Source: Marsupella aquatica
Taxonomy: Eukaryota > Plantae > Marchantiophyta
Reading direction: 5' to 3'
Assembly (NCBI GenBank): GCA_973895155.1
Contig: OZ316891.1
Location: forward strand, 4,435,708 to 4,499,707
DNA: 64,000 nt
A model generated the notes under the pieces. That model ran no database searches. It worked only from the letters and a program-made list of their open reading frames with translations, and was not told the origin of the DNA. This document shows positions 1-64,000 of this stretch, piece after piece. Position numbers and translations under genes: made by a program. The first letter of the stretch is position 1. Each line of letters opens with the position of its first letter.

Positions 1-207
1 ATTCCACAGGGTAATTGTAATCCACCTCTATCCCATCCACAAACAACTCCTCCAGTTCTCTTATGAATGGTTCTAAGAAAGCATCCAAGCATTTCAGCTT
101 TTTTTTTTCCTACGTCGTTGTCATCACATGGCGGGATAAAAAGAATAGGGATAGGCCGGTGGAATTTTGGTTTGAGACCCGGCGCTTAAAACTTGGACCT
201 CTACAGT
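1..207 (-). pseudogene. CACTA/EnSpm-type transposase remnant, continuation of the gene at 4056-5707 beyond LTR-A
   Basis: Manual minus-strand translation gives PIPILFIPP...LDAFLEPFIRELEELFVDGIEV, like the Transposase_21 (Tnp2) motif. It joins ...HKSTW at 4051 once LTR-A is removed; one frameshift. Confidence 0.8.
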
Positions 208-212
208 CCAGG

Positions 213-3200
213 TGTCGCACCCCTACCCTGGGCCTTAAATCCGGGTTAGTGTCGTGGTGTGACCTTGACCACCAGTAGGGGTGAGGGTTCGGGCAAGGAG
301 GTGTGTAGTGACCTTCATTAGCCCTAAGTCGGGCTAAACCGCTATACTTACTGGTATAACACTCGCATAATTTGTACTTGACATAGGTATATTTATTTTC
401 CACCGCTGGAATTTTCCCTCAGTTAGTGACGCAGACTAACTCCCGACTTGGGGCTTTTCAAGCCATCGACGTGACAGGAACTTGTGACATGCAATGAGTG
501 GCAATCCCTACCATTAGTCTGCACCCGGTACATCCCTTAAAATGGCGCCTTTGCCCGGACAAAGCATACACACAACACCAGTTACTCTCAGAAACATTAG
601 GGGGAAAAGACTACATTTACTCAGCGAAGCATCAGTTTACATGGTTGACTCGACTTCAAAGGGGGTCAGCAGGCCCAACGGCAGTCGATGCCCAGTCTCT
701 ATGAGGCCCTGCCTCGCACTTGCCCAGCAAGCTCGACTCTGGCTCTCACTCCTTGGTACGCTCTGACCCTACTCAGGCCGGGACTCCCCGTGCCTCGCCT
801 TTCTTTTGCTGAGATAACTAAGCCTTCTCCCCCTTCCCATCGCGGAAGGGGAAGCCTAAATACTACCATAGCGGAAGAGAACCGGAGGATACTACCTTCC
901 GGGGTACTACCTACTGACTAACTAACTGCTGACTACTGGTCGCGCTGCACTGACCGGTTGACCGTCGACTACGAGTGTGCCAACCGGAATGGCAGCGGCC
1001 AAGCCTACTGACAAACTCTAGTCCGTTGATGGACTCAATCCTACGTTGGCTGATCCTAATTGACCGGCCCTAATTCTTCCTACTGCCGCTAATTGGCGCC
1101 TAATGACATTCATTCTGTCGTTACGCCTAACTAAAAGATGCCGCTGACTTAACCGCCTCGCACGGCGCCTGCTTCTACCCTTTGCTAACTACCCCTTATG
1201 TGTGTGCAGTGGTTGGACCAGGGCTGGTCCCCTTGTCGGGGCGAGACCTCGAGCCGCCTTGATCAGAGGTGGGCCCAGGTTTTCCCCGCTAGAGGACGAG
1301 CAGGGTGACGCGGTCCTGCAAAGCCTTGTTGTTCCGTAATGCTTCCTCTGCCTCGTTTGTAGCTTCATCGGCTTCAGTCTGGAGCCGCGCCACCTCCAAG
1401 TTGAGCTGGTCGATGGTGTCGCGATGGACCTGGTCCTGTGCTAGCAATTTATCTCATTCGGCGGAGAGACTAGCCACCTGCTGTGCTGCCTACAGAAATT
1501 GTTTGTTGAGGTCGGTCAGGCTGGTAACCCGAGCCAAAGATTCTGAGCGTAATTGAAGCACGGTGTCGTCTAGCTTCTTGAGTTCGGCCTGCGCTCCGCT
1601 CAACTCCTGGGTTAGTCCGTCCCTCTGTTCGACAGTGCGGACTAAATCCTCGCGGCGGGTCGTTGCCTCTTCCTCGAGGTGCTCTACCAGCATCTGGAGA
1701 TGCCCGATCTCATTCCCCTTCGCCATGAGTCCTTCTTCCAAGCGGCTGACGATCCGTGGTTGGTGCTCTAACATGAAGAAGGCTGGCTGAAAGTACGCCG
1801 AGGCTTGTTGTCCGATGTATGTCGCCAACTCCCCAGACATAGTCTGGCTAAACTTCTGGACCAGGTCGTAGGCCATGGTCCCCGGGGCTACTTGGTAGTC
1901 CTCCATCCTCTCGGGTACCGGTGGTTCCTCGGCAGGGGCAATGAGCTCCTCCGTAGTCAGCGCTGGGGAGGGGAAGGTTTCTTCAGGTGGTGGAGGGATT
2001 GGGGGTGGTTGTACTGCAGGTAGCGGAGGCTCAACGGAAGGAGGCGGTGGAATTTCCACAGAGGGCGGTTGCGGAGTATTAGTCGGGGCTTCCGGCTCGG
2101 GGTTTGTCCGAGGGACAGTAGTCCGCGTAGTCGGGGTTGCCTCCTCTGGGGCGGGAGTGACATTATCCGGGGCTGAGGTGGCCGTATTCTTTCCTCTGGC
2201 CTCCCGCCGTGCCTTGTACCAGGCGAGGATAATGGCGATATGACTTCCCAAGTAAGTCTTCCCTCCAATAGCCATACCACCCTGAGCCCGCTTCAGCTCC
2301 CCCGAGAATCTTTGGTAGAAGAATTGGGCCCAGTTTCGTTGTTTATACTGTTCCACTTGCACGATCGTGCAGAGGGAAATCTCGGATCGTGGCTCAATCA
2401 TGTGTAGGGTAGTCCGTATGAAGTTAAGCCGCTCCATACAGGTTAAGTTGGTGCACGTCCCCTGCTTGTATCCGTTGTCCGTCTTACCCTCGGGTTTGAA
2501 GTGCCGCGGCGTATACTCCTTATCCCGAATTCGGATTTCCACCGGCACCGGCCCGGTTGGTAGGCCGAAAATTTGCGTTAACCGATGCTCCGTGAGTGAT
2601 AAGGTCTGCCCCGAAACCTTGGTGGTCGACGCATCAGTGTCGAAATTGGAGATGAACTCACAAATCTCCTTCGCCCCGGCGGCGCACGGCCTCCATAGTA
2701 AGTGGGCGAACCGCTCCAACTGATGCTCCTTGAGATAGTCCGCATGTTCAAGTTTCTTGATCGCGATCCAGACTACCTCGGGGACGCGGATTACCTGTAA
2801 TAAGTTGGACTTCGGGTTATCCGGGGGCCGTCGGGTCTGGTTGGTCGGGGGGTTTGCCGGGGCAGGTGCAGGCGCGGCGTCGGTCCGTGTTGATTCAGGG
2901 GCCGTCGTAGTCCTTGACCGCTTACGAGGATGCTGTTCGAGTTGCGGACTAGCTCGCTCGGAACCCGAAGGACACTCCGCGTTGATTACTGGACGGACTT
3001 GGGACTGGTTCGGCAGTACTCCGGTGGTCATCGGTTGAGGCGCTGGGGTAGCCATATCCCAATTGAAGGCGTTGGAGCTTTCCCCGAGGAACGTGAGATT
3101 ACGTGCCACTTCCCGTTGTCTGCTGATGTCTTCTTGGCACTTTTCGGCTGCGATTTGCTGGTCTAGGTACCTCGGAATCTTGTTGAACTCCGCTTGAGTA

Positions 3201-4050
3201 AGCCGCTGGTTGCCCTTCAGCTTAAAGAACTTAGCTGGAACCTCAAGAATCGCCTCTGCTACCGATCTAAGCCCTTCCTCGCTGAGATATAGTTCGGTGA
3301 TGTAGTCTCGCAGCTCGTTATAGCTAGAATCCCTGGTGATGGCTGTCCTTTCGCAATTAACCAGTGCTACCTTGGTTACCAGCTTCGCGTACCTTCGTTC
3401 GTAAGCGGCTTTCTCGGGGCAAGAGTACCAGTAAGTCTCGGAGAACTTAGCACCTACCTCACCAAACAAGGTCCAAAATCCCAAGGCTGTGAGGGTCATA
3501 CTAACCTCGTAGTCCGGTTCATTGCGTCCACGTTCCCACCTGGCTAGTCCTTTTTCGCGGAGGCCTCGCTCATCCTGACTAAATCTCGCCACATTCCGCT
3601 CTTCTCCCTCGATAATTTCCTCGTAAAGGTCGACTGGATTCAATCAAAAAGGCGAGCGGATGGCAGCGTTCGTGAATTCCAAAAAGGTAAACGTGAGCGA
3701 ATGGCCCGCAGTGCCATCGGCTCCTCTCTTATGGGGGTGCCAGGACGAGCCCGAGCGTGAGAAGGTCAGGCTGTTTGGTCATTAATAACGAGCTAAAGTC
3801 GGCGTCTCGGTCCAAGCGTGATTCTTCTAACTGATTTTTACTCCGCTGCCGCCACCGTACCTCGGTCGTGCGTAATAATCCCTTTCCTGAACTCGTAATT
3901 ATTCGATTATCTTAACCTACTCCTAATCTAATCATAATGGCAACTTGGCGGCTATACGTGCTATTCTACGCTATGGCTACGGTCCTTATGACCGTATAAG
4001 TCCTAATCTTCGACCTGGGTTCGGTCAAGTGACATGTTGCCCATGTCACA
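213..4050 (-). mobile_element. Solo LTR, family A (3838 bp), carrying an internal ORF
   Basis: TG...CA termini (tgtcgcac...atgtcaca); 5-bp TSD CCAGG at 208-212 and 4051-4055; interrupts a transposase frame; no gag/pol. Strand taken from the internal ORF. Confidence 0.9.
1196..3643 (-). CDS. LTR-A-encoded protein: conserved N-terminal domain, plant-transposon-protein-like (PF20167/PMD-related) domain, Pro-rich linker, coiled coil; premature stops near the C-terminus
   Basis: 717-aa open frame 1490-3643. It continues in frame past three stops to 1196 with EVARLQTEA (LTR-C has EMARLQTKA). Motifs EFISNF, IFGLPTG, DNGY, NWAQFF, IGGKTYLGSHI. Confidence 0.8.
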
Positions 4051-4055
4051 CCAGG

Positions 4056-5707
4056 TGCTTTTGTGGGCAGTCTTGGCAGACTGAAATCCATCCCAGTGTG
4101 CCATGAGTGCAATATTTCGGGGATCACCCTGCATGCGGTGGGTCATACTAGTTAGACAAAAGTTACCCTAAATACCCTGGTCTAACTAAATAACCCATAA
4201 ATACCCTAAACATACCCATACCATACCTTGGTCATACAAAAGTGCGCAACAACCGTAACGCAAGAAGAAATCACTAACCTTTGCAAAAAAAATTGGGGCC
4301 GTGACTCGAGATCTGCAATTTGAGCATTGGAAGTCGTATTGTTTGTTGATATTATCCCAGTTGGCAGTATCCAACAACTCAGGACATTTATTTGGTATTG
4401 TTGAATAGCAAGCATAACAGCTTTGGCATAACACGGGAATCTCAAACTATGTGCCAGTGTCCCAAAAGTAGGATAGCTCGGAAGCACGGTAGCCGTCCCA
4501 CCATTCCTTGTACACGGGTCTGGGCATGGAATCCTTCTTAAACCACTTATCTTTGTCCCTCCACATTGCCTGGAACGCATGACAAACAAACCGACTGCTA
4601 CATAACTTCCGCAACATGGGACCAATGGGGAAATATTCAAACCGGAGCATCTCCTTGCGAGCCGTGCTGCAACCATCCAATGGGCAACGTTCCGAACAAC
4701 GCAAACAATCCCTGGCTAGATGCCACTCGTCCCTGCAATTGAACAACTGCACTTCAATCCAGTTCGGACATTGTAGTCATCTTGGTGCGATGGCAGTAGG
4801 ACTACGAGAGCATGCCAGTTTGGCTTCTGTCCAATACACATTCTCCACCGCTGCATTTTTGGCATACCATATGCCTCAAACGTGCCACACAAACCCTTGA
4901 ATGATGACAATGCATCAATTCCATGGCGTCCTCCGTCCCATGTCACACCAGCGTGCCTCAGGAGTGCGCCCAGTCCTACATTTGTCATATCGAATGGAGG
5001 GTTGGGTGAAGGTGTCAAATTTGTAGATGGGGGAATCTGAATCTTCCCGAACAACATTTTCAAAATGCTATCCTGCAATGCCTGAGGCATTTTAGCCTCG
5101 TCAAGCATTGATTGTAACCTCCAAGTCTGTCGATAAATTGCTTCGTCCACGGTCAATATTCTTTGAGGCATTATGTGGATACCATACTGCATGGGAACTC
5201 GGGGGTCTCACTACATGGGGACCTCCCCATCACTTGCGACGTTTTTAGGCCTTGGACCCCCTAAAATGTAAGAAAAAAATATTATTTTTTAACCCCTTTA
5301 AAGTTGGAATATTCTTGGAATATTCCAAAAATTGGATTAAAAAGCCCCTAATGTTCTTATAAGTCTCAAAATTGAATTTAAAAGACCCTATTATTCTTCT
5401 AAAAAAAATCTTAAGTCTTCCCTTACAACCAATAAAATGACCCTATCCTTCGTCGCACATGATATGCCATTTTTGTGGAAGTGAAACCCCCGAGCATGGG
5501 AAGCGTCTGACCAATCCCATCAACATCCAGGTCCTGCAAATCGTTTCTTCCAACGTCATCATTCCCGTCTCCTCTTGTAAGTGCCCTGTACAACACAGTT
5601 GGGGTCGTATATCTGTGTTCTTGTCGGGACATTTGAACACCTGAGAAGCTAGCAAAATGACCGTCTTGATGCGATAGGCCATGGCCATCCAGATGCCCAC
5701 GGTCCAC
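4056..5707 (-). pseudogene. Degraded, spliced CACTA/EnSpm-type transposase, N-terminal half
   Basis: Fragments FEYFPIGPMLRKL...KEWWDG (4447-4752), Cys-rich segments and GDPRNIALMAHWDGFQS...STW (4051-4140, first catalytic Asp region); frameshifts; probable GT-AG intron ~5260-5426. Confidence 0.75.
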
Positions 5708-8057
5708 TAAAAACTTTGCAAGAATGACCCTGCCTGTCTTGTCATAGTTTGCATGTCATCTTCGATTCCTTGGGCTCACAAAATCATACCCATCCCGTAA
5801 GCGTGAACATTTGTACTGACAGGTGCATCGTTCCTTTGGTTCTGGCGTCATGGTGCACACTGCCATTCCTGTGTACAAAATATTGCAACAAAGTCGATTC
5901 AGAATTCCTCAGGAGGTGGATGTGCACGGTGGGATTGTTGGAAGGATGATTGGAGAAGTTCATTACTATGTTGAATACTGTGCATAATTAGGTAGGGCCC
6001 ACGACATTCATGACTCCGGGAAAGCATTCAAACGTCGTTGTTGCATGTGAGCGAATGTGCTAGGTGGGAAACCTTATCGTTGACCCTGCAAGCCCGGGGC
6101 CACTGCCTCTAATCCCTCTAAGGCAGTCACTCACCATGTTGAATTCATGCTTATGCTATTCAAATTTGAAGTTCATGTGCATGGTTTTCTTTCTTGGGCA
6201 GCTTACTTCGGGAGTTTATTGACATATTTGGTTCAATTTTACCTTACACAAAGTGCATGTTTTTTATTATTATTGGGACATTGAAATTGTTGTTGGGCCC
6301 TGTCTAGGTCTTTATTTATTTTGTATCCGACCCATCCTTTCTTACAATATGGTCTATGTAAATAGAATTGTCCTCCAAAGCTTTTTAATGGCATTCCGGA
6401 TCACCAAATGCATACCAGCTGGTTATAGGGGCTGGCCACGACATCAGCCATCTCAAATGTCACAAGATTAGTGTCACATGTACTAATTATTGTGTGACCC
6501 TGAAATTCCCTGCTGCAAGTGACACTATTTACTAGATCACCCCCATAACATACTATAGACCACTAATAAACATATATGTTGGCCACTTCTAGTTTCCTAC
6601 ACTGCTAAACGGTCCCCTCCCTAGTACCCCTTGTTAATATTGCAACTGCTCTGCATGTATTGGATTTGGGAAAGGAGGTTGAGGAGGCCAACCTAAACAC
6701 AGACACACCTCAATCCTCCTCATTTCATATCAGCAGGCTCCATTTGAACTCCTAACAGTCTCCCTCCCCAAATAAAAACCCTCCCACGTCACATCCCCTT
6801 GCAAAGAGCCTCCTCAATCTACGTGCTCATGTCAATTTGTTTTGGGGTTAAGGACCCCCAATGTACCATTTGAAAATACGTCATTGGTTGATACCCCTTC
6901 TTAAATGAAGATAGAGTGATTGCGCAATATATTGAAGTTTAAATAAGTAATGTAGACTATGGAATTATTCCTCTAGGGATATAGTGTAGCCTAATATTCC
7001 CTTTGTTAGTTCATTTTAGTACTAGTTTAGTTTACCTTTATGAAGTCTATAAGCTACCAGAGTTATAGACAAATTAACACAGGAATCTTGAACTATAATT
7101 TTCTAGTACTAGTTTACAAAAGGATCTAATGTGATAGGATAAGTAATGCTTTTACATAACAAGGCATTTTTAATGCATCAAACGATATACCTGGGGGGGG
7201 GGGGGTTTGTTCTCAGGGGGTTCACTTAATGTAGCAAAAGAGGGAGGGCCAAGGGATTCTACAAGTTTTGATTTTGATTGTATAATTATATAATCCGCTT
7301 TTCAATTCGTCAAACTTTAATAAAGTTTGAAATGTAATTGAGCTTCATTTGTAAAATGTTAAGTTACACACATCAATTCAGAGTCTATCTGCTTGTCACC
7401 AAAAGTAATCTAGCTTACTTGAATATAGAATGGCATGTATTTACTCTCGATCACTTTTTATATAGTGTCACACTCGTTAATGATGGTCAACCTTCAAAAT
7501 CCTTAGATTACGGATTATTAAATAATCCTTAAATTACCCTTCCATTGACATATCATACTAGCTAGCCTTCACTACCTATTCTTTGCACTTGAAACATGAA
7601 TAGCGGAGAGGACTTATAAATCATGACAAATGGCATACATGCTTATTATTTGACATACTGGTCATGAGTTTTCTCATCCACATGATGAGCCATGGAGTTC
7701 CATTTTAATTTAGAGGTTTCACTCTAGCTAGGAGCCTAGACCCAAACTCTAGGTTGTAGTTGGCGCTTTATAAGTTCTATTGTTAAGGGACTGAGACAAT
7801 TGGTAGCTACCTAGCTACCTCCCAAGTTCACCTTAGGATCACGGAACTTGTTGTATACATGCATCTGCGAACATGCATGTTTGATTTAATCACTCTCTCA
7901 AAAAGGAATAGGAAGGTCACAAAACCCACCAATCATTTATTGACATGTGTAGACCAATGAATTGTGTGATGAAAAGTGGGACTTTTTGAATTGTTACCCC
8001 CTTACTTCATCCCTACTTCTAAGCACTTCCTTACAAATTAATAATGACTGAAACGCC

Positions 8058-8680
8058 CCTTACTTTGGTGCACATGATGTCAACATTTAATTTGTGGAAG
8101 TGACACTCCCCCCCACCCTAAGCTACCTCCATATTTCATCCTTAAATTAATTAACCTTCCCCATATGCATGCATGCATATATGTGCGCAAGTCTTAGGGT
8201 TTAGGGTTAGGGTTTCTAGGGTTAGGGTTTCTAGGGTTAGGGTTTCTAGGGTTAGGGTTTCTAGGGTTAGGGTTTCTAGGGTTAGGGTTAGGGTAATGAA
8301 TAAAAGGCCCCTTACTTCATGTGCACATGATGTCAACATTTAATTTGTGGAAGTGACACTCCCCCCCACCCTGAGCTACCTCCATATTTCATCCTTAAAT
8401 GAATTAACCTTCCGCATATGCATGCATGCATATATGTGCGCAAGTCTTAGGGTTTAGGGTTAGGGTAATGAATAAAAGGGCACTTACTTCATATGTTTAG
8501 GGTTTAGGGTTTAGGGTTAGGGTAATGAATAAGAGGGCGCTTACTTCATGTGCACATGATGTCAACATTTAATTTGTGGAAGTGACACTCCCCCCCACCC
8601 TGAGCTACCTCCATATTTCATCCTTAAATTAATTAACCTTCCATATATGCATGCTATATGTGCGCAAGTGTTAGGGATAA
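8058..8680. repeat. Three ~240-bp tandem units with embedded telomere-like repeats
   Basis: Unit core gtgcacatgatgtcaacatttaatttgtggaagtgacactcccccc near 8070, 8320 and 8550; TTAGGG/TTTAGGG and (TTAGGGTTTCTAGGG)x5 at 8194-8293; shorter tracts at 8446-8466 and 8496-8522. Confidence 0.9.
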
Positions 8681-10898
8681 GGGTGTGATGAGAAGAAGGG
8701 TAGTTACGGACCCCCATAGGAAGTTGCATCCAGAATCCCTGGAAGATTGTGCATGCTGCCACATCAATCAATACTATTGGTGAAAAGTTGTGCATGCACT
8801 TCTTCCATGAATAATGTACTCGTTTTATCCTCTCATCTCCATATTTGATCTGTCACCTGCTTATCAAACGATTTACACGACAAATACGTATTTACTCCTA
8901 CTAAAATCGTTTGTTATCGTATGACGGGAACGTGGAGGGACGCTATTAGGATTCTATTGCATGTAGGATGAGTATGTTTATTTCCGCTCTCGGAAATGTA
9001 CATTTTGATCAAGTCTACCGACTAGCCGCTCTACTTTTGATCAAGTCCCATGGACTACGCCACACTCACACTCCTACTGGTCGTAGGTGGAGTGTTGTCT
9101 AAGGACCAAACCGTGCAAGGATTCTTTAGACACTTCTTGGGGAAAGAATACAATCGTGAACCAAAAAAGGTAACACCACACCAAAACTTGAGGAATCAAA
9201 CCAAATCCATATCTTTTGGCAAAACGTCGTAACACATTGCAAGGACAACCCGACCTCCTGCCGTCTGCCCAACTATTGCCTCACTGGGGCAAGTGCTACA
9301 CCTCTACCTCACTACTCTGGCTTGATTCCCTCTTCTGGCTATGAGCTAACTTCCCTAAGCAAACACTAGACTAAGTACCCCCCCGTTTCACTACGGGGCT
9401 CCCCCCTAAATACTGAAAAAAAACACCAAAGCACCCCTCACGGAGTGGCAACAACAGCGGCAACCCTAGCGGCGCCGCCAAAAAACATCTAAGAGATAAA
9501 CTAACCTAAAGCGTGCGGCACACACATGCTGTGAAAAAAACCCTAGCCCACTACGGTACCAACGGTGCCTTCGCCGGTACTAACATCCAATCCGTAGTGC
9601 ATAAAAACAAGGTCCTACACTAGTCTTTACCAGACTCACTGACTGAACCAGGGCTCCACACCCTGGAATCCTCACCTCCACCGCTTTCTCCAGAAGGGGA
9701 GGCCTCACTCTTAACCTGCCATACCGGGGGAGTCCGGGCGGGAGTCCGACCGGAAGTGCTCCACTTCCTCAATGCAGCCAAGGATTGCCAAGCCTTCACA
9801 TAACCCTGGCCAATAGTGTCCTTCCATAAGGCAGCTTCTTCACCTCCCTGCAACTACAAAGGTAAGACCTGGCCGGTAGCCAGAGGGTCGATTGCAAGCT
9901 TGAGGGGGGCAAAAGGACGCAAAAAGGATCACCAAAATGGAGAGGTAGTCCTTGTGGTGATACGAAGATCAACGATCAAGATTGAAGGATAGTGGGGCCA
10001 CCAAGGACTTCAACCCCGTGAAGGAATTAATGACGCGTATCCACACAAAAGGACATCACATCATTTCTAGCCACTAAGGTCCTTCCACGGAGAAGAAGGA
10101 GGGGACCAGTTCCGTCATTCCCGCAGTTTGAAATCGCCGCCAAGTTTGAAATAGCCGCGCAGCTTCCGTGCCATCCGCGGGTGTCCATCAACGGTGAGGA
10201 ATTGGCCGCTGGGGCCTGCTGTGCCTTAGATTTCCAGATGTTCGGGAGGCTTTGGGGATACTCAATGACAATGGCGGGGGGAGTGAACGCCGAGTAGTGT
10301 CGCAAAGTAGTTTGTTTGGGAGGCTTTGGGGATTGTCAACGACAGTGGTGGCGAGACTGAACGTCGCAAAGTAGTGGATGTTGGTAGAAAATGTTGACAA
10401 TGAGCGTTGAGGAGTTCCGTCAAATGTTTCAATTGTAGTGCTTGAAGGAAACATAGCACTGCGGACTCTCTATTCTTTCAAATCTTTTCTAAGGTGGTGC
10501 GGTTTGGTGACTTTGGTTTAGAGCTCGGGTAAGCAAATGTTGCTTTGTTGCAGTTTCAACCAATTCTAGACAGACCTTCATATTCCTGACAGTCGCAACG
10601 CGTTCGGCGATAGGTGCTTGTAAACTCAAGAACTTTCAAATCAGCGATGGTGAAAATGTTGCATACATGGTGTTTGACATGTTGTGGGCATGCAGAGTTT
10701 GCGCAGGTTTGGGTGGAAGTGCTACTTCATGAGCGTGACGTGCTCCACAGGCTAGACTGAGGGTACGCTTGTAACTTTGATACCTAATTATGCACCACCT
10801 ATTCTACTTCCTTTCATCGATATTTGACGTAACCTTCTCTACTTTAGATTTACCAGAACTCTCATTAGATTTCATCGATATTTGTCGTAGTTGTTTTG

Positions 10899-13001
10899 AT
10901 GGATACCCCACTTCCATTGCCCATTGATGGAGGTGAGGGTGTAGGGTCATTAGAAAACTCTCCTCAAGAATGGTCAACCGGGTCTGTGTTAGTCAACAAA
11001 CTCTCTAAAGGAAAACCCAGTTCAGACGATTGTGGTGCTCGAGCGGTAGCATCTATTGAGAAATCTAAAGGTAGAGTCAAGCCAGCTTCAAAGGCAATAG
11101 ACAACGAATGGGATCCAGCCGGGTCTGTGTTAGTCAAACTCTCTAAAGGAAAACCCAGTTTAGATGATTGTGTTGCTCGAGCGGTAGCATCTATTGAGAA
11201 ATCTAAAGGTAGAGTCAAGCCAGCTTCAGAGGCGACAGACAACGAATGGGATCCAGCCAATTTTTACAAGGACGCTTACTTCTTTGCTACCCAGTTTGGC
11301 CTTCCAAATGAAGGTGAAAATCTCCATAGAAATTTTCGCTTACCAACATTTGCTTACCATCGCTGATTTGAATGCTATTTTCTCAATGAGATTTCTATGG
11401 AAGAAATGCTAGTCACGTGCTTTGGAGATAAGGGACAGAGCGGTTACAAACTAGGTAGTTGCACAGGCTTGCCACAAGAGGATGTCTTACATTTATCCCA
11501 AGTTGTCGATGGATATGAAAAGCCGGTCAATGGAGTGTTGGCACATACATTTGTTAAGGGAGTGTATGCTGAGCGAGTGTTTGGGAGGACAGTTAATTGG
11601 GCCGCATACGCTACATCTAAGTTGAAAGGCCAGATTGTTCAATGGCATAGAGAAGGCAAAGGTAAGCCTAATGGCCCCCCTTGTGTAAGGAAGACTGGTC
11701 GTGTCTATAAGCGCGCAGATGCACAAGTTATTGAGGATGCAATTCATGAGGCAGTTCCTCCCCGAGTTCCTTCAGGCCTCTCTTTGAAAGAGCCAACAAT
11801 GAAGTCTCCAATCCCCGAGAGCGGATGGCCCGATGTTCTTTCCTCGAAAAAGTTCCTGTTGAGCTACTTGGTACTGCATCTGCCTCCCCTATTCCATTGG
11901 TGCGGCCAAGTCCTTCCACTCTTGCGCAGTCGCCAAGTACCCCCCCTCGTGCCTTGTTACTATCCATGCTTGAATCAGAAATGTCATGGAGTAAGAACCA
12001 AGTAAGAGAGGCCCGCGAAGATGTTCAGAAACTTCTTCGAAGCCTGGAAAATTTGAAATCTTCAGAGTGCGACCGGCGAAGTGCACTACAGCGGATTCAT
12101 CATCAAATTTGCAAACTAGAGGAGGAGTTGAAGCTTGTAAAGGATTCAGTATCAAATGAAGAAGAGAAGCATGAAGAAACCATGAATGCCATTGAGTTGG
12201 AAGAAGGCAACCAATGTGAAGACGATGAGGTTTCACTCTGATCAATTTCCACATTAGTTTTTATTGCACTTTCTATTTATTCTCTTCACTAACGTTGGAA
12301 ATCTGAGATTAGTAGCTTGCAGCTAATATAATTTGTGAGTTGATGAATGACACTCTGTTTTTTATTCTTTGTGACAGACCCCCAACGATTACTTGACACA
12401 CCTTCAGACTGATCTGAAGCAGCATGAGGCCACAATTGAGATGTTGAACTCCCGGTCAAGATCAATTTCAGATGAGTTGACTGTGTTGAGGACGCTCCAC
12501 ACCGACAAAGATCATATGTTCAAAGACTTGCCAAGCAAGGTGGCAAGATTGACCAAAGTCGTGGAAGAAAGGGAGATTGTCATTAAGGGGGTGGAGGAGC
12601 TTCTGGAAGCTCAATCTCAGGAACATTCCATTTTAAACAAAGTTTTGAAGCATCCTTGCCCTGTGTTAGCTCCTCGTTTTATTCCTACTTCTTGTCGATC
12701 TGTAGGAGTCCAAGCTTCACTTACTGTTTGTCCAGTGTGTTGCAATGGGTTTCATTGCTTCAACTGGATTCCAACATCTTGTCGGCACACCTACCATCCG
12801 AGTTGTCTGTTTCCAATACTCGGTTCATCAGAACAGAGTGCTAAGTGTTTGGCATGCTCCTATGCCTTCAGTGATGATTGGTTGCAAAGTTGGGGTTTGC
12901 CAAGTTCATATGTATCACCAAGTCCGGTTGAATCACGACATTCTTACATAACAAACTTAAAAGATATGTATGGGAAGAAGGGCAGATGTTTGGGAAGATG
13001 A
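10899..13001 (+). pseudogene. Cargo gene: plant-transposon-protein/PMD-like domain, coiled coil and RING-H2 finger; disrupted
   Basis: QFGLPNEG, GYKLGSC and VNWAAY motifs; heptad-rich segments at 11960-12241 and 12393-12650; RING CPVC...CRHTYHPSC...CLAC; stop/frameshifts; probable intron ~12230-12377; 138-bp tandem duplication at 10968-11258. Confidence 0.7.
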
Positions 13002-13086
13002 AGAGAGGTTTCACGGATAGTTCAATCACCTCAATCACAGGTTTGAATTTGTGAAGCAATCTTCTGAATTATTTGTGCCTGCACTT

Positions 13087-16000
13087 TGTGGTGCGTCCCA
13101 TGGCTCCCTAAACCCAAGAAACCCCCCAGCTCAAGCCGATTCCCGCAGGTTTCGTGCTTGGCGAGGCCGTTTCCGCGGCTTAGCGGCATGGGACGCTGCT
13201 AACCTTCTACTACTACTATTAACATTTTACACACATATACTGGACAGATCCTTCATCGGGTCATGAGATACGTAGCCGGCCTAATATAGGCCTTCCCCTG
13301 TCTTCCCCTGTCTTCCCCTCCGTCTTGTTAGGTATGTTTGGATTCCGCCGCCGGAATGATCCCCAATAGGCTTGGTTAAGCCGCTAAGACCTCTCTCAGC
13401 TCGACACATCCAACTCTCACTCCCCTGCTTACTTTCCTTCCTTCTGTTGATGTGGGCACTCTTCACACAAGTTAATGCGACACACAAATAGCAAAATGAC
13501 TCATTCTGACTGAGTCATACCATGCACTTGCCATACAAACAGTACATCTCATACACAAGTTCTGCGAACTAAGCCGTGAGGCCAACTCTATTCAGCTCTT
13601 AGGCATGAGGAAACATGAATATACACAAGGGTCACTGTATGACTAACCGAGAGCTTCTCGTACTACTTGATCCCAGCCCGGCTGGTGCAAACTAAAAACT
13701 TGCTAAAGAAGAGGCCCTGAGCTCCCCGCTGCCCAGGTACTTATCCTGGTAGTGGATCCGCCATTCTTTGCATCGTAAGCCTAATCTACTTAACAGTAAT
13801 CTACTTGCCCGAATCTACCTATGTACAGCAAGGCAGGAGCATAAGTGTTGCTCCTACCAGTGGGACCGCAATCCCACTAAGCTAAGTGTCAGGGCCGCTC
13901 CTGGTTCTGATCCTAATCCTAAACGTGGAGATCCGTGCCCGCCCTGCCCACTCACGCCTCCTCCCTCCACGTCCGCCCTCCCTAAAAGGAACGGCGCCCT
14001 TGCACCGTCACGACACCGGTGGTGGATCCTCAATGGACGCCCCCAACACTTCCTCCTCAGCCACTGCCGTTGGCCCGCCTACTGACAGATTACCTGCCCT
14101 TGACCGAGTCAACTCTCCATCGGCCTGACTGGGTCCACCTTTGGCTTCAGCCTCGACAACTCCCACGGCTTCGGCTTCAGCCACCCCCACGGCTTCGGCT
14201 TTAGCCAACCCCACGGCTTCGGCCTCCCCTTCCCCTAGGGTAGTTGGATCCTTAGCCGTGACCCTGTCTGGGGTCGGTGCTGGGTCTACCTCCTTGATCA
14301 CCACGGCCTATGAAGTCGTATTACTCCTTGACCCTGAAGGTTTCCGCTTCTTCTTCGTTGGTGGCTCGGCAGCTGGTCCCTTCCCCTTCCCACTTACCTC
14401 CGGCACTGGTGCAGGTGGCGCGGCTTGTCCTTCGGCAATTACCACCCCTGGTAACTGGTTTGTCCCAACAGGAGATGGACCTGCTGCAGCTAAGCATTTA
14501 AATACTGCGGCTTGTTTCTTCAGCCGCTCTGTTTGGTTGTCGGCCCGCCGCTGTAGGTTCTCCATCTTCCTCGTGATTTCCTCCAACTCCTCTTGGGTTT
14601 CATCCAGGTCCTTACGTGCCCCCTCCAGCTCGTTTTTGGCCTCCTCCTGCTCCCTGTGGGCTTCCTCCAATTCCTTCTTCAAGGTAGCCTTCTCCTCCTG
14701 GGTTGCTCTTAGCTCCTTGTCGAGCTCTGCAATGATGACAGACTCCATCTGGTTCATCTTGGCGTAAGTCTGTTCGAGCATCTCGTCCTTCTCCCTTAGG
14801 TCGGCCTTGAAGCTGGCCGTCAGGGACGCAAGCTCCTGCTGCAGCGCCATAATCCCTTGATAGGATTTCCCTAACTCGACCTCCTTCTGCTCAAGGGCTC
14901 CGCGGATTTTCTCGAGCTCCCCTTTCAACGCCCATTCCTTTCTTTGGGTCTCCGCCATGGCCCGGCTGTTGGCTGTTATGTGGGCCTCCTCTGTATTCTT
15001 CAGCTCTTGCTTCCACTTTTCCCTTTCTTTGATCGTGTCGGCCAACTCTTCCTGCGTCTGAGTCAGTTTATCCTTGATATTCTGATTATCAGCCTGCGCG
15101 GCGTCCAACTGCCCCTGCATGATGTTCAGCTCATGTCGTTTAATCTGCAGTTCATCTTGGGCTTTCTTGGCCGCCCTTAGATCTTCAATCTCGGCTCCCA
15201 TCCTCCTAAGCCGCCGAATGACCTCGTCCTTCTTGCTTCTCTCTAAAGCCACCGCTTCTTCTAATTGGTGCTTCTCCAACTGCTCCCTATGGAAAAAGGG
15301 TCCTACCTCCAACTCCTCTCCAAAGATGCCGAGCGCAAGTTCCCCACACATCTCACCATACTCCATGGCTCTATTCTTAGCGTAGGTGGAGTAAGTAGAA
15401 GTGATCGGCATCGCCCATCGTGGCCTCTGCTCCCAAGCCGTCCTGCGGATCTCTTCAATCGTGGCTAGAGGTTTGCTTCCTTTTTTGGCTAGCCGCCTGA
15501 TGTCCTCCGGCCAATCTCCTCCTGGTAAATCCTTTTCCTTAGCCAGGGCGGCCTCTTCCTCCTGCTTGATTCGCTCCTGAAATTCCTGCACCGTCTGTTT
15601 TATGCCGTCGAAGCTCGGGGGAGCAACATCTGGTGGGGGAGACTCAGGGCTACTCTGCTTGTTGGGGTCCCCTCGCACTACCCTTGGAAGTGTGGGGACA
15701 AACCGGCCACAGGTCCTTACTCCTGGAACGTGATGGTCCGACCCATAGCCGGAATTATCATGGCTGCAGTCCTCCACTGCCTCCTCTACCTCTTGGATTT
15801 CTGGCTTCTCCCTCTCCTCTTCCTCGGTAGGAGCTTCAGGCAATTCTGCCTCAGATTCGGAGCTTGAGGTTCCCACGTACATTCGAACACCTGGCTTGGA
15901 TTCCGGCCTGATTCTCTCCTTGTCTCCAGCAAAGGGGTTTTCTCTTGTGAGCCGGTGTAGGCCTACCTCTGTAGTAGTGTCCTGCATTGTTGCCGTTGCC

Positions 16001-17734
16001 GTTGTTGTTGCCGATGCTGATTTCTTTTCTTTCTCCAGTAGTTTCAGCAGACTCTGCATGCCTGGTTGCTGCATCGGCAAGTCTTCCTTCCTGGGCCTAA
16101 ACACCTGCTCGATCGTAGGACTAACAGGTGGTTGAGGCTTCTCAGCCAACGGCCTCGGCGTTGGAGCTTCCTCAGGTGCCCTTACCTGCAGGGGAAGTAC
16201 CGGGGCAAAAGTCTGACCTCTGGCATACCGGCACAACAGCGGCATGTGATAGCCAAGCCGCGACACGCTCCCCATGCCGATTACCTGCTGCTCCTCCTTT
16301 AAGATCTTCTTCAATTGGTTGAGGAGGTACCCGTTGTAGTCCCGGCTTGGGTCTGGCCTTTCTGCCAGATAGACCTGTGCCTTGCCGATCTCTGCCCTCG
16401 GCAAGTTACAATGCATGGTCACCCGCAAGAAGTCGATCATCTCTCCTATGTGCGGGTTGGTGCAGGTGTTCCGGAAGAAGCCATTCTTCGTTGATGGCCC
16501 GGGGAACGACCGGAACTCCTTGTCAGGCAAGGTCTTCCTGGTATCAACTTTGGTCTTATTGCCCATCGGCAAGCCAAACACTTCGGCAATCACCTTGGGA
16601 GTAAGATAGAAATCCTTCCCATATATCCTCGTGCAATTGGTCTCGGGTTCCCATGACCCCACGAATTCTAATAGGTCTGACTCCGGTACCTCCGGCTTCA
16701 GCCATGGTAATCTTACAAAGGCCTCCAAGCCGGATCCGGCCATGAAGCCTTGGTACTTCTTGGTCTGCATGGCCGTAAAGCATGCATCCTCCTCCCGTGC
16801 AAAATGTAGTTGCACCTCCACCGGTAGGGTTGCCGCCCAGCCCTTCCAGGTGTCATCCCTGGTTGGAATGGCCTTGATGGGATCGACCTCCTCCTCTTCG
16901 GCTTCTCCCTGCCTCCTGCTCTGCTGCTCGGCTGGCTTCTTTGGTGCCGCCGACCTCGTTCTTTTTGCCGGGGTGGCTTCATCGTTGACGGCTCCCTTCC
17001 TCTTCATCTCTGCTGCCGTGGAGGTTTCTCCTAGCACCGTTGCCTGGGTCCACCTTTCCGTGCTACCCTTTAATTCCCAGTGTATGTCGTTGCAGTTCTT
17101 GATGGCCTCTCGGATGCCAACGACGCTGTCTTTGCAAAACAGAAGATCGTCGAGTTGATTGGAAGTAGGCGTCCACAGGAACTCGTCCTTGATGAGTTCG
17201 CCTCCTAAGAAAGCCGTCTTCTGCAGCTCCCACAATCGAGCGAGCTCCTGCCGTTCTCGAGCTGCCCTTTCTGACTCCTCGTCCTCGTAAGTCTTGATGT
17301 ACTCAGTTGCCCGTTCGAACAGGCATCCCCAGAAATGTGCCGCTTGATTGACGTTGCTCATACCCTCCTTAGGTTGATCGTCGGTATCTACTCTCTCCCC
17401 GAGTGCTTGCCTAAGCAGCTGACAGTAGTTGGCCTCCCGTAGTCGTCTGCCTAGTTCGTGCTCGCAAATGAGCCACCATCTCCTGCAAGCGCTCCTTACC
17501 CCTCTCCTCTGCCGGTCCTTCTTCCCGTTGATCCTTCCTAGCCGCCGACGCTTAACGCGCCCTAACCCTAATCGGGTTTTCACCCTCAACCTTACCTCTG
17601 GCCTCTGCCCGGGTTCCATGGTTGCCCCTAATTGTTTATATTTTCCTTGTTTTGTCACTATACTAAGGTGTTCCTAGGGTGCCTTCCTGCTTTACCCACT
17701 TAACCGGCCGAGTGATTCCTGTCTAGGCATCACA
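13087..17734 (-). mobile_element. Solo LTR, family B (4648 bp), carrying an internal ORF
   Basis: TG...CA termini; TSD CACTT at 13082-13086 and 17735-17739; reverse-complement match along nearly its whole length to the 5' LTR of the gypsy element at 46270-54961. Confidence 0.95.
14008..17658 (-). CDS. LTR-B-encoded protein (~1200 aa): N-terminal domain, PF20167/PMD-like domain, acidic linker, long coiled coil, basic NLS-like tail
   Basis: 1116-aa open frame 14308-17658 plus an in-frame 100-codon tail to 14008 after a single TAG (Gln in the second copy: TTS*AV vs LTPQAV). True start probably a downstream ATG. Confidence 0.85.
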
Positions 17735-17834
17735 CACTTATATCTCTTTATAGTTTGTAGACACATTTTTGCCTGTTATGTTTGCACCCGTATGATTTTG
17801 TCAACTACTGTAATTATTCGGTGATTGTATTTTC

Positions 17835-18208
17835 AGGGGGATTCTCACGGCCAAGCTCTCATGTATTTGAGCGCCATGGAGGCCACTTCCATCATTGATA
17901 TAGGCGATGATGAGCCTGAGGACAGATCGTCTAAGATACCTTTGGTGACACCAAAAGTAGAGGGTGGGGAGTCGGGGAAGAAACGAAAGGTTGAACAGGA
18001 ATCAGCTAGGAAGGTGAACTCTAGCCAAACGTTGTCAAGTCTAGATACAATGCCTTTTTCCCCTGAGTGTGGCGTTCATGTCAATTATAAGCGTTTGGTG
18101 TTGGTGAAGACACCTCTTGGATTCTTGAGTCAAGCACTTGGCGGAAACTCACCTACTGTGACTATTCCCGCTCATTCCTCCCTAAGGAAACTTCCTGTGG
18201 ATGATTGA
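17835..18208 (+). CDS. Probable further exon of the cargo gene starting at 10899
   Basis: Open frame after a tttcag acceptor just beyond the LTR-B insertion; contains basic KKRK; no recognisable domain. Confidence 0.35.
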
Positions 18209-18494
18209 CTTTCAAGTTATGATCCAGGAAAAATCATTGCCCTCTCCAATGTAAATTGTGCATCTGCAGTTTGTAGTGAGGAGAGCTATGGTGACAATTG
18301 TTAGAAGATGCATTCAAGAAAGGTTTGCTTTAACTCAGTTTTTGTTTTGTGCAGCAAACTCGTGCACAGCGGGGCCGAAAGTCCCAGTATTGAGCTCTAT
18401 GTAAGTTCCTTTTTGGATTCTCTCCATACCTTATGTTCATTGCTCTGTATGATTTGCACTACTTGTAGGTCGTGGAGTCAGTAACTCCAAGTCC

Positions 18495-18593
18495 TTGTGT
18501 CAAGACTCTGACTCTTTGAGTTGGGGGTCACGGTCCTCATGTCAGGAATTGTGGTCCTTGTGTGAGGACTCCGGGTCCTTGAGTCAGGACTCG
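18495..18593. repeat. Left part of a ~21-bp GAGTCAGGACTCCGGGTCCTT minisatellite split by the CACTA insertion
   Basis: The same unit resumes at 35649-35925. Confidence 0.85.
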
Positions 18594-19859
18594 CACTAGT
18601 AGAATCCGGGGCAATTTAGACCATACCTTATAGGACTAAGCCCACTAAGTCCTTTTTCCATACTTGAAACGACTCGCACCCATTGCACCAGTTTTGTTGA
18701 AGACTACAAAAGACTATTAGTGTTTTATGGTTCACTAAAAGACTATGAGAAGTAACCTTGCTACTTTGTGAACGGTGAATAGTCTAGCACATCATGGGTA
18801 ATGTTCACTTATGTTGAGGAGGGGTAATTCTGTAAAGAGGGAGATAGCAAGGGGCATAACTCAATAAATGGCCTTATTTGTGACAAAAAAGGTTTTGGAG
18901 TGAGGTTCATGGAGGGTGGACTACGGAGGGATCGATTACTAACTCCATCAATAAAAGGCCAAGATGCACAAAGGTAGATTTGTACCGGTCTCAAGGGGGT
19001 GTGGGTTTAGGGTTAGGGGGTTGTCCAGGCAAAGAACACTCGATTGAAATAGTGACGCAATGGTTTAGGGTAAAGGAACATGTTTAGGGACCCTAACTTG
19101 TTTGCTGCCTTGGGAGGATCTTGAGAGCCTGAGCTTGCAAGCGGCATGCACTCTAAAAATGGCCCTTGGCATTGCAAAGATAGTCTGGCCACAGTCGAGT
19201 TGTGAAGACGTTTAGGGGGTTTATATGTCAAGGCTAGGGGGTGGCTGGGTTTCCACTAAAGGGGGTTTAGGGGGGTTTGATGTCAAGGGTCGGGGGTTGC
19301 ATGTTAAGGGGATGGGGGTTTAGGAACCATTGGATCGTTGGCATCATGTCCATTGACATCATGTTCCCCATCATGTCCATTGACATCATATATGTCGGGA
19401 AAGATAATTGACAAATTATTCATGAGGGTAGGCAATTTGGACAATGTTCAATTGTGTTCAGGAGGGGTAATTGCATAAATTAAGAGGGTGATGACAAGGG
19501 GCATCACTCATTAAATGGCCTTATTTGTGACCAAAAGAGGTTTGGTTTAATGAAGTTCGATCACCACAGATATTTGCTAAGGCCAAAGTATTTGTTTAGC
19601 GACACTACACTAAGTTGTCACTCACAACACTTGAGTGAATGGAGGGGGTTTATGGAGGGTCAGGATAATCTTGCCGTTACCATGTCGGCAACACCAGTGA
19701 CTTTGGTAAGGGTATCCCAAGCTAGGGGCCTGTACCGCTTGCAGTACCGTTTGGACACCCGAGTCGCGCGACCATTGGAAGGGAACAAGCCGGTTATGCA
19801 ACTTTGCTTACACTTAGCAGGTTGTTGATGTGTTTAGGGATCCCGCCACATTCCCAACT

Positions 19860-20080
19860 TGCGGAGCAAGGTTTATTGTGTTCTCTTGGTGGGATCGGGA
19901 GTTTAGGGATTGGAGCAAGGTTTTATCGTGTTCTCTCGATGGGATTGGGAGCTTAGGGATCGGAGCAAGGTTTTCCGTGTAATCTTGGTGGGAACGTCTC
20001 TACAGTGAGGTTTAGTGTTCCCATTTTCTTGTGGTCGGCTCTGTGGAATCCGAGAAGAGGGATCGGGAGTTTAGGGATGC
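19860..20080. repeat. ~50-bp tandem repeat (ggagcaaggttt..gtgttctc..tgggat.gggag.ttagggat), three copies plus a partial
   Basis: Direct inspection; contains TTTAGGG-like cores. Confidence 0.75.
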
Positions 20081-23000
20081 TGCAATGACCGGCTCTCGAA
20101 GGGTGAGGTGAGACAACCTATTCAACGCCCTTTTGCTGCACCCTTAAGCTGTTGAGCTGCCATTGAGCTGGTGAAGCTGCATGCGGGTTGCATCTGTTCT
20201 ACGGGCGCACTATCTGCCTGGTTTATGGATTGTGGACTTTGTGGGGAGCGACAATCGGTAACAACGTGAAGGCCATCAGAGGCTGGGCAAAGCAGTTTAG
20301 GGTGCTGTGGTCGAGGAGGAGCTCACCACAAATTGGGGAGAAGACGCGGGTGACGAGCTGGGGGCGGGGAGGAGCTGCAGTCAGGGAGGATACAGACCGT
20401 CTACAGAACGACTGGCAGTCGGAGCGGCGCAGGAGCTTAGAGTGGGCCAACGCCAGCTGAATACAAGCCAGGAGTTGCATAAGGTGAGAGTCCAAGTTTT
20501 GTGTTGCTTTAGTGTTCGAGCAGCGTGCTGCCATTTCAGCCATAGTGCACCGCCTTTGAAGCTCCCATTGTCAGGGCTGGTAAGACATCACGGCTACATT
20601 GCTTTTCTTTGTTGTCCTCTGTCTTTTTGTGGGGACAACCTACTTGATTTGAGCTGCGCAAATCGTCATAAGTTAAGGCATGCGTCATGCCATCTGGATA
20701 GTGTGCCACCGAACTGTGGGAGGATGAGCAACGCGTGGCTGTAAGCAGGTATTCTGTCAGCACAGGCGAGACTTCATTGTTAAAATCCTATTGCCTGCAA
20801 TGTGTCTTGTAATGTGTTTTTCCTCATTCAATCAGGAGCTGAGAAGGGTATTGTTAGGCTTCAATTACTCTGTGTTTTTCTCCAGCTCCATGGTACAGTT
20901 TGTGCTTTGTCTGGCGCCCATGCTCCGTCGATCGTAGAGCTAGGTCAACCGAGCTTTGAAGAGGGAGGCTGTGGGAGCTCCTTACTGTGCTGCAGCTGCT
21001 CTTCAATCAACGGTGTAGAGATTGTAGCTACGATCAGTGTTTGCGGAGCTGCCAGCCGGGTGCTTCGATAGTAGAGAAGAGCAGCCACAGTGATTCAGTC
21101 CTTCTCCTACGTGCAACCAAGGACCCCCTGTGCATCGTAAAGTGTGACCTCGGAGCTGAGCTGCGCACTGTCTCTATTACATGCCTTGTTGTTCTCTATT
21201 ACATGCCTTGTTCTCCCGTCCACTATTTCCTGTGATTTTCTTTCTTCTAGAAGAGAATGGTGATTTCTTCTTCAATCAAACAAAACCCCACCCAACCACC
21301 ACCCAAGAACGTGGGGTGCGCGCTTCTCAATCCTCCTCAAACTGGCCCCAAGTCTGCTGAAACCCCATATATTACCCACCGGCACCAAGGGTCCAGTCCC
21401 AACCCGTCTTCCGCTTGCCACCCTCCTCACTCTCTCGCGCATCTATCTCCCGATATTTCACGCACAGCCGAGCCCACCAAAAGCTCTCTCCCTACAATCC
21501 CTCCTAAATCAACTTTCTCGTTTCCTGTTGCTGCTGATGTATGTTTGTTCTCCCCTATTTTTGTTTACTGATTGGTCTCTCCACACTTCCTGCTTGACAT
21601 TACTGTTTTGCTCCTCCTGGATCCAAACATGCCTTGTGCCCCGTGCTCCAACCTGCATCCTTTTCTTTACTGAGGGGGGGACCACAGCCTCCAGCCATAC
21701 CTTGTGGCAGGCCTGGTCAAGACGGTGGTCGGTAGCTCGTTTTTGCTTTTTTCTCTTTTGTTTCCCAAGCTTCTGGGCGAGGGCATTACCATTCTGGATT
21801 CTCCGCGAGGCGCCACTAGCTTTTTTTCTCGGTTGCCCGTGTGCCTGCCTTCTTAGTTTTGTTTTTTCCTCAAGTGACCGGGCCATCGCTGTATGCAGAT
21901 TTTTCTTGTTGTATTCATGTACAATATTTTATTGTTCTATCTAGGTTGTGGCAAGCCAACAAACTGTTGACAACCAACATGGAATAACAACTATGCAGTG
22001 CAATGGCAGAGGACACTGTCCAATATAGGAATGACATGGTTATGTTTTCAATTCCCTGCTTGGATGAGGCGTGGTGTTGCTTGTAATCATGTATTTCTTC
22101 ACACTAGAAAAGCAGTCTGTCGGATGAGGTTGTCGGGATTGTTTGTGGGTCAGTCATCTTACGGACACCTAGCAACGTCAAATGAATGGTGGAAACGGCC
22201 ATGTTGTCATTTTGAAATTTGTCTTTCCTTTTGCCATGCTACCCAATCATTTTGTTAGTCCATGAGTCATAGATTCATAGATTCTATGTTTTGTGCTTTG
22301 TCTAGAATGCTATGGCGCCCATGCTACAATTTGTGGTTTTTGTCTAAGCACAAATCCTCTCTGTGCCTGGTCTCTGTGTACCGTCATTTGGATTGATTGT
22401 GCAGACGTTTCCTCTTCTCCCAGTCCTTGTCATCCACCAGCCAAAGCACATTGGATTGTTTTCAAAGGAGGGCTGTGTAGTTCGGAGGGTTTGATCTATG
22501 CAGCGGATTTGAGCAGATTGGCGGTTGTTAGTTTCTTCTTGTAAAACCTGTCTGTCTTTTCTGCTTTTGGCCATGCTCCTTCACTTGTTGCTGCAAGCTC
22601 AATGTGCTTCAGCTATGGCAATATTCACTTACCCTGTCCCAACGGCACTGCCATGAGCTGTAGGACAGCCAACAGAAGCAGATTGTATCAATTGCATGTA
22701 AGTCAGGGTATTTTATGTATTGCGGAACAACTGTCCAAGTATGCTGCAATGGTCCATCTTGCAGAGCTGAATGAGCCAATTTCATTTTCCCTGTGCACTT
22801 CTATTTCTCAGAGAATTCCCTGGTCATGCTCATTTCCCCCAGAGTTAGAAAACAAAGAAGAAGAGCTGACTAATTGTAATTCCAATCCATATCCTGATCG
22901 GTCAAGGATTGTTCACTACATTGGCCTTGTCATTGGCCGAGGTCACCAAATTTTGCTTGGTTTCATTCCTGTGGAGCACTGCTGTGATGGATTTGTCGTA

Positions 23001-23398
23001 GCATTCTGCAAACTCTCACGGTTTGCTTATGGCCATTATTTGCAATTTGCTGCTACTAATATGTCTTCTTCTGAGCAGCATACACCAGAAGTAAGCAATA
23101 GTGGAGGTTTAACTGCACATCAACACATCTAGTGAACTACCTCTCTGCTGCTCACTGGAGGGTGAGACTTTCACTCTTTCTGGATATTGTAGTTTGTAAG
23201 CAAGTTGATTAGGAGTGTTTCATGCTATGTTTAGACTGTGACCCCTAGCTGGAACCAATGGAATGACACAGTGAGTGGGAACTGATAATTTAAGGTTGGT
23301 TGCTGTTGGTGAGGCAAGTACAGCTCCTGCTCACCTTGCTGATCGAAGGTGCTTATCAGAGGACGTGAACACACGACATCTCCACAAAAGCAACACTT

Positions 23399-23848
23399 AT
23401 GGTGAGGACCCGCAACGCTGAACATGTGCGGCTTGCACGCAAGGCAGAGATGTTGCGCCTTGAGTATGTCAGACTTGGGATCCTTCCAGCCCAGTCTGCA
23501 TGGTACTTTGAGTACCCAGTTGTTGCCAGGAACAACTACAGTCGGCCTGTACCTGCTTCTCCACCCTTCCCAACATCCTTGGTATTTCTGTCTCTTGTAC
23601 ATGACCCGCCACAAATTAGGGCCCAAGGGTGTGTGCACAGTTGCCAATATGACTGTCCTGCCTGTAGGGCTTCTGGCCTAGAGTTGGATGACCGTTCTCT
23701 TGGATGTCGGTTTTTTCACAGAGCACAATGTATCATCTGGAACCACTCGCCATCCTGCAGTGTGCCTGGCAATGTCACTTGTCCTGCCCTCCCAGACCCC
23801 ACCACCGGTCACTTTGGTGTCTACACATGTTTGGATCACACGCTCTAG
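23399..23848 (+). CDS. Small Cys/His-rich protein of unknown function (CACTA cargo)
   Basis: ATG-initiated 149-aa ORF on the same strand as the other cargo ORFs; CVHSCQYDCPAC and further C/H clusters; no family recognised. Confidence 0.4.
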   Translation: MVRTRNAEHVRLARKAEMLRLEYVRLGILPAQSAWYFEYPVVARNNYSRPVPASPPFPTSLVFLSLVHDPPQIRAQGCVHSCQYDCPACRASGLELDDRSLGCRFFHRAQCIIWNHSPSCSVPGNVTCPALPDPTTGHFGVYTCLDHTL

Positions 23849-24517
23849 AGGACCACTTGTCACACCGCATGCACAAACCAGAGACCATTGACCTATAACT
23901 TAACACTTTGACTTGAACAGAGAGGATATTTACTTAAGATTTTGAATTATGACCAATTTTGGGTCCAGGGTTTAGGGTCAACAGTACATAACTTATCCTA
24001 TTATGGCTGCACTAAGTACAATATCCTAATTTAAGAGGCTAGCAAGCTCACTTAAAAGTCTCCTTTCAAAGACTGGAATTAATGGGCCATGTGATAACCT
24101 GGAAAAAGTGATTTATGCCTAACTTATTTGTCTCATTCACTATCATAGCCTATTTAGGATGTATAAATTACAACCCTGATCACACTGCTTGATACCAATC
24201 CTGTTCAAAAAATGCCTGTTTTACATGTCACGACTGTTATATGTGATTCAAATGCATTAAATCTTGTTGCAGATCTCCTTTGGTGAATCATAGCCACAAA
24301 ATTGAGGTGTAGGTGGAGCTATTGTACGAGGGGATCAGTTTTTAGTGTGGGCTCAACAAACCAAAAAGTATGTCTACTCTGCACATGTGTGTGAACATTT
24401 CATTGCAGTAGCAATTGCCACTCTAGTCTATATGCTACACTGTACTTTTTGTACACTGCACTAAATTGTATTGTCTGTGCACTCTGCTAAATTGTACTAT
24501 CTGTCTCATGCGTAGGC

Positions 24518-25198
24518 ATGGCACGCCCTAAAATCCGAGCCAAGAAGCGGGGGACAGAGGTGAGCAACACAGGTGTAGTTGGGCCAGATGGTAGTAACTT
24601 CTCCGCAAGTCAGATTTTCCAGAAGGCAGCTCATTGTTGTGCCATTTGTGACGATGGTGGTGACTTAGCCATATGTGAGGGCCCTTGCATGAGGCATTTC
24701 CACCTCAACCCGGAGTCTGACCTTGCTGCAGAAAACAACTGTCCAGGGGTGGGCCTCCCGTCAGCACACCAAGGAGGCTGGATGTGCACTGATTGTTTGG
24801 AGAAGCAGGCTAAGTGTGCACAGTGTGGGAAGTTGGGGTCTTATGAGGGCTCTGTTGATGCTCCACCACTTGTTAGGAAATGCCCTGACAGATATTGTGT
24901 GAGGTTCTTTTGTTTTTCATGTTTGCCCGATCTTGCCACAGCTTGCCCACTTCATAAGTGCAAGGCATGTGGTCAGCACGATGAAGATTTCTGGGTGGAC
25001 ATAGTCCACTGTGTTAGGTGTCCCACCATGTGGCACTTTCATTGTTTGAAGGAACGTCAAGCAGAAGGCTATGCTTGTGACAGACACATCTATGATCACT
25101 CTGCACATGGTGTTGATCGATGGATCTTCTATTGTCATCGCCATGCCATAGATCCTACTTTGCACACTCCCATGAGAGATCACATTTCTTGGCTTTGA
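24518..25198 (+). CDS. Stand-alone EDM2-type composite PHD-finger protein (CACTA cargo)
   Basis: CAICDDGGDLAICEGPCMRHFH, CAQCGKLGS, CPLHKCKAC, CVRCPTMWHFHCL and YCHRHAIDPTLHTPMRDHI run colinear with the PHD region of plant EDM2 as recalled; N-terminal KKR; intact, intronless. Confidence 0.88.
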   Translation: MARPKIRAKKRGTEVSNTGVVGPDGSNFSASQIFQKAAHCCAICDDGGDLAICEGPCMRHFHLNPESDLAAENNCPGVGLPSAHQGGWMCTDCLEKQAKCAQCGKLGSYEGSVDAPPLVRKCPDRYCVRFFCFSCLPDLATACPLHKCKACGQHDEDFWVDIVHCVRCPTMWHFHCLKERQAEGYACDRHIYDHSAHGVDRWIFYCHRHAIDPTLHTPMRDHISWL

Positions 25199-25798
25199 AC
25201 CTGAATAATGTACATGCATAGTGCACCTGATGTGGATACCTTGGAGATTGCAGACATTCCAATTTTGAGAAGAAGGACCTCTGTAGGAGAGGATGCTTAG
25301 GCAACAAGTACCCTAAGTTCATTACTTGTTCCTGGGTACATGCCTTCAAAATCTCCCCTTAAGCCTTCTAGGAACTTTTTTAACTCTGCAATCATTTTGA
25401 TCACGACTTACATGACACTGCTTAAATTAAATCAGGACTTCTCATTATGAGCATATAAGTTACAAGGCTATTTAATTTGCGAGAATTCCCTTAAAGTGTA
25501 CCAACATTTTGTATTCTCATTGAATGTCTGCCCCCATACGAAACATCTGTATGTGGCATCACAAAACAATTGCACTTGTCACCTTCAATATTGTGAAGGC
25601 ACATATTCAAACTATGAAGTGCATGCTTGCAGGTGTCTAGTACGTTTGTCCCAATATTTCTCCCGTTTGGAATCGGAGCAGAGACTCACCAGACGACTGG
25701 ACTGGACCAAGTTATAAACGCAGCATTTTAAGGGCCCTCCGATTATCAGGTGAACGCATTATCTTCCGGTCTGCAGTGATTAGGTGGCCCGTGTGTAC

Positions 25799-26647
25799 AT
25801 GGCCTCTAGGAAACGTACAAATGTTGACCACCCGCCTCTGTTGGCTGGAATCAAAGCCATTTTGATTCCTGGCCACTATGGGTTCACCCAAGTGAGTTGG
25901 CCAATCGTACAAAAACGATTCTCAGAGTTCCATGGGACTGAAGTCAAGGACATCACTCCACAGACTACACATGTTGTTGCGGGGACATGGCTGGATGTGA
26001 TGAACAAGTGGTCATGGTCCTTCATTGATTCTGCCATTACCAACCAAGGTCTAAAAGTAGTTGAAGTCTCTTGGCTGACCGATTCTGTTAAACATAGGTG
26101 TGTACAGAGTACTGAGCAATATGAGTTGTGGGAGAGTGAGGAGGCCACTGCAGAGGCTTTGGCTGAAAAGGAAGCCTATGAAGCAGCGGCAGAGAAACCC
26201 AACTTTGCTTCTGTCCAATATGGACCTGTTGTCAACATAGGACACCATCCTATGCGTGCAGATGCTATATTGAATGAGCATGGCAAGGAGAGAAATACCA
26301 TTATGAAGGGGTTCAGTGTGGTATTTGCAGAAGAAGGAATTGGGGAGACTAAGTGCAGACTGTACAAGTCTATAGTTGTTGAGCTAGGTGGGACAGTGGA
26401 GGAGAGTCTAACAGAAACCTCCACTCATGTTGTAGGTCTGTCATACATGAAAATATGCAGAAAATTCTTTAAGACAACAGTGCGTGATTTTGTCATGAAC
26501 AACAATCTTTGGGTGCTTTCCCCTGATTGGCTTCTGGAATCAGCAGCTAGAGGGAAGCGACAGAATGCTTGGGACTTTGATATTTTTGAGGCCTGGCCCT
26601 CCAAGATTCAGCGGAGATGTATGCTTAGCAAAGGTGGGAGAGAGTGA
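25799..26647 (+). CDS. Tandem BRCT-domain protein (CACTA cargo)
   Basis: Two repeats with BRCT hallmarks: TTHVV...KVVEVSWLTDSV...EQYEL and ELGGTV...STHVV...VLSPDWLLESA...DFDI; intact ORF. Confidence 0.85.
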   Translation: MASRKRTNVDHPPLLAGIKAILIPGHYGFTQVSWPIVQKRFSEFHGTEVKDITPQTTHVVAGTWLDVMNKWSWSFIDSAITNQGLKVVEVSWLTDSVKHRCVQSTEQYELWESEEATAEALAEKEAYEAAAEKPNFASVQYGPVVNIGHHPMRADAILNEHGKERNTIMKGFSVVFAEEGIGETKCRLYKSIVVELGGTVEESLTETSTHVVGLSYMKICRKFFKTTVRDFVMNNNLWVLSPDWLLESAARGKRQNAWDFDIFEAWPSKIQRRCMLSKGGRE

Positions 26648-26787
26648 GGAGTAGGAGTCCCTCATATTTTTGTATAAATCACAATTTTGTAATAAATGTG
26701 ATCCTTGAACTAACTCATCTTGTCATGGTTGGTCGCAGTTGAAGTGATTGTTGTTTCCTGCTGCGTGGGGTGTGACTGTGAATCTAC

Positions 26788-27357
26788 TTGCTGGGCTCTG
26801 TTTGGCTGAAGACTTTGGTGGGTATGCTGCCTCTTCCAGACCGTCAGGCCCTGTGTAGGGTCCTCCTACGGGTTGCATCGTGCATGGCTACTGCTTGGGC
26901 TTACTTGTGTGGATTGGTAACCAGACAGAGTGTAGCTCCATCCGAGATAATGCCTGCAGACCTTGGATGTGTTGTGAATGCTGTGGTGAATGAGGATGCA
27001 CAGTCGGAAGAGGACATTTACTTTTCAGCAGATGAGTTAGACAAGCACGATGCTGTAGGTGGTTCCTTGTTGCCTGATTTGGCAGATGATATAGTTCTTA
27101 CACATGTCTGGCCGAGGGTTCTTGTGGTGTCTGGCGCACAAGATATCTGCAAATATAGACTAATTAGTACCCAGTGGAGGGACTTGGTAGCAACATGTGC
27201 ACCATGGAGGGCACTGCTGCCACTGCTTGTAGGCACGGATCGAAGACCACCATGGCATGAGCAGGGTTTAGACCTTGATGACTTAATGTACATGCCTGAG
27301 TACCTCAGGGCTGAGTGGCATCGACAACAAGATTGGTATCCGTATTTGATGTGGTAG
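26788..27357 (+). CDS. F-box-like protein (CACTA cargo)
   Basis: LLPDLADDIVLTHVWPRV...CKYRLISTQWRDLV resembles the plant F-box motif; start codon uncertain (ATG at 26824 or 26884). Confidence 0.6.
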   Translation: MLGSVWLKTLVGMLPLPDRQALCRVLLRVASCMATAWAYLCGLVTRQSVAPSEIMPADLGCVVNAVVNEDAQSEEDIYFSADELDKHDAVGGSLLPDLADDIVLTHVWPRVLVVSGAQDICKYRLISTQWRDLVATCAPWRALLPLLVGTDRRPPWHEQGLDLDDLMYMPEYLRAEWHRQQDWYPYLMW

Positions 27358-27683
27358 TAAGATGAGGACATCTCACACCGGTCTCGCACCTGGCACCTGT
27401 GTCTATGACTATACATGATTGGACTCTGATATGGTCATGGATGTACGTGCAGAGGCAGTACATGTGAGGACAGCGGAGGAGTTGACACCCTCAAACATTT
27501 AGGAATTTTGTCTCATTCACTTGAGAATAGGTACATGACTCAGGCACCTATATTTTTTGTTTTTTTGTTTTTTTGGAACGTTACGTATTTTGGCAAGTAC
27601 AGTCGGGGGTGAAATCCTTAACAGGAAGTGTATTTTTCACTTGCATAATAAAATGACAGGGTGCTGAGTGCGTGTGTATAGTG

Positions 27684-30600
27684 ATGGCTCCAAGGTTGCC
27701 TCTTCACAACCCATTTAGGATTAGGCATCATGATTCTAAATTGTGGATGCGTGAACAAGCCCGGGCCGCCCAAGGTAGGAGTAGGAGGATGAGATGCCCA
27801 TGCACACAGTGCCAAGGATTCAAGTCATTGAGTTTGAACACTGTGCACCTTCACCTGCTGCGGCATGAAAGGCACCCTCGGTGGAGGGTTTGGAATGTAC
27901 CAGCAGAAGAAGACTCCTCTGATGAAGAGTGGAGAGCTGACTTTGTGGATTCTAATACAGCTAGGCGTAGAGACTACGTAGAGCAGGACATAGACTGTGC
28001 AGAGGATGGTCCTGGGGTCCAACATGAGAACGTGGATGACCAAGATGGAGATGCAGAGGCAGTCACTGAGGACGGTGGGATGGATGTCCCAAGAATGGTT
28101 CAAGAGATTTTTGAAGACCTTGATGCTTTTTACGACACAGTGGAATCAGAAGAGGACAATGAACCGCAGCCACACATTGGCGACGGCCAAGCTGAACCTG
28201 ACTTTGACATTGGGGAAGGTGCAGCAGAGAGGGAGTGGGTGTTTGGGGGCCCAAAACACATCAAAGAAGCTTGCATTCCTATCTACGAGGGGTCGAACTG
28301 CTCCAAGCTGGGTTTTGTCGTGTTGTTGTTGAACATCTGTGGCAATCACAATGTTCCCAATATATTTGTGACAGAGTTGTTGACCTTCCTGCGCCGAAAT
28401 GTGTTACCAGATGGTAATTCAATTCCAAAAAATATGTACGAGGCTAGGAAATTGATGTCTAACCTTGGGCTGAACTATGTGTCTATTGACGCATGCCCTG
28501 ATGGGTGTGTTCTCTTTCGCAAAGAGCATGCAGATAAATTGACATGCCCTCATTGTGGTAAGCACAGGTACAAGAATGTAGGGAAATGTACACACCCTGC
28601 CAAGGTTCTTCGTCATTTTCCTCTCATTCCTAGACTACAACGTCTGTTTAGATGCCCTGCCATTTCCAAGCTGATGACATGGACTCCTGATAACAAGAGC
28701 AGTGATGGCCTGCAGCGTCACATTGGAGATTCCAACCATTGGAAATTTGTTGATGAGAGGTGGCCACAGTTTGCTGCAGAGAAGCGGAACTTTCGATTTG
28801 GTCTATCACTGGATGGAGTAAACCCATTTGGAGACAAAAACAACCGTTATTCATGTTGGCCGGTTACGCTGCTAAATTACAACCTTCCCCCATGGATGAC
28901 TACAAAGAGGTTTTTTGTCATGATGGTGCTGTTAATCCCTGGACCAGCTTCTGTGACCGAGCAATTCATAGATATCATGTTGGCTCCAGCAGTGGAAGAG
29001 TGGAAGACTTTGTGGATAGAAGGGGTGTTAACCCATGATGTTCTGAAGGGGCTTCTTCGACCCAGCCCCTTTAGACTACATGCAATTTGTTTGCTGGATA
29101 TAGCAGATTACCCAGGCCATGGCATCATATCTGGACGAGTGACAAAGGGCTATGTGGGGTGCACACCATGTGGGAAAAATGTGACAAGTGAGTGGTCGCA
29201 TGCCTTGCACAGTATGAAATTTCAGGGGCATAGAAGGTATCTGCCTGTTGATCATCCTTACAGGCACACACGGTCTCAAATTGCACACTTCAACAACAAA
29301 ACAGAGCTTCGTGGCCCACCACAGAGGGTCACCAGAGAGCAAGTCCTGAGGTGGGCAGCCAGGAAGGCTGATTGGGACAAGAGAAGTGCCACTGATCGAG
29401 AACCTGAGGATCCAGTGGTGAAACACGGTGTGAAAAGACAGACCTTGATGGACTTGGAGTTGGAGTACTGGAGGGTAATGTACTTAGCCTCCAGCCCCTG
29501 TATGATTGCAATTTTAGATTGGAGCAATGGTGGATTGATGTTGGTTACAATCCTCCTATGTGGTTAATTAGTGTTTCTGTTGTTGAATTCTTTGCTTTGT
29601 GGAGTGCAGGAATTCGAGCCCAGCAAACACAATGTGGACGTCGTGCACATTGAGAAAAATATTTGTGAGAGCTTGCTGAAGTTCTTGTCGGGTGAGAAAG
29701 ATACAGGAGCAGTTCGAGCTGATATGCAACAGAAGGGGATTCGCCCTCACCTTTGGTTGAAGCCCCATGCAAGCAATCCCAATGTACTTCTCAAGTTCCA
29801 AGCTCCCTATGTGTGCACACAGGATGAATGGAAGACATTCTTGTATAGATTGAGCTGTCTGAAAGTGCCCTCTGGCTATGCTGGTGCCTTCAAGAAGCAT
29901 ATTACAAAGAATAAACTTGGCAGTATGAAAACACATGACTACCATGTGTTGATGCAGCACATTCTGCCCCTATGCCTCAGAGGTCTCATGCAGAAACCAG
30001 TCCGTAATGTCATTCTTCGACTGTGCAATGTATTTCGCCGTATATGTGTGAAAGTGTGGGATCCCCAAGGATTGGAGCAGTTGAAGCAGGATGCTGCTTA
30101 TGTCCTCTGTGACTTGGAGATATACTTCCCCCCTGCTTTCTTTGATGTTATGACTCATCTCCTAATCCATGTGGTAGAAGAGCTAGGGCAGTATGGGCCA
30201 GTCAGTACCAGATGGATGTACCCTATGGAGCGATACATGAAGTTGTTGAAAGGTCATGTGAGAACATACTACAGGCCAGAGGCTTCCATGGCATTGGGGT
30301 ACATTAAGGATGAGACGTTGGGATTCCTAACAGAGTACATGGCTGGGTCTGGTGAAGCTATGACAAGAGTTTGGAAATCTGGTGAAGATGATGGAGTGAG
30401 TGGCGAGGTTGTTGAAGGTGTGGGACGTGCTGTTCAGCTGCCTGTTGCGATTCGAGACAAGGCTCATTCATATGTGCTGGCAAACACAGAGCCTATGCAA
30501 CCATGGTGGAGGTGAGTGATTGAATTGACTTGCCTTTGTTGTGATGCTTCTTGTCTGTTCCAAGGGTGATCTTAGGTTGTCATGTGTTGTTTAGACCTAA

Positions 30601-31384
30601 CTATGCCTGTACCTCATATTGCAGGGAATATGATATGCAAAAAGCTGCACACTCTGGGCAGCAGGATCCCTTCCCACAGTTCGAGCAGTGGATTCGGGTG
30701 ACAATTCGAGAGCATAGTAGACATCACCCAGATATGGAGAAGGATTTGTATCTTCTATCTGTGCCACCACGATTGTCTATTCTGACCTACAAACGGATGA
30801 GAGCTTATGGAAATCATTATCGAGTGAGGGATGAGCAGGGAGACCATTGTGTATCATATGATTGTGGTTTGATTTCTGTGTTTGAGCAGAGAACCTCTGA
30901 AGAACAGAGGGGGTGGATGAAGATGGGTTACGTGGGGGAGTTGACCGACATTTGGGTGTTGAATTATGGTAACACAAGTGTCCCAGTGATATTGATGAAG
31001 GGATCATGGGTGAAATCAGAGTGGCAGAGACCAAGGGCCACCATGAAGCGTGATCATGATGGGTTCTTGTTGGCCAATTTTAGGTCCAGAGTACCAGAAT
31101 GGTCTGAGCCTTTTGTTTTCCCTAGCCAAGTTGAACAGGCTTTCTTTGCAGATGTGGAGGAGTCACATGGCTGGAGGGTGGTATGCCATAGCCAAGCACG
31201 GAACAGGCGGATGGATGGAAGTAAAGTAGAGTTCAGTTTGGATGACCATGCTGCATTCGAGCATCCTAGTCATGAGACTGTACTTCCAACTCGGGCAGGG
31301 ACTGACTACATCCCCTTAACATTGAGAGAGACATATGATGAACCTGGGCAAATGGAATATGATGAGGTTGATGATTTGCAATAG
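27684..31384 (+). CDS. CACTA transposase, TnpD/Tnp2-like; three exons (~27684-29474, 29610-30511, 30625-31384)
   Basis: RCPCTQC, IDACPDGCVLF, LRHFPLIPRLQRLF, FGLSLDGVNPF, DYPG, HNVDVVHIEKNICESLL, MKTHDYH, FPPAFFDVMTHL, RWMYPMERYMK, EPFVFPSQVEQAFF; GT-AG introns restore a continuous frame. Confidence 0.95.
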
Positions 31385-31561
31385 GCAACAGCTGGCGATT
31401 GGCAAGTATGAGGTTGAGGATGACTACCTGCACAGAGTCACAGAACGGGAATTGCTGCCTGGAATGATGTTTAGGATAGTTGGATATGCATGAAATTGAT
31501 TGATACTTTGAATTTAGTGTGCTGATTCTCCCTGTTTGGTTGTGGGTGCTGTGCAGAAGCT

Positions 31562-34500
31562 ATGGGGGAAGAGGGTGATGACATGGAGACAGACATGGGG
31601 CTTGGAGAGTGGGGTGAAGAGGAAAGATTGGATATGGATGGAGACCCAGATGCAGGGGGCTCACAGAAAAATGCACCTGTGCAGGATGCACAGGGCCCTC
31701 ATCAAGTCCCAGGTAGGTGGGCAGCTAGAGAGAAATCACATAATCCATACCCTAGAAGGAGCCAGAGTTATTGGCAAGGGACGCCTGATAATTATGATGA
31801 TGACTATGATGGAGCAGAAGATGGATGGGATGAATATGAACACCCAGAGCGTGGTAGAGACGGGTACAGAGGGCAATGGACAGGTGAGGAGGATGATTGG
31901 ACAAGTAAGTGCCTTGTGCTAGTGATTTTGTGATGGTAGTAGAGATTTAGCTCAATATGGACTTATCTGATGTGTAGCTAGGGCAAAGAGTTTATCTTAC
32001 AGGTCCATGAGTGTGGCATGTACCTGTTGGTATGCAGACTCTGATTGGGACAATCACGAAAACAACAAAGGCCATCCACGTTCAGATAGGCGGCAATCAT
32101 TCACAGGCGGGAGAAACGGCCCTAATTCATCAAGACAAAGCAATAGGACAGGTGGTCCAGAACCATCTATGCGCCAAGGGAGAGGTAACTTGGTCATTGC
32201 AGAATTGCTCTGAAGTCCAGTGTATATTTGGCAGCAGGATTTATGATTCATACTTACCTAATGTAAGTGACTGTAAATGGATCCTGTAAATGTGCAGGGA
32301 CTCCAGGGAGGTTTGGACAATGCAATCCAGGCCGTGGGGGGAGATCAGGCCGTGGAGGGACCCCAGGCCGTGGGGGGACACCAGGCCGTGGAGGGACACC
32401 TAGTAGCGCTTCAGGGAGTACCAAGGCAGGAGACAGTAACAAATTTGGTAAAGTAGAAGTGAATTCCGAAGGTTGGATAACTCCCACATGTGATGGTAAG
32501 AACCGTTGGCATTCTGACCTAAGAGGAGAAGTATTGCGTTGGTTAGATTTGAGCATTACAGAGTTTAGGAGTCAGAACAAAGCTGATTGGGCTGCTATCT
32601 GCAAGGACATTCTTGAACGGTGGGACTATGTTGGTAATGATGGTAAGGGCCCAGTTGAAGATTGCATATCAGATTATGCAATGAGGATTTTGAAACAAGA
32701 GAGGCATAGGTTGAAAAGGATGTGGATAGACAATGGTTCTAACAGGAGAATGCCACCACCCCCATCATTGGAACTGGATCAATGGACACGGTTAATCAAA
32801 GGGTTCATGTCGGAGGCTGGACAGAGCAAGAGTGAACTGATGTCAAATGCTCGAGGCAAAGTGAAACACCTTTCACAGGCTGGGAGAGGAAGTTATGCTC
32901 CAGTGAAAGAACAATTGGTAAGGCAGTGACATGCCTAATAGTAAGCCTCAAACTTATCATCTTGCTACCATTATTACATTTTCATTGACAATCAACACTT
33001 GGTTTCATTCATATGTATGTTGATGTGGACTGCAGAAGAAATTGACAGGTGAAGAACCATCAGCACAAGAAGTGAGAGAGGAGTTCATGAAACAAAGGAG
33101 TGAGGTGACAAGTGTGACTTCCAAACAGGTGATTATGTTGTAATTCTATATGTTCTGTGACTATTTGGCCTTGAGCATCAGAAAGAATTGTAGTAGGAAG
33201 TAAGCAACCAGTTCTTGGGGACAATTATCTGAGATATGTAAACTGTGTTATGACAGGGAACTGTTACAACTCTCACAAAGATGTCTGAACGGTTGAAGTC
33301 ATTAGAGTGTGGACTCCCTCGAGTGGAAAGTAAATTGGCTGATCGTTTGGATATTGTGGAGGCATCTGTAGCGAACCTTCTTGCATCAGTGGAATCTAAT
33401 TTCAAGCTTGTGATTGAAAAATTGGGTGGTTTCCAACCAAACAATGAGGGCAACATTGTACAAAGTGTGCCCTTGTTAACAAAAAAGGGAATTGGCAAAT
33501 CTGACACAGGTATGCAATGAGGATTTTGAAACAAGAGAGGCCCATTGTTCATTGTGTCCTATGTTCAAATGTTAGAAGTAAGTTTTCATGAATTGAGTGA
33601 ATGGTTTGAATGCAGGAAGAGTGGAGGCAGAGAACCTGGACCCTGTAATCGGTAAGCAGAATGGCAAAAAGGTTGCTGAGACAGGTAACCTGCTATGATC
33701 CAGTACATTACATTTGAAAAGTGCATGGAGTTTTGTGAAGCTTAAGCCGGTTGGAGGTAATCTTTTCTGTAAGAATTGGTTGGATAAACTGGGAATTGAA
33801 GTGACATCATGATTGATGTATCAGGTGATTCAAAGAGCAATGAAAAAGATGTGCCAAGTGCCTCAGTGACCATAGCCAAGGAGGTATCAGGTAAGCTGAT
33901 GCTTTAAATTCCTCTCCTACCATTGTTGAGAAACAATTCAGTGGTTAATAGATTGAACCTGAATCTTGTGGTCTGTTTATTGATCAGCAGAAGCAGACAT
34001 GGAGGATATGGCAATGGCAAAGAAGGGGAAGAAGGCTGTTCATAATGGTAAGGAGATAGTGACAACTTTGTGGATGGTGACATGTACATGGCGCACATGT
34101 GATGAGTGATTCACTTATGTTGGACAATGCATTGAATTGTAGTTGATGCAGAGTTGACAGACTCTCAACCAAGTGGGAGCAGGGTGAAGCGACGTCGAAA
34201 CTTGGGAGCAACATTGGATGCAAGTAAGATTGTAGATGCTTCAATTGAAGCAAGTACAATGTTAGCAGATACTGAGATGATGTCGCAGGGAAATCCTGCT
34301 ACACAATCGGAAGTGTCAAATATGGATGCAGATTCTTTGAAGAAGAGTGTAGCCAATTCTCGATCACCAGCACAAAACACTCGTGCCAAAGTCATGACTC
34401 GCAACCAAGGTATGAATAATGTCATGTATAAGCCACCCAGGAAAGCCAAGAAAAACAGCCAGGGTAAGGTGGAGGTGATAGCCACAGCAGAGCCAGTCCA

Positions 34501-34747
34501 TAATCTTCTATCATGGGAGAATGACTCGCAGGTATGTGTGGGTACAGGCATTTTGCGACCGGATCATGCTAAATTCCATGGCAAAGTGGTCCCGGATGAC
34601 CATGTAGTAGTGTTGTTGACTACAGTGATTGTATCTGATTGTAATTTGCCATTTCCGAATAGAGACGATGATCCACCTCAAGAAATAATTGCAGATGCAG
34701 TAGGATCTCTTGTGCTCTGGCCATCAGAGTGTGTTAGTCTGCAGTGA
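31562..34747 (+). CDS. CACTA second protein, TnpA/Tnp1-like; multi-exon
   Basis: Acidic and RGG-rich N-terminus; Ptta/EnSpm-like core (RHRLKRMW...PPPP...QWTRLI...SELMSNARGKV...GRGSY) at 32300-32918; C-terminal FHGKVVP...LPFP...DAVGSLVLWP at ~34500-34747; many short GT-AG exons. Confidence 0.85.
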
Positions 34748-35648
34748 CTGAATACAAGTGTAGATAGAATCATGTGAATTGTGTTACATTTTGACATTGC
34801 CTTGGAAAAATCCAAGAAATATCTGTACCAATTTTTCCATTTGGTAAAGAGGATGAAGGAGCCGTTGTGTGTGACATTGATATTTCTGAATTCTGTATGT
34901 ATGAAACAAGTGATTGATGTCAAACTATGGCTCTATGGTGATTGTCTATGATACTTGAATCTGTTTTGTATCAATTCAGTATTAGTGTGTATGGTATAGA
35001 CGAATGCTTTGTGACCTTCTTTGTAGTCTATGATGTTTGAATCTGTGAATTCATATTAGTGTACATGGTATAGAAGATGGCTTTCTGAAAATTTGTGTGA
35101 GGTTCTAATGTTAACATGGTGAATGGTGACCTTATAGAGTGAGTTCATTCCAAGTACACAATAAAACATGAATGAAATGTGTTATTTGTGCACAAGAGTG
35201 AGTTCATTCCAAGTAGTATAGTGGGGTCTTCATCACTCATTTCCAGTTGACATGAAAGACTTGTACATACCCCACAAAGTGTCTACTTTAGTCGTTTTAT
35301 AAACCCCCACAAAGTGTCTACTTTAGTCATTTTATAAACCCACAAAGTATATTTAAAGACTACCCTCCATAACCTTTTGAGTTGTTCCCAACGACTCACC
35401 ATCGCAGCCCATAAAAGACTGAAAAAGACTCACCAAAGCTACCCACACAAAGACTAAAATAGACTGAAAATCCAGTCTATTAAACGACTTATAAACCAGT
35501 TCTATAAAGGACTCAGTTGATTATAGTAACAAAACATACGACTCGCAGTCCTATAAAGGACTAGAGTCCTTCCCAGTCGTTTCCAAGTCCTATACGGTAT
35601 TGAATAGTCGTTTAATGGGGTCTAAATACCCCCCGGTTTCTACTAGTG

Positions 35649-35925
35649 TCGGGGTCCTTAAGTCAGGACTCAGGGTCCTTTAGTCACGAATTGTGGTCCT
35701 TGTGTGAGGACTCCGAGTCCTTGAGTCAGGACTCTGGGTCCTTGAGTAAGGACTCGGGGTCCTTGAGTCAGGACTCCGGTCCTTGCGGTTCTTTAGTCAG
35801 CACTCCCGGTCCTAACTCAAGGACTCCGGTCCTTTAGTCAGGACTACGGGTAGCTGAAGATCAGTATTGTCTTCTGGTCAAGACTGGGGGTCCTTTAGTT
35901 AGGACTTGAGGTGCTTGAGTCAAGG
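35649..35925. repeat. Right part of the ~21-bp GAGTCAGGACTCCGGGTCCTT minisatellite
   Basis: About ten degenerate units, each with inverted AGGAC/GTCCT half-sites. Confidence 0.9.
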
Positions 35926-36015
35926 TGCCCGATTGAGATCCTCTTTAGTTTGCAAGAGAAACCATCCGGTGACCAATAGTTGATATGTAACCCTTCATAT
36001 ATTATCTTTGTGCAG

Positions 36016-36501
36016 ATCATGGACAATCTTGAAGACAAGTTCACCACCCTGGTGGATATCAAAATTGACCACATGTGGGGAGTTTGTGCTGGGTCATTTG
36101 TTTATGAAGGCTGCAATGTGTTGTTGAGTGATGGTAAGCCATGCACTTTGGGCAAGAATGCTCGCAGGTAGAGAAAATTGAACCCTCAGTCTCCCATGGG
36201 TCCTCGTTCTCGAGGACGATCCGAACATGTCTGCTGCAGTGTTGGAACTGGCAGTTTTATGTATTGCTTTGCTGTGCAAGTCGGGGATTACGTTATTTTG
36301 GTGAATGAAGATTGCGGGTTGCAGCTACTGGGGATGTCAAGAGAAGCCTTTAAGAAGCTATGGGAGAGTAGCCCAGAGAAGGTGCAAGAAGTCTGTGGGC
36401 AGGTGCAGAGTGAATTGTGGACCATCACGTGTGTGGCAAAGTTAGGCCGTAGTGATGACCTTCGAGCAGTGAGTATTGTTAAGGCTCGTGGGCATCTGTA
36501 G
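36016..36501 (+). pseudogene. RPA1 C-terminal-like OB fold with zinc ribbon; one in-frame stop; possibly the last exon of the cargo gene
   Basis: FVYEGC...C...YCFAVQVGD...GLQLLGMSREAF pattern; ORFs 35980-36171 and 36178-36501 share a frame; preceded by a tgcag acceptor; resembles 63289-63813. Confidence 0.6.
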
Positions 36502-37854
36502 GTAGATGAAGCTACTCGCGCTATAATAAATCATTCGGACATAGATGAATTTAAGCCCAATGTTAGTAAGACGAAGATCGGTGTACCTCACCCAATTTTG
36601 GTGATTGTCTTGATACCACCAAAGATGGTGGAGCAACAACATTTCAGAGACTTCAGCATGCTATTTTGGACTTTTCTGGAGACCTCGTTATGTCTTTGAA
36701 GTCTTTTCGTATTTGGGAGGAGTAATTAGAGTGCTATAGTATGTAGCAGACTGTTGTATTCCAGTGATGATATATGAAATCCACACTGAACTGGATGTTG
36801 TTTCAAGCTCGAACTCTATACAGTAAAGTACTTGATCAATACAGTGTTGTTGTCTCAACACAAGCTTCTGTATATGTGTTGAGTCCTCAATTCTTGTCTA
36901 TGGATGCGCCTCTGATCAATATGTTACTTCAGTTGTACCTTTCTGACACTTAAGTATCTGGGCATGAAGACCACAACTGTTCAAGAGAAGCTTGGAAGTT
37001 CCTTCAATAGGTGGTCTAGATGATATATTTTAGTTGAGGTATACCTTGATTGACATGTGAGTAAACCTGTGTTCTTTGCACTAAATCCTCAAGGAGACAA
37101 ATGGGCACCAGAGGTTTTGTAACTTGGAAGGCAGCTATACAGTGGGAAGAAGTTGGCTGGAAGTGACAAGTGTGGATATATACTTGCAAAAATCTTGAAT
37201 GTACAAAAATAGCGCCCTAGAATTAGGTGTGTAATCCAAGGGATTATTGTGAGTTGATACTTTTGTAGAGTACACCTGACAACAGAAAGTTTGAGACCAC
37301 ATATGGAGTCCCGTACTATTGTCATCAAGTGTGACATAAACAGAGACTTAATAACCATTTCTATCTGAACAATTGCTTTGTGCATGATTCAGATATGCTT
37401 ACAGAAAGGTACAACCACACGCAAGGAAATCAAGGCACATCATGTCCACAAGGCCCTAGAAGAAATGAGAAGGAAAAATTCCTTAAGTGATGAAATGCAG
37501 ATTCATTAACATGAAATATTACAAACATGATTATCTTGTGAGCCGAGTGCCAAAAGTGGCACTCGGTCTACCATCTAGAGTATGTCACTCAGTCTCTACC
37601 ATCTAGAGTATGTCATCCAGAGTGTCCCTTAGTCTACATGATGTAGTCCTGCCCGAAGTATCTTGAAGGTTTAATTAGTCTGTGTTCAAAATGCAAAACA
37701 CCAGTACAAATTGTATAAGTACCTGATTGCAAATTTACAAAGGCCCAACTACCTAAAAAAATAGAACGCATTCATACAAGCAGCTCAAAGAATTCTCATA
37801 TAAGCATTGTCGCTAGTTATCTGGCCACATATATCTCCCAGACCCTTAATACAC

Positions 37855-38215
37855 AAGGACACAGTCTAGTTTATACATTGGGAGAGTCCTTTGTGAAGTC
37901 CATGTAAAAGGATATAGGACATGGTCCTTTCTGCGATTAAGGACTGTGTCATTAACTAAGGACATAGTCCTTTACCATGACTTGCACCAAGGACATAGTC
38001 CTTGAATATGTCTTGCACCAAGGACATAGTCCTTGAATATGTCCTTAGTCAAGGATCTAGTCCTTGAATGTGTCCTTCACGAAGGACATAGTCCTTCACA
38101 AATCCTTTTTAGTCCTTTTGAAAGGACATGGTCCTTTCCATGGTCCTTTCCAATATGACTCTGTCCTTGTCCAAGGACACAGTCCTAGTCCTTGTAAAAT
38201 GACCGAGTCCTAGAC
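37855..38215. repeat. Array of AAGGAC-N3-GTCCTT palindromes
   Basis: Roughly ten perfect or degenerate copies of aaggacatagtcctt. Confidence 0.9.
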
Positions 38216-38460
38216 ATGCCATCAAACCAAAAGGAGTCGCTATGTAGAGGAGTCCCTACTAACAGCAACGACACCTTGGACATGTCTTTACATAAGAACA
38301 TAATCCTTACACATGGACGCACTAAGGATGGGTTATGGGCAAAGCTCAATGACATTGTATTGCACTGCATGGTTAAGCTAGTGCATGAAAATGTTGATGT
38401 AGATTGCAAGGAAAGTAGGTAGTTGGGCAATTCAGAAATTTACCTCAATAGATGATTCTC

Positions 38461-41400
38461 TCATGACCGCAAAGAATCTGTAATTGCTGCAAGTGTGTCT
38501 TTGTCCAATTTGAACTTTCTGCTACCACCCTTCCGTCCTTGGGTATCACATGGGCTTAGCCCAAATCGAATGTGAATTACTGACTTTGCAAGACTAAAAC
38601 TTGGTGGTGATTTGTCTAAATAGACATATGTGTGGCACGATCCTGGAACTGGTTGCATCCATCTGCCCTTCAATACCAGTTCAGCCTGCTGAAGTTCCTG
38701 CTCGTATCCATCCACAAATGTCTCTGTGACATCATGTAGGACCTCCTCGCATTGCAAAATGTAAAAGTCTACATCCCAACGATTTGGGCGCTCTGCTTCC
38801 ACTGCATAGAAATCACCCAACTGCACCAACTCTGCCAAAGACCTAGAGTCCCCTTCCAACAGTCCTTCACCAACTCCCATTTCTTCAAGGTCTGCTTTGA
38901 CATCAATAGGGAGGATCCCTTTCACCATCTCAAGCTTATACAGTCCTACAAGATCTTGATTCTCACATTTTTGTGGTTCTTCATCAAGACAGTAAGCACA
39001 AAAACAACATAGTTCCCTCACTTGCAACAGAGTTGAAAGTTGGTTACTAAATCCATCAAAACAATGCATTGCTCTATAGCCTGGGATTGCATCATAGTCC
39101 CATTTCTTGTGTCGATTCACAGCTGTAGCACCTATTTCCCAAAACAATCGCCTCACAAGCAAAACATCACCATACTCTCTCTCAATACCAATGGCAAACT
39201 TCTCCTTGCAAAATGCAACTACATCATGAGCATTTTCCAAGTGAAAGCCATGCGTCCCCTTCAACTGCTCTCTCTGTATCCCGCTCTTGATGTGGCCTCC
39301 AAGGGCATCCTATCCATGCAGAAAAAGTCCATTCAACGTCACACAAGCATACAACTAGACTCCAAAGAATTTAATGTTCTTGTATAATGGTAAAGAAGCT
39401 CATATGAAACTAAATAATGAGAAAAACACATTGAATTCAAATATTGGAGGTAGAGTTCCACACTTACAGCTACACCCTTTCCATGTCCTGAAGCATGGAA
39501 AAACCATTTCATCTGTGCACCAAATCTCTTGTAATACCTTGAGACGTAGTAGAAAGGTCTACAAGCCTTAAATTGTGAGGCAGCTCCATCGGACCAAACG
39601 CAATGCTGAGTGAATTCAATTCCCTCTTGCTTCATCCAATGGTAATGAGCATCCATGCAATGCTGCACAAACAAGGTGTCGTGAGTATTATCATCACTGA
39701 TATAGAAATGATAGTCGGCGATGATATCTCTGTCACCAGCTTCACTCTGTGCCATACTCACTGTTCGTCCCACTGCAGCCTCCATAGATTGGTGCACATC
39801 TTCTCGATGTCTATAGGTCACATGGATCAACAAAGTAATCTGTTTGTTGTCCCAATGTTGCGATTGAATCTCATTTTGCATCTTGAAAGTGTAATTTTCA
39901 GAGAAGTCAATTGAAGGTCACACTATGGTTCCTCTTTGGAACATGTTCAAACACAATCTAAACTGGTCACTTTGCCAACGAGCTCTAAAATCATGAACAA
40001 CAAATGACTTCATTCTGGCTTCGACCACGTTCCTGAAATCACTTACAAACGTAGTCTTATACACCATCCTCAAGCGTTTAGACTTTTTTTGTGAACTCTC
40101 ATCACTTCCCTGCTTCTTTGCTTTCTTCATTTGTAAGTTGTCATCTAACTCCTAATATTCAAAACTCTACCAACTAATAGTTAGTTGTTGTGTGGAATCC
40201 AACTCCCATGGACACCAGTCCAGATTCAGCGTTCCACAATCTACACAAACTCCCATAATACAGTCCTTGTTGTGCCATATCTGCCCCTCGGTTTTCTTAC
40301 ACAACGCACCTTCCATCCAACCTTGAACAGAGGTAATGTGTGTCCTTGAAGCTACACAAGAAACACCTAATGGAATGGCCACTGATTTACAAGTACAACA
40401 CTGACAACTACACTGAGAGGGGTGATGAAACTTCCTGAATTTGTTTAGTGCCTCTTTCAAGAGGTCCATTTCAACATGCTGCTTGCAGCAGCATACATTT
40501 CGATCCTTCATGGTTCAAATGTAAAACGGTTTCAGATAACTGAAGGACCGTAGGCCTATAGAAACAGCATTGTTCTCAGCCTTACACCAATCTTGGAACT
40601 TGAAGAAAAATTCAACCTGTAAATAGGTATCAACAGGTGTTAATAGATTACCCAAATTAAGGCTCTCAAATTTGTATCGTTGGCTACAACTGAAGACGGG
40701 ACTAAAGAATGCAGAAAATTTTAAGAACTCTCAAAGAAATTGAAGTAGCCAATGTGAGGATATCCTACCTCTGTATCCTCGAGCCAATGTACTTTATGTT
40801 CCTCATGTTGATTTGGTCCAAGTCGCTTTCTAGCTATCTCTTTCTTGCCTGGTGAGATTCTAGTGTATGTGCTCCAAAATAGTTCAACAATCTTGCGCAC
40901 CTCTGCACTAATCTTGTTACTCCTGGTTTTCCTTTCCCCCATTGGGTATTTTATACATTTAGGGTTCATCTAAATGTTCTCATCTATCTGCTTCCGCATG
41001 TTTGATGCTTTTTGAATGTTGTGTCTCTTGATACCAAAAGCCTTAGCTAAAGAGGACTGATATCGCTTGCCAACCGTGGACTGTCCGACCATAGCTACCA
41101 ACACTGAATGCTTTACAGCCAAGTGATCTTTCTTTTTGCCCCACTTCACAATTTGCAAGGTCTGCCTAAGGTCAGTTATAGCAGCTCCTACAGATGCATC
41201 TAACTTAGGGGTCCCAAGAGCTGCAGGATGATATTCTCTCAATGAAGAATGCAACCAAAATCGCTCTAGGACTACCTTTCTTGCGGATAAGTTGAAATCT
41301 CTCATTTTTTTGAATAAGACTGAAGTTACCTCGGAGACCACTGAATCAACCGCTCGTCTTGTTCTATTGGGCGTTTCCTCAGCAAGATGACTAGACAAAC

Positions 41401-41842
41401 TTAAACTTCTCATCCTCCGAAGTCTCCAATATGCAGCTCGTTTTCTAGCAGCATCTTTCTCCCTGAATTCTCTGGCCAAATGAGGGTCCTCTTGCATGCT
41501 TTGTAGACAGTGAGCTCCTTGACCTAATCGCACACGCAGTACTTCGAGGGCGGCTTGCTTTTGCCCTATCCTAGAGCGCAAACGTGACAATGTTTCTTTG
41601 CCTTCAGCATAGTCATTCTCGATGTTGTGCAGCTTCAACGCAGCTTGAGTGGTTGCCTCTCCATGTAAGCAAAGCGCCTCATTCCTAGCAGCAATTAATA
41701 ATACCTCACTTTGCTGCTGAGCATGAAGAAGCAATTGATCAGGTTGCTGCTGAGCATGAAGAAGCAACTGATCAACTTGTTGCTTGGCATCAAAAATCAG
41801 GCGCGTACTATTGTCGTCTTCCGGTTGAATGCCTCTATTCAA
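38461..41842 (-). pseudogene. Sola2-type DDD transposase, spliced, with stops and frameshifts
   Basis: CCCKQH, DFSENY..MQNEIQSQHW, YISDDNTHD, WSDGAASQFK, HASGHGKG and DALGGHIK motifs; C-terminal CFCAYC; introns ~40617-40768 and ~39311-39474; N-terminal coiled coil. Confidence 0.8.
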
Positions 41843-42658
41843 TTGCTCAGTGTTGACCTCTTGGCACTGCCCGATAGGCTTGTCATACCATGACTTTCGC
41901 CTTCAAAAATTGCGTCGTTCTCTTTTTTCTTTCTCTTCTTGGGATTCATTGATCTTGGCGCCCCGCTTGGCGCCGCACTGGTGGCATCTCGCTAAAATTG
42001 ATGGCAGCTCCTACAACACGATGAGCTTTTGAACGTAAGTTCAAAACAATATTTCATAAGTTAAAGAGGCCATGATCCAAGTTAAATGAGGCTCTAGATG
42101 GCAAAAATTCATGTGGGAACACCCGCACTCAGGCAAACCAAAAATGGAGTCTAACAACATTGAGATGTCGCGCGGATTACCCTTTACCAACGAGGTGAAC
42201 ACCCTACATTGCACAAGACGGTCGCCAAGCTTTTTGCTAGTTCTATGGATGATCTTTAGAATTCGTCGAATCCGCTTGAGGCCAGAAGCTCTCTTGTAAA
42301 CCTGAAGCAAACCCGCAAAACATTACCGCAGATAGTCGACAGCCCTTCAATTCCCTGGCTTCAAGGACATGGCTCCCTGCCTCTTCCGTAGAGTCCTAGC
42401 TGAGCCTAGCTAGGACTCCTTAGTCTACGCGTAATTAAGTATTTTGAAATTCAAATCGCTACTTAAGTCCTGTTTCATTGGTATTCATTACCACTTGGAC
42501 TTCCTTTTAAGTCCTTTTGTCCTTAACCATTGAATCATTAATGGATGCTACTCCTAATCAAACCTCCTGGCACGCTTCCAAATGGACTGCTGGAGAATCT
42601 ACTGAGTGAGAGGTCACAGGGTCGAAGAGACATGCCTCTTCATACCCCTCAAAATTTT

Positions 42659-45600
42659 AAAATGGCGATTCAGTAAGTGAAAAGCCGGAAAAATGGCTAA
42701 GTGTGAACTCGTAACTAGTAAACTATTAACTCATAATCGGCTATCTATCGGAACTCGTAATCGTAAACTAGTAACTCTTAAACTAGTAAAAGCTAAGTCG
42801 TAACTCGTAATCGCGGTAAAGTAAAGACTTGATGAATTCAACTATTTTTAACTTCCTAACTATAAGTCAGAAAACTCTGAGATTTTTCCAGGAGGTTTTC
42901 CTAGGTACAGACTATACACTAAAGAAGTATGACAGCTTCCAAAGCTCTAGAACGCATTTCTAAAAATCAGATAAGATGCACTACTCTAAAAACTAACTAA
43001 AAACACTTAAAGACTTCTTCAAGCTTGTTGTCGGATGTCGTCTGGTTCCAGCAACTCCACAAGGGTAACAATTCGGTTCTGAGTAACCTCCATCAGTTCA
43101 GCTTGGCGTGGGGATCCTCTGGAGTATGGTAGGCATCTCAGTTGTCTCTCAGGGTACATCAAAGGCATTCTCTTCATCAAATAACATGAATCTATACGAA
43201 GAGCTTCTCTGTACATCCCGATCACATCATAGTTGTTGCAGGTAGCAGCATACACTTGGGAATAATGAAACAGGAACTCATCACTACTCATCATCCTGGA
43301 ATAGAAGGGTCAAAGTCTCCATCTGACATCTCTGAAGTATCGGTTGAATTCAGCTAGAGTCTGAGAAGTGACATTATTCCAGATCCTCTGTTTCTCAGCC
43401 AATGTACTGGTTGAAACAAGGGTAACCTTGGGTCCTTGTGGTATGTAATCGTGTTGTAGAGCAGTAGACTTCTTGCTCTGCATCAGGAAGGAAACCACAA
43501 AATCCAAGGCATAGGCTGCAAAGTTTCCAAAGTATGCCAGAACTAAGTCTGAATCCTCTACCTCTACATCACCTTGGAGTAGCATCATAGCAAGAATAGG
43601 CCGAAAGTATATTGAGTCAATCCAGAACTCATCAAATTGTGCCATTTCCACTCTAGAAGTACCAAGACACCTAAGATCGAAGATGTAGCTTGCCTCAGTC
43701 TTCTTTAGATAGTAGTATCTCCAAAACTCTCCAACCGGTGGTCTGTTGGCCTGCATTATTTTGCAAGTGGTGGCATACCTGTGCACTTCTGACTCAGGAC
43801 GTCTAGGGTACCTGCTTTCGATAGTAGCATTCCGAGGTGTTTGAGTAGATGAAGTGACAACTGCTACTAAGTTTGGATTGGATCTTAAGGCAGTATCAAC
43901 ATCTTCAAATCCCTGCCTTGGGGATGACTCAAGAGAATTATCATAAGATCTATAAGTTTCACCATCTGAGGGTGGATCAGAGTCTTCAGGTAGATCTTTT
44001 CTGTCAAAAGGGTGCTCATATTGTGACCGATTGTAGGTGGGTCCTTCTGTGGGTTCGTAGTTGGAATCAGGGCTGTAAGGTTGCAAACCTGGGCTAGGAG
44101 TAGGACTAGCAGTTGGACATTGTTGGATCAAGTTGCGGACCACAGATGCTATCTATCGAGGTTCACACTGTAGTAGTTCTAACAAGTCATCCACAATGGC
44201 CACATAGCTGATACTATCTGTTACTGGAATAGGCTCACTTGTTTCTAGGGGAGGGGGCTGTACAGTGACAGGAGTACAGATCACAAACTCCATTGGTGCT
44301 GGTTCTCTTGGGGGGGAGGTCATTCTGACAGGACTTAGCTGATCATGAAATGGTGATCTCAAACTAACAGCCTCCATTCTCAAATTATTAACAGCGTCAT
44401 ATAGTCCATCATTACTGCAACTAAGGAGAGATGTCAACTTATCAATAAGCTGCTGATTCGACTCTGCCTTCGAAGGAGTGGAGGAGTTGGTCCTTAGGTT
44501 GACAGTTGCAAGAGCCAGTTCAGCAACGTCGGCTGATTGCTCAAGAGAATCTCTGTCTTCTCCAGCTCCAGGTTGATCTCTCATATTAACTCTTGGTGAA
44601 TACACCACGTTATGCAGAGGGTGTCGAACCAGCTCTAAGTTATGAGCAGGTGTCCTATCTAATTTCATCTCAGCATCCACATTCTGATCATGAGAATCCA
44701 GGGGAACAGCATCCACCGGTTCTTCCATACTTAGGTCTTCTTCAATGCCTAACTCAATCAGGAGCAGCCCTCTTTCCGTTTTCTCCTCTGGATATAAACA
44801 ATCATAAGCATGATAGAGTTGAGACAAATAAATCTGCAGATGAGTGGGTCTACCTGCCTTCATGGTCCTCACCTGATCCTTCATCACATTGAAAATTAGC
44901 AGGGCCCAATTCACCTGGACAGATCCACTGTGTGCGGCTACAATTGTATTCACCAAAGCCACTGGACAGATGGTTGGCTTCTTCGGGTGTAAAATGGGTA
45001 CTAGAAATTCCAGAAGCACTCTCAAATCTGGATAAATACACTGTATTAAATTTCAGCCATTGGTGAGGTTGCGAGTCCCAGAGAAGTAAGGTGTAGATAA
45101 ATCTTTCTTCTTCGAATACAATCCTTCTCCTTCTGAAGGGCAGCGGAAGGCATAAGCAATTTGTTCCACAGTCCATAAGCTGGGTCAAGCTCAAATAGTC
45201 CGTCGAAATTCAGGAGCAAGCACTGACCCCTTTACAAAATCCTGCAAATATGTGTCGAGCTCTACTTCCCAAGGAACGGCAAGTAGATGCTGCAAACCTA
45301 GCTGCTGTAAGGAAGTCCGTAAATTTGCATAGCTATCGGGCGCTGGTGGAATTCGGGCGACTATGCTCTTAGGAATTGCCAGAGTGTCAACTCGGTACTG
45401 TTCATCAATGCCGAGGTTTGCCATAGCTCTCATCCGTTATGTTGAGTGCGCTAAGGAGTGGGGAAGCTGGTAGAATCAACAGAGGTGGCAGGAATTAAGT
45501 CAAGAGTGAGCGCCTGAAGTCTAATTTGCCTTTTCTTCAATTCGCGTTTGCCATCCCGTTGCTAAGTCCCGTTGGAAGTAGCCGTAAGACGTCGCAATCA

Positions 45601-45832
45601 TCGGTCGCCAACTCGTAAGGCACAACTCGTAAAGCCCTAACTAGTAAGTCGTAACTAGTATACTCGTAACTAGTATACTGTCGCAACCCTGTAACTCGTA
45701 ACTCGTAACTCGTAACTCGTAACTGGAGTTTACTCGTAAACTTACTTTAAACTTGGGAACCGTAACTTGTAGATAGAATGCTATCTCCGTTCTGTTATCA
45801 ACAATTAGAGGTTAAACCCCATAAAAAATTTA
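42659..45832 (-). mobile_element. Unclassified 3.2-kb element with an 8-bp TSD, no TIR and no TG..CA ends
   Basis: AAAATTTT at 42651-42658 and 45833-45840. Removing it fuses the host frame (HEETENF to EGYEEACLFDP). ACTCGTA/ACTAGTA arrays near both ends; one long decayed ORF. Confidence 0.65.
43019..45433 (-). pseudogene. ~800-codon ORF with a PF20167/PMD-like N-terminal domain, broken only by in-frame stops
   Basis: ORFs 45191-45433, 44153-45025, 43310-44143 and 43019-43294 share one frame; motifs LGLQHLLAVPW, AFRCPSEG, LEFLVPILHP, VNWALLIF. Confidence 0.75.
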
Positions 45833-46269
45833 AAAATTTTCAGTTTCTTCATGATTTTGGAAATACCCACTACTTACACCACTCACCATCCCTAATTGCC
45901 CCCGACCAAGTACCCACTGGTGTACCTTGGCCACAAACATCTTGTACGCTGGATCCTTGAACGTTGAGAGGGGAATGGTAGTTACGGAAAGGGGGTCCCT
46001 CACCACCTCAGCTAGTTCTTCCAACGTAAAAACACCAGGTGGCTCTACTGGCTGAAACGTGAAGTCCTGGTCATTGAGAAATAAGAGCTTGGCCAACTCC
46101 ACGTGAGGGATCAACTGCATATTACAATGAATCCCCTCCGCACGGCACTCCAATCTAGCCGCAATGTCCCAAGTCCTGTCGGGAGGAATCATAATCTCTA
46201 CACCGATGAAGTTGGTGAGCCCTGTAGCCTGAAAAATCTCCTTGCCCTCTTCCATCACCTTGGCAGAAG
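45833..46269 (-). pseudogene. Fragment of the LTR-D ORF
   Basis: Frame stays open across the removed gypsy insertion (VVRKVFRRVYPRTS from ~60047-60090 into AKVMEEGKEIFQATGLTNF) and across the removed 42659-45832 element. Confidence 0.55.
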
Positions 46270-46941
46270 TGTGATGCCTAGCCAGGAATCACTCGGCCAG
46301 TTAAGTGGGTAAAGCAGGAATGCACCCTAGAAACACCTTAGTATAGGGACAAAACAAGGAAAATATAAACAATTAGGGGCGACTATGGAACCCGGGCCGA
46401 GGCCGGAGGTAAGGACGCTGGGGGTGAAAACTCGATTAGGGTTAGGGCACGCTAAGCGTCGGCGGCTAGGAAGGATCAACGGAAGGAAGGACCGGAAGAG
46501 GAGAGGGGTAAGGACCACTCGCGAGGAATAGTGGCTCATTTGCAAGAACAAACTGGGCAGACGACTACGGGAGGCCAAATGCTGTCAGCTGCTTAGACAA
46601 GCACTCGGGGTGGGAACAGATACCAACGATCGACTCAAGGAGGGTATGAGCAACGTCAATCAAGCGGCACATTTCTGGGGATGCCTGTTCGAACGGGCAA
46701 CTGAGTACATCAAGACTTACGAGGACAAAGAATCAAAAAGGGCAGCTCGAGAACCATAGGAGCTCGCTCGATTGTGGGAGCTGCAGAAGACGGCTTTCTT
46801 AGGAGGCAAACTCATCAAGGCCGAGTTCTTGTGGACTCCTACTTCCAATCAGCTCGACGATCTTCTGTTTTGCAAAGACAGAATCATCGGCATTCGAGAG
46901 GCCATCAAGAACTGCAACGACATACACTGGGAATTGAAGGG

Positions 46942-49900
46942 TGTGACGCCGCCGGTACGGCGGTTAATGAGTGATTCAGTCTAACTGCGCTCGGCACGCG
47001 CGTTAGGTGGGTCTTAGGCCGCTATTATTAGCATAACGACAGTATTTAGGTAATCATTAGGGGTAGGACATCATTAGGCAATAAGGGGGACTTCAGGTTT
47101 GGGCTGGCGGCGGGTCGCTATTCGCACACCCGGGTTACGAGCGTGGAGGGGCCCCTCCCTCGGGTCCGTATAACAAACTTAAGGAAGCGGCCACTGACGC
47201 ACGCTGACTCAGACCGGCGGAGTGGCCGGTACACCACAAGCCTGAGCGGTTCAACCTATGGGCGTCGAGGAGACGTCGGGGATCGACAAGCCCTCAAAGT
47301 ATAAAAGGGGAGCCAACCCTTTGTAGTGCACCAGTCCATCAGTCCGCGTGCCAGCTTCGACCCCAGCTCTCTCGTTCTCTCTAGGTCGCCACTACTATCT
47401 CCTCTGAATGTCGCACACGATCCTCTCCAGCTCGGCCATTCGATTCTGGACGCAGTTCCTATCTACCGGAAGGCACTTGGCCGATTCATTGAAACACGCC
47501 AACCCACGCCGATACGAGATCGAACGCGAATACGAGAGAGCCATCCGCCTAGTAGGACGACACTACTACGTCCTTAACTTTGACTACCCGTCTCAGAGCG
47601 AGCTTTACCGACCAGCTGAGGTATCTGGGTACTTCTTCAACGGAGACAAATATATCGGGTTCTGGGAAGCATTGCTTCGGCTTCCGGACGAGGTCTTCAA
47701 TATCCCGGGTACAATCGACCTGCAGTGACATCACTTCGACCACATCCCTGCCCAGGTTTGGGCTGTCATTAACGGCGAGTCCAGTACCAACCGTTCGACA
47801 AGGGCGTCCGCACTCACTTCGGAGAACTTCTACCAGCACCTGCAGAGCTTTATGGGAACTCGGCCATCAACCAACATGACCAACTCAGCCGGGCCCGTAC
47901 CCGTACCCGTACCCGTACCCGTACCCGTGCCCATGCAACCCCAGCCTCAGCCGCAGCCTAGCCAAACCCCACCACCTATCACCCAGCCAGCATAGGTACG
48001 CTCCGTCATCAACGCTGTGGATCTTAGCAATGACGACGAGGCTACCCCACCCTTGACCAGGCGGCCCAGAGGAACAAGCGCTCGGGGGGCCGACACTATA
48101 TCGTCCCCACCCCCTGCTCTGACCCCAGGAGCGGCCCCAGCAGACAACATGGTGACCGTGGCCGCCCCGGGCCCGTTACCAACCGCAGTGGCACTCCCCA
48201 GGCCCGATCGGGAGGATGGGGAAGTATCACCTTCCCCGAGTCAGTCACGGGGAAAGAAAAGGAAGGAATCCGCCACTGCATCCGGGTTACCGTTGGCCAC
48301 GGTAGTCGTAGCCAAGGTGACGATGCATCGCATGGGGGAAAACGTTCACAGCAACATCCTCCATCCCAAGCATGCGGTGTACCTGAAGACTCAGGGATTT
48401 GAGCACCTCGCCTCTCTCCCCTGGAACACTTGCAGGTACTACGGGGAGGACATGACAGAATTCGTCAAGAATTATGACGACGTACGTCAACAGACTCGGC
48501 TGCGGGGAAGGAATATGTCCCTCACAGAAGAACGGCTCAAGATGATCTTCGGGTTACCCGAAGGTGACCATCGAGTCGAATCACGGGCTCCCGGGGGCAA
48601 GGGGGCCAAGTACCAATCTTCAAGTTTTCCCTCAGAGGGATCAGTAGACAACGGGTTCGTGATGAGGACCTGCCTCATGCCTGAGATAGCTGAGCGGCTG
48701 GAGTTCCAGAGGTACGCTCTCCACATGATGGAACCCCGGGGGGAGATCTCCGCCGCCCAGGTTATCCAGGTCAAGAACTATCGACCTAGGAAATGGGCGT
48801 CGTACTTCGCTAAGAAATTCCATGAAGAGATGGAGCGGCGAAGGAAGACGCTGTACATTGGCGGGAAGGCGTATTTTGCTAGCCATATCGAAATCATTCT
48901 TGAGTGGTACGCCCGGTTTGATCGACGAACCCTTCCCCGCATCAACGTTACAAAGCTGGTCCCAGCTAGGTGGGTTTTTCCGGCATTGGAGAGACGGCCC
49001 CAACCCGAGGCCCGAAGTCCAGTGGACACACCAGCTTCACCCACCCCACCTCCACAAATAGCTGTAATCGTAACCGAGGAGGCGCCGGAGGGGTCGGTCG
49101 TCGCAACCGTTGATGCGACCCAACTAGCCGGGCTAAGTACAGAAGTTGGTACGGCAGAGGTCTTACCCGAACCCGGGTCTCCCAAGGACCCGCCGGTGGC
49201 AATTCTGGAGAACCGGACATCGCTGCAGGAGGACACTCCAGCCCCTTCCAACGTTATGTCCCCAGGGCTGGACGTCACTGCCCCGGCCCCTGCGCGTGTT
49301 GATGTCTGCCCGTGCCCAAATCCGGACAGGCACAACTTGGACCACCCGGAACTCTTCGTACAGGGTACATTTCTGAACGGGCTTCTGGGAGATTTCTCTC
49401 ATCAAATTGCCCGGGATACCGGGGAGTTCATGGCCCGGAAGGTAGCCTATTTCTTCAATCAGGAGTTGGTTGCCGCCGTAAAGGCAGGTCGGGCCCAGTC
49501 GGAGGCCCTTCAGAGGATAGAGCGGTACCGGGTGGAGTCCGTGTACCTAAAGAACGAAGTGGCGGCTCAAGAGGCTGAGCTTCTGCAACTACGACCCAAG
49601 GTTGCAGCCGCCGATGAGTTGTTAGCAAAGGCATACGCTCTTACCGCCCTAGCCGAACAGGCCAAAGTTGGGAACGAGGCCGAGATTACACGACTCCGGA
49701 ACCAGATTGACAGTTTGAAGAAACAAGTTGTCACCTGGCAGAAAGACCTGGAGGAAGCCGAGGAGCGAGCCCAGCGGGACGCGACAGAGATAGCCACGCT
49801 GCAGGCCGAGATGGCGCGGCTCCAAACCAAGGCCGAGAAGCAGGACCAGCTGGCGAGTAAACTGACGAGCGACGCCCAGCAGCTGGAGGAGGCATGTCAG

Positions 49901-50947
49901 GAGGCAGCAGAGGAGACGGACGCGGCGAGGCGAGAGAACGAATCTCTGCTGGACCAGGTCCAGCTCCTCAAGGCGGACAATGACAGGCTTCGAAGGCAGC
50001 GGGATGGCCGTTCCCATTCGTGCGGCTCTGGCAAGCGTGCCAGGCATTAGTGGCGGAGTAGGAATAGATTAGGATTAGGATTGGCTTAGTCAGGCTGTTG
50101 GGACAGGCACCTGCCTTAGGTACAGCAGCGCTGCCCTGCTGTCCAGCCTGCGTAGATTAGGATCTTCTAATAAGACACAGCCGTTTTCCGGCCTGACTGT
50201 CAGCTTAGTTAGGACCTTAGTCAACGAATCTTCGGCGAGAGGACACCCCGTTCCTCGGCTCTTAGTATTTAGTGCACCCCTCGGTAGAGGCAGGGGGGGT
50301 TTTTAGTTTCAGGGTCGGACATCCGCGGGACATGCGGGGAGTCCCGACCTCTGGGAATGACAGAGTACCAAGGGGAGGGGGTAGGACTAAGCTCGCCGGG
50401 CGAGTGCGGAGCCGGGCTCCCTTGTAGTGTGCACCCTCGGCCTTGAACCTATGCATTCCAGGGCTGTCGTGTCAACTAAGTGTACGCATATGTTCCCTTT
50501 GTAGTAAAATCCTTTCCCATCATTTTCCTTCGTGTAAATCGAGATTGTATGCATGTGTGCGCATATGTGTGTGGGTTTCTCATATATGGGTGGCAGCGCC
50601 AGGCCGAACGCACTACCCGAGACGTGCACAGGGTGCAGCCTGCGGGTAAGTGGTTGCGAGCACGGGTTGAGGACCTGTATCATCGAATCCGGATCAAAGG
50701 CGGACAGCACGAAGGCTTAGAAGCCCTTAAGCCAGGGTCGATCCTGCTATCGACTAAGGTACGTTCCGGCGGCGGAACACAAACCATACCTAGGAGGTGT
50801 CCGTATTTAGCAGTATGCGCACTTAGCGCTAGTTTACGAGAATAAGGTGCATTACGTGCTTCCCTTCCTGCCCGAACCCTCAGATTTACGAGGGATGTGC
50901 CCGTCTAAGCTGAAGTCTGAGTTAAGGCCGAAGCCTACGACGTGACA
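46942..50947 (+). mobile_element. Solo LTR, family C (4006 bp), carrying an internal ORF
   Basis: tgtgacg...cgtgaca termini; TSD AAGGG at 46937-46941 and 50948-50952; the empty site is visible in the solo LTR-B copy; TATAAAA at ~47300. Confidence 0.95.
47408..50050 (+). CDS. LTR-C-encoded protein (~880 codons, two in-frame stops), homologous to the LTR-A and LTR-B proteins
   Basis: ORFs 47408-47728 and 48017-50050 share a frame; *VRSVINA matches QVRPVINA in LTR-A; motifs IFGLPEG, DNGF, HMMEPRGEIS, KWASYF, IGGKAYFASHI; C-terminal coiled coil; (CCCGTA)n at ~47894-47930. Confidence 0.82.
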
Positions 50948-53900
50948 AAGGGTAGCACGGAAAGGTGGACCCAGGCAACGGTGCTAGGAGAAACCTCCAC
51001 GACAGCAGAGATGAAGAGGAAGGGAGCCGTCAACGATGAAGCCACCCCGGAAAAAAGAACAAGGTCGGCGGCACCAAAGAAGCCAGCCCAACAGCAGAGC
51101 AGGAGGCAGGGAGAAGCCGAAGAGGAGGAGGTCGATCCCATCAATGCCATTCCAACCAGGGATGACACCTGGAAAGGCTGGGCGGCAACCCTACCAGTGG
51201 AGGTGCAACTACATTTTGCACGGGAGGAGGATGCATGCTTTACGGCCATGCAGACCAAGAAGTACCAAGGCTTCATGGCCGGATCCGGCTTAGAGGCCTT
51301 TGTAAGATTACCATGGCTGAAGCCGGAGGTGCCGGATTCAGACCTATTAGAATTCGTGGGGTCATGGGAACCCGAGACCAATTGCACGAGGATATATGGG
51401 AAGGATTTCTATCTTACTCCCAAGGTGATTGCCGAAGTGTTTGGCTTGCCAATAGGCAATAAGACCAAGGTTGATACTAGGAAGACCTTGCCTGACAAAG
51501 AGTTCCGGTCGTTCCCCGGGCCATCAACGAAGAATGGCTTCTTCCGGAACACCTGCACCAACCCGCACATAGGAGAGATGATAGACTTCTTTCGGGTGAC
51601 CATGCATTGTAACTTGTCGAGGGCAGAGATCGGCAAGGCACAGGTCTATCTGGCAAAGAGGCCAGACCCAAGCCGGGATTACAACGGGTACCTCCTCAAC
51701 CAATTGAAGAAAATCTTAAAGGAGGAGCAGCAGGTAATCGGCATGGGGAGCGTGTCGCGGCTTGGCTATCACATGCCGCTGTTGTGCCGGTATGCCAGAG
51801 GTCAGACCTTTGCCCCAGTACTTCCCCTGCAGGTAAGGGCACCTGAGGAAGCTCCAGCACCGAGGCCCGTAGCAGAGAAGCCTCAACCACCTGTTAGCCC
51901 TACGATTGAGCAGGTGTTTAGGCCAAGGAAGGAAGACTTGCCAATGCAGCAACCAAGCATGCAGAATCTGCTGAAAATGCTGGAGAAGGAAAAGATGGCA
52001 CCGGCACCGGCTTCGGCAGCGGCACCAATACAGGACACTGCCCCAGAGGTCAACCTAAGCAGACTTAGAAGGGAAAACTCCTTTACCGGAAACAAGGAGA
52101 GAATCAGGCCAGAATCCAAGCCGGGTGTTCGAATGTACGTGGGAGTCTCAAGCTCTGAATCTGAGGTAGAATTGCCTGAAGCTCCTACCGACGAGGAGGA
52201 GAGGGAGAAGCTGGAAGTCCAAGAAGTAGAGGAGGCAGTGGAGGACTGCAGCCATGATAACTCCGACTATGGGTCGGACCATCACATTCCAGGAGTAAGG
52301 ACCTGTGGCCGGTTTATCCCCACACTTCCAAGGGTAGTACGAGGGGACCCCAACCAGCAGAGTAGACCTAAGTCTCCCCACCAGATGTTGCTCCCCCGAG
52401 CTTTGACGGCATAAAACAGACGGCGCAGGAATTTCAGGAGCGAATCAGGCAGGAAGAGGAGGCAGCCCTGGCTAGGGAAAAGGATTTGCCAGGAGGAGAT
52501 TGGCCAGAGGACATCAGGCGGCTAGCCAAAAAAGGAAGCAAACCTCTAGCCACGATTGAAGAGATCCGCAAGACGGCTTGGGAACAGAGGCCGCGATGGA
52601 CGATGCCGATCACTTCTACTTACTCCACCTACGCTAAGAATAGAGCCATGGAGTATGGTGAGATATGTGGGGAACTTGCGCTCGACATCTTTGGGGAGGA
52701 GTTGGAGGTAGGACCCTTTTTCCATAGGGAGCAGTTGGAGAAGCACCAATTAGAAGAAGCGGTGGCTTTAGAGAGAAGCAAGAAGGACGAGGTCATCCGG
52801 CGGCTTAGGAGGATGGAAGCCGAGATTGAAGATCTAAGGGCGGCCAAGAAAGCCCAAGATGAACTGCGGATTAAGCGGCATGAGCTGAACATCATGCAGG
52901 GGCAGTTGGACACCGCGCAGGCTAATAATCAGATTATCAAGGATAAACTGACTCAGACCCAGGGAGAATTGGCCGACGCAATCAAGGACAGGGAGAAATG
53001 GAAGAAGGAGCTGAGAGACGCAGAGGAGGCCCATATAGCAGTCAACAACCGGGTCACGGCGGAGACTCAGAGAAGGGAGAGGGCGCTGAAGGGAGAGCTC
53101 GAGGTCATCCGCAGAGCCCTTGAGCAGAAGGAGGCCGAGTTAGGGAAATCCTATCAAGGGATTATTGCGCTACAGCAGGAGCTTGCGTCCCTGACGGCCA
53201 GCTTCAGGGCCGACCTGCGGGAGAAGGACGCCCAACTCGACCAGACTTATGCCAAGATGAATAACATGGAGTCTGAGGTCGTAGCGGAGCTCGACAAGGA
53301 GCTAAGAGCAACCCAGGAGGAGAGGGCTACCACCAAGAAGGAATTGGAGGAAGCCCACAGGGAATTGGAGGAAGCCAAAAACAAGCTGGAGGAGGCACGT
53401 AAGGACCTGGATGAGACCCAGGAGGAGTTGGAGGAAATCACGAGGAAGATGGAGAACCTACAGCGGCGGGCCGACAACCAAACAGAGCGGCTGAAGAAAC
53501 AAGCCGCAGTATTTAAATGCTTAGCTGCATCAGGTCCATCTCCCATTGGGGCAAACCAGTTACTCGGGGTGGTAATTGCCGAAGGACCAGCCGTGACACA
53601 CGGCCCGGTTCCGGACGTTGGTGGCAAGGGGAAGGAACCGACTGTGGAGATAGTGAAGAAGAAGAAGCAGAAACCTTCGGGGCCCGGAGGTTATTTGACC
53701 CCTCAAGCCGTACTCAAACCGGCACCAACCTCCAGCATGAACACGGCAATAGATCTCGCTATCACCAAAGGTGGGGATGGCGCGGCCCAAGCCAAACTAC
53801 TCAGTAATGAGGCCGGTATCCCAGATCCGCCTCTTGAGCAGGCCGGGGAGACCGTAGCCGAGGCTGAGGCCGTAGCCGAGAATGATTCCCGAGCCAATGC

Positions 53901-54963
53901 CGATGCCAATGGTGGACCCAGTCAGGCCGATGGAGAGTTGACTCAGTCAAGGGTAGGTAATCTGTCAGAGAATGAACCTACGGCAGTGGCTGAGGAGGAA
54001 GCGTTGGGGGCGTCCATTAAGGATCCACCACCGGTGTCATGACGGTGCAAGGGCGCCGTTCCTTTTAGGAAGGGCGGACGTGGAGGTAGGAGGCATGAGT
54101 GGGCAGGGCGGGCGCTGATCTCCAAGTTTAGGATTAGGATCAGGACCAGGAGCGGCCCTGACACTTAGCTTAGTGGGATTGCGGTTCCACTGGTAGGAGC
54201 AACACTAGTGCTCCTGCCTTGCTGTACATAGGTAGATCCGAGCAAATAGATTACTGTTAGGTAGATTAGGCTTACGCTGCAAAGAATTAGGCGGATCCAC
54301 TACCAGGATAAGTACCTGGGCAGCGGGGAGCTCAGGGCCTCTTCTTTAGCAAGTTTTTAGTTTGCACCAGCCGGGCTGGGATCAAGTAGTAAGAGAAGCT
54401 CTCGGTTAGTCATACCGTGACCTTGTGTATATTCATGTTTCCTCATGCCTAAGAGCTGAATAGAGTTGGCCTCACGGCTTAGTTCGCAGAGCTTGTGTAT
54501 GAGATGTACTATTTGTATGGCAAGTGCATGGTATGACTCAGTCAGAAGGAGTCATTTTGCTATTTGTGTGTCGCATTAACTTGTGTGAAGAGTGCCCACA
54601 TCAACCAACAGAAGGAAGGAAAGTAAGCAGGGGAGTGAGAGTTGGATGTGTCGAGCTGAGAGAGGTCTTAGCGGCTTAACCAAGCCTATTGGGGATCATT
54701 CCGGCGGCGGAATCCAAACATACCTAACCAGAAGGAGAGGAAGACAAGGGAAGGCCTAGATTAGGCCAGCTACGTATCTCATGACCCAATGAAGGATCTG
54801 TCCAGTATATGTGTGTAAAAGGCTAATAGTAATAGTAGAAGGAGGTTAGCAGCATCCCATGCCGCTAAGCCGCGGAAATGGCTTCGCCAATCCCAAAACC
54901 TGCGGGAATCGGCTTGCGCTGGGGGGTTTCTTGGGTTTAGGGAGCCATGGGACGCACCACATT

Positions 54964-54984
54964 TTTGGCGCTAGATGGAGGGGG
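54964..54984 (+). promoter_or_regulatory. Primer-binding site
   Basis: tttTGGCGCTAGATGGAGGGG right after the LTR-terminal CA; begins with TGG, complementary to tRNA CCA; cognate tRNA not determined. Confidence 0.8.
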
Positions 54985-55030
54985 CATTTCTTAAGCCGTG
55001 AGATATGAAGTTAGAAAGGAAGCATAGGTA

Positions 55031-57840
55031 ATGACTGACCTTACGCCGAGGGAAGAAAGAGTGATTCAACGAGAGAGAGCTCGACTGCAGCAGCTCGCCG
55101 GGTGGCATGATACACAACGACTGAGAGGAGCAGAAAGAGCTGGTAGCTCCGAAGCTGGAAGTGGCGTCGAAGAAGACATACCAGAAGAAGAGTCGGTAGG
55201 AAGAAACGAGTACCCAACCAACATGGGGGAACCAGAGGCGCGGCCAGACGAGAGGTCAGGGACCAGACTGAGCCAACGGTCGCGCATTCATTACAAAGCA
55301 TTTCATGGAAGAGGAGATGAGGATCCGGACGAATGGTTGGATGATTTCGAGGGAACCGCTGCAGCAAATGGAGAATCGGCCATCAAGATGCAGATTCTTC
55401 CCGGCCTGTTCAAGGGTGAGGCTAGGCCTTGGTACAGAGCATTAGATGTGGAAGATCAAGCCATCTGGGATATCTTCAAAACACTCTTTGTTAAGGAGTT
55501 TCGACCCATTGGAACTTCAGAACTAGCAGTGCTGAAGTTGGGACGACTTCGGTTCAAGGAGAACAAATCCTTCAGGAAGTTCTTGCAACGCTTTCAGAAA
55601 CTAGTAAGATGTACAAAGACCAATGCATCTGAAGGTATGCAACTTCAATGGTTGGTGAATGCTTTGCCATAGAAGATGAGTTTTGCAATTAGGAAGGAGA
55701 ACCCGGAGACCTTGGCCGAGGCAATTAAGGATATTCAATTATACATTAATGCAGATATCACAAGCCGGAAGAAACAGCTTAAGTCTGAGAGTTCCTCATC
55801 AGAGGAGGGATCACCCCATAAGAAAAAAGATAAGAAGAAGAAACATTCTAAGAAGTCAAGAAGTGATAACTCAAGCTCGGATAGTGGAAGTAGCAAGAGT
55901 GAGTCATCTTCTAGTTCTGAAGAAGAAAGGCCAGAAGGAGAGGGAAGACGAAAGTCAAGCTGGAGGCTAAGCCACCAGATAACATCGTGGCCCTTACCGA
56001 GCAACTTAAGGCTATAATTGCAGAGGTAAAACCAAAGAAGAAGGTAGTACAGGAGGATAGCTCTGTATGGTGTGCCTTATGTTATAAAACCGGACACCAT
56101 AAAGATGCGTGTCCTAAACTTAATACTAATCATGTTCGGCATGTGGCCGAGATCAGACCCTATCAGGGAGAAGTAGAGTACTTTCTAGGAGATGCCGCTG
56201 ATAGTGTTTTCGGCATCAGTGAGACTGGAGCACGAGACCTATCCAACAGACCTGCATCTCTATGGTCAGGATTAAGGAACAACCCGGGAGAGATGTATCC
56301 TCGGATTATTCAGAACCCGTCAGTACCTCCTAGGCCGAATGTACAGAGATTTGCGGCATGCTATAATTGTGGTCAACCTGGCCACTTTGCTAGAGAGTGC
56401 CCGAATGCACGCAAACAAGGTGATGGACAACCAGCTCAGCTATGTATGGGATGTAGACAGGAGGGTCACATGCTAGGACAATGTCCTACTTGGTTGGCAG
56501 GCCTGGCCGCAAATCATAAGCTCTTACCAATTAAGGTCTTACCGCCAGGTACTACCCCCGGAGGAGTTCAAATCAACCACATCAAGCTAGGATGGCAAGC
56601 GGATGCCGAGGCAGAGTTCGTACCATCTGATGATGAGGCCGAAGCCCTATCAACCTTCTCAGAAGAGGATTTAGATCATGATTGCTACCGGGTCTCTACT
56701 CGATCAACCAGAAGGAAGGAAAGGTGGGATGGGCTGGCCAAAAATAAAGTTCAGGAAGAAAAAATCGACTTTTCGTCAACATCAACAGAAGGAGAAGGAA
56801 GGGCACCGTCAATACAGGCAAGCCATGAGCCCACCAGTGAACCCAATCCTTCACAAGATAGCGACTTCAATCAAGATCATCCTAAGTTGTTCTACCCCTC
56901 TGTTACGGCTAGTGTTAAGGAACAACTGAGAGAATTAGAAACCCTGGAGAATACCGAAGCCATTGCCAAGGATGTGAAACGAGCAAAAGCATTGTTTGCT
57001 TCGGAGGATCCAACAGCTGTGGAGACTAGCGTGGCGAAACAGGCCGAATCCAAGATGGAGACACCACTAGAGGAAAAGCCGATTGTTCCCTATGACCTGG
57101 CTAAAGATGTACTAGAATCTAGAGTCTCGGCAACAGTAGGTCAACTATTGAAAAATAGCCCGTACTTCCGGAAGCAGTTAAGAAAGCCGATCCTCGGCAA
57201 GCCAAGATTACCCAAGGTAGCGACCAGATCCGACGTACTAATGATAGAAGAAGATCAAGAAGCCCCAGCATTACCATTAATGATTCAAGGAGAATTATTA
57301 CTATGGGTACCCATCGATGGAGGATCAGGGGTATGTATTATGATTGATTCAACAGCAAAAGGGTGGGGTCTAACACCAGAGATGACTGGAAGAGTGTTAA
57401 ACATGGCCAATGGATATCAGGTCATTCCCACGGGAGTGTTAACTGGCATCAAGACAGAGATAGGAGGTATCTTTTTTAGCATTAACTATGTAGTAATGAG
57501 GCCGGTAAATCCTACGTCATTCCGGCTATTGATTGGTAGGCCGTGGCTATACCTAGCCAAGGTAATAGAGGATTGGGGTAAGAAGGAGTTCACTTTTGGG
57601 ACCCCTTCTATCACGGTATCCTGGGATACCAAGGATGACCGCAGAAGAAGCATCAGGGAGGTAGACGGGTACGAAAGTGGACTGGAGTCAGCCGATGAAG
57701 TACGTTGGCTAGAATGCCTGGCTGACCAAACCGAAGAAAGTGTCTTTGGACCAGAGGTACCCCCAGCGGATTATGGCAAGAACCAATGGAAGGTGACTTG
57801 GAAGAAGAAGACGAAGAGGTCGAGGACTGCTTTACAATAG
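55031..57840 (+). pseudogene. gag: Gag (three CCHC zinc knuckles) and aspartic protease; one stop and frameshifts
   Basis: FHGRGDEDPDEWLDDFE...GEARPWY...W..FK..F capsid motif; CALC..GH....C, CYNCGQPGHFAREC, CMGCRQEGHMLGQC; protease IDGGSG...LLIGRPWL. Confidence 0.9.
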
Positions 57841-57907
57841 AATCCACCTTTTTAGCTGCAATTCCGGAGGAAGTAAAGGATGTAGACCAATTGGATGAAA
57901 CGGCTAA

Positions 57908-59415
57908 GTGGGGAGCAGTAGCAGGGACAGTGGATTTTCTGTAGGCATTGTGGTAGAGCCGACGGGGTCCACAACGCCATCGATCATCGGCAAGGAATTA
58001 AATACCAAGGGATCGGCATACAAGCCGATTACAAGGGCAGAACAAATTGAGGCCCTATTAGAAGCCGGGAGAGCACAGCGGCCTGACCCTCAGGAGCAAG
58101 AGGTGGATGAGATGCACAGACAAAATCCAGAGCCGAGGCAGGAAGGAAAACCGACTACCAATTCAAAACCGAATAGGCCGGCAAGGGGACAGTCTGTGGG
58201 CACCAAGGGAGAAATTGATTCGGCTAGTACAGCCGAGATTCCAGTTTATGGAGGTATGAGACTAGAGAGGCTGGAAGCCGAGCTGGACCCGAATTTGAAG
58301 AAGCAGATTAATATGATCCAAGCACGGCAATACCGGAAGCTCGACTTAGGAGAAGGAAGGGAACTAAACTTAGGGAGAGACCTAGCACCTGAGCTTGAGA
58401 AAGAGATCAGTGACTTACTGATTGACTTTCAAGATGTGTTTGCATGGAGTCACCAAGATCTAAAGGGAGTAGATCCAACATTAGGGGAACATCGAATTGA
58501 TCTCATGTTAGGAGCCAAATCATTCAGACAACCAATTCGAAGGATGAACCCGAAGTATTCCCTGCTGGTCAAAACGGAAATCGACAAACTAGTGGAAGCT
58601 GGATTCATCACTCCAGTCCTGCATTCAGACTGGGTGTCTCCAATTGTGATAGTTCCCAAGAAAGCTGGACCCGATGGTAAACCCAAGATCCGGGTTTGTC
58701 AGGATTACAGGAAACTGAATGAAGCGACGTTAAAAGACCATTTTCCCTTACCCTTTACTGATATGGTACTAGACATGGTAGCCAGTCATGAACTATATTC
58801 ATTCATGGATGGGTACTCTGGTTATAACCAAATTAGGATTCGGCAGGAAGACCAAATCAAGACGGCCTTCATCACGGAATGGGGGATCTATGTCTTCAAT
58901 CGTATGCCGTTTGGACTCTGTAATGCACTAGCTATGTTCCAACGATTGATGGTGAACATTTTTCATGATTACTTGAGAAAGCTCATGGAAATCTTCATTG
59001 ATGACTTTGCAGTATTCGGGAAGGCATCGAAACATGCTAAATATCTCAGGAAAACCTTCATGAGATGCAGAGAGGTAGGTCTCAAGTTACACCCAGATAA
59101 ATGTTTCTTTGCAGTAACCGAGGGGGTGCTACTAGGTCACAAGGTATCAAGGAAGGGCATTGAGATTGACAAAGGTAAGCTACCAGTATGGCTAGATATC
59201 ATGCAACCTAAGAACATAAAGGATGTAAGATCCTTCTTGGGATGCATTGGTTACTATCGCCGGTTCATCAAAGATTTTGCCAAGCTAGCTTTACCATTAA
59301 CCAACATGCTCAAGGCAGGAGCAGACTTCGAACCCACACCCGAACGAGTCACAGCGGTGGTAGAATTGAAGCAGATGTTAGTAGAGGCCCCAGTCATGAT
59401 AGCACCGGACTGGAA
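57908..59415 (+). pseudogene. pol: Reverse transcriptase, truncated before RNase H and integrase
   Basis: WVSPIVIVPKK, RVCQDYRKLN, FMDGYSGYNQI, MPFGLCNA, FIDDF, VRSFLG..GYYRRFIKDF; ends at APVMIAPDW. Confidence 0.93.
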
Positions 59416-60046
59416 CTCAGGGCCTCTTCTTTAGCAAGTTTTTAGTTTGCACCAGCCGGGCTGGGATCAAGTAGTAAGAGAAGCTCTCGGTTAGTCATAC
59501 CGTGACCTTGTGTATATTCATGTTTCCTCATGCCTAAGAGCTGAATAGAGTTGGCCTCACGACTTAGTTCGCAGAGCTTGTGTATGAGATGTACTATTTG
59601 TATGGCAAGTGCATGGTATGACTCAGTCAGAAGGAGTCATTTTGCTATTTGTGTGTCGCATTAACTTGTGTGAAGAGTGCCCACATCAACCAACAGAAGG
59701 AAGGAAAGTAAGCAGGGGAGTGAGAGTTGGATGTGTCGAGCTGAGAGAGGTCTTAGCGGCTTAACCAAGCCTATTGGGGATCATTTCGGCGGCGGAATCC
59801 AAACATACCTAACCAGAAGGAGAGGAAGACAAGGGAAGGCCTAGATTAGTCCGGCTACGTATCTCATGACCCGATGAAGGATCTGTCCAGTATATATGTG
59901 TAAAAGGCTAATAGTAATAGTAGAAGGAGGTTAGCAGCGTCCCATGCCGCTAAGCCGCGGAAACGGCCTCGCCAAGCATGAAACCTGCGGGAATCGGCTT
60001 GCGCTGGGGGGTTTCTTGGGTTTAGGGAGCCATGGGACGCACCACA
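59416..60046 (+). repeat. Remnant of the 3' LTR (last ~630 bp)
   Basis: Matches 54331-54961 with about 13 substitutions by manual count. Confidence 0.95.
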
Positions 60047-60899
60047 AGAAGTGCGGGGGTACACCCTACGGAAAACCTTACGTACAACCGTACCTTCCGT
60101 ACAAGCATAGTGCTAGGCGTTCTAGATCCGATACTCATGATTGCTCACCGTCGTTTCTCTCCCTCCTCCCTAATTTGTGTGGCAATGTAATCCCGGTAAG
60201 CAGCCTTGTATCGACGAACACAGGCTGTACTGAACTCAGGTGGATCAAACATCCATACTAAAAATTCTCCTATCACCACAATTTCCGTCACACCGTACAA
60301 TTCCTGGCCCGTATAGCCCCCGTACCACGATCTCGAGTCCACTCTACTTCCCCTCAGCCAAACCACCAGAGCAAACCGTCACGAAAAGTTTCACGTACCC
60401 GACAACAATCTCCCCAAAAATCCTTGTTTCCCCGGCCCGTCCGGCCCCCAACACGACCGGCTCCACCTCACTCAGGGGGGGTCCAAATGCTGCCGTCATA
60501 AGAACCTCACCCTCCCATGACACTTAAGCTCCCCCCAAAAGAGCTTCCGGAATGGAGAGGAGCGAGAGGTTTTGGAAGGAAGAAAAGAAAAAGACATTCG
60601 GCCATAGGGGAGAAAAGAGAGACAATGTTTTCAAAAAAAAAACCCCAATACCCCTACGCTCTCCTGGACAACCCTTATAGGTGGCCGGCTTCCCTTTCAA
60701 ACCTATTGGCACTTCCCGAGGATCGGGGGATTTTTATTCCCCCACCGCCTTGTAATGGCTCCTTCGAGGCCTCCCCCAGGTGCGGGGAGCCTCTTCCAAA
60801 AAAAACATGGGGGCTCCCTTTATTAGGCCTCCCCCTTAAAGACTCACTTCTCCTCGCCCGTACCTGCCCTCTCTGCCTCCCTGGAATCGGGGAATCATT

Positions 60900-61480
60900 T
60901 ACCCCCCCTTTATACTCGCTGCGCCTGCCCCTGCTCCTTCCTCCTTCGGCTCGCTGCGCCCTGCCCTTGGGAGAATTTAGTGCCCTGTATTGGGGGATTT
61001 AATCCCTTATTTGTGGCAGCCTTTTAGCTCCCTTGGCTGCTTGCGATGGAGGGCTCGCCTCCCTATGGAGGCGCCCATCCCGCTCACGGCAGCACCTGCG
61101 CCCCGTCTACTTCCTCTTACTCATGGCAGCACCTGCGCCCCGTTGGCGGGCACGCGGCCCTATGCAGGGCTCATGCTCGGTTGATTTTGGGGGAATTTTA
61201 ACCCCTCCGACTTGCCCCTGCAGCTCTACACCTGCTCACTTGCGCCCCGGCCAAGCCTGCCACTTGCGGCAGCCCCTCAAATGGGGGATTTAATTCCCCC
61301 CACCTCCTGCACGCGGCCCTATGCAGGGCTCATGGCAGCCACCACCGTTTGCCCCGGCTCCTCCACGCCCAGCCCGACTCCTCTCCGTCTTGCGCCTTGG
61401 CTGCACCCCTGCGCTCCGCATGCGGCCAAGCAGGGCTCGCGCTCATTTTTGGGGGATTTAAACCCCCTCCTAATTTTTTT
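60900..61480. repeat. GC-rich degenerate repeats, probably subterminal to the CACTG element
   Basis: Recurrent gggggatttaa(t)ccc and cctgcgcccc; gcacgcggccctatgcagggctcatg duplicated at ~61150 and ~61309. Confidence 0.65.
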
Positions 61481-61706
61481 CTTCTCTCGCTTTGGCACTG
61501 GCTGCAACCTCGGCTCGCGCCTCCTTACTCCCGGGGTCACACCCTCCTGCCAAAACGGAAAAAAACTTCCCCCAACATCCATTGTCGGGGTATCCTAAAA
61601 TGGCCATAAAATAATGGGGAGTCCTCCCAAGGTAGGGCCCTCCACTGATTCTATGTCTAAGGGGCCCAACATATTTGCAAAACAATTAGGGAATTTTTTT
61701 TAAATA

Positions 61707-61730
61707 CGGTACCCCGGTCCATCACCAGTG
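61707..61730 (-). mobile_element. Probable terminus (TIR) of a CACTG-type element
   Basis: Reverse complement reads cactggtgatggaccggggtaccg, resembling the CACTA TIR cactagtagaaaccgggggg; partner end not in the window. Confidence 0.6.
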
Positions 61731-61878
61731 ACAGAGTTAACTTAAAAATTTTGAAAAAGGCTTATTTACAATGGTTATTTATAGTGCACACCACTCTGAA
61801 ACCCATTATTTGTGATTTTGAATGACGGGGACCCCGTCACATGATCCAACCATAATTATTCCAATATGCAACGTACTC

Positions 61879-62197
61879 TTCATGTGTTCTAACTTAGTTT
61901 TTGAATAATATCAAACTTACATAACCAAGGGGTCCTCGAAATAATTGTGTTAAGACGGTTCATGTGTTCTAACCTAGTTTTTGAATAATATCAAACTTAC
62001 ATAACCAAGGGGTCCTCGAAATAATTGTGTTAAGACGGTTCATGTGTTATAACTTAGTTTTTGAATAATATCAAACTTACATAACCAAGGGATCCTCGAA
62101 ATAATTGTGTTAAGACGGTTCATGTGTTCTAACTTAGTTTTTGAATAATATCAAACTTACATAACCAAGGGGTCCTCGAAATAATTGTGTTAAGACG
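61879..62197. repeat. 80-bp tandem repeat, four near-identical copies
   Basis: Units start at 61879, 61959, 62039 and 62119, without spacers. Confidence 0.95.
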
Positions 62198-63288
62198 CGC
62201 GGTTCGGCGTAGTTGTAATACTTTTGCTCTACAATGGTGAAAACATTTGTAGTCTCAAGGGTCATTTTCTTCCTAAACAGATCCTTGAGATGCATACTTG
62301 ACAGTGACCAAACGCCTGCCTAGCTGTATGTTTGGTCGCGTTTCACAGGACTTGGCAAGGCATTTCCAATCTTATTTTTATGTTTCTCATATTTATGTAA
62401 TAATATATACTAAGTGTGTGATGTCCCCCCTCGATCCCCCCCCCCCCTAAAGAAAAGAAAATAGAGTTTTAAAAAGCAAAATGACCCCTGCCTCACCAAT
62501 GCTTTTGTGTCCCTCCTCTTCAAAAACCCTTATAACTTCACCTTAAAAGCAGGAAAATGTGTTAAAAACTCTCCCCATGTAAGTCATCATGATGTGACAT
62601 AAAGTGTGTCAATGGTCCATATAACTGGCAATATAAGGGCCTAGATCCAACATTTGAAACATGTGGCACATGGCATTGACAAAGTATTGTAGACATTATT
62701 ATGGGCCCTTTTTCGGCCCCTCATCACAAGTTCAGCCATATAGCAACCTCTATAAGATTCAATGTATGTAAGGAAAGCTCCCACAAGTTCAGCCAATGCC
62801 TTAAGAAAATGAAAACTCAGATTTATGTTAGGGGAAGGGTGAGAAATTTAGAACGGAAGGAGACAAAGTCTTTTTTTATTTGATTTATTTTGCCGCATAT
62901 TTACTCCATTAAAACATGCCCAAGTACACGAAGTGTCCGCCATGTCTCCCAAGAGAAAAACTCCGCGTCTCTCTAAAATGAACGTCTCCCAAAGCTCCAC
63001 CTCCGTAAAGTCAACGTCCCCGTAAAATCAACGTCTCCCAAAACTCGGCCCTAAACTCCGGGTCTCCCTTCTGGATCCTCTACTTGCATTCACTTTGTGC
63101 CCCACGATAATGTCCTTATCTAGTGATAACTCTACACAATTTGTCGAGTGTTCTGCAGTCCGGCTTGTCATTTGATTCGCAACCATTGCAGATCGGTATT
63201 TGTCCCTTCTTGAGTAGTGCTTGCGCCCGGCTGAGTGCCTGCCCTTCACCACTATTTTTTGGATTTCTGTTGGGCTCTTTTTAGAGAC

Positions 63289-63813
63289 ATGGCCACACTT
63301 AAAGATGTTGTTGGCTGCTACAATGCTGGAGAAACAAGGACCTTCCCATCGATGAGGGTTTTTGTGGTCAATTTTGATGCTCCAATCGATTTTCCGCGGA
63401 AGTTTCTATACCATGGATGCACTCACTTCATGACACCTGGGTGGATGTGTAATCGTACTGTTGAAGGGTCAAGTCGATGTCCCCATAATTCGGTTGCTGC
63501 TGGGACTTGGACAGAAAGGTATCGTTTTGAGGTGTTCCTGGTTGACTCTACTATCGGGCCACACTTCCCTCTAGTGCTAGCTAAGATTTTTGATGCAGCG
63601 ACTGATCTCATAGGGATGCCTCTGCAAGATTTTAGCGAGAAGGAAGACTTTGTCCAGTTTGCTATTGTCCATAGAGCTACAGCAAAGATGGAATGTGTGG
63701 ACGTAGTGATCCGCTGCAAAGACGGTGAGGCCATTATTAATTCCTTGTCACCTGTAAGCGATGACGACTGTGAGATCTTGCATTCTGTGGTGCCTACTTC
63801 TGTCACTCCATGA
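63289..63813 (+). CDS. RPA1 C-terminal-like (OB fold plus zinc ribbon) ssDNA-binding protein
   Basis: FLYHGC...CNRTV....RCPH...RYRFEVFLVDST...IFDAATDLIGMP..DF fits the Rep_fac-A_C pattern; intact 174-aa ORF from ATG 63289. Confidence 0.75.
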   Translation: MATLKDVVGCYNAGETRTFPSMRVFVVNFDAPIDFPRKFLYHGCTHFMTPGWMCNRTVEGSSRCPHNSVAAGTWTERYRFEVFLVDSTIGPHFPLVLAKIFDAATDLIGMPLQDFSEKEDFVQFAIVHRATAKMECVDVVIRCKDGEAIINSLSPVSDDDCEILHSVVPTSVTP

Positions 63814-64000
63814 AAGACAAAGTTGAAGATGGACAGTGTACCTTCAAGTTATCATACTGCACGAGGGAGGCATACAGCAAAATCTTCAAGATCATCTATT
63901 AATGCTTTAGACCCGGCCATGGCGTCGTAGCTTAGTTCTGTTAGATGTAGATTGTAGGACCTGCTTGATAGTTTGGATGCAACTCATATCTGATGTGACC

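Follow-up and report, generated by a model that had tools for sequence, protein, structure and literature searches.

Giant LTRs of Ty3/gypsy retrotransposons that carry an accessory gene, under purifying selection in one family, and a predicted VANC-like fold for its product

Results

The window, that is, the whole 64,000-nucleotide stretch of DNA analysed here, contains LTR insertions of three families (A, B and C), one of them still attached to a decayed gag-pol region. The features are the following.

213..4050, minus strand: solo LTR of family C, 3838 bp, TG..CA ends, TSD CCTGG
1289..3499, minus strand: family C LTR ORF, homologous to those of A and B, with stops at 1492 and 1456
13087-17734, minus strand: solo LTR of family A, 4648 bp, TG..CA ends, TSD AAGTG
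14008..17361, minus strand: LTR ORF of the family A solo copy, counted from the conserved ATG
46270..54961, plus strand: 5′ LTR of family A, TG..CA ends, 4681 bp without the nested insert
46646..54042, plus strand: LTR ORF of the family A 5′ LTR copy, frame broken
46942..50947, plus strand: nested solo LTR of family B, 4006 bp, TG..CA ends, TSD AAGGG, TATAAAA at 47300
47408..50050, plus strand: family B LTR ORF, in-frame stops at 47726 and 47993
54043..54961, plus strand: non-coding 3′ part of the LTR, with a TTAG(G) cluster, a TGTA/T-rich stretch and the shared block
54966..54983, plus strand: primer-binding site, 4 nt past the LTR end, putatively of the tRNA-Asn type
55031..59416, plus strand: gag (Retrotrans_gag, zf-CCHC), protease-like region and RT, decayed and cut at the RT/RNase H boundary
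59417..60046, plus strand: 3′ LTR remnant, followed by TSD AGAAG

The element at 46270-60046 is flanked as a whole by the 5-bp TSD AGAAG. A first-pass annotation had described a 4.7-kb unit that ends at a CA just before the primer-binding site, and the positions bear this out: after the CA at 54961 come TTTT and a TGG-starting site at 54966, putatively of the tRNA-Asn type. The recurrence of the unit's last 630 bp at the 3′ end of the element is likewise confirmed, the final 630-635 bp being repeated at 59412-60046 with 97.8% identity, as is its occurrence alone, with TG..CA ends and a TSD (AAGTG), at 13087-17734, where it is 90-91% identical to 46270-46942 plus 50947-54961. TG..CA ends and an exact 5-bp TSD mark all four insertions (AAGTG, AGAAG, AAGGG, CCTGG). 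Other copies skip the nested insert in four of four runs and, in two of four, continue into RNase H at 59416. Because of the TSDs on the four insertions, the adjacency of the primer-binding site and the RNase H read-on in other copies, the 4.65-kb unit is the true LTR of family A, as originally claimed.

The short 3′ copy is the product of a private deletion, in which the RH-INT-PPT region and about 4.05 kb of LTR were lost; no intact two-LTR copy of family A, B or C was seen in the window. A true LTR of just 630 bp is ruled out, as this segment has no TG start and no TSD, and a split-repeat structure of the DIRS/Ngaro kind is ruled out by the TSDs and the gypsy RT. Whether the deletion point preserves the vestige of a second PPT was also considered; no TG follows the purine tracts there, which leaves a hint at most. 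Purine tracts occur 580-640 nt from the LTR end in families B and C, and weakly in A.

Relative to the window copy, other copies show mostly transitions, the pattern expected of methylation decay. Summed contig depth, a figure that does not equal copy number, is higher over the LTR than over gag-pol. Contigs aligned to the LTR start have loose ends before 46270, with agreement of 0.5 for six contigs in X5 and 0.65 for two in X6; a contig from X5 with a depth of 72.8 extends 18 letters upstream of the LTR start.

The ORF of the family A 5′ LTR comprises an N-terminal FW domain, a VANC-like core (about 51150-51840), an acidic/Pro linker and a long coiled coil. In the solo copy it is one open frame of 1121 codons from stop to stop; from the conserved ATG it is open for 1017 codons, up to a stop at 14308-14310 that lies about 100 codons short of the family's end, and the homologous frame continues to 14008. 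The selected coding part begins at the second ATG, at 17361 in the solo copy and at 46646 in the 5′ LTR copy. A start at the first ATG is ruled out by the neutrality of the stretch that follows it (dN/dS 1.25, 84 codons) and by the second copy, which has a stop and an indel there. The comparison of copies, which the first-pass annotation had recommended, reveals purifying selection rather than neutral evolution: dN/dS is 0.315 for the ORF (95% 0.24-0.40, 1013 codons) and 0.12 within the VANC-like core, against 0.96 and 1.35 in shifted-frame controls, values that derive from one pair of A copies and reflect the lineage that replicates rather than the solo LTRs. The family A ORF is under purifying selection and is, for that reason, real. 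The long sense-strand ORF first noticed in the LTR therefore stands, with its length corrected from about 3.6 kb to about 3.35 kb from the second ATG, or 72% of the LTR.

In the 5′ LTR this ORF is interrupted by a stop at 46757, by the 4006-bp nested insert and by a 1-bp deletion near 52375; the stop is missing from other copies, at nearly full depth, in four of four runs. Since each of the four window copies of the ORF (two of A, one each of B and C) contains at least one stop or frameshift, none is demonstrated as a working gene.

Families B and C are solo LTRs, known in the window in that form only and with no internal region, and the ORFs of A, B and C are homologous. Their cores are 25-40% identical to one another, that of B being 27% identical to that of A. 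LTR lengths in the three families range from 3.8 to 4.7 kb, and 2.2-3.4 kb (58-72%) of the LTR is coding. That solo-LTR formation leaves the gene behind, as had been proposed from family A, is seen in all three solo units of the window, each of which retains the ORF. The family C solo LTR sits in frame within a transposase-like coding stretch, and another homolog is found in a region with no gag-pol match, upstream of transposase-like frames (44.8-45.3 kb). A candidate homolog spotted by eye near 11.3-11.7 kb was not found there by a profile search and is not counted here, and a word-indexed search that used the complete A protein as query returned none of 7992 candidates. The first-pass annotation had overlooked that the nested insert and the unit at 213-4050 are giant solo LTRs, both with a homologous ORF.

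AlphaFold2 models of the core reached a pLDDT of 90-91. Among 48,161 chains, one core model matched VANC21 with Z 8.1 (rmsd 4.1, 206 aligned), the next best chain having Z 2.2; the other core model, which has most alignment rows in common with the first, gave Z 8.2 (rmsd 4.2, 205 aligned). Foldseek ranked VANC21 first for a core model (E 0.014, prob 0.99) and fourth for the A model (E 1.2). For a helical domain, a Z of about 8 with 9-11% identity counts as middling, and likeness of fold proves no function. At that middling strength, the predicted core fold matches VANC21, an Arabidopsis transposon anti-silencer, and no other chain.

Sequence-based searches gave the following. A profile search against the PDB yielded coiled-coil matches only, none to VANC; the Pfam families DUF1985, PMD and Transposase_32 had no match on the window proteins, and a viral fold library none at E<=0.001. 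Alignment by hhalign to an Athila polyprotein bearing PF20167 had a probability of 0.2, which is no match. Among 42 homologs scanned, seven showed weak matches to Transposase_32 (PF20167) and one a sub-threshold match to DUF1985, for which there was also one Atlas lead at 0.89.

The non-coding 3′ part of the LTR, which diverges by 4% between the A copies, contains the block TTCC.GCGG.GGAA..AAA.ATACCTA, common to A, B and C and located about 270 nt from the LTR end. TTAG occurs 58 times in the non-coding LTR of the three families together, against 24 expected (z 7.3; shuffled 95% maximum 3.3); because the families are related, they are not independent in this respect, and in family C alone TTAG takes only third or fourth rank. 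Among relatives from metagenomes, CCGGA is enriched in the non-coding LTR of L001 (14 against about 1) and likewise of L009, AGCGCT is enriched in that of L002, and no motif enrichment was found in that of L003. VANCs bind short family-specific motifs of this sort, according to the available part of PMC5735166.

These relatives also bear on the position of the ORF. In L001, the pol stop at 6061 is followed by a purine tract and then by TGTGGGAGC at 6148, the exact reverse complement of which stands just before the primer-binding site; the homologous ORF begins about 500 nt inside the LTR, and thus lies within the 3′ LTR directly past pol. The PPT directly ahead of the 3′ LTR, deleted in the window copy, is seen here. 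L009 has the same layout (pol-PPT-LTR[ORF]), with a TATA box in addition. L001 and a further relative, P0112, display the full gag-PR-RT-RH-INT order, with no match to RVT_3 or a chromodomain in either. In L002 and L003 the ORF is flanked by two PPT-like tracts, which suggests that use of the upstream PPT in place of the other brought it into the LTR. Short LTRs with the ORF outside, the arrangement that the first-pass annotation named as contrary to its reading, were not seen in family A but do occur in L002, a more distant relative with an LTR of about 1 kb.

In a quick RT tree of 103 rows, built without labelled REXdb references, two Calypogeia proteins share a 7-row clade (SH-aLRT 98) with the window RT, apart from a 49-row angiosperm clade. 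The window RT is 59-65% identical to the members of this small clade.

Discussion

We lean towards the reading that these LTRs belong to an Athila-like Ty3/gypsy lineage, probably from a liverwort, in which each LTR carries an accessory gene acquired by a PPT switch and encoding a motif-binding anti-silencer of predicted VANC fold. The parts of this reading differ in strength. Full elements of family A very probably carry two copies of the ORF. The PPT switch is probable: plus-strand priming would have moved to a polypurine tract upstream of the ORF, so that the gene was drawn into the LTR and a 3′ extra ORF became U3. Somewhat less surely, yet still more plausibly than otherwise, the ORF would have its own promoter near the LTR 5′ end and use the LTR poly(A) site, and a solo LTR would therefore be a complete transcription unit.

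As to the protein, binding of DNA by the VANC-like core and oligomerisation by the coiled coil are likely on the predicted structure. The product may recognise short motifs within the LTRs that encode it and act against silencing by the host; that family-specific anti-silencing or trans-activation is its job is a serious possibility, which we would place just short of probable. A bolder extension, which we regard as rather unlikely, would make the LTR an anti-silencing cassette that unites a promoter, the VANC-like gene, a poly(A) site and the motifs that the protein targets. Recombination between LTRs, by which hosts mainly remove such elements and which long LTRs would make more frequent, might then scatter helper genes across the genome, and these might de-silence the remaining full elements in trans.

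The LTR-internal position could instead be a neutral accident of PPT loss, the solo copies being silenced and decaying and the gene being used by full elements only. The lesions in every window copy and the predominance of transitions, as in methylation decay, speak for such an accident, to which we accord an appreciable but minority weight. It does not readily explain why the layout is kept in three window families with cores just 25-40% identical, and in a distant subfamily too (L001, L009), at a price of some 3.5 kb of additional LTR at each end.

With the same architecture, the protein could also act elsewhere in the cycle, for instance in the export or packaging of RNA, in integration targeting, or as a particle or chromatin scaffold, as has been proposed for the Athila env-like and Retand TRP28 ORFs. 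The coiled coil makes up about a quarter of the A protein, the VANC21 match is middling, and the functions of plant extra ORFs are unknown according to PMC7264820 and the available part of PMC11963269. Such a role is nevertheless doubtful, given that the sole structural match is a DNA-bound anti-silencer, that the non-coding parts of the LTRs are enriched in short, family-specific motifs, and that the homolog upstream of transposase-like frames, with no gag-pol match in its region, fits a reverse-transcription-free role.

A placement of the ORF in R or U5, and not in U3, we consider improbable; a single promoter near the LTR 5′ end would then make the genomic RNA and the ORF would be its first cistron, as with an Ogre-like 5′ extra ORF. 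TATA-like boxes do stand upstream of the ORF (A at offset 95, B at offset 359, and L009), and no clear TATA was found in the 3′ non-coding part. This placement would demand that the strong-stop DNA or R region measure about 4 kb, however, and it has to contend with relatives in which the homolog follows pol and precedes the 3′ LTR, and with a second motif cluster downstream of the ORF in the LTR. Finally, that the unit is an independent TG..CA element, a chance neighbour of the gag-pol fragment, finds some room in the lack of an intact second copy in the window, but is very improbable in view of the primer-binding site 4 nt past its end, the recurrence of the same 3′ end past pol within a single TSD, the RNase H read-on in other copies and the layout displayed directly by L001.

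Importantly, an LTR retrotransposon that has been reduced to a solo LTR is regarded as finished, and here a whole accessory gene remains; solo LTRs of this kind may be annotated as unnamed host genes. The gene family itself is an already known kind of accessory ORF. Literature searches, which covered titles and the starts of abstracts and lay largely outside subscription journals, found no paper that describes an ORF inside plant LTRs. The role of extra ORFs in Athila-, Tat- and SIRE-type elements is a long-standing question (PMC7264820), of which the VANC-like predicted fold and the candidate target motifs permit a direct test. Relatives with one and with two PPT-like tracts offer a plausible route to a fourfold growth of the LTR in a single step.

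Coding inside the LTR, and hence twice per element and in solo LTRs, is familiar from MMTV sag and from the retroviral nef and bel genes, which overlap U3. Those proteins are unrelated and are encoded by about 1 kb or less, compared with 2.2-3.4 kb here. LTRs of 4-5 kb also occur in Ogre and BAGY-1, for which the available parts of PMC1142308 and PMC6317226 describe no LTR-internal gene.

Among plant gypsy lineages, Athila, an OTA non-chromovirus, shares the 5-bp TSD, the absence of an additional RNase H or chromodomain (here in close relatives), the coiled-coil tail and, in some homologs, weak Transposase_32 (PF20167) matches; its PBS is of the tRNA-Asp/tRNA-Asn type (REXdb supplement 5). It differs in that its sense-strand extra ORF, where there is one, lies between pol and the PPT/3′ LTR, whereas ours is within TSD-bounded solo LTRs. 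Phygy has a 4-bp TSD with an NCGN preference, in contrast to the 5-bp TSDs here. Tat elements, including Ogre and Retand, carry an additional archaeal-type RNase H that is lacking in the close relatives here, and liverwort Tat Z clades are also without it (PMC10508981). The TRP28 ORFs of Retand are antisense and outside LTRs of 0.3-1.2 kb, as given in the available part of PMC11963269.

PMD, found in MAIN/MAIL1 and Ogre, and TRP28 resemble our protein as TE-associated helical domains followed by a coiled coil, and PMD is structurally similar to the DUF1985 of VANC according to the accessible portions of bioRxiv 2024.09.27.615353 and PMC13547354. MAIN/MAIL have the fold in common but are host genes that act on host genes. 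The closest parallel in predicted core fold, VANC of the VANDAL (MuDR) elements, also shares the coiled coil, the variable low-complexity linkers and, possibly, the short family-specific motifs in non-coding DNA. VANC, which binds DNA at specific sequences and removes methylation in trans, contains DUF1985, whereas our protein has no DUF1985 match, is 9-11% identical and possesses an extra N-terminal FW domain. VANC, termed dicot-specific in the part of PMC13547354 available, is encoded by MuDR DNA transposons, and the present gene by gypsy LTRs of non-seed plants; if our reading is true, VANC-type anti-silencing would extend from eudicot DNA transposons to the retrotransposons of non-seed plants.

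A coding LTR in family A

The units at issue are four, and the TSDs and ends are those found in the window:

46270-60046 (+): family A element, TSD AGAAG, with its 5' LTR at 46270-54961 interrupted by a family B unit
13087-17734 (-): family A solo LTR, 4648 bp, starting TGTGA and ending CCACA, TSD AAGTG
46942-50947 (+): nested family B unit, 4006 bp, TG..CA ends, TSD AAGGG
213-4050 (-): family C unit, 3838 bp, TG..CA ends, TSD CCTGG

The first-pass annotation took the 4.7-kb unit of family A to be a true LTR that also occurs alone with TG..CA ends and a 5-bp TSD. Both points hold. The 4.65-kb unit is the 5' LTR because such a solo copy exists, because a TSD flanks the whole element, and because a TGG-starting primer-binding site lies 4 bases past 54961, with gag, zinc knuckles and reverse transcriptase (RT) directly behind it. 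In a window self-comparison, the solo copy matches 46270-46942 plus 50947-54961 at 90-91% identity, and the claimed recurrence of the unit's last ~630 bp at the element's 3' end is borne out (54327-54961 against 59412-60046, 97.8% identity). The short 3' LTR copy at 59412-60046 is a deletion private to the window copy, since at 59416 contigs from two of four runs read on into a KDFHV.VDVS frame, the start of RNase H in P0112, a relative with the full gag-pol order.

The 5' LTR end (54768-54895) and the 3' remnant (59853-59980) show 14 differences, 8 of them private to the 5' LTR; at these 8 the remnant agrees with the solo copy, and 5 fall within 17 nt. Such a pattern points to gene conversion or to a recombinant element, and LTR-based dating of the 46270-60046 element would therefore be unreliable.

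Families B and C

From their ends, TSDs and homology to A, the B and C units, which the window shows as solo units without internal region, are identified as LTRs. The B insert is skipped by contigs in all four runs, and the C unit interrupts a coding frame cleanly; that transposase-like stretch (1-212 and 4051-5207, -) is broken in frame by the solo LTR. Because both units hold ORFs homologous to that of A (tblastn E 1e-15 to 1e-43), the gene is present in all three solo units of the window. The ORFs have in common an N-terminal M..FW domain, a core of ~210 aa and a coiled-coil tail, and the non-coding 3' LTR ends have in common a block ~270 nt before the end. The proposal that LTR-LTR recombination leaves a gene behind is supported by these three units. 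Every window copy has lesions, which counts against present function. The stop at 46757 is recent damage, since nearly all contig depth lacks it in four of four runs.

Of 1.84 billion proteins searched with a profile of the LTR ORF built from four sequences, 93 matched at E<=0.001; species-named matches among the 28 looked up were nine from Calypogeia fissa and one each from Riccia sorocarpa and Orobanche minor. Family A RT shares 59-65% identity with six proteins, of which two come from Calypogeia; in a quick 103-row tree it groups with these six in a clade separate from the Athila-like RTs of angiosperms. Such relatives point to a liverwort as the likely host. In the REXdb descriptions consulted, the 5-bp TSD is consistent with Athila, and its length rules out Phygy.

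Selection on the family A ORF

Comparison of copies, which the first-pass annotation had proposed, gave for the one A pair (Nei-Gojobori, 1013 codons) dN 0.057, dS 0.179 and dN/dS 0.315 (bootstrap 0.24-0.40), against 0.96 and 1.35 in shifted frames; from a single pair, this speaks to selection in the replicating lineage and not to the solo LTRs. The ratio is 0.12 (0.03-0.31) in the core and 0.30 in the coiled coil, and substitutions at codon positions 1/2/3 number 69/49/123. Because the 84 codons from the first to the second ATG give 1.25, the gene begins at the second ATG (17361). The sense-strand ORF claimed at ~3.6 kb is therefore real but shorter, at ~3.35 kb or 72% of the LTR. The last 920 nt of the LTR, which are non-coding, diverge by only 4% between the two copies, which suggests constrained cis-elements.

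Predicted fold of the protein

Pfam searches of the window LTR-ORF proteins gave coiled coils and no other named domain. Sub-threshold matches to Transposase_32 appeared in 7 of 42 homologs scanned and to DUF1985 in one, and Atlas leads were DUF1985 and PMD clusters with scores under 0.9. In the structure prediction that had also been proposed earlier, AlphaFold2 modeled the A and B cores at pLDDT 90.0 and 91.2, and both match VANC21, an Arabidopsis transposon anti-silencer, at middling Z scores of ~8, the two models having most alignment rows in common. For B, none of the 48,161 chains compared exceeded Z 2.2 except VANC21 (Z 8.1, rmsd 4.1, 206 aligned), which also stood in the first Foldseek row (E 0.014); for A, a second look at 283 chains gave Z 8.2, rmsd 4.2 and 205 aligned, and Foldseek alone gave E 1.2.

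VANC21 is reported to bind a short motif that has built up in the non-coding DNA of its own transposon, and to demethylate that transposon (PMC5735166). MAIN/PMD domains are reported to be structurally similar to VANC (PMC13547354; bioRxiv 2024.09.27.615353).

Other features of the window are as follows:

44807-45325 (-): a fourth VANC-like domain homolog, decayed and nearest to the subfamily of metagenome loci L001 and L002, upstream of the next
38461-41902 (-): transposase-like frames with no Pfam match and a possible likeness to Sola
36058-36073/63363-63378: 16-bp inverted repeat, perhaps the termini of a large DNA element
10869-13001 (+): decayed frames that combine a coiled coil with a RING-like Cys/His pattern; likeness to the LTR ORF was by eye, and a profile gave no confirmation
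24491-32929 (+): CACTA-type element (Transposase_21, DUF4218, DUF4216); the frames ahead of it have PHD-like fingers and BRCT domains
8042-8707: tandem units of ~250 bp containing telomere-like TTAGGG/TTCTAGGG runs
61879-62197: tandem repeat, four copies of 80 bp, 97-100% identity

Proposed route into the LTR

Among 80 metagenome loci, 35 of which reach the integrase end, a clear ORF homolog lies downstream of pol in three (L001, L002, L003); L043 has one weak match there, and L009 has 68 codons resembling the L001 ORF by eye only. The L002 ORF scored 43.9 bits on a profile made without it (best of 603 shuffled or reversed controls, 8.0) and ties the L001 ORF to the family (blastp E 1.7e-22). 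After pol, L001 has a purine tract and then TGTGGGAGC, whose reverse complement is found once in the locus, immediately 5' of the PBS; its ORF begins ~500 nt into the LTR, giving the order pol, polypurine tract (PPT), ORF-containing LTR. For the other three, motifs serve to place the LTR ends, on contigs that are collapsed or partial: L009 shares this layout and has a TATA box ahead of the ORF; L002 has an LTR of ~1 kb with the ORF outside, flanked by two near-identical PPT-like tracts (3757, 6560) with TG after the second only; L003 has tracts at 3367 and 5331 with TG after both. PPT-like blocks are thus duplicated on either side of the extra ORF in these Athila-like elements, L002 and L003. 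On the simplest reading, a PPT switch brought the ORF into U3: plus-strand priming would have shifted to the upstream tract, so that the ORF joined U3.

Proposed mechanism

TTAG occurs 58 times in the non-coding LTR parts of A, B and C against 24 expected, clustering both 5' and 3' of the ORF and almost all on the sense strand. In the corresponding parts of L001 and L009, CCGGA is found 14 times each where about 1 copy would be expected; those of L002 have an excess of AGCGCT, and those of L003 show no enriched short motif. Such subfamily-specific motifs are consistent with the VANC pattern, without proving it. Set on an LTR architecture that is observed or strongly inferred, our scheme of promoters, DNA binding and anti-silencing is hypothetical. 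In its likeliest form, a small promoter near the start of the LTR, at its 5' end, would drive an ORF mRNA that terminates at the LTR poly(A) site, whereas genomic RNA would start in the 3' part of the LTR. The predicted protein would bind motifs in the family LTRs, holding them open.

Comparison with known systems

MMTV sag is a precedent for a gene within an LTR. PMD, TRP28 and Athila domains are known from extra ORFs, and LTRs of up to about 5 kb are known as well (PMC6317226). Our partial coverage of the literature returned no report of such a gene within a plant LTR. Whereas a review places all plant additional ORFs in the internal region (PMC7264820), the ORFs of families A, B and C lie inside the LTR. 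The gene inside the LTR is genuine and, within that coverage of the literature, a novel arrangement in an otherwise familiar kind of element; with it comes an anti-silencing hypothesis that can be tested.
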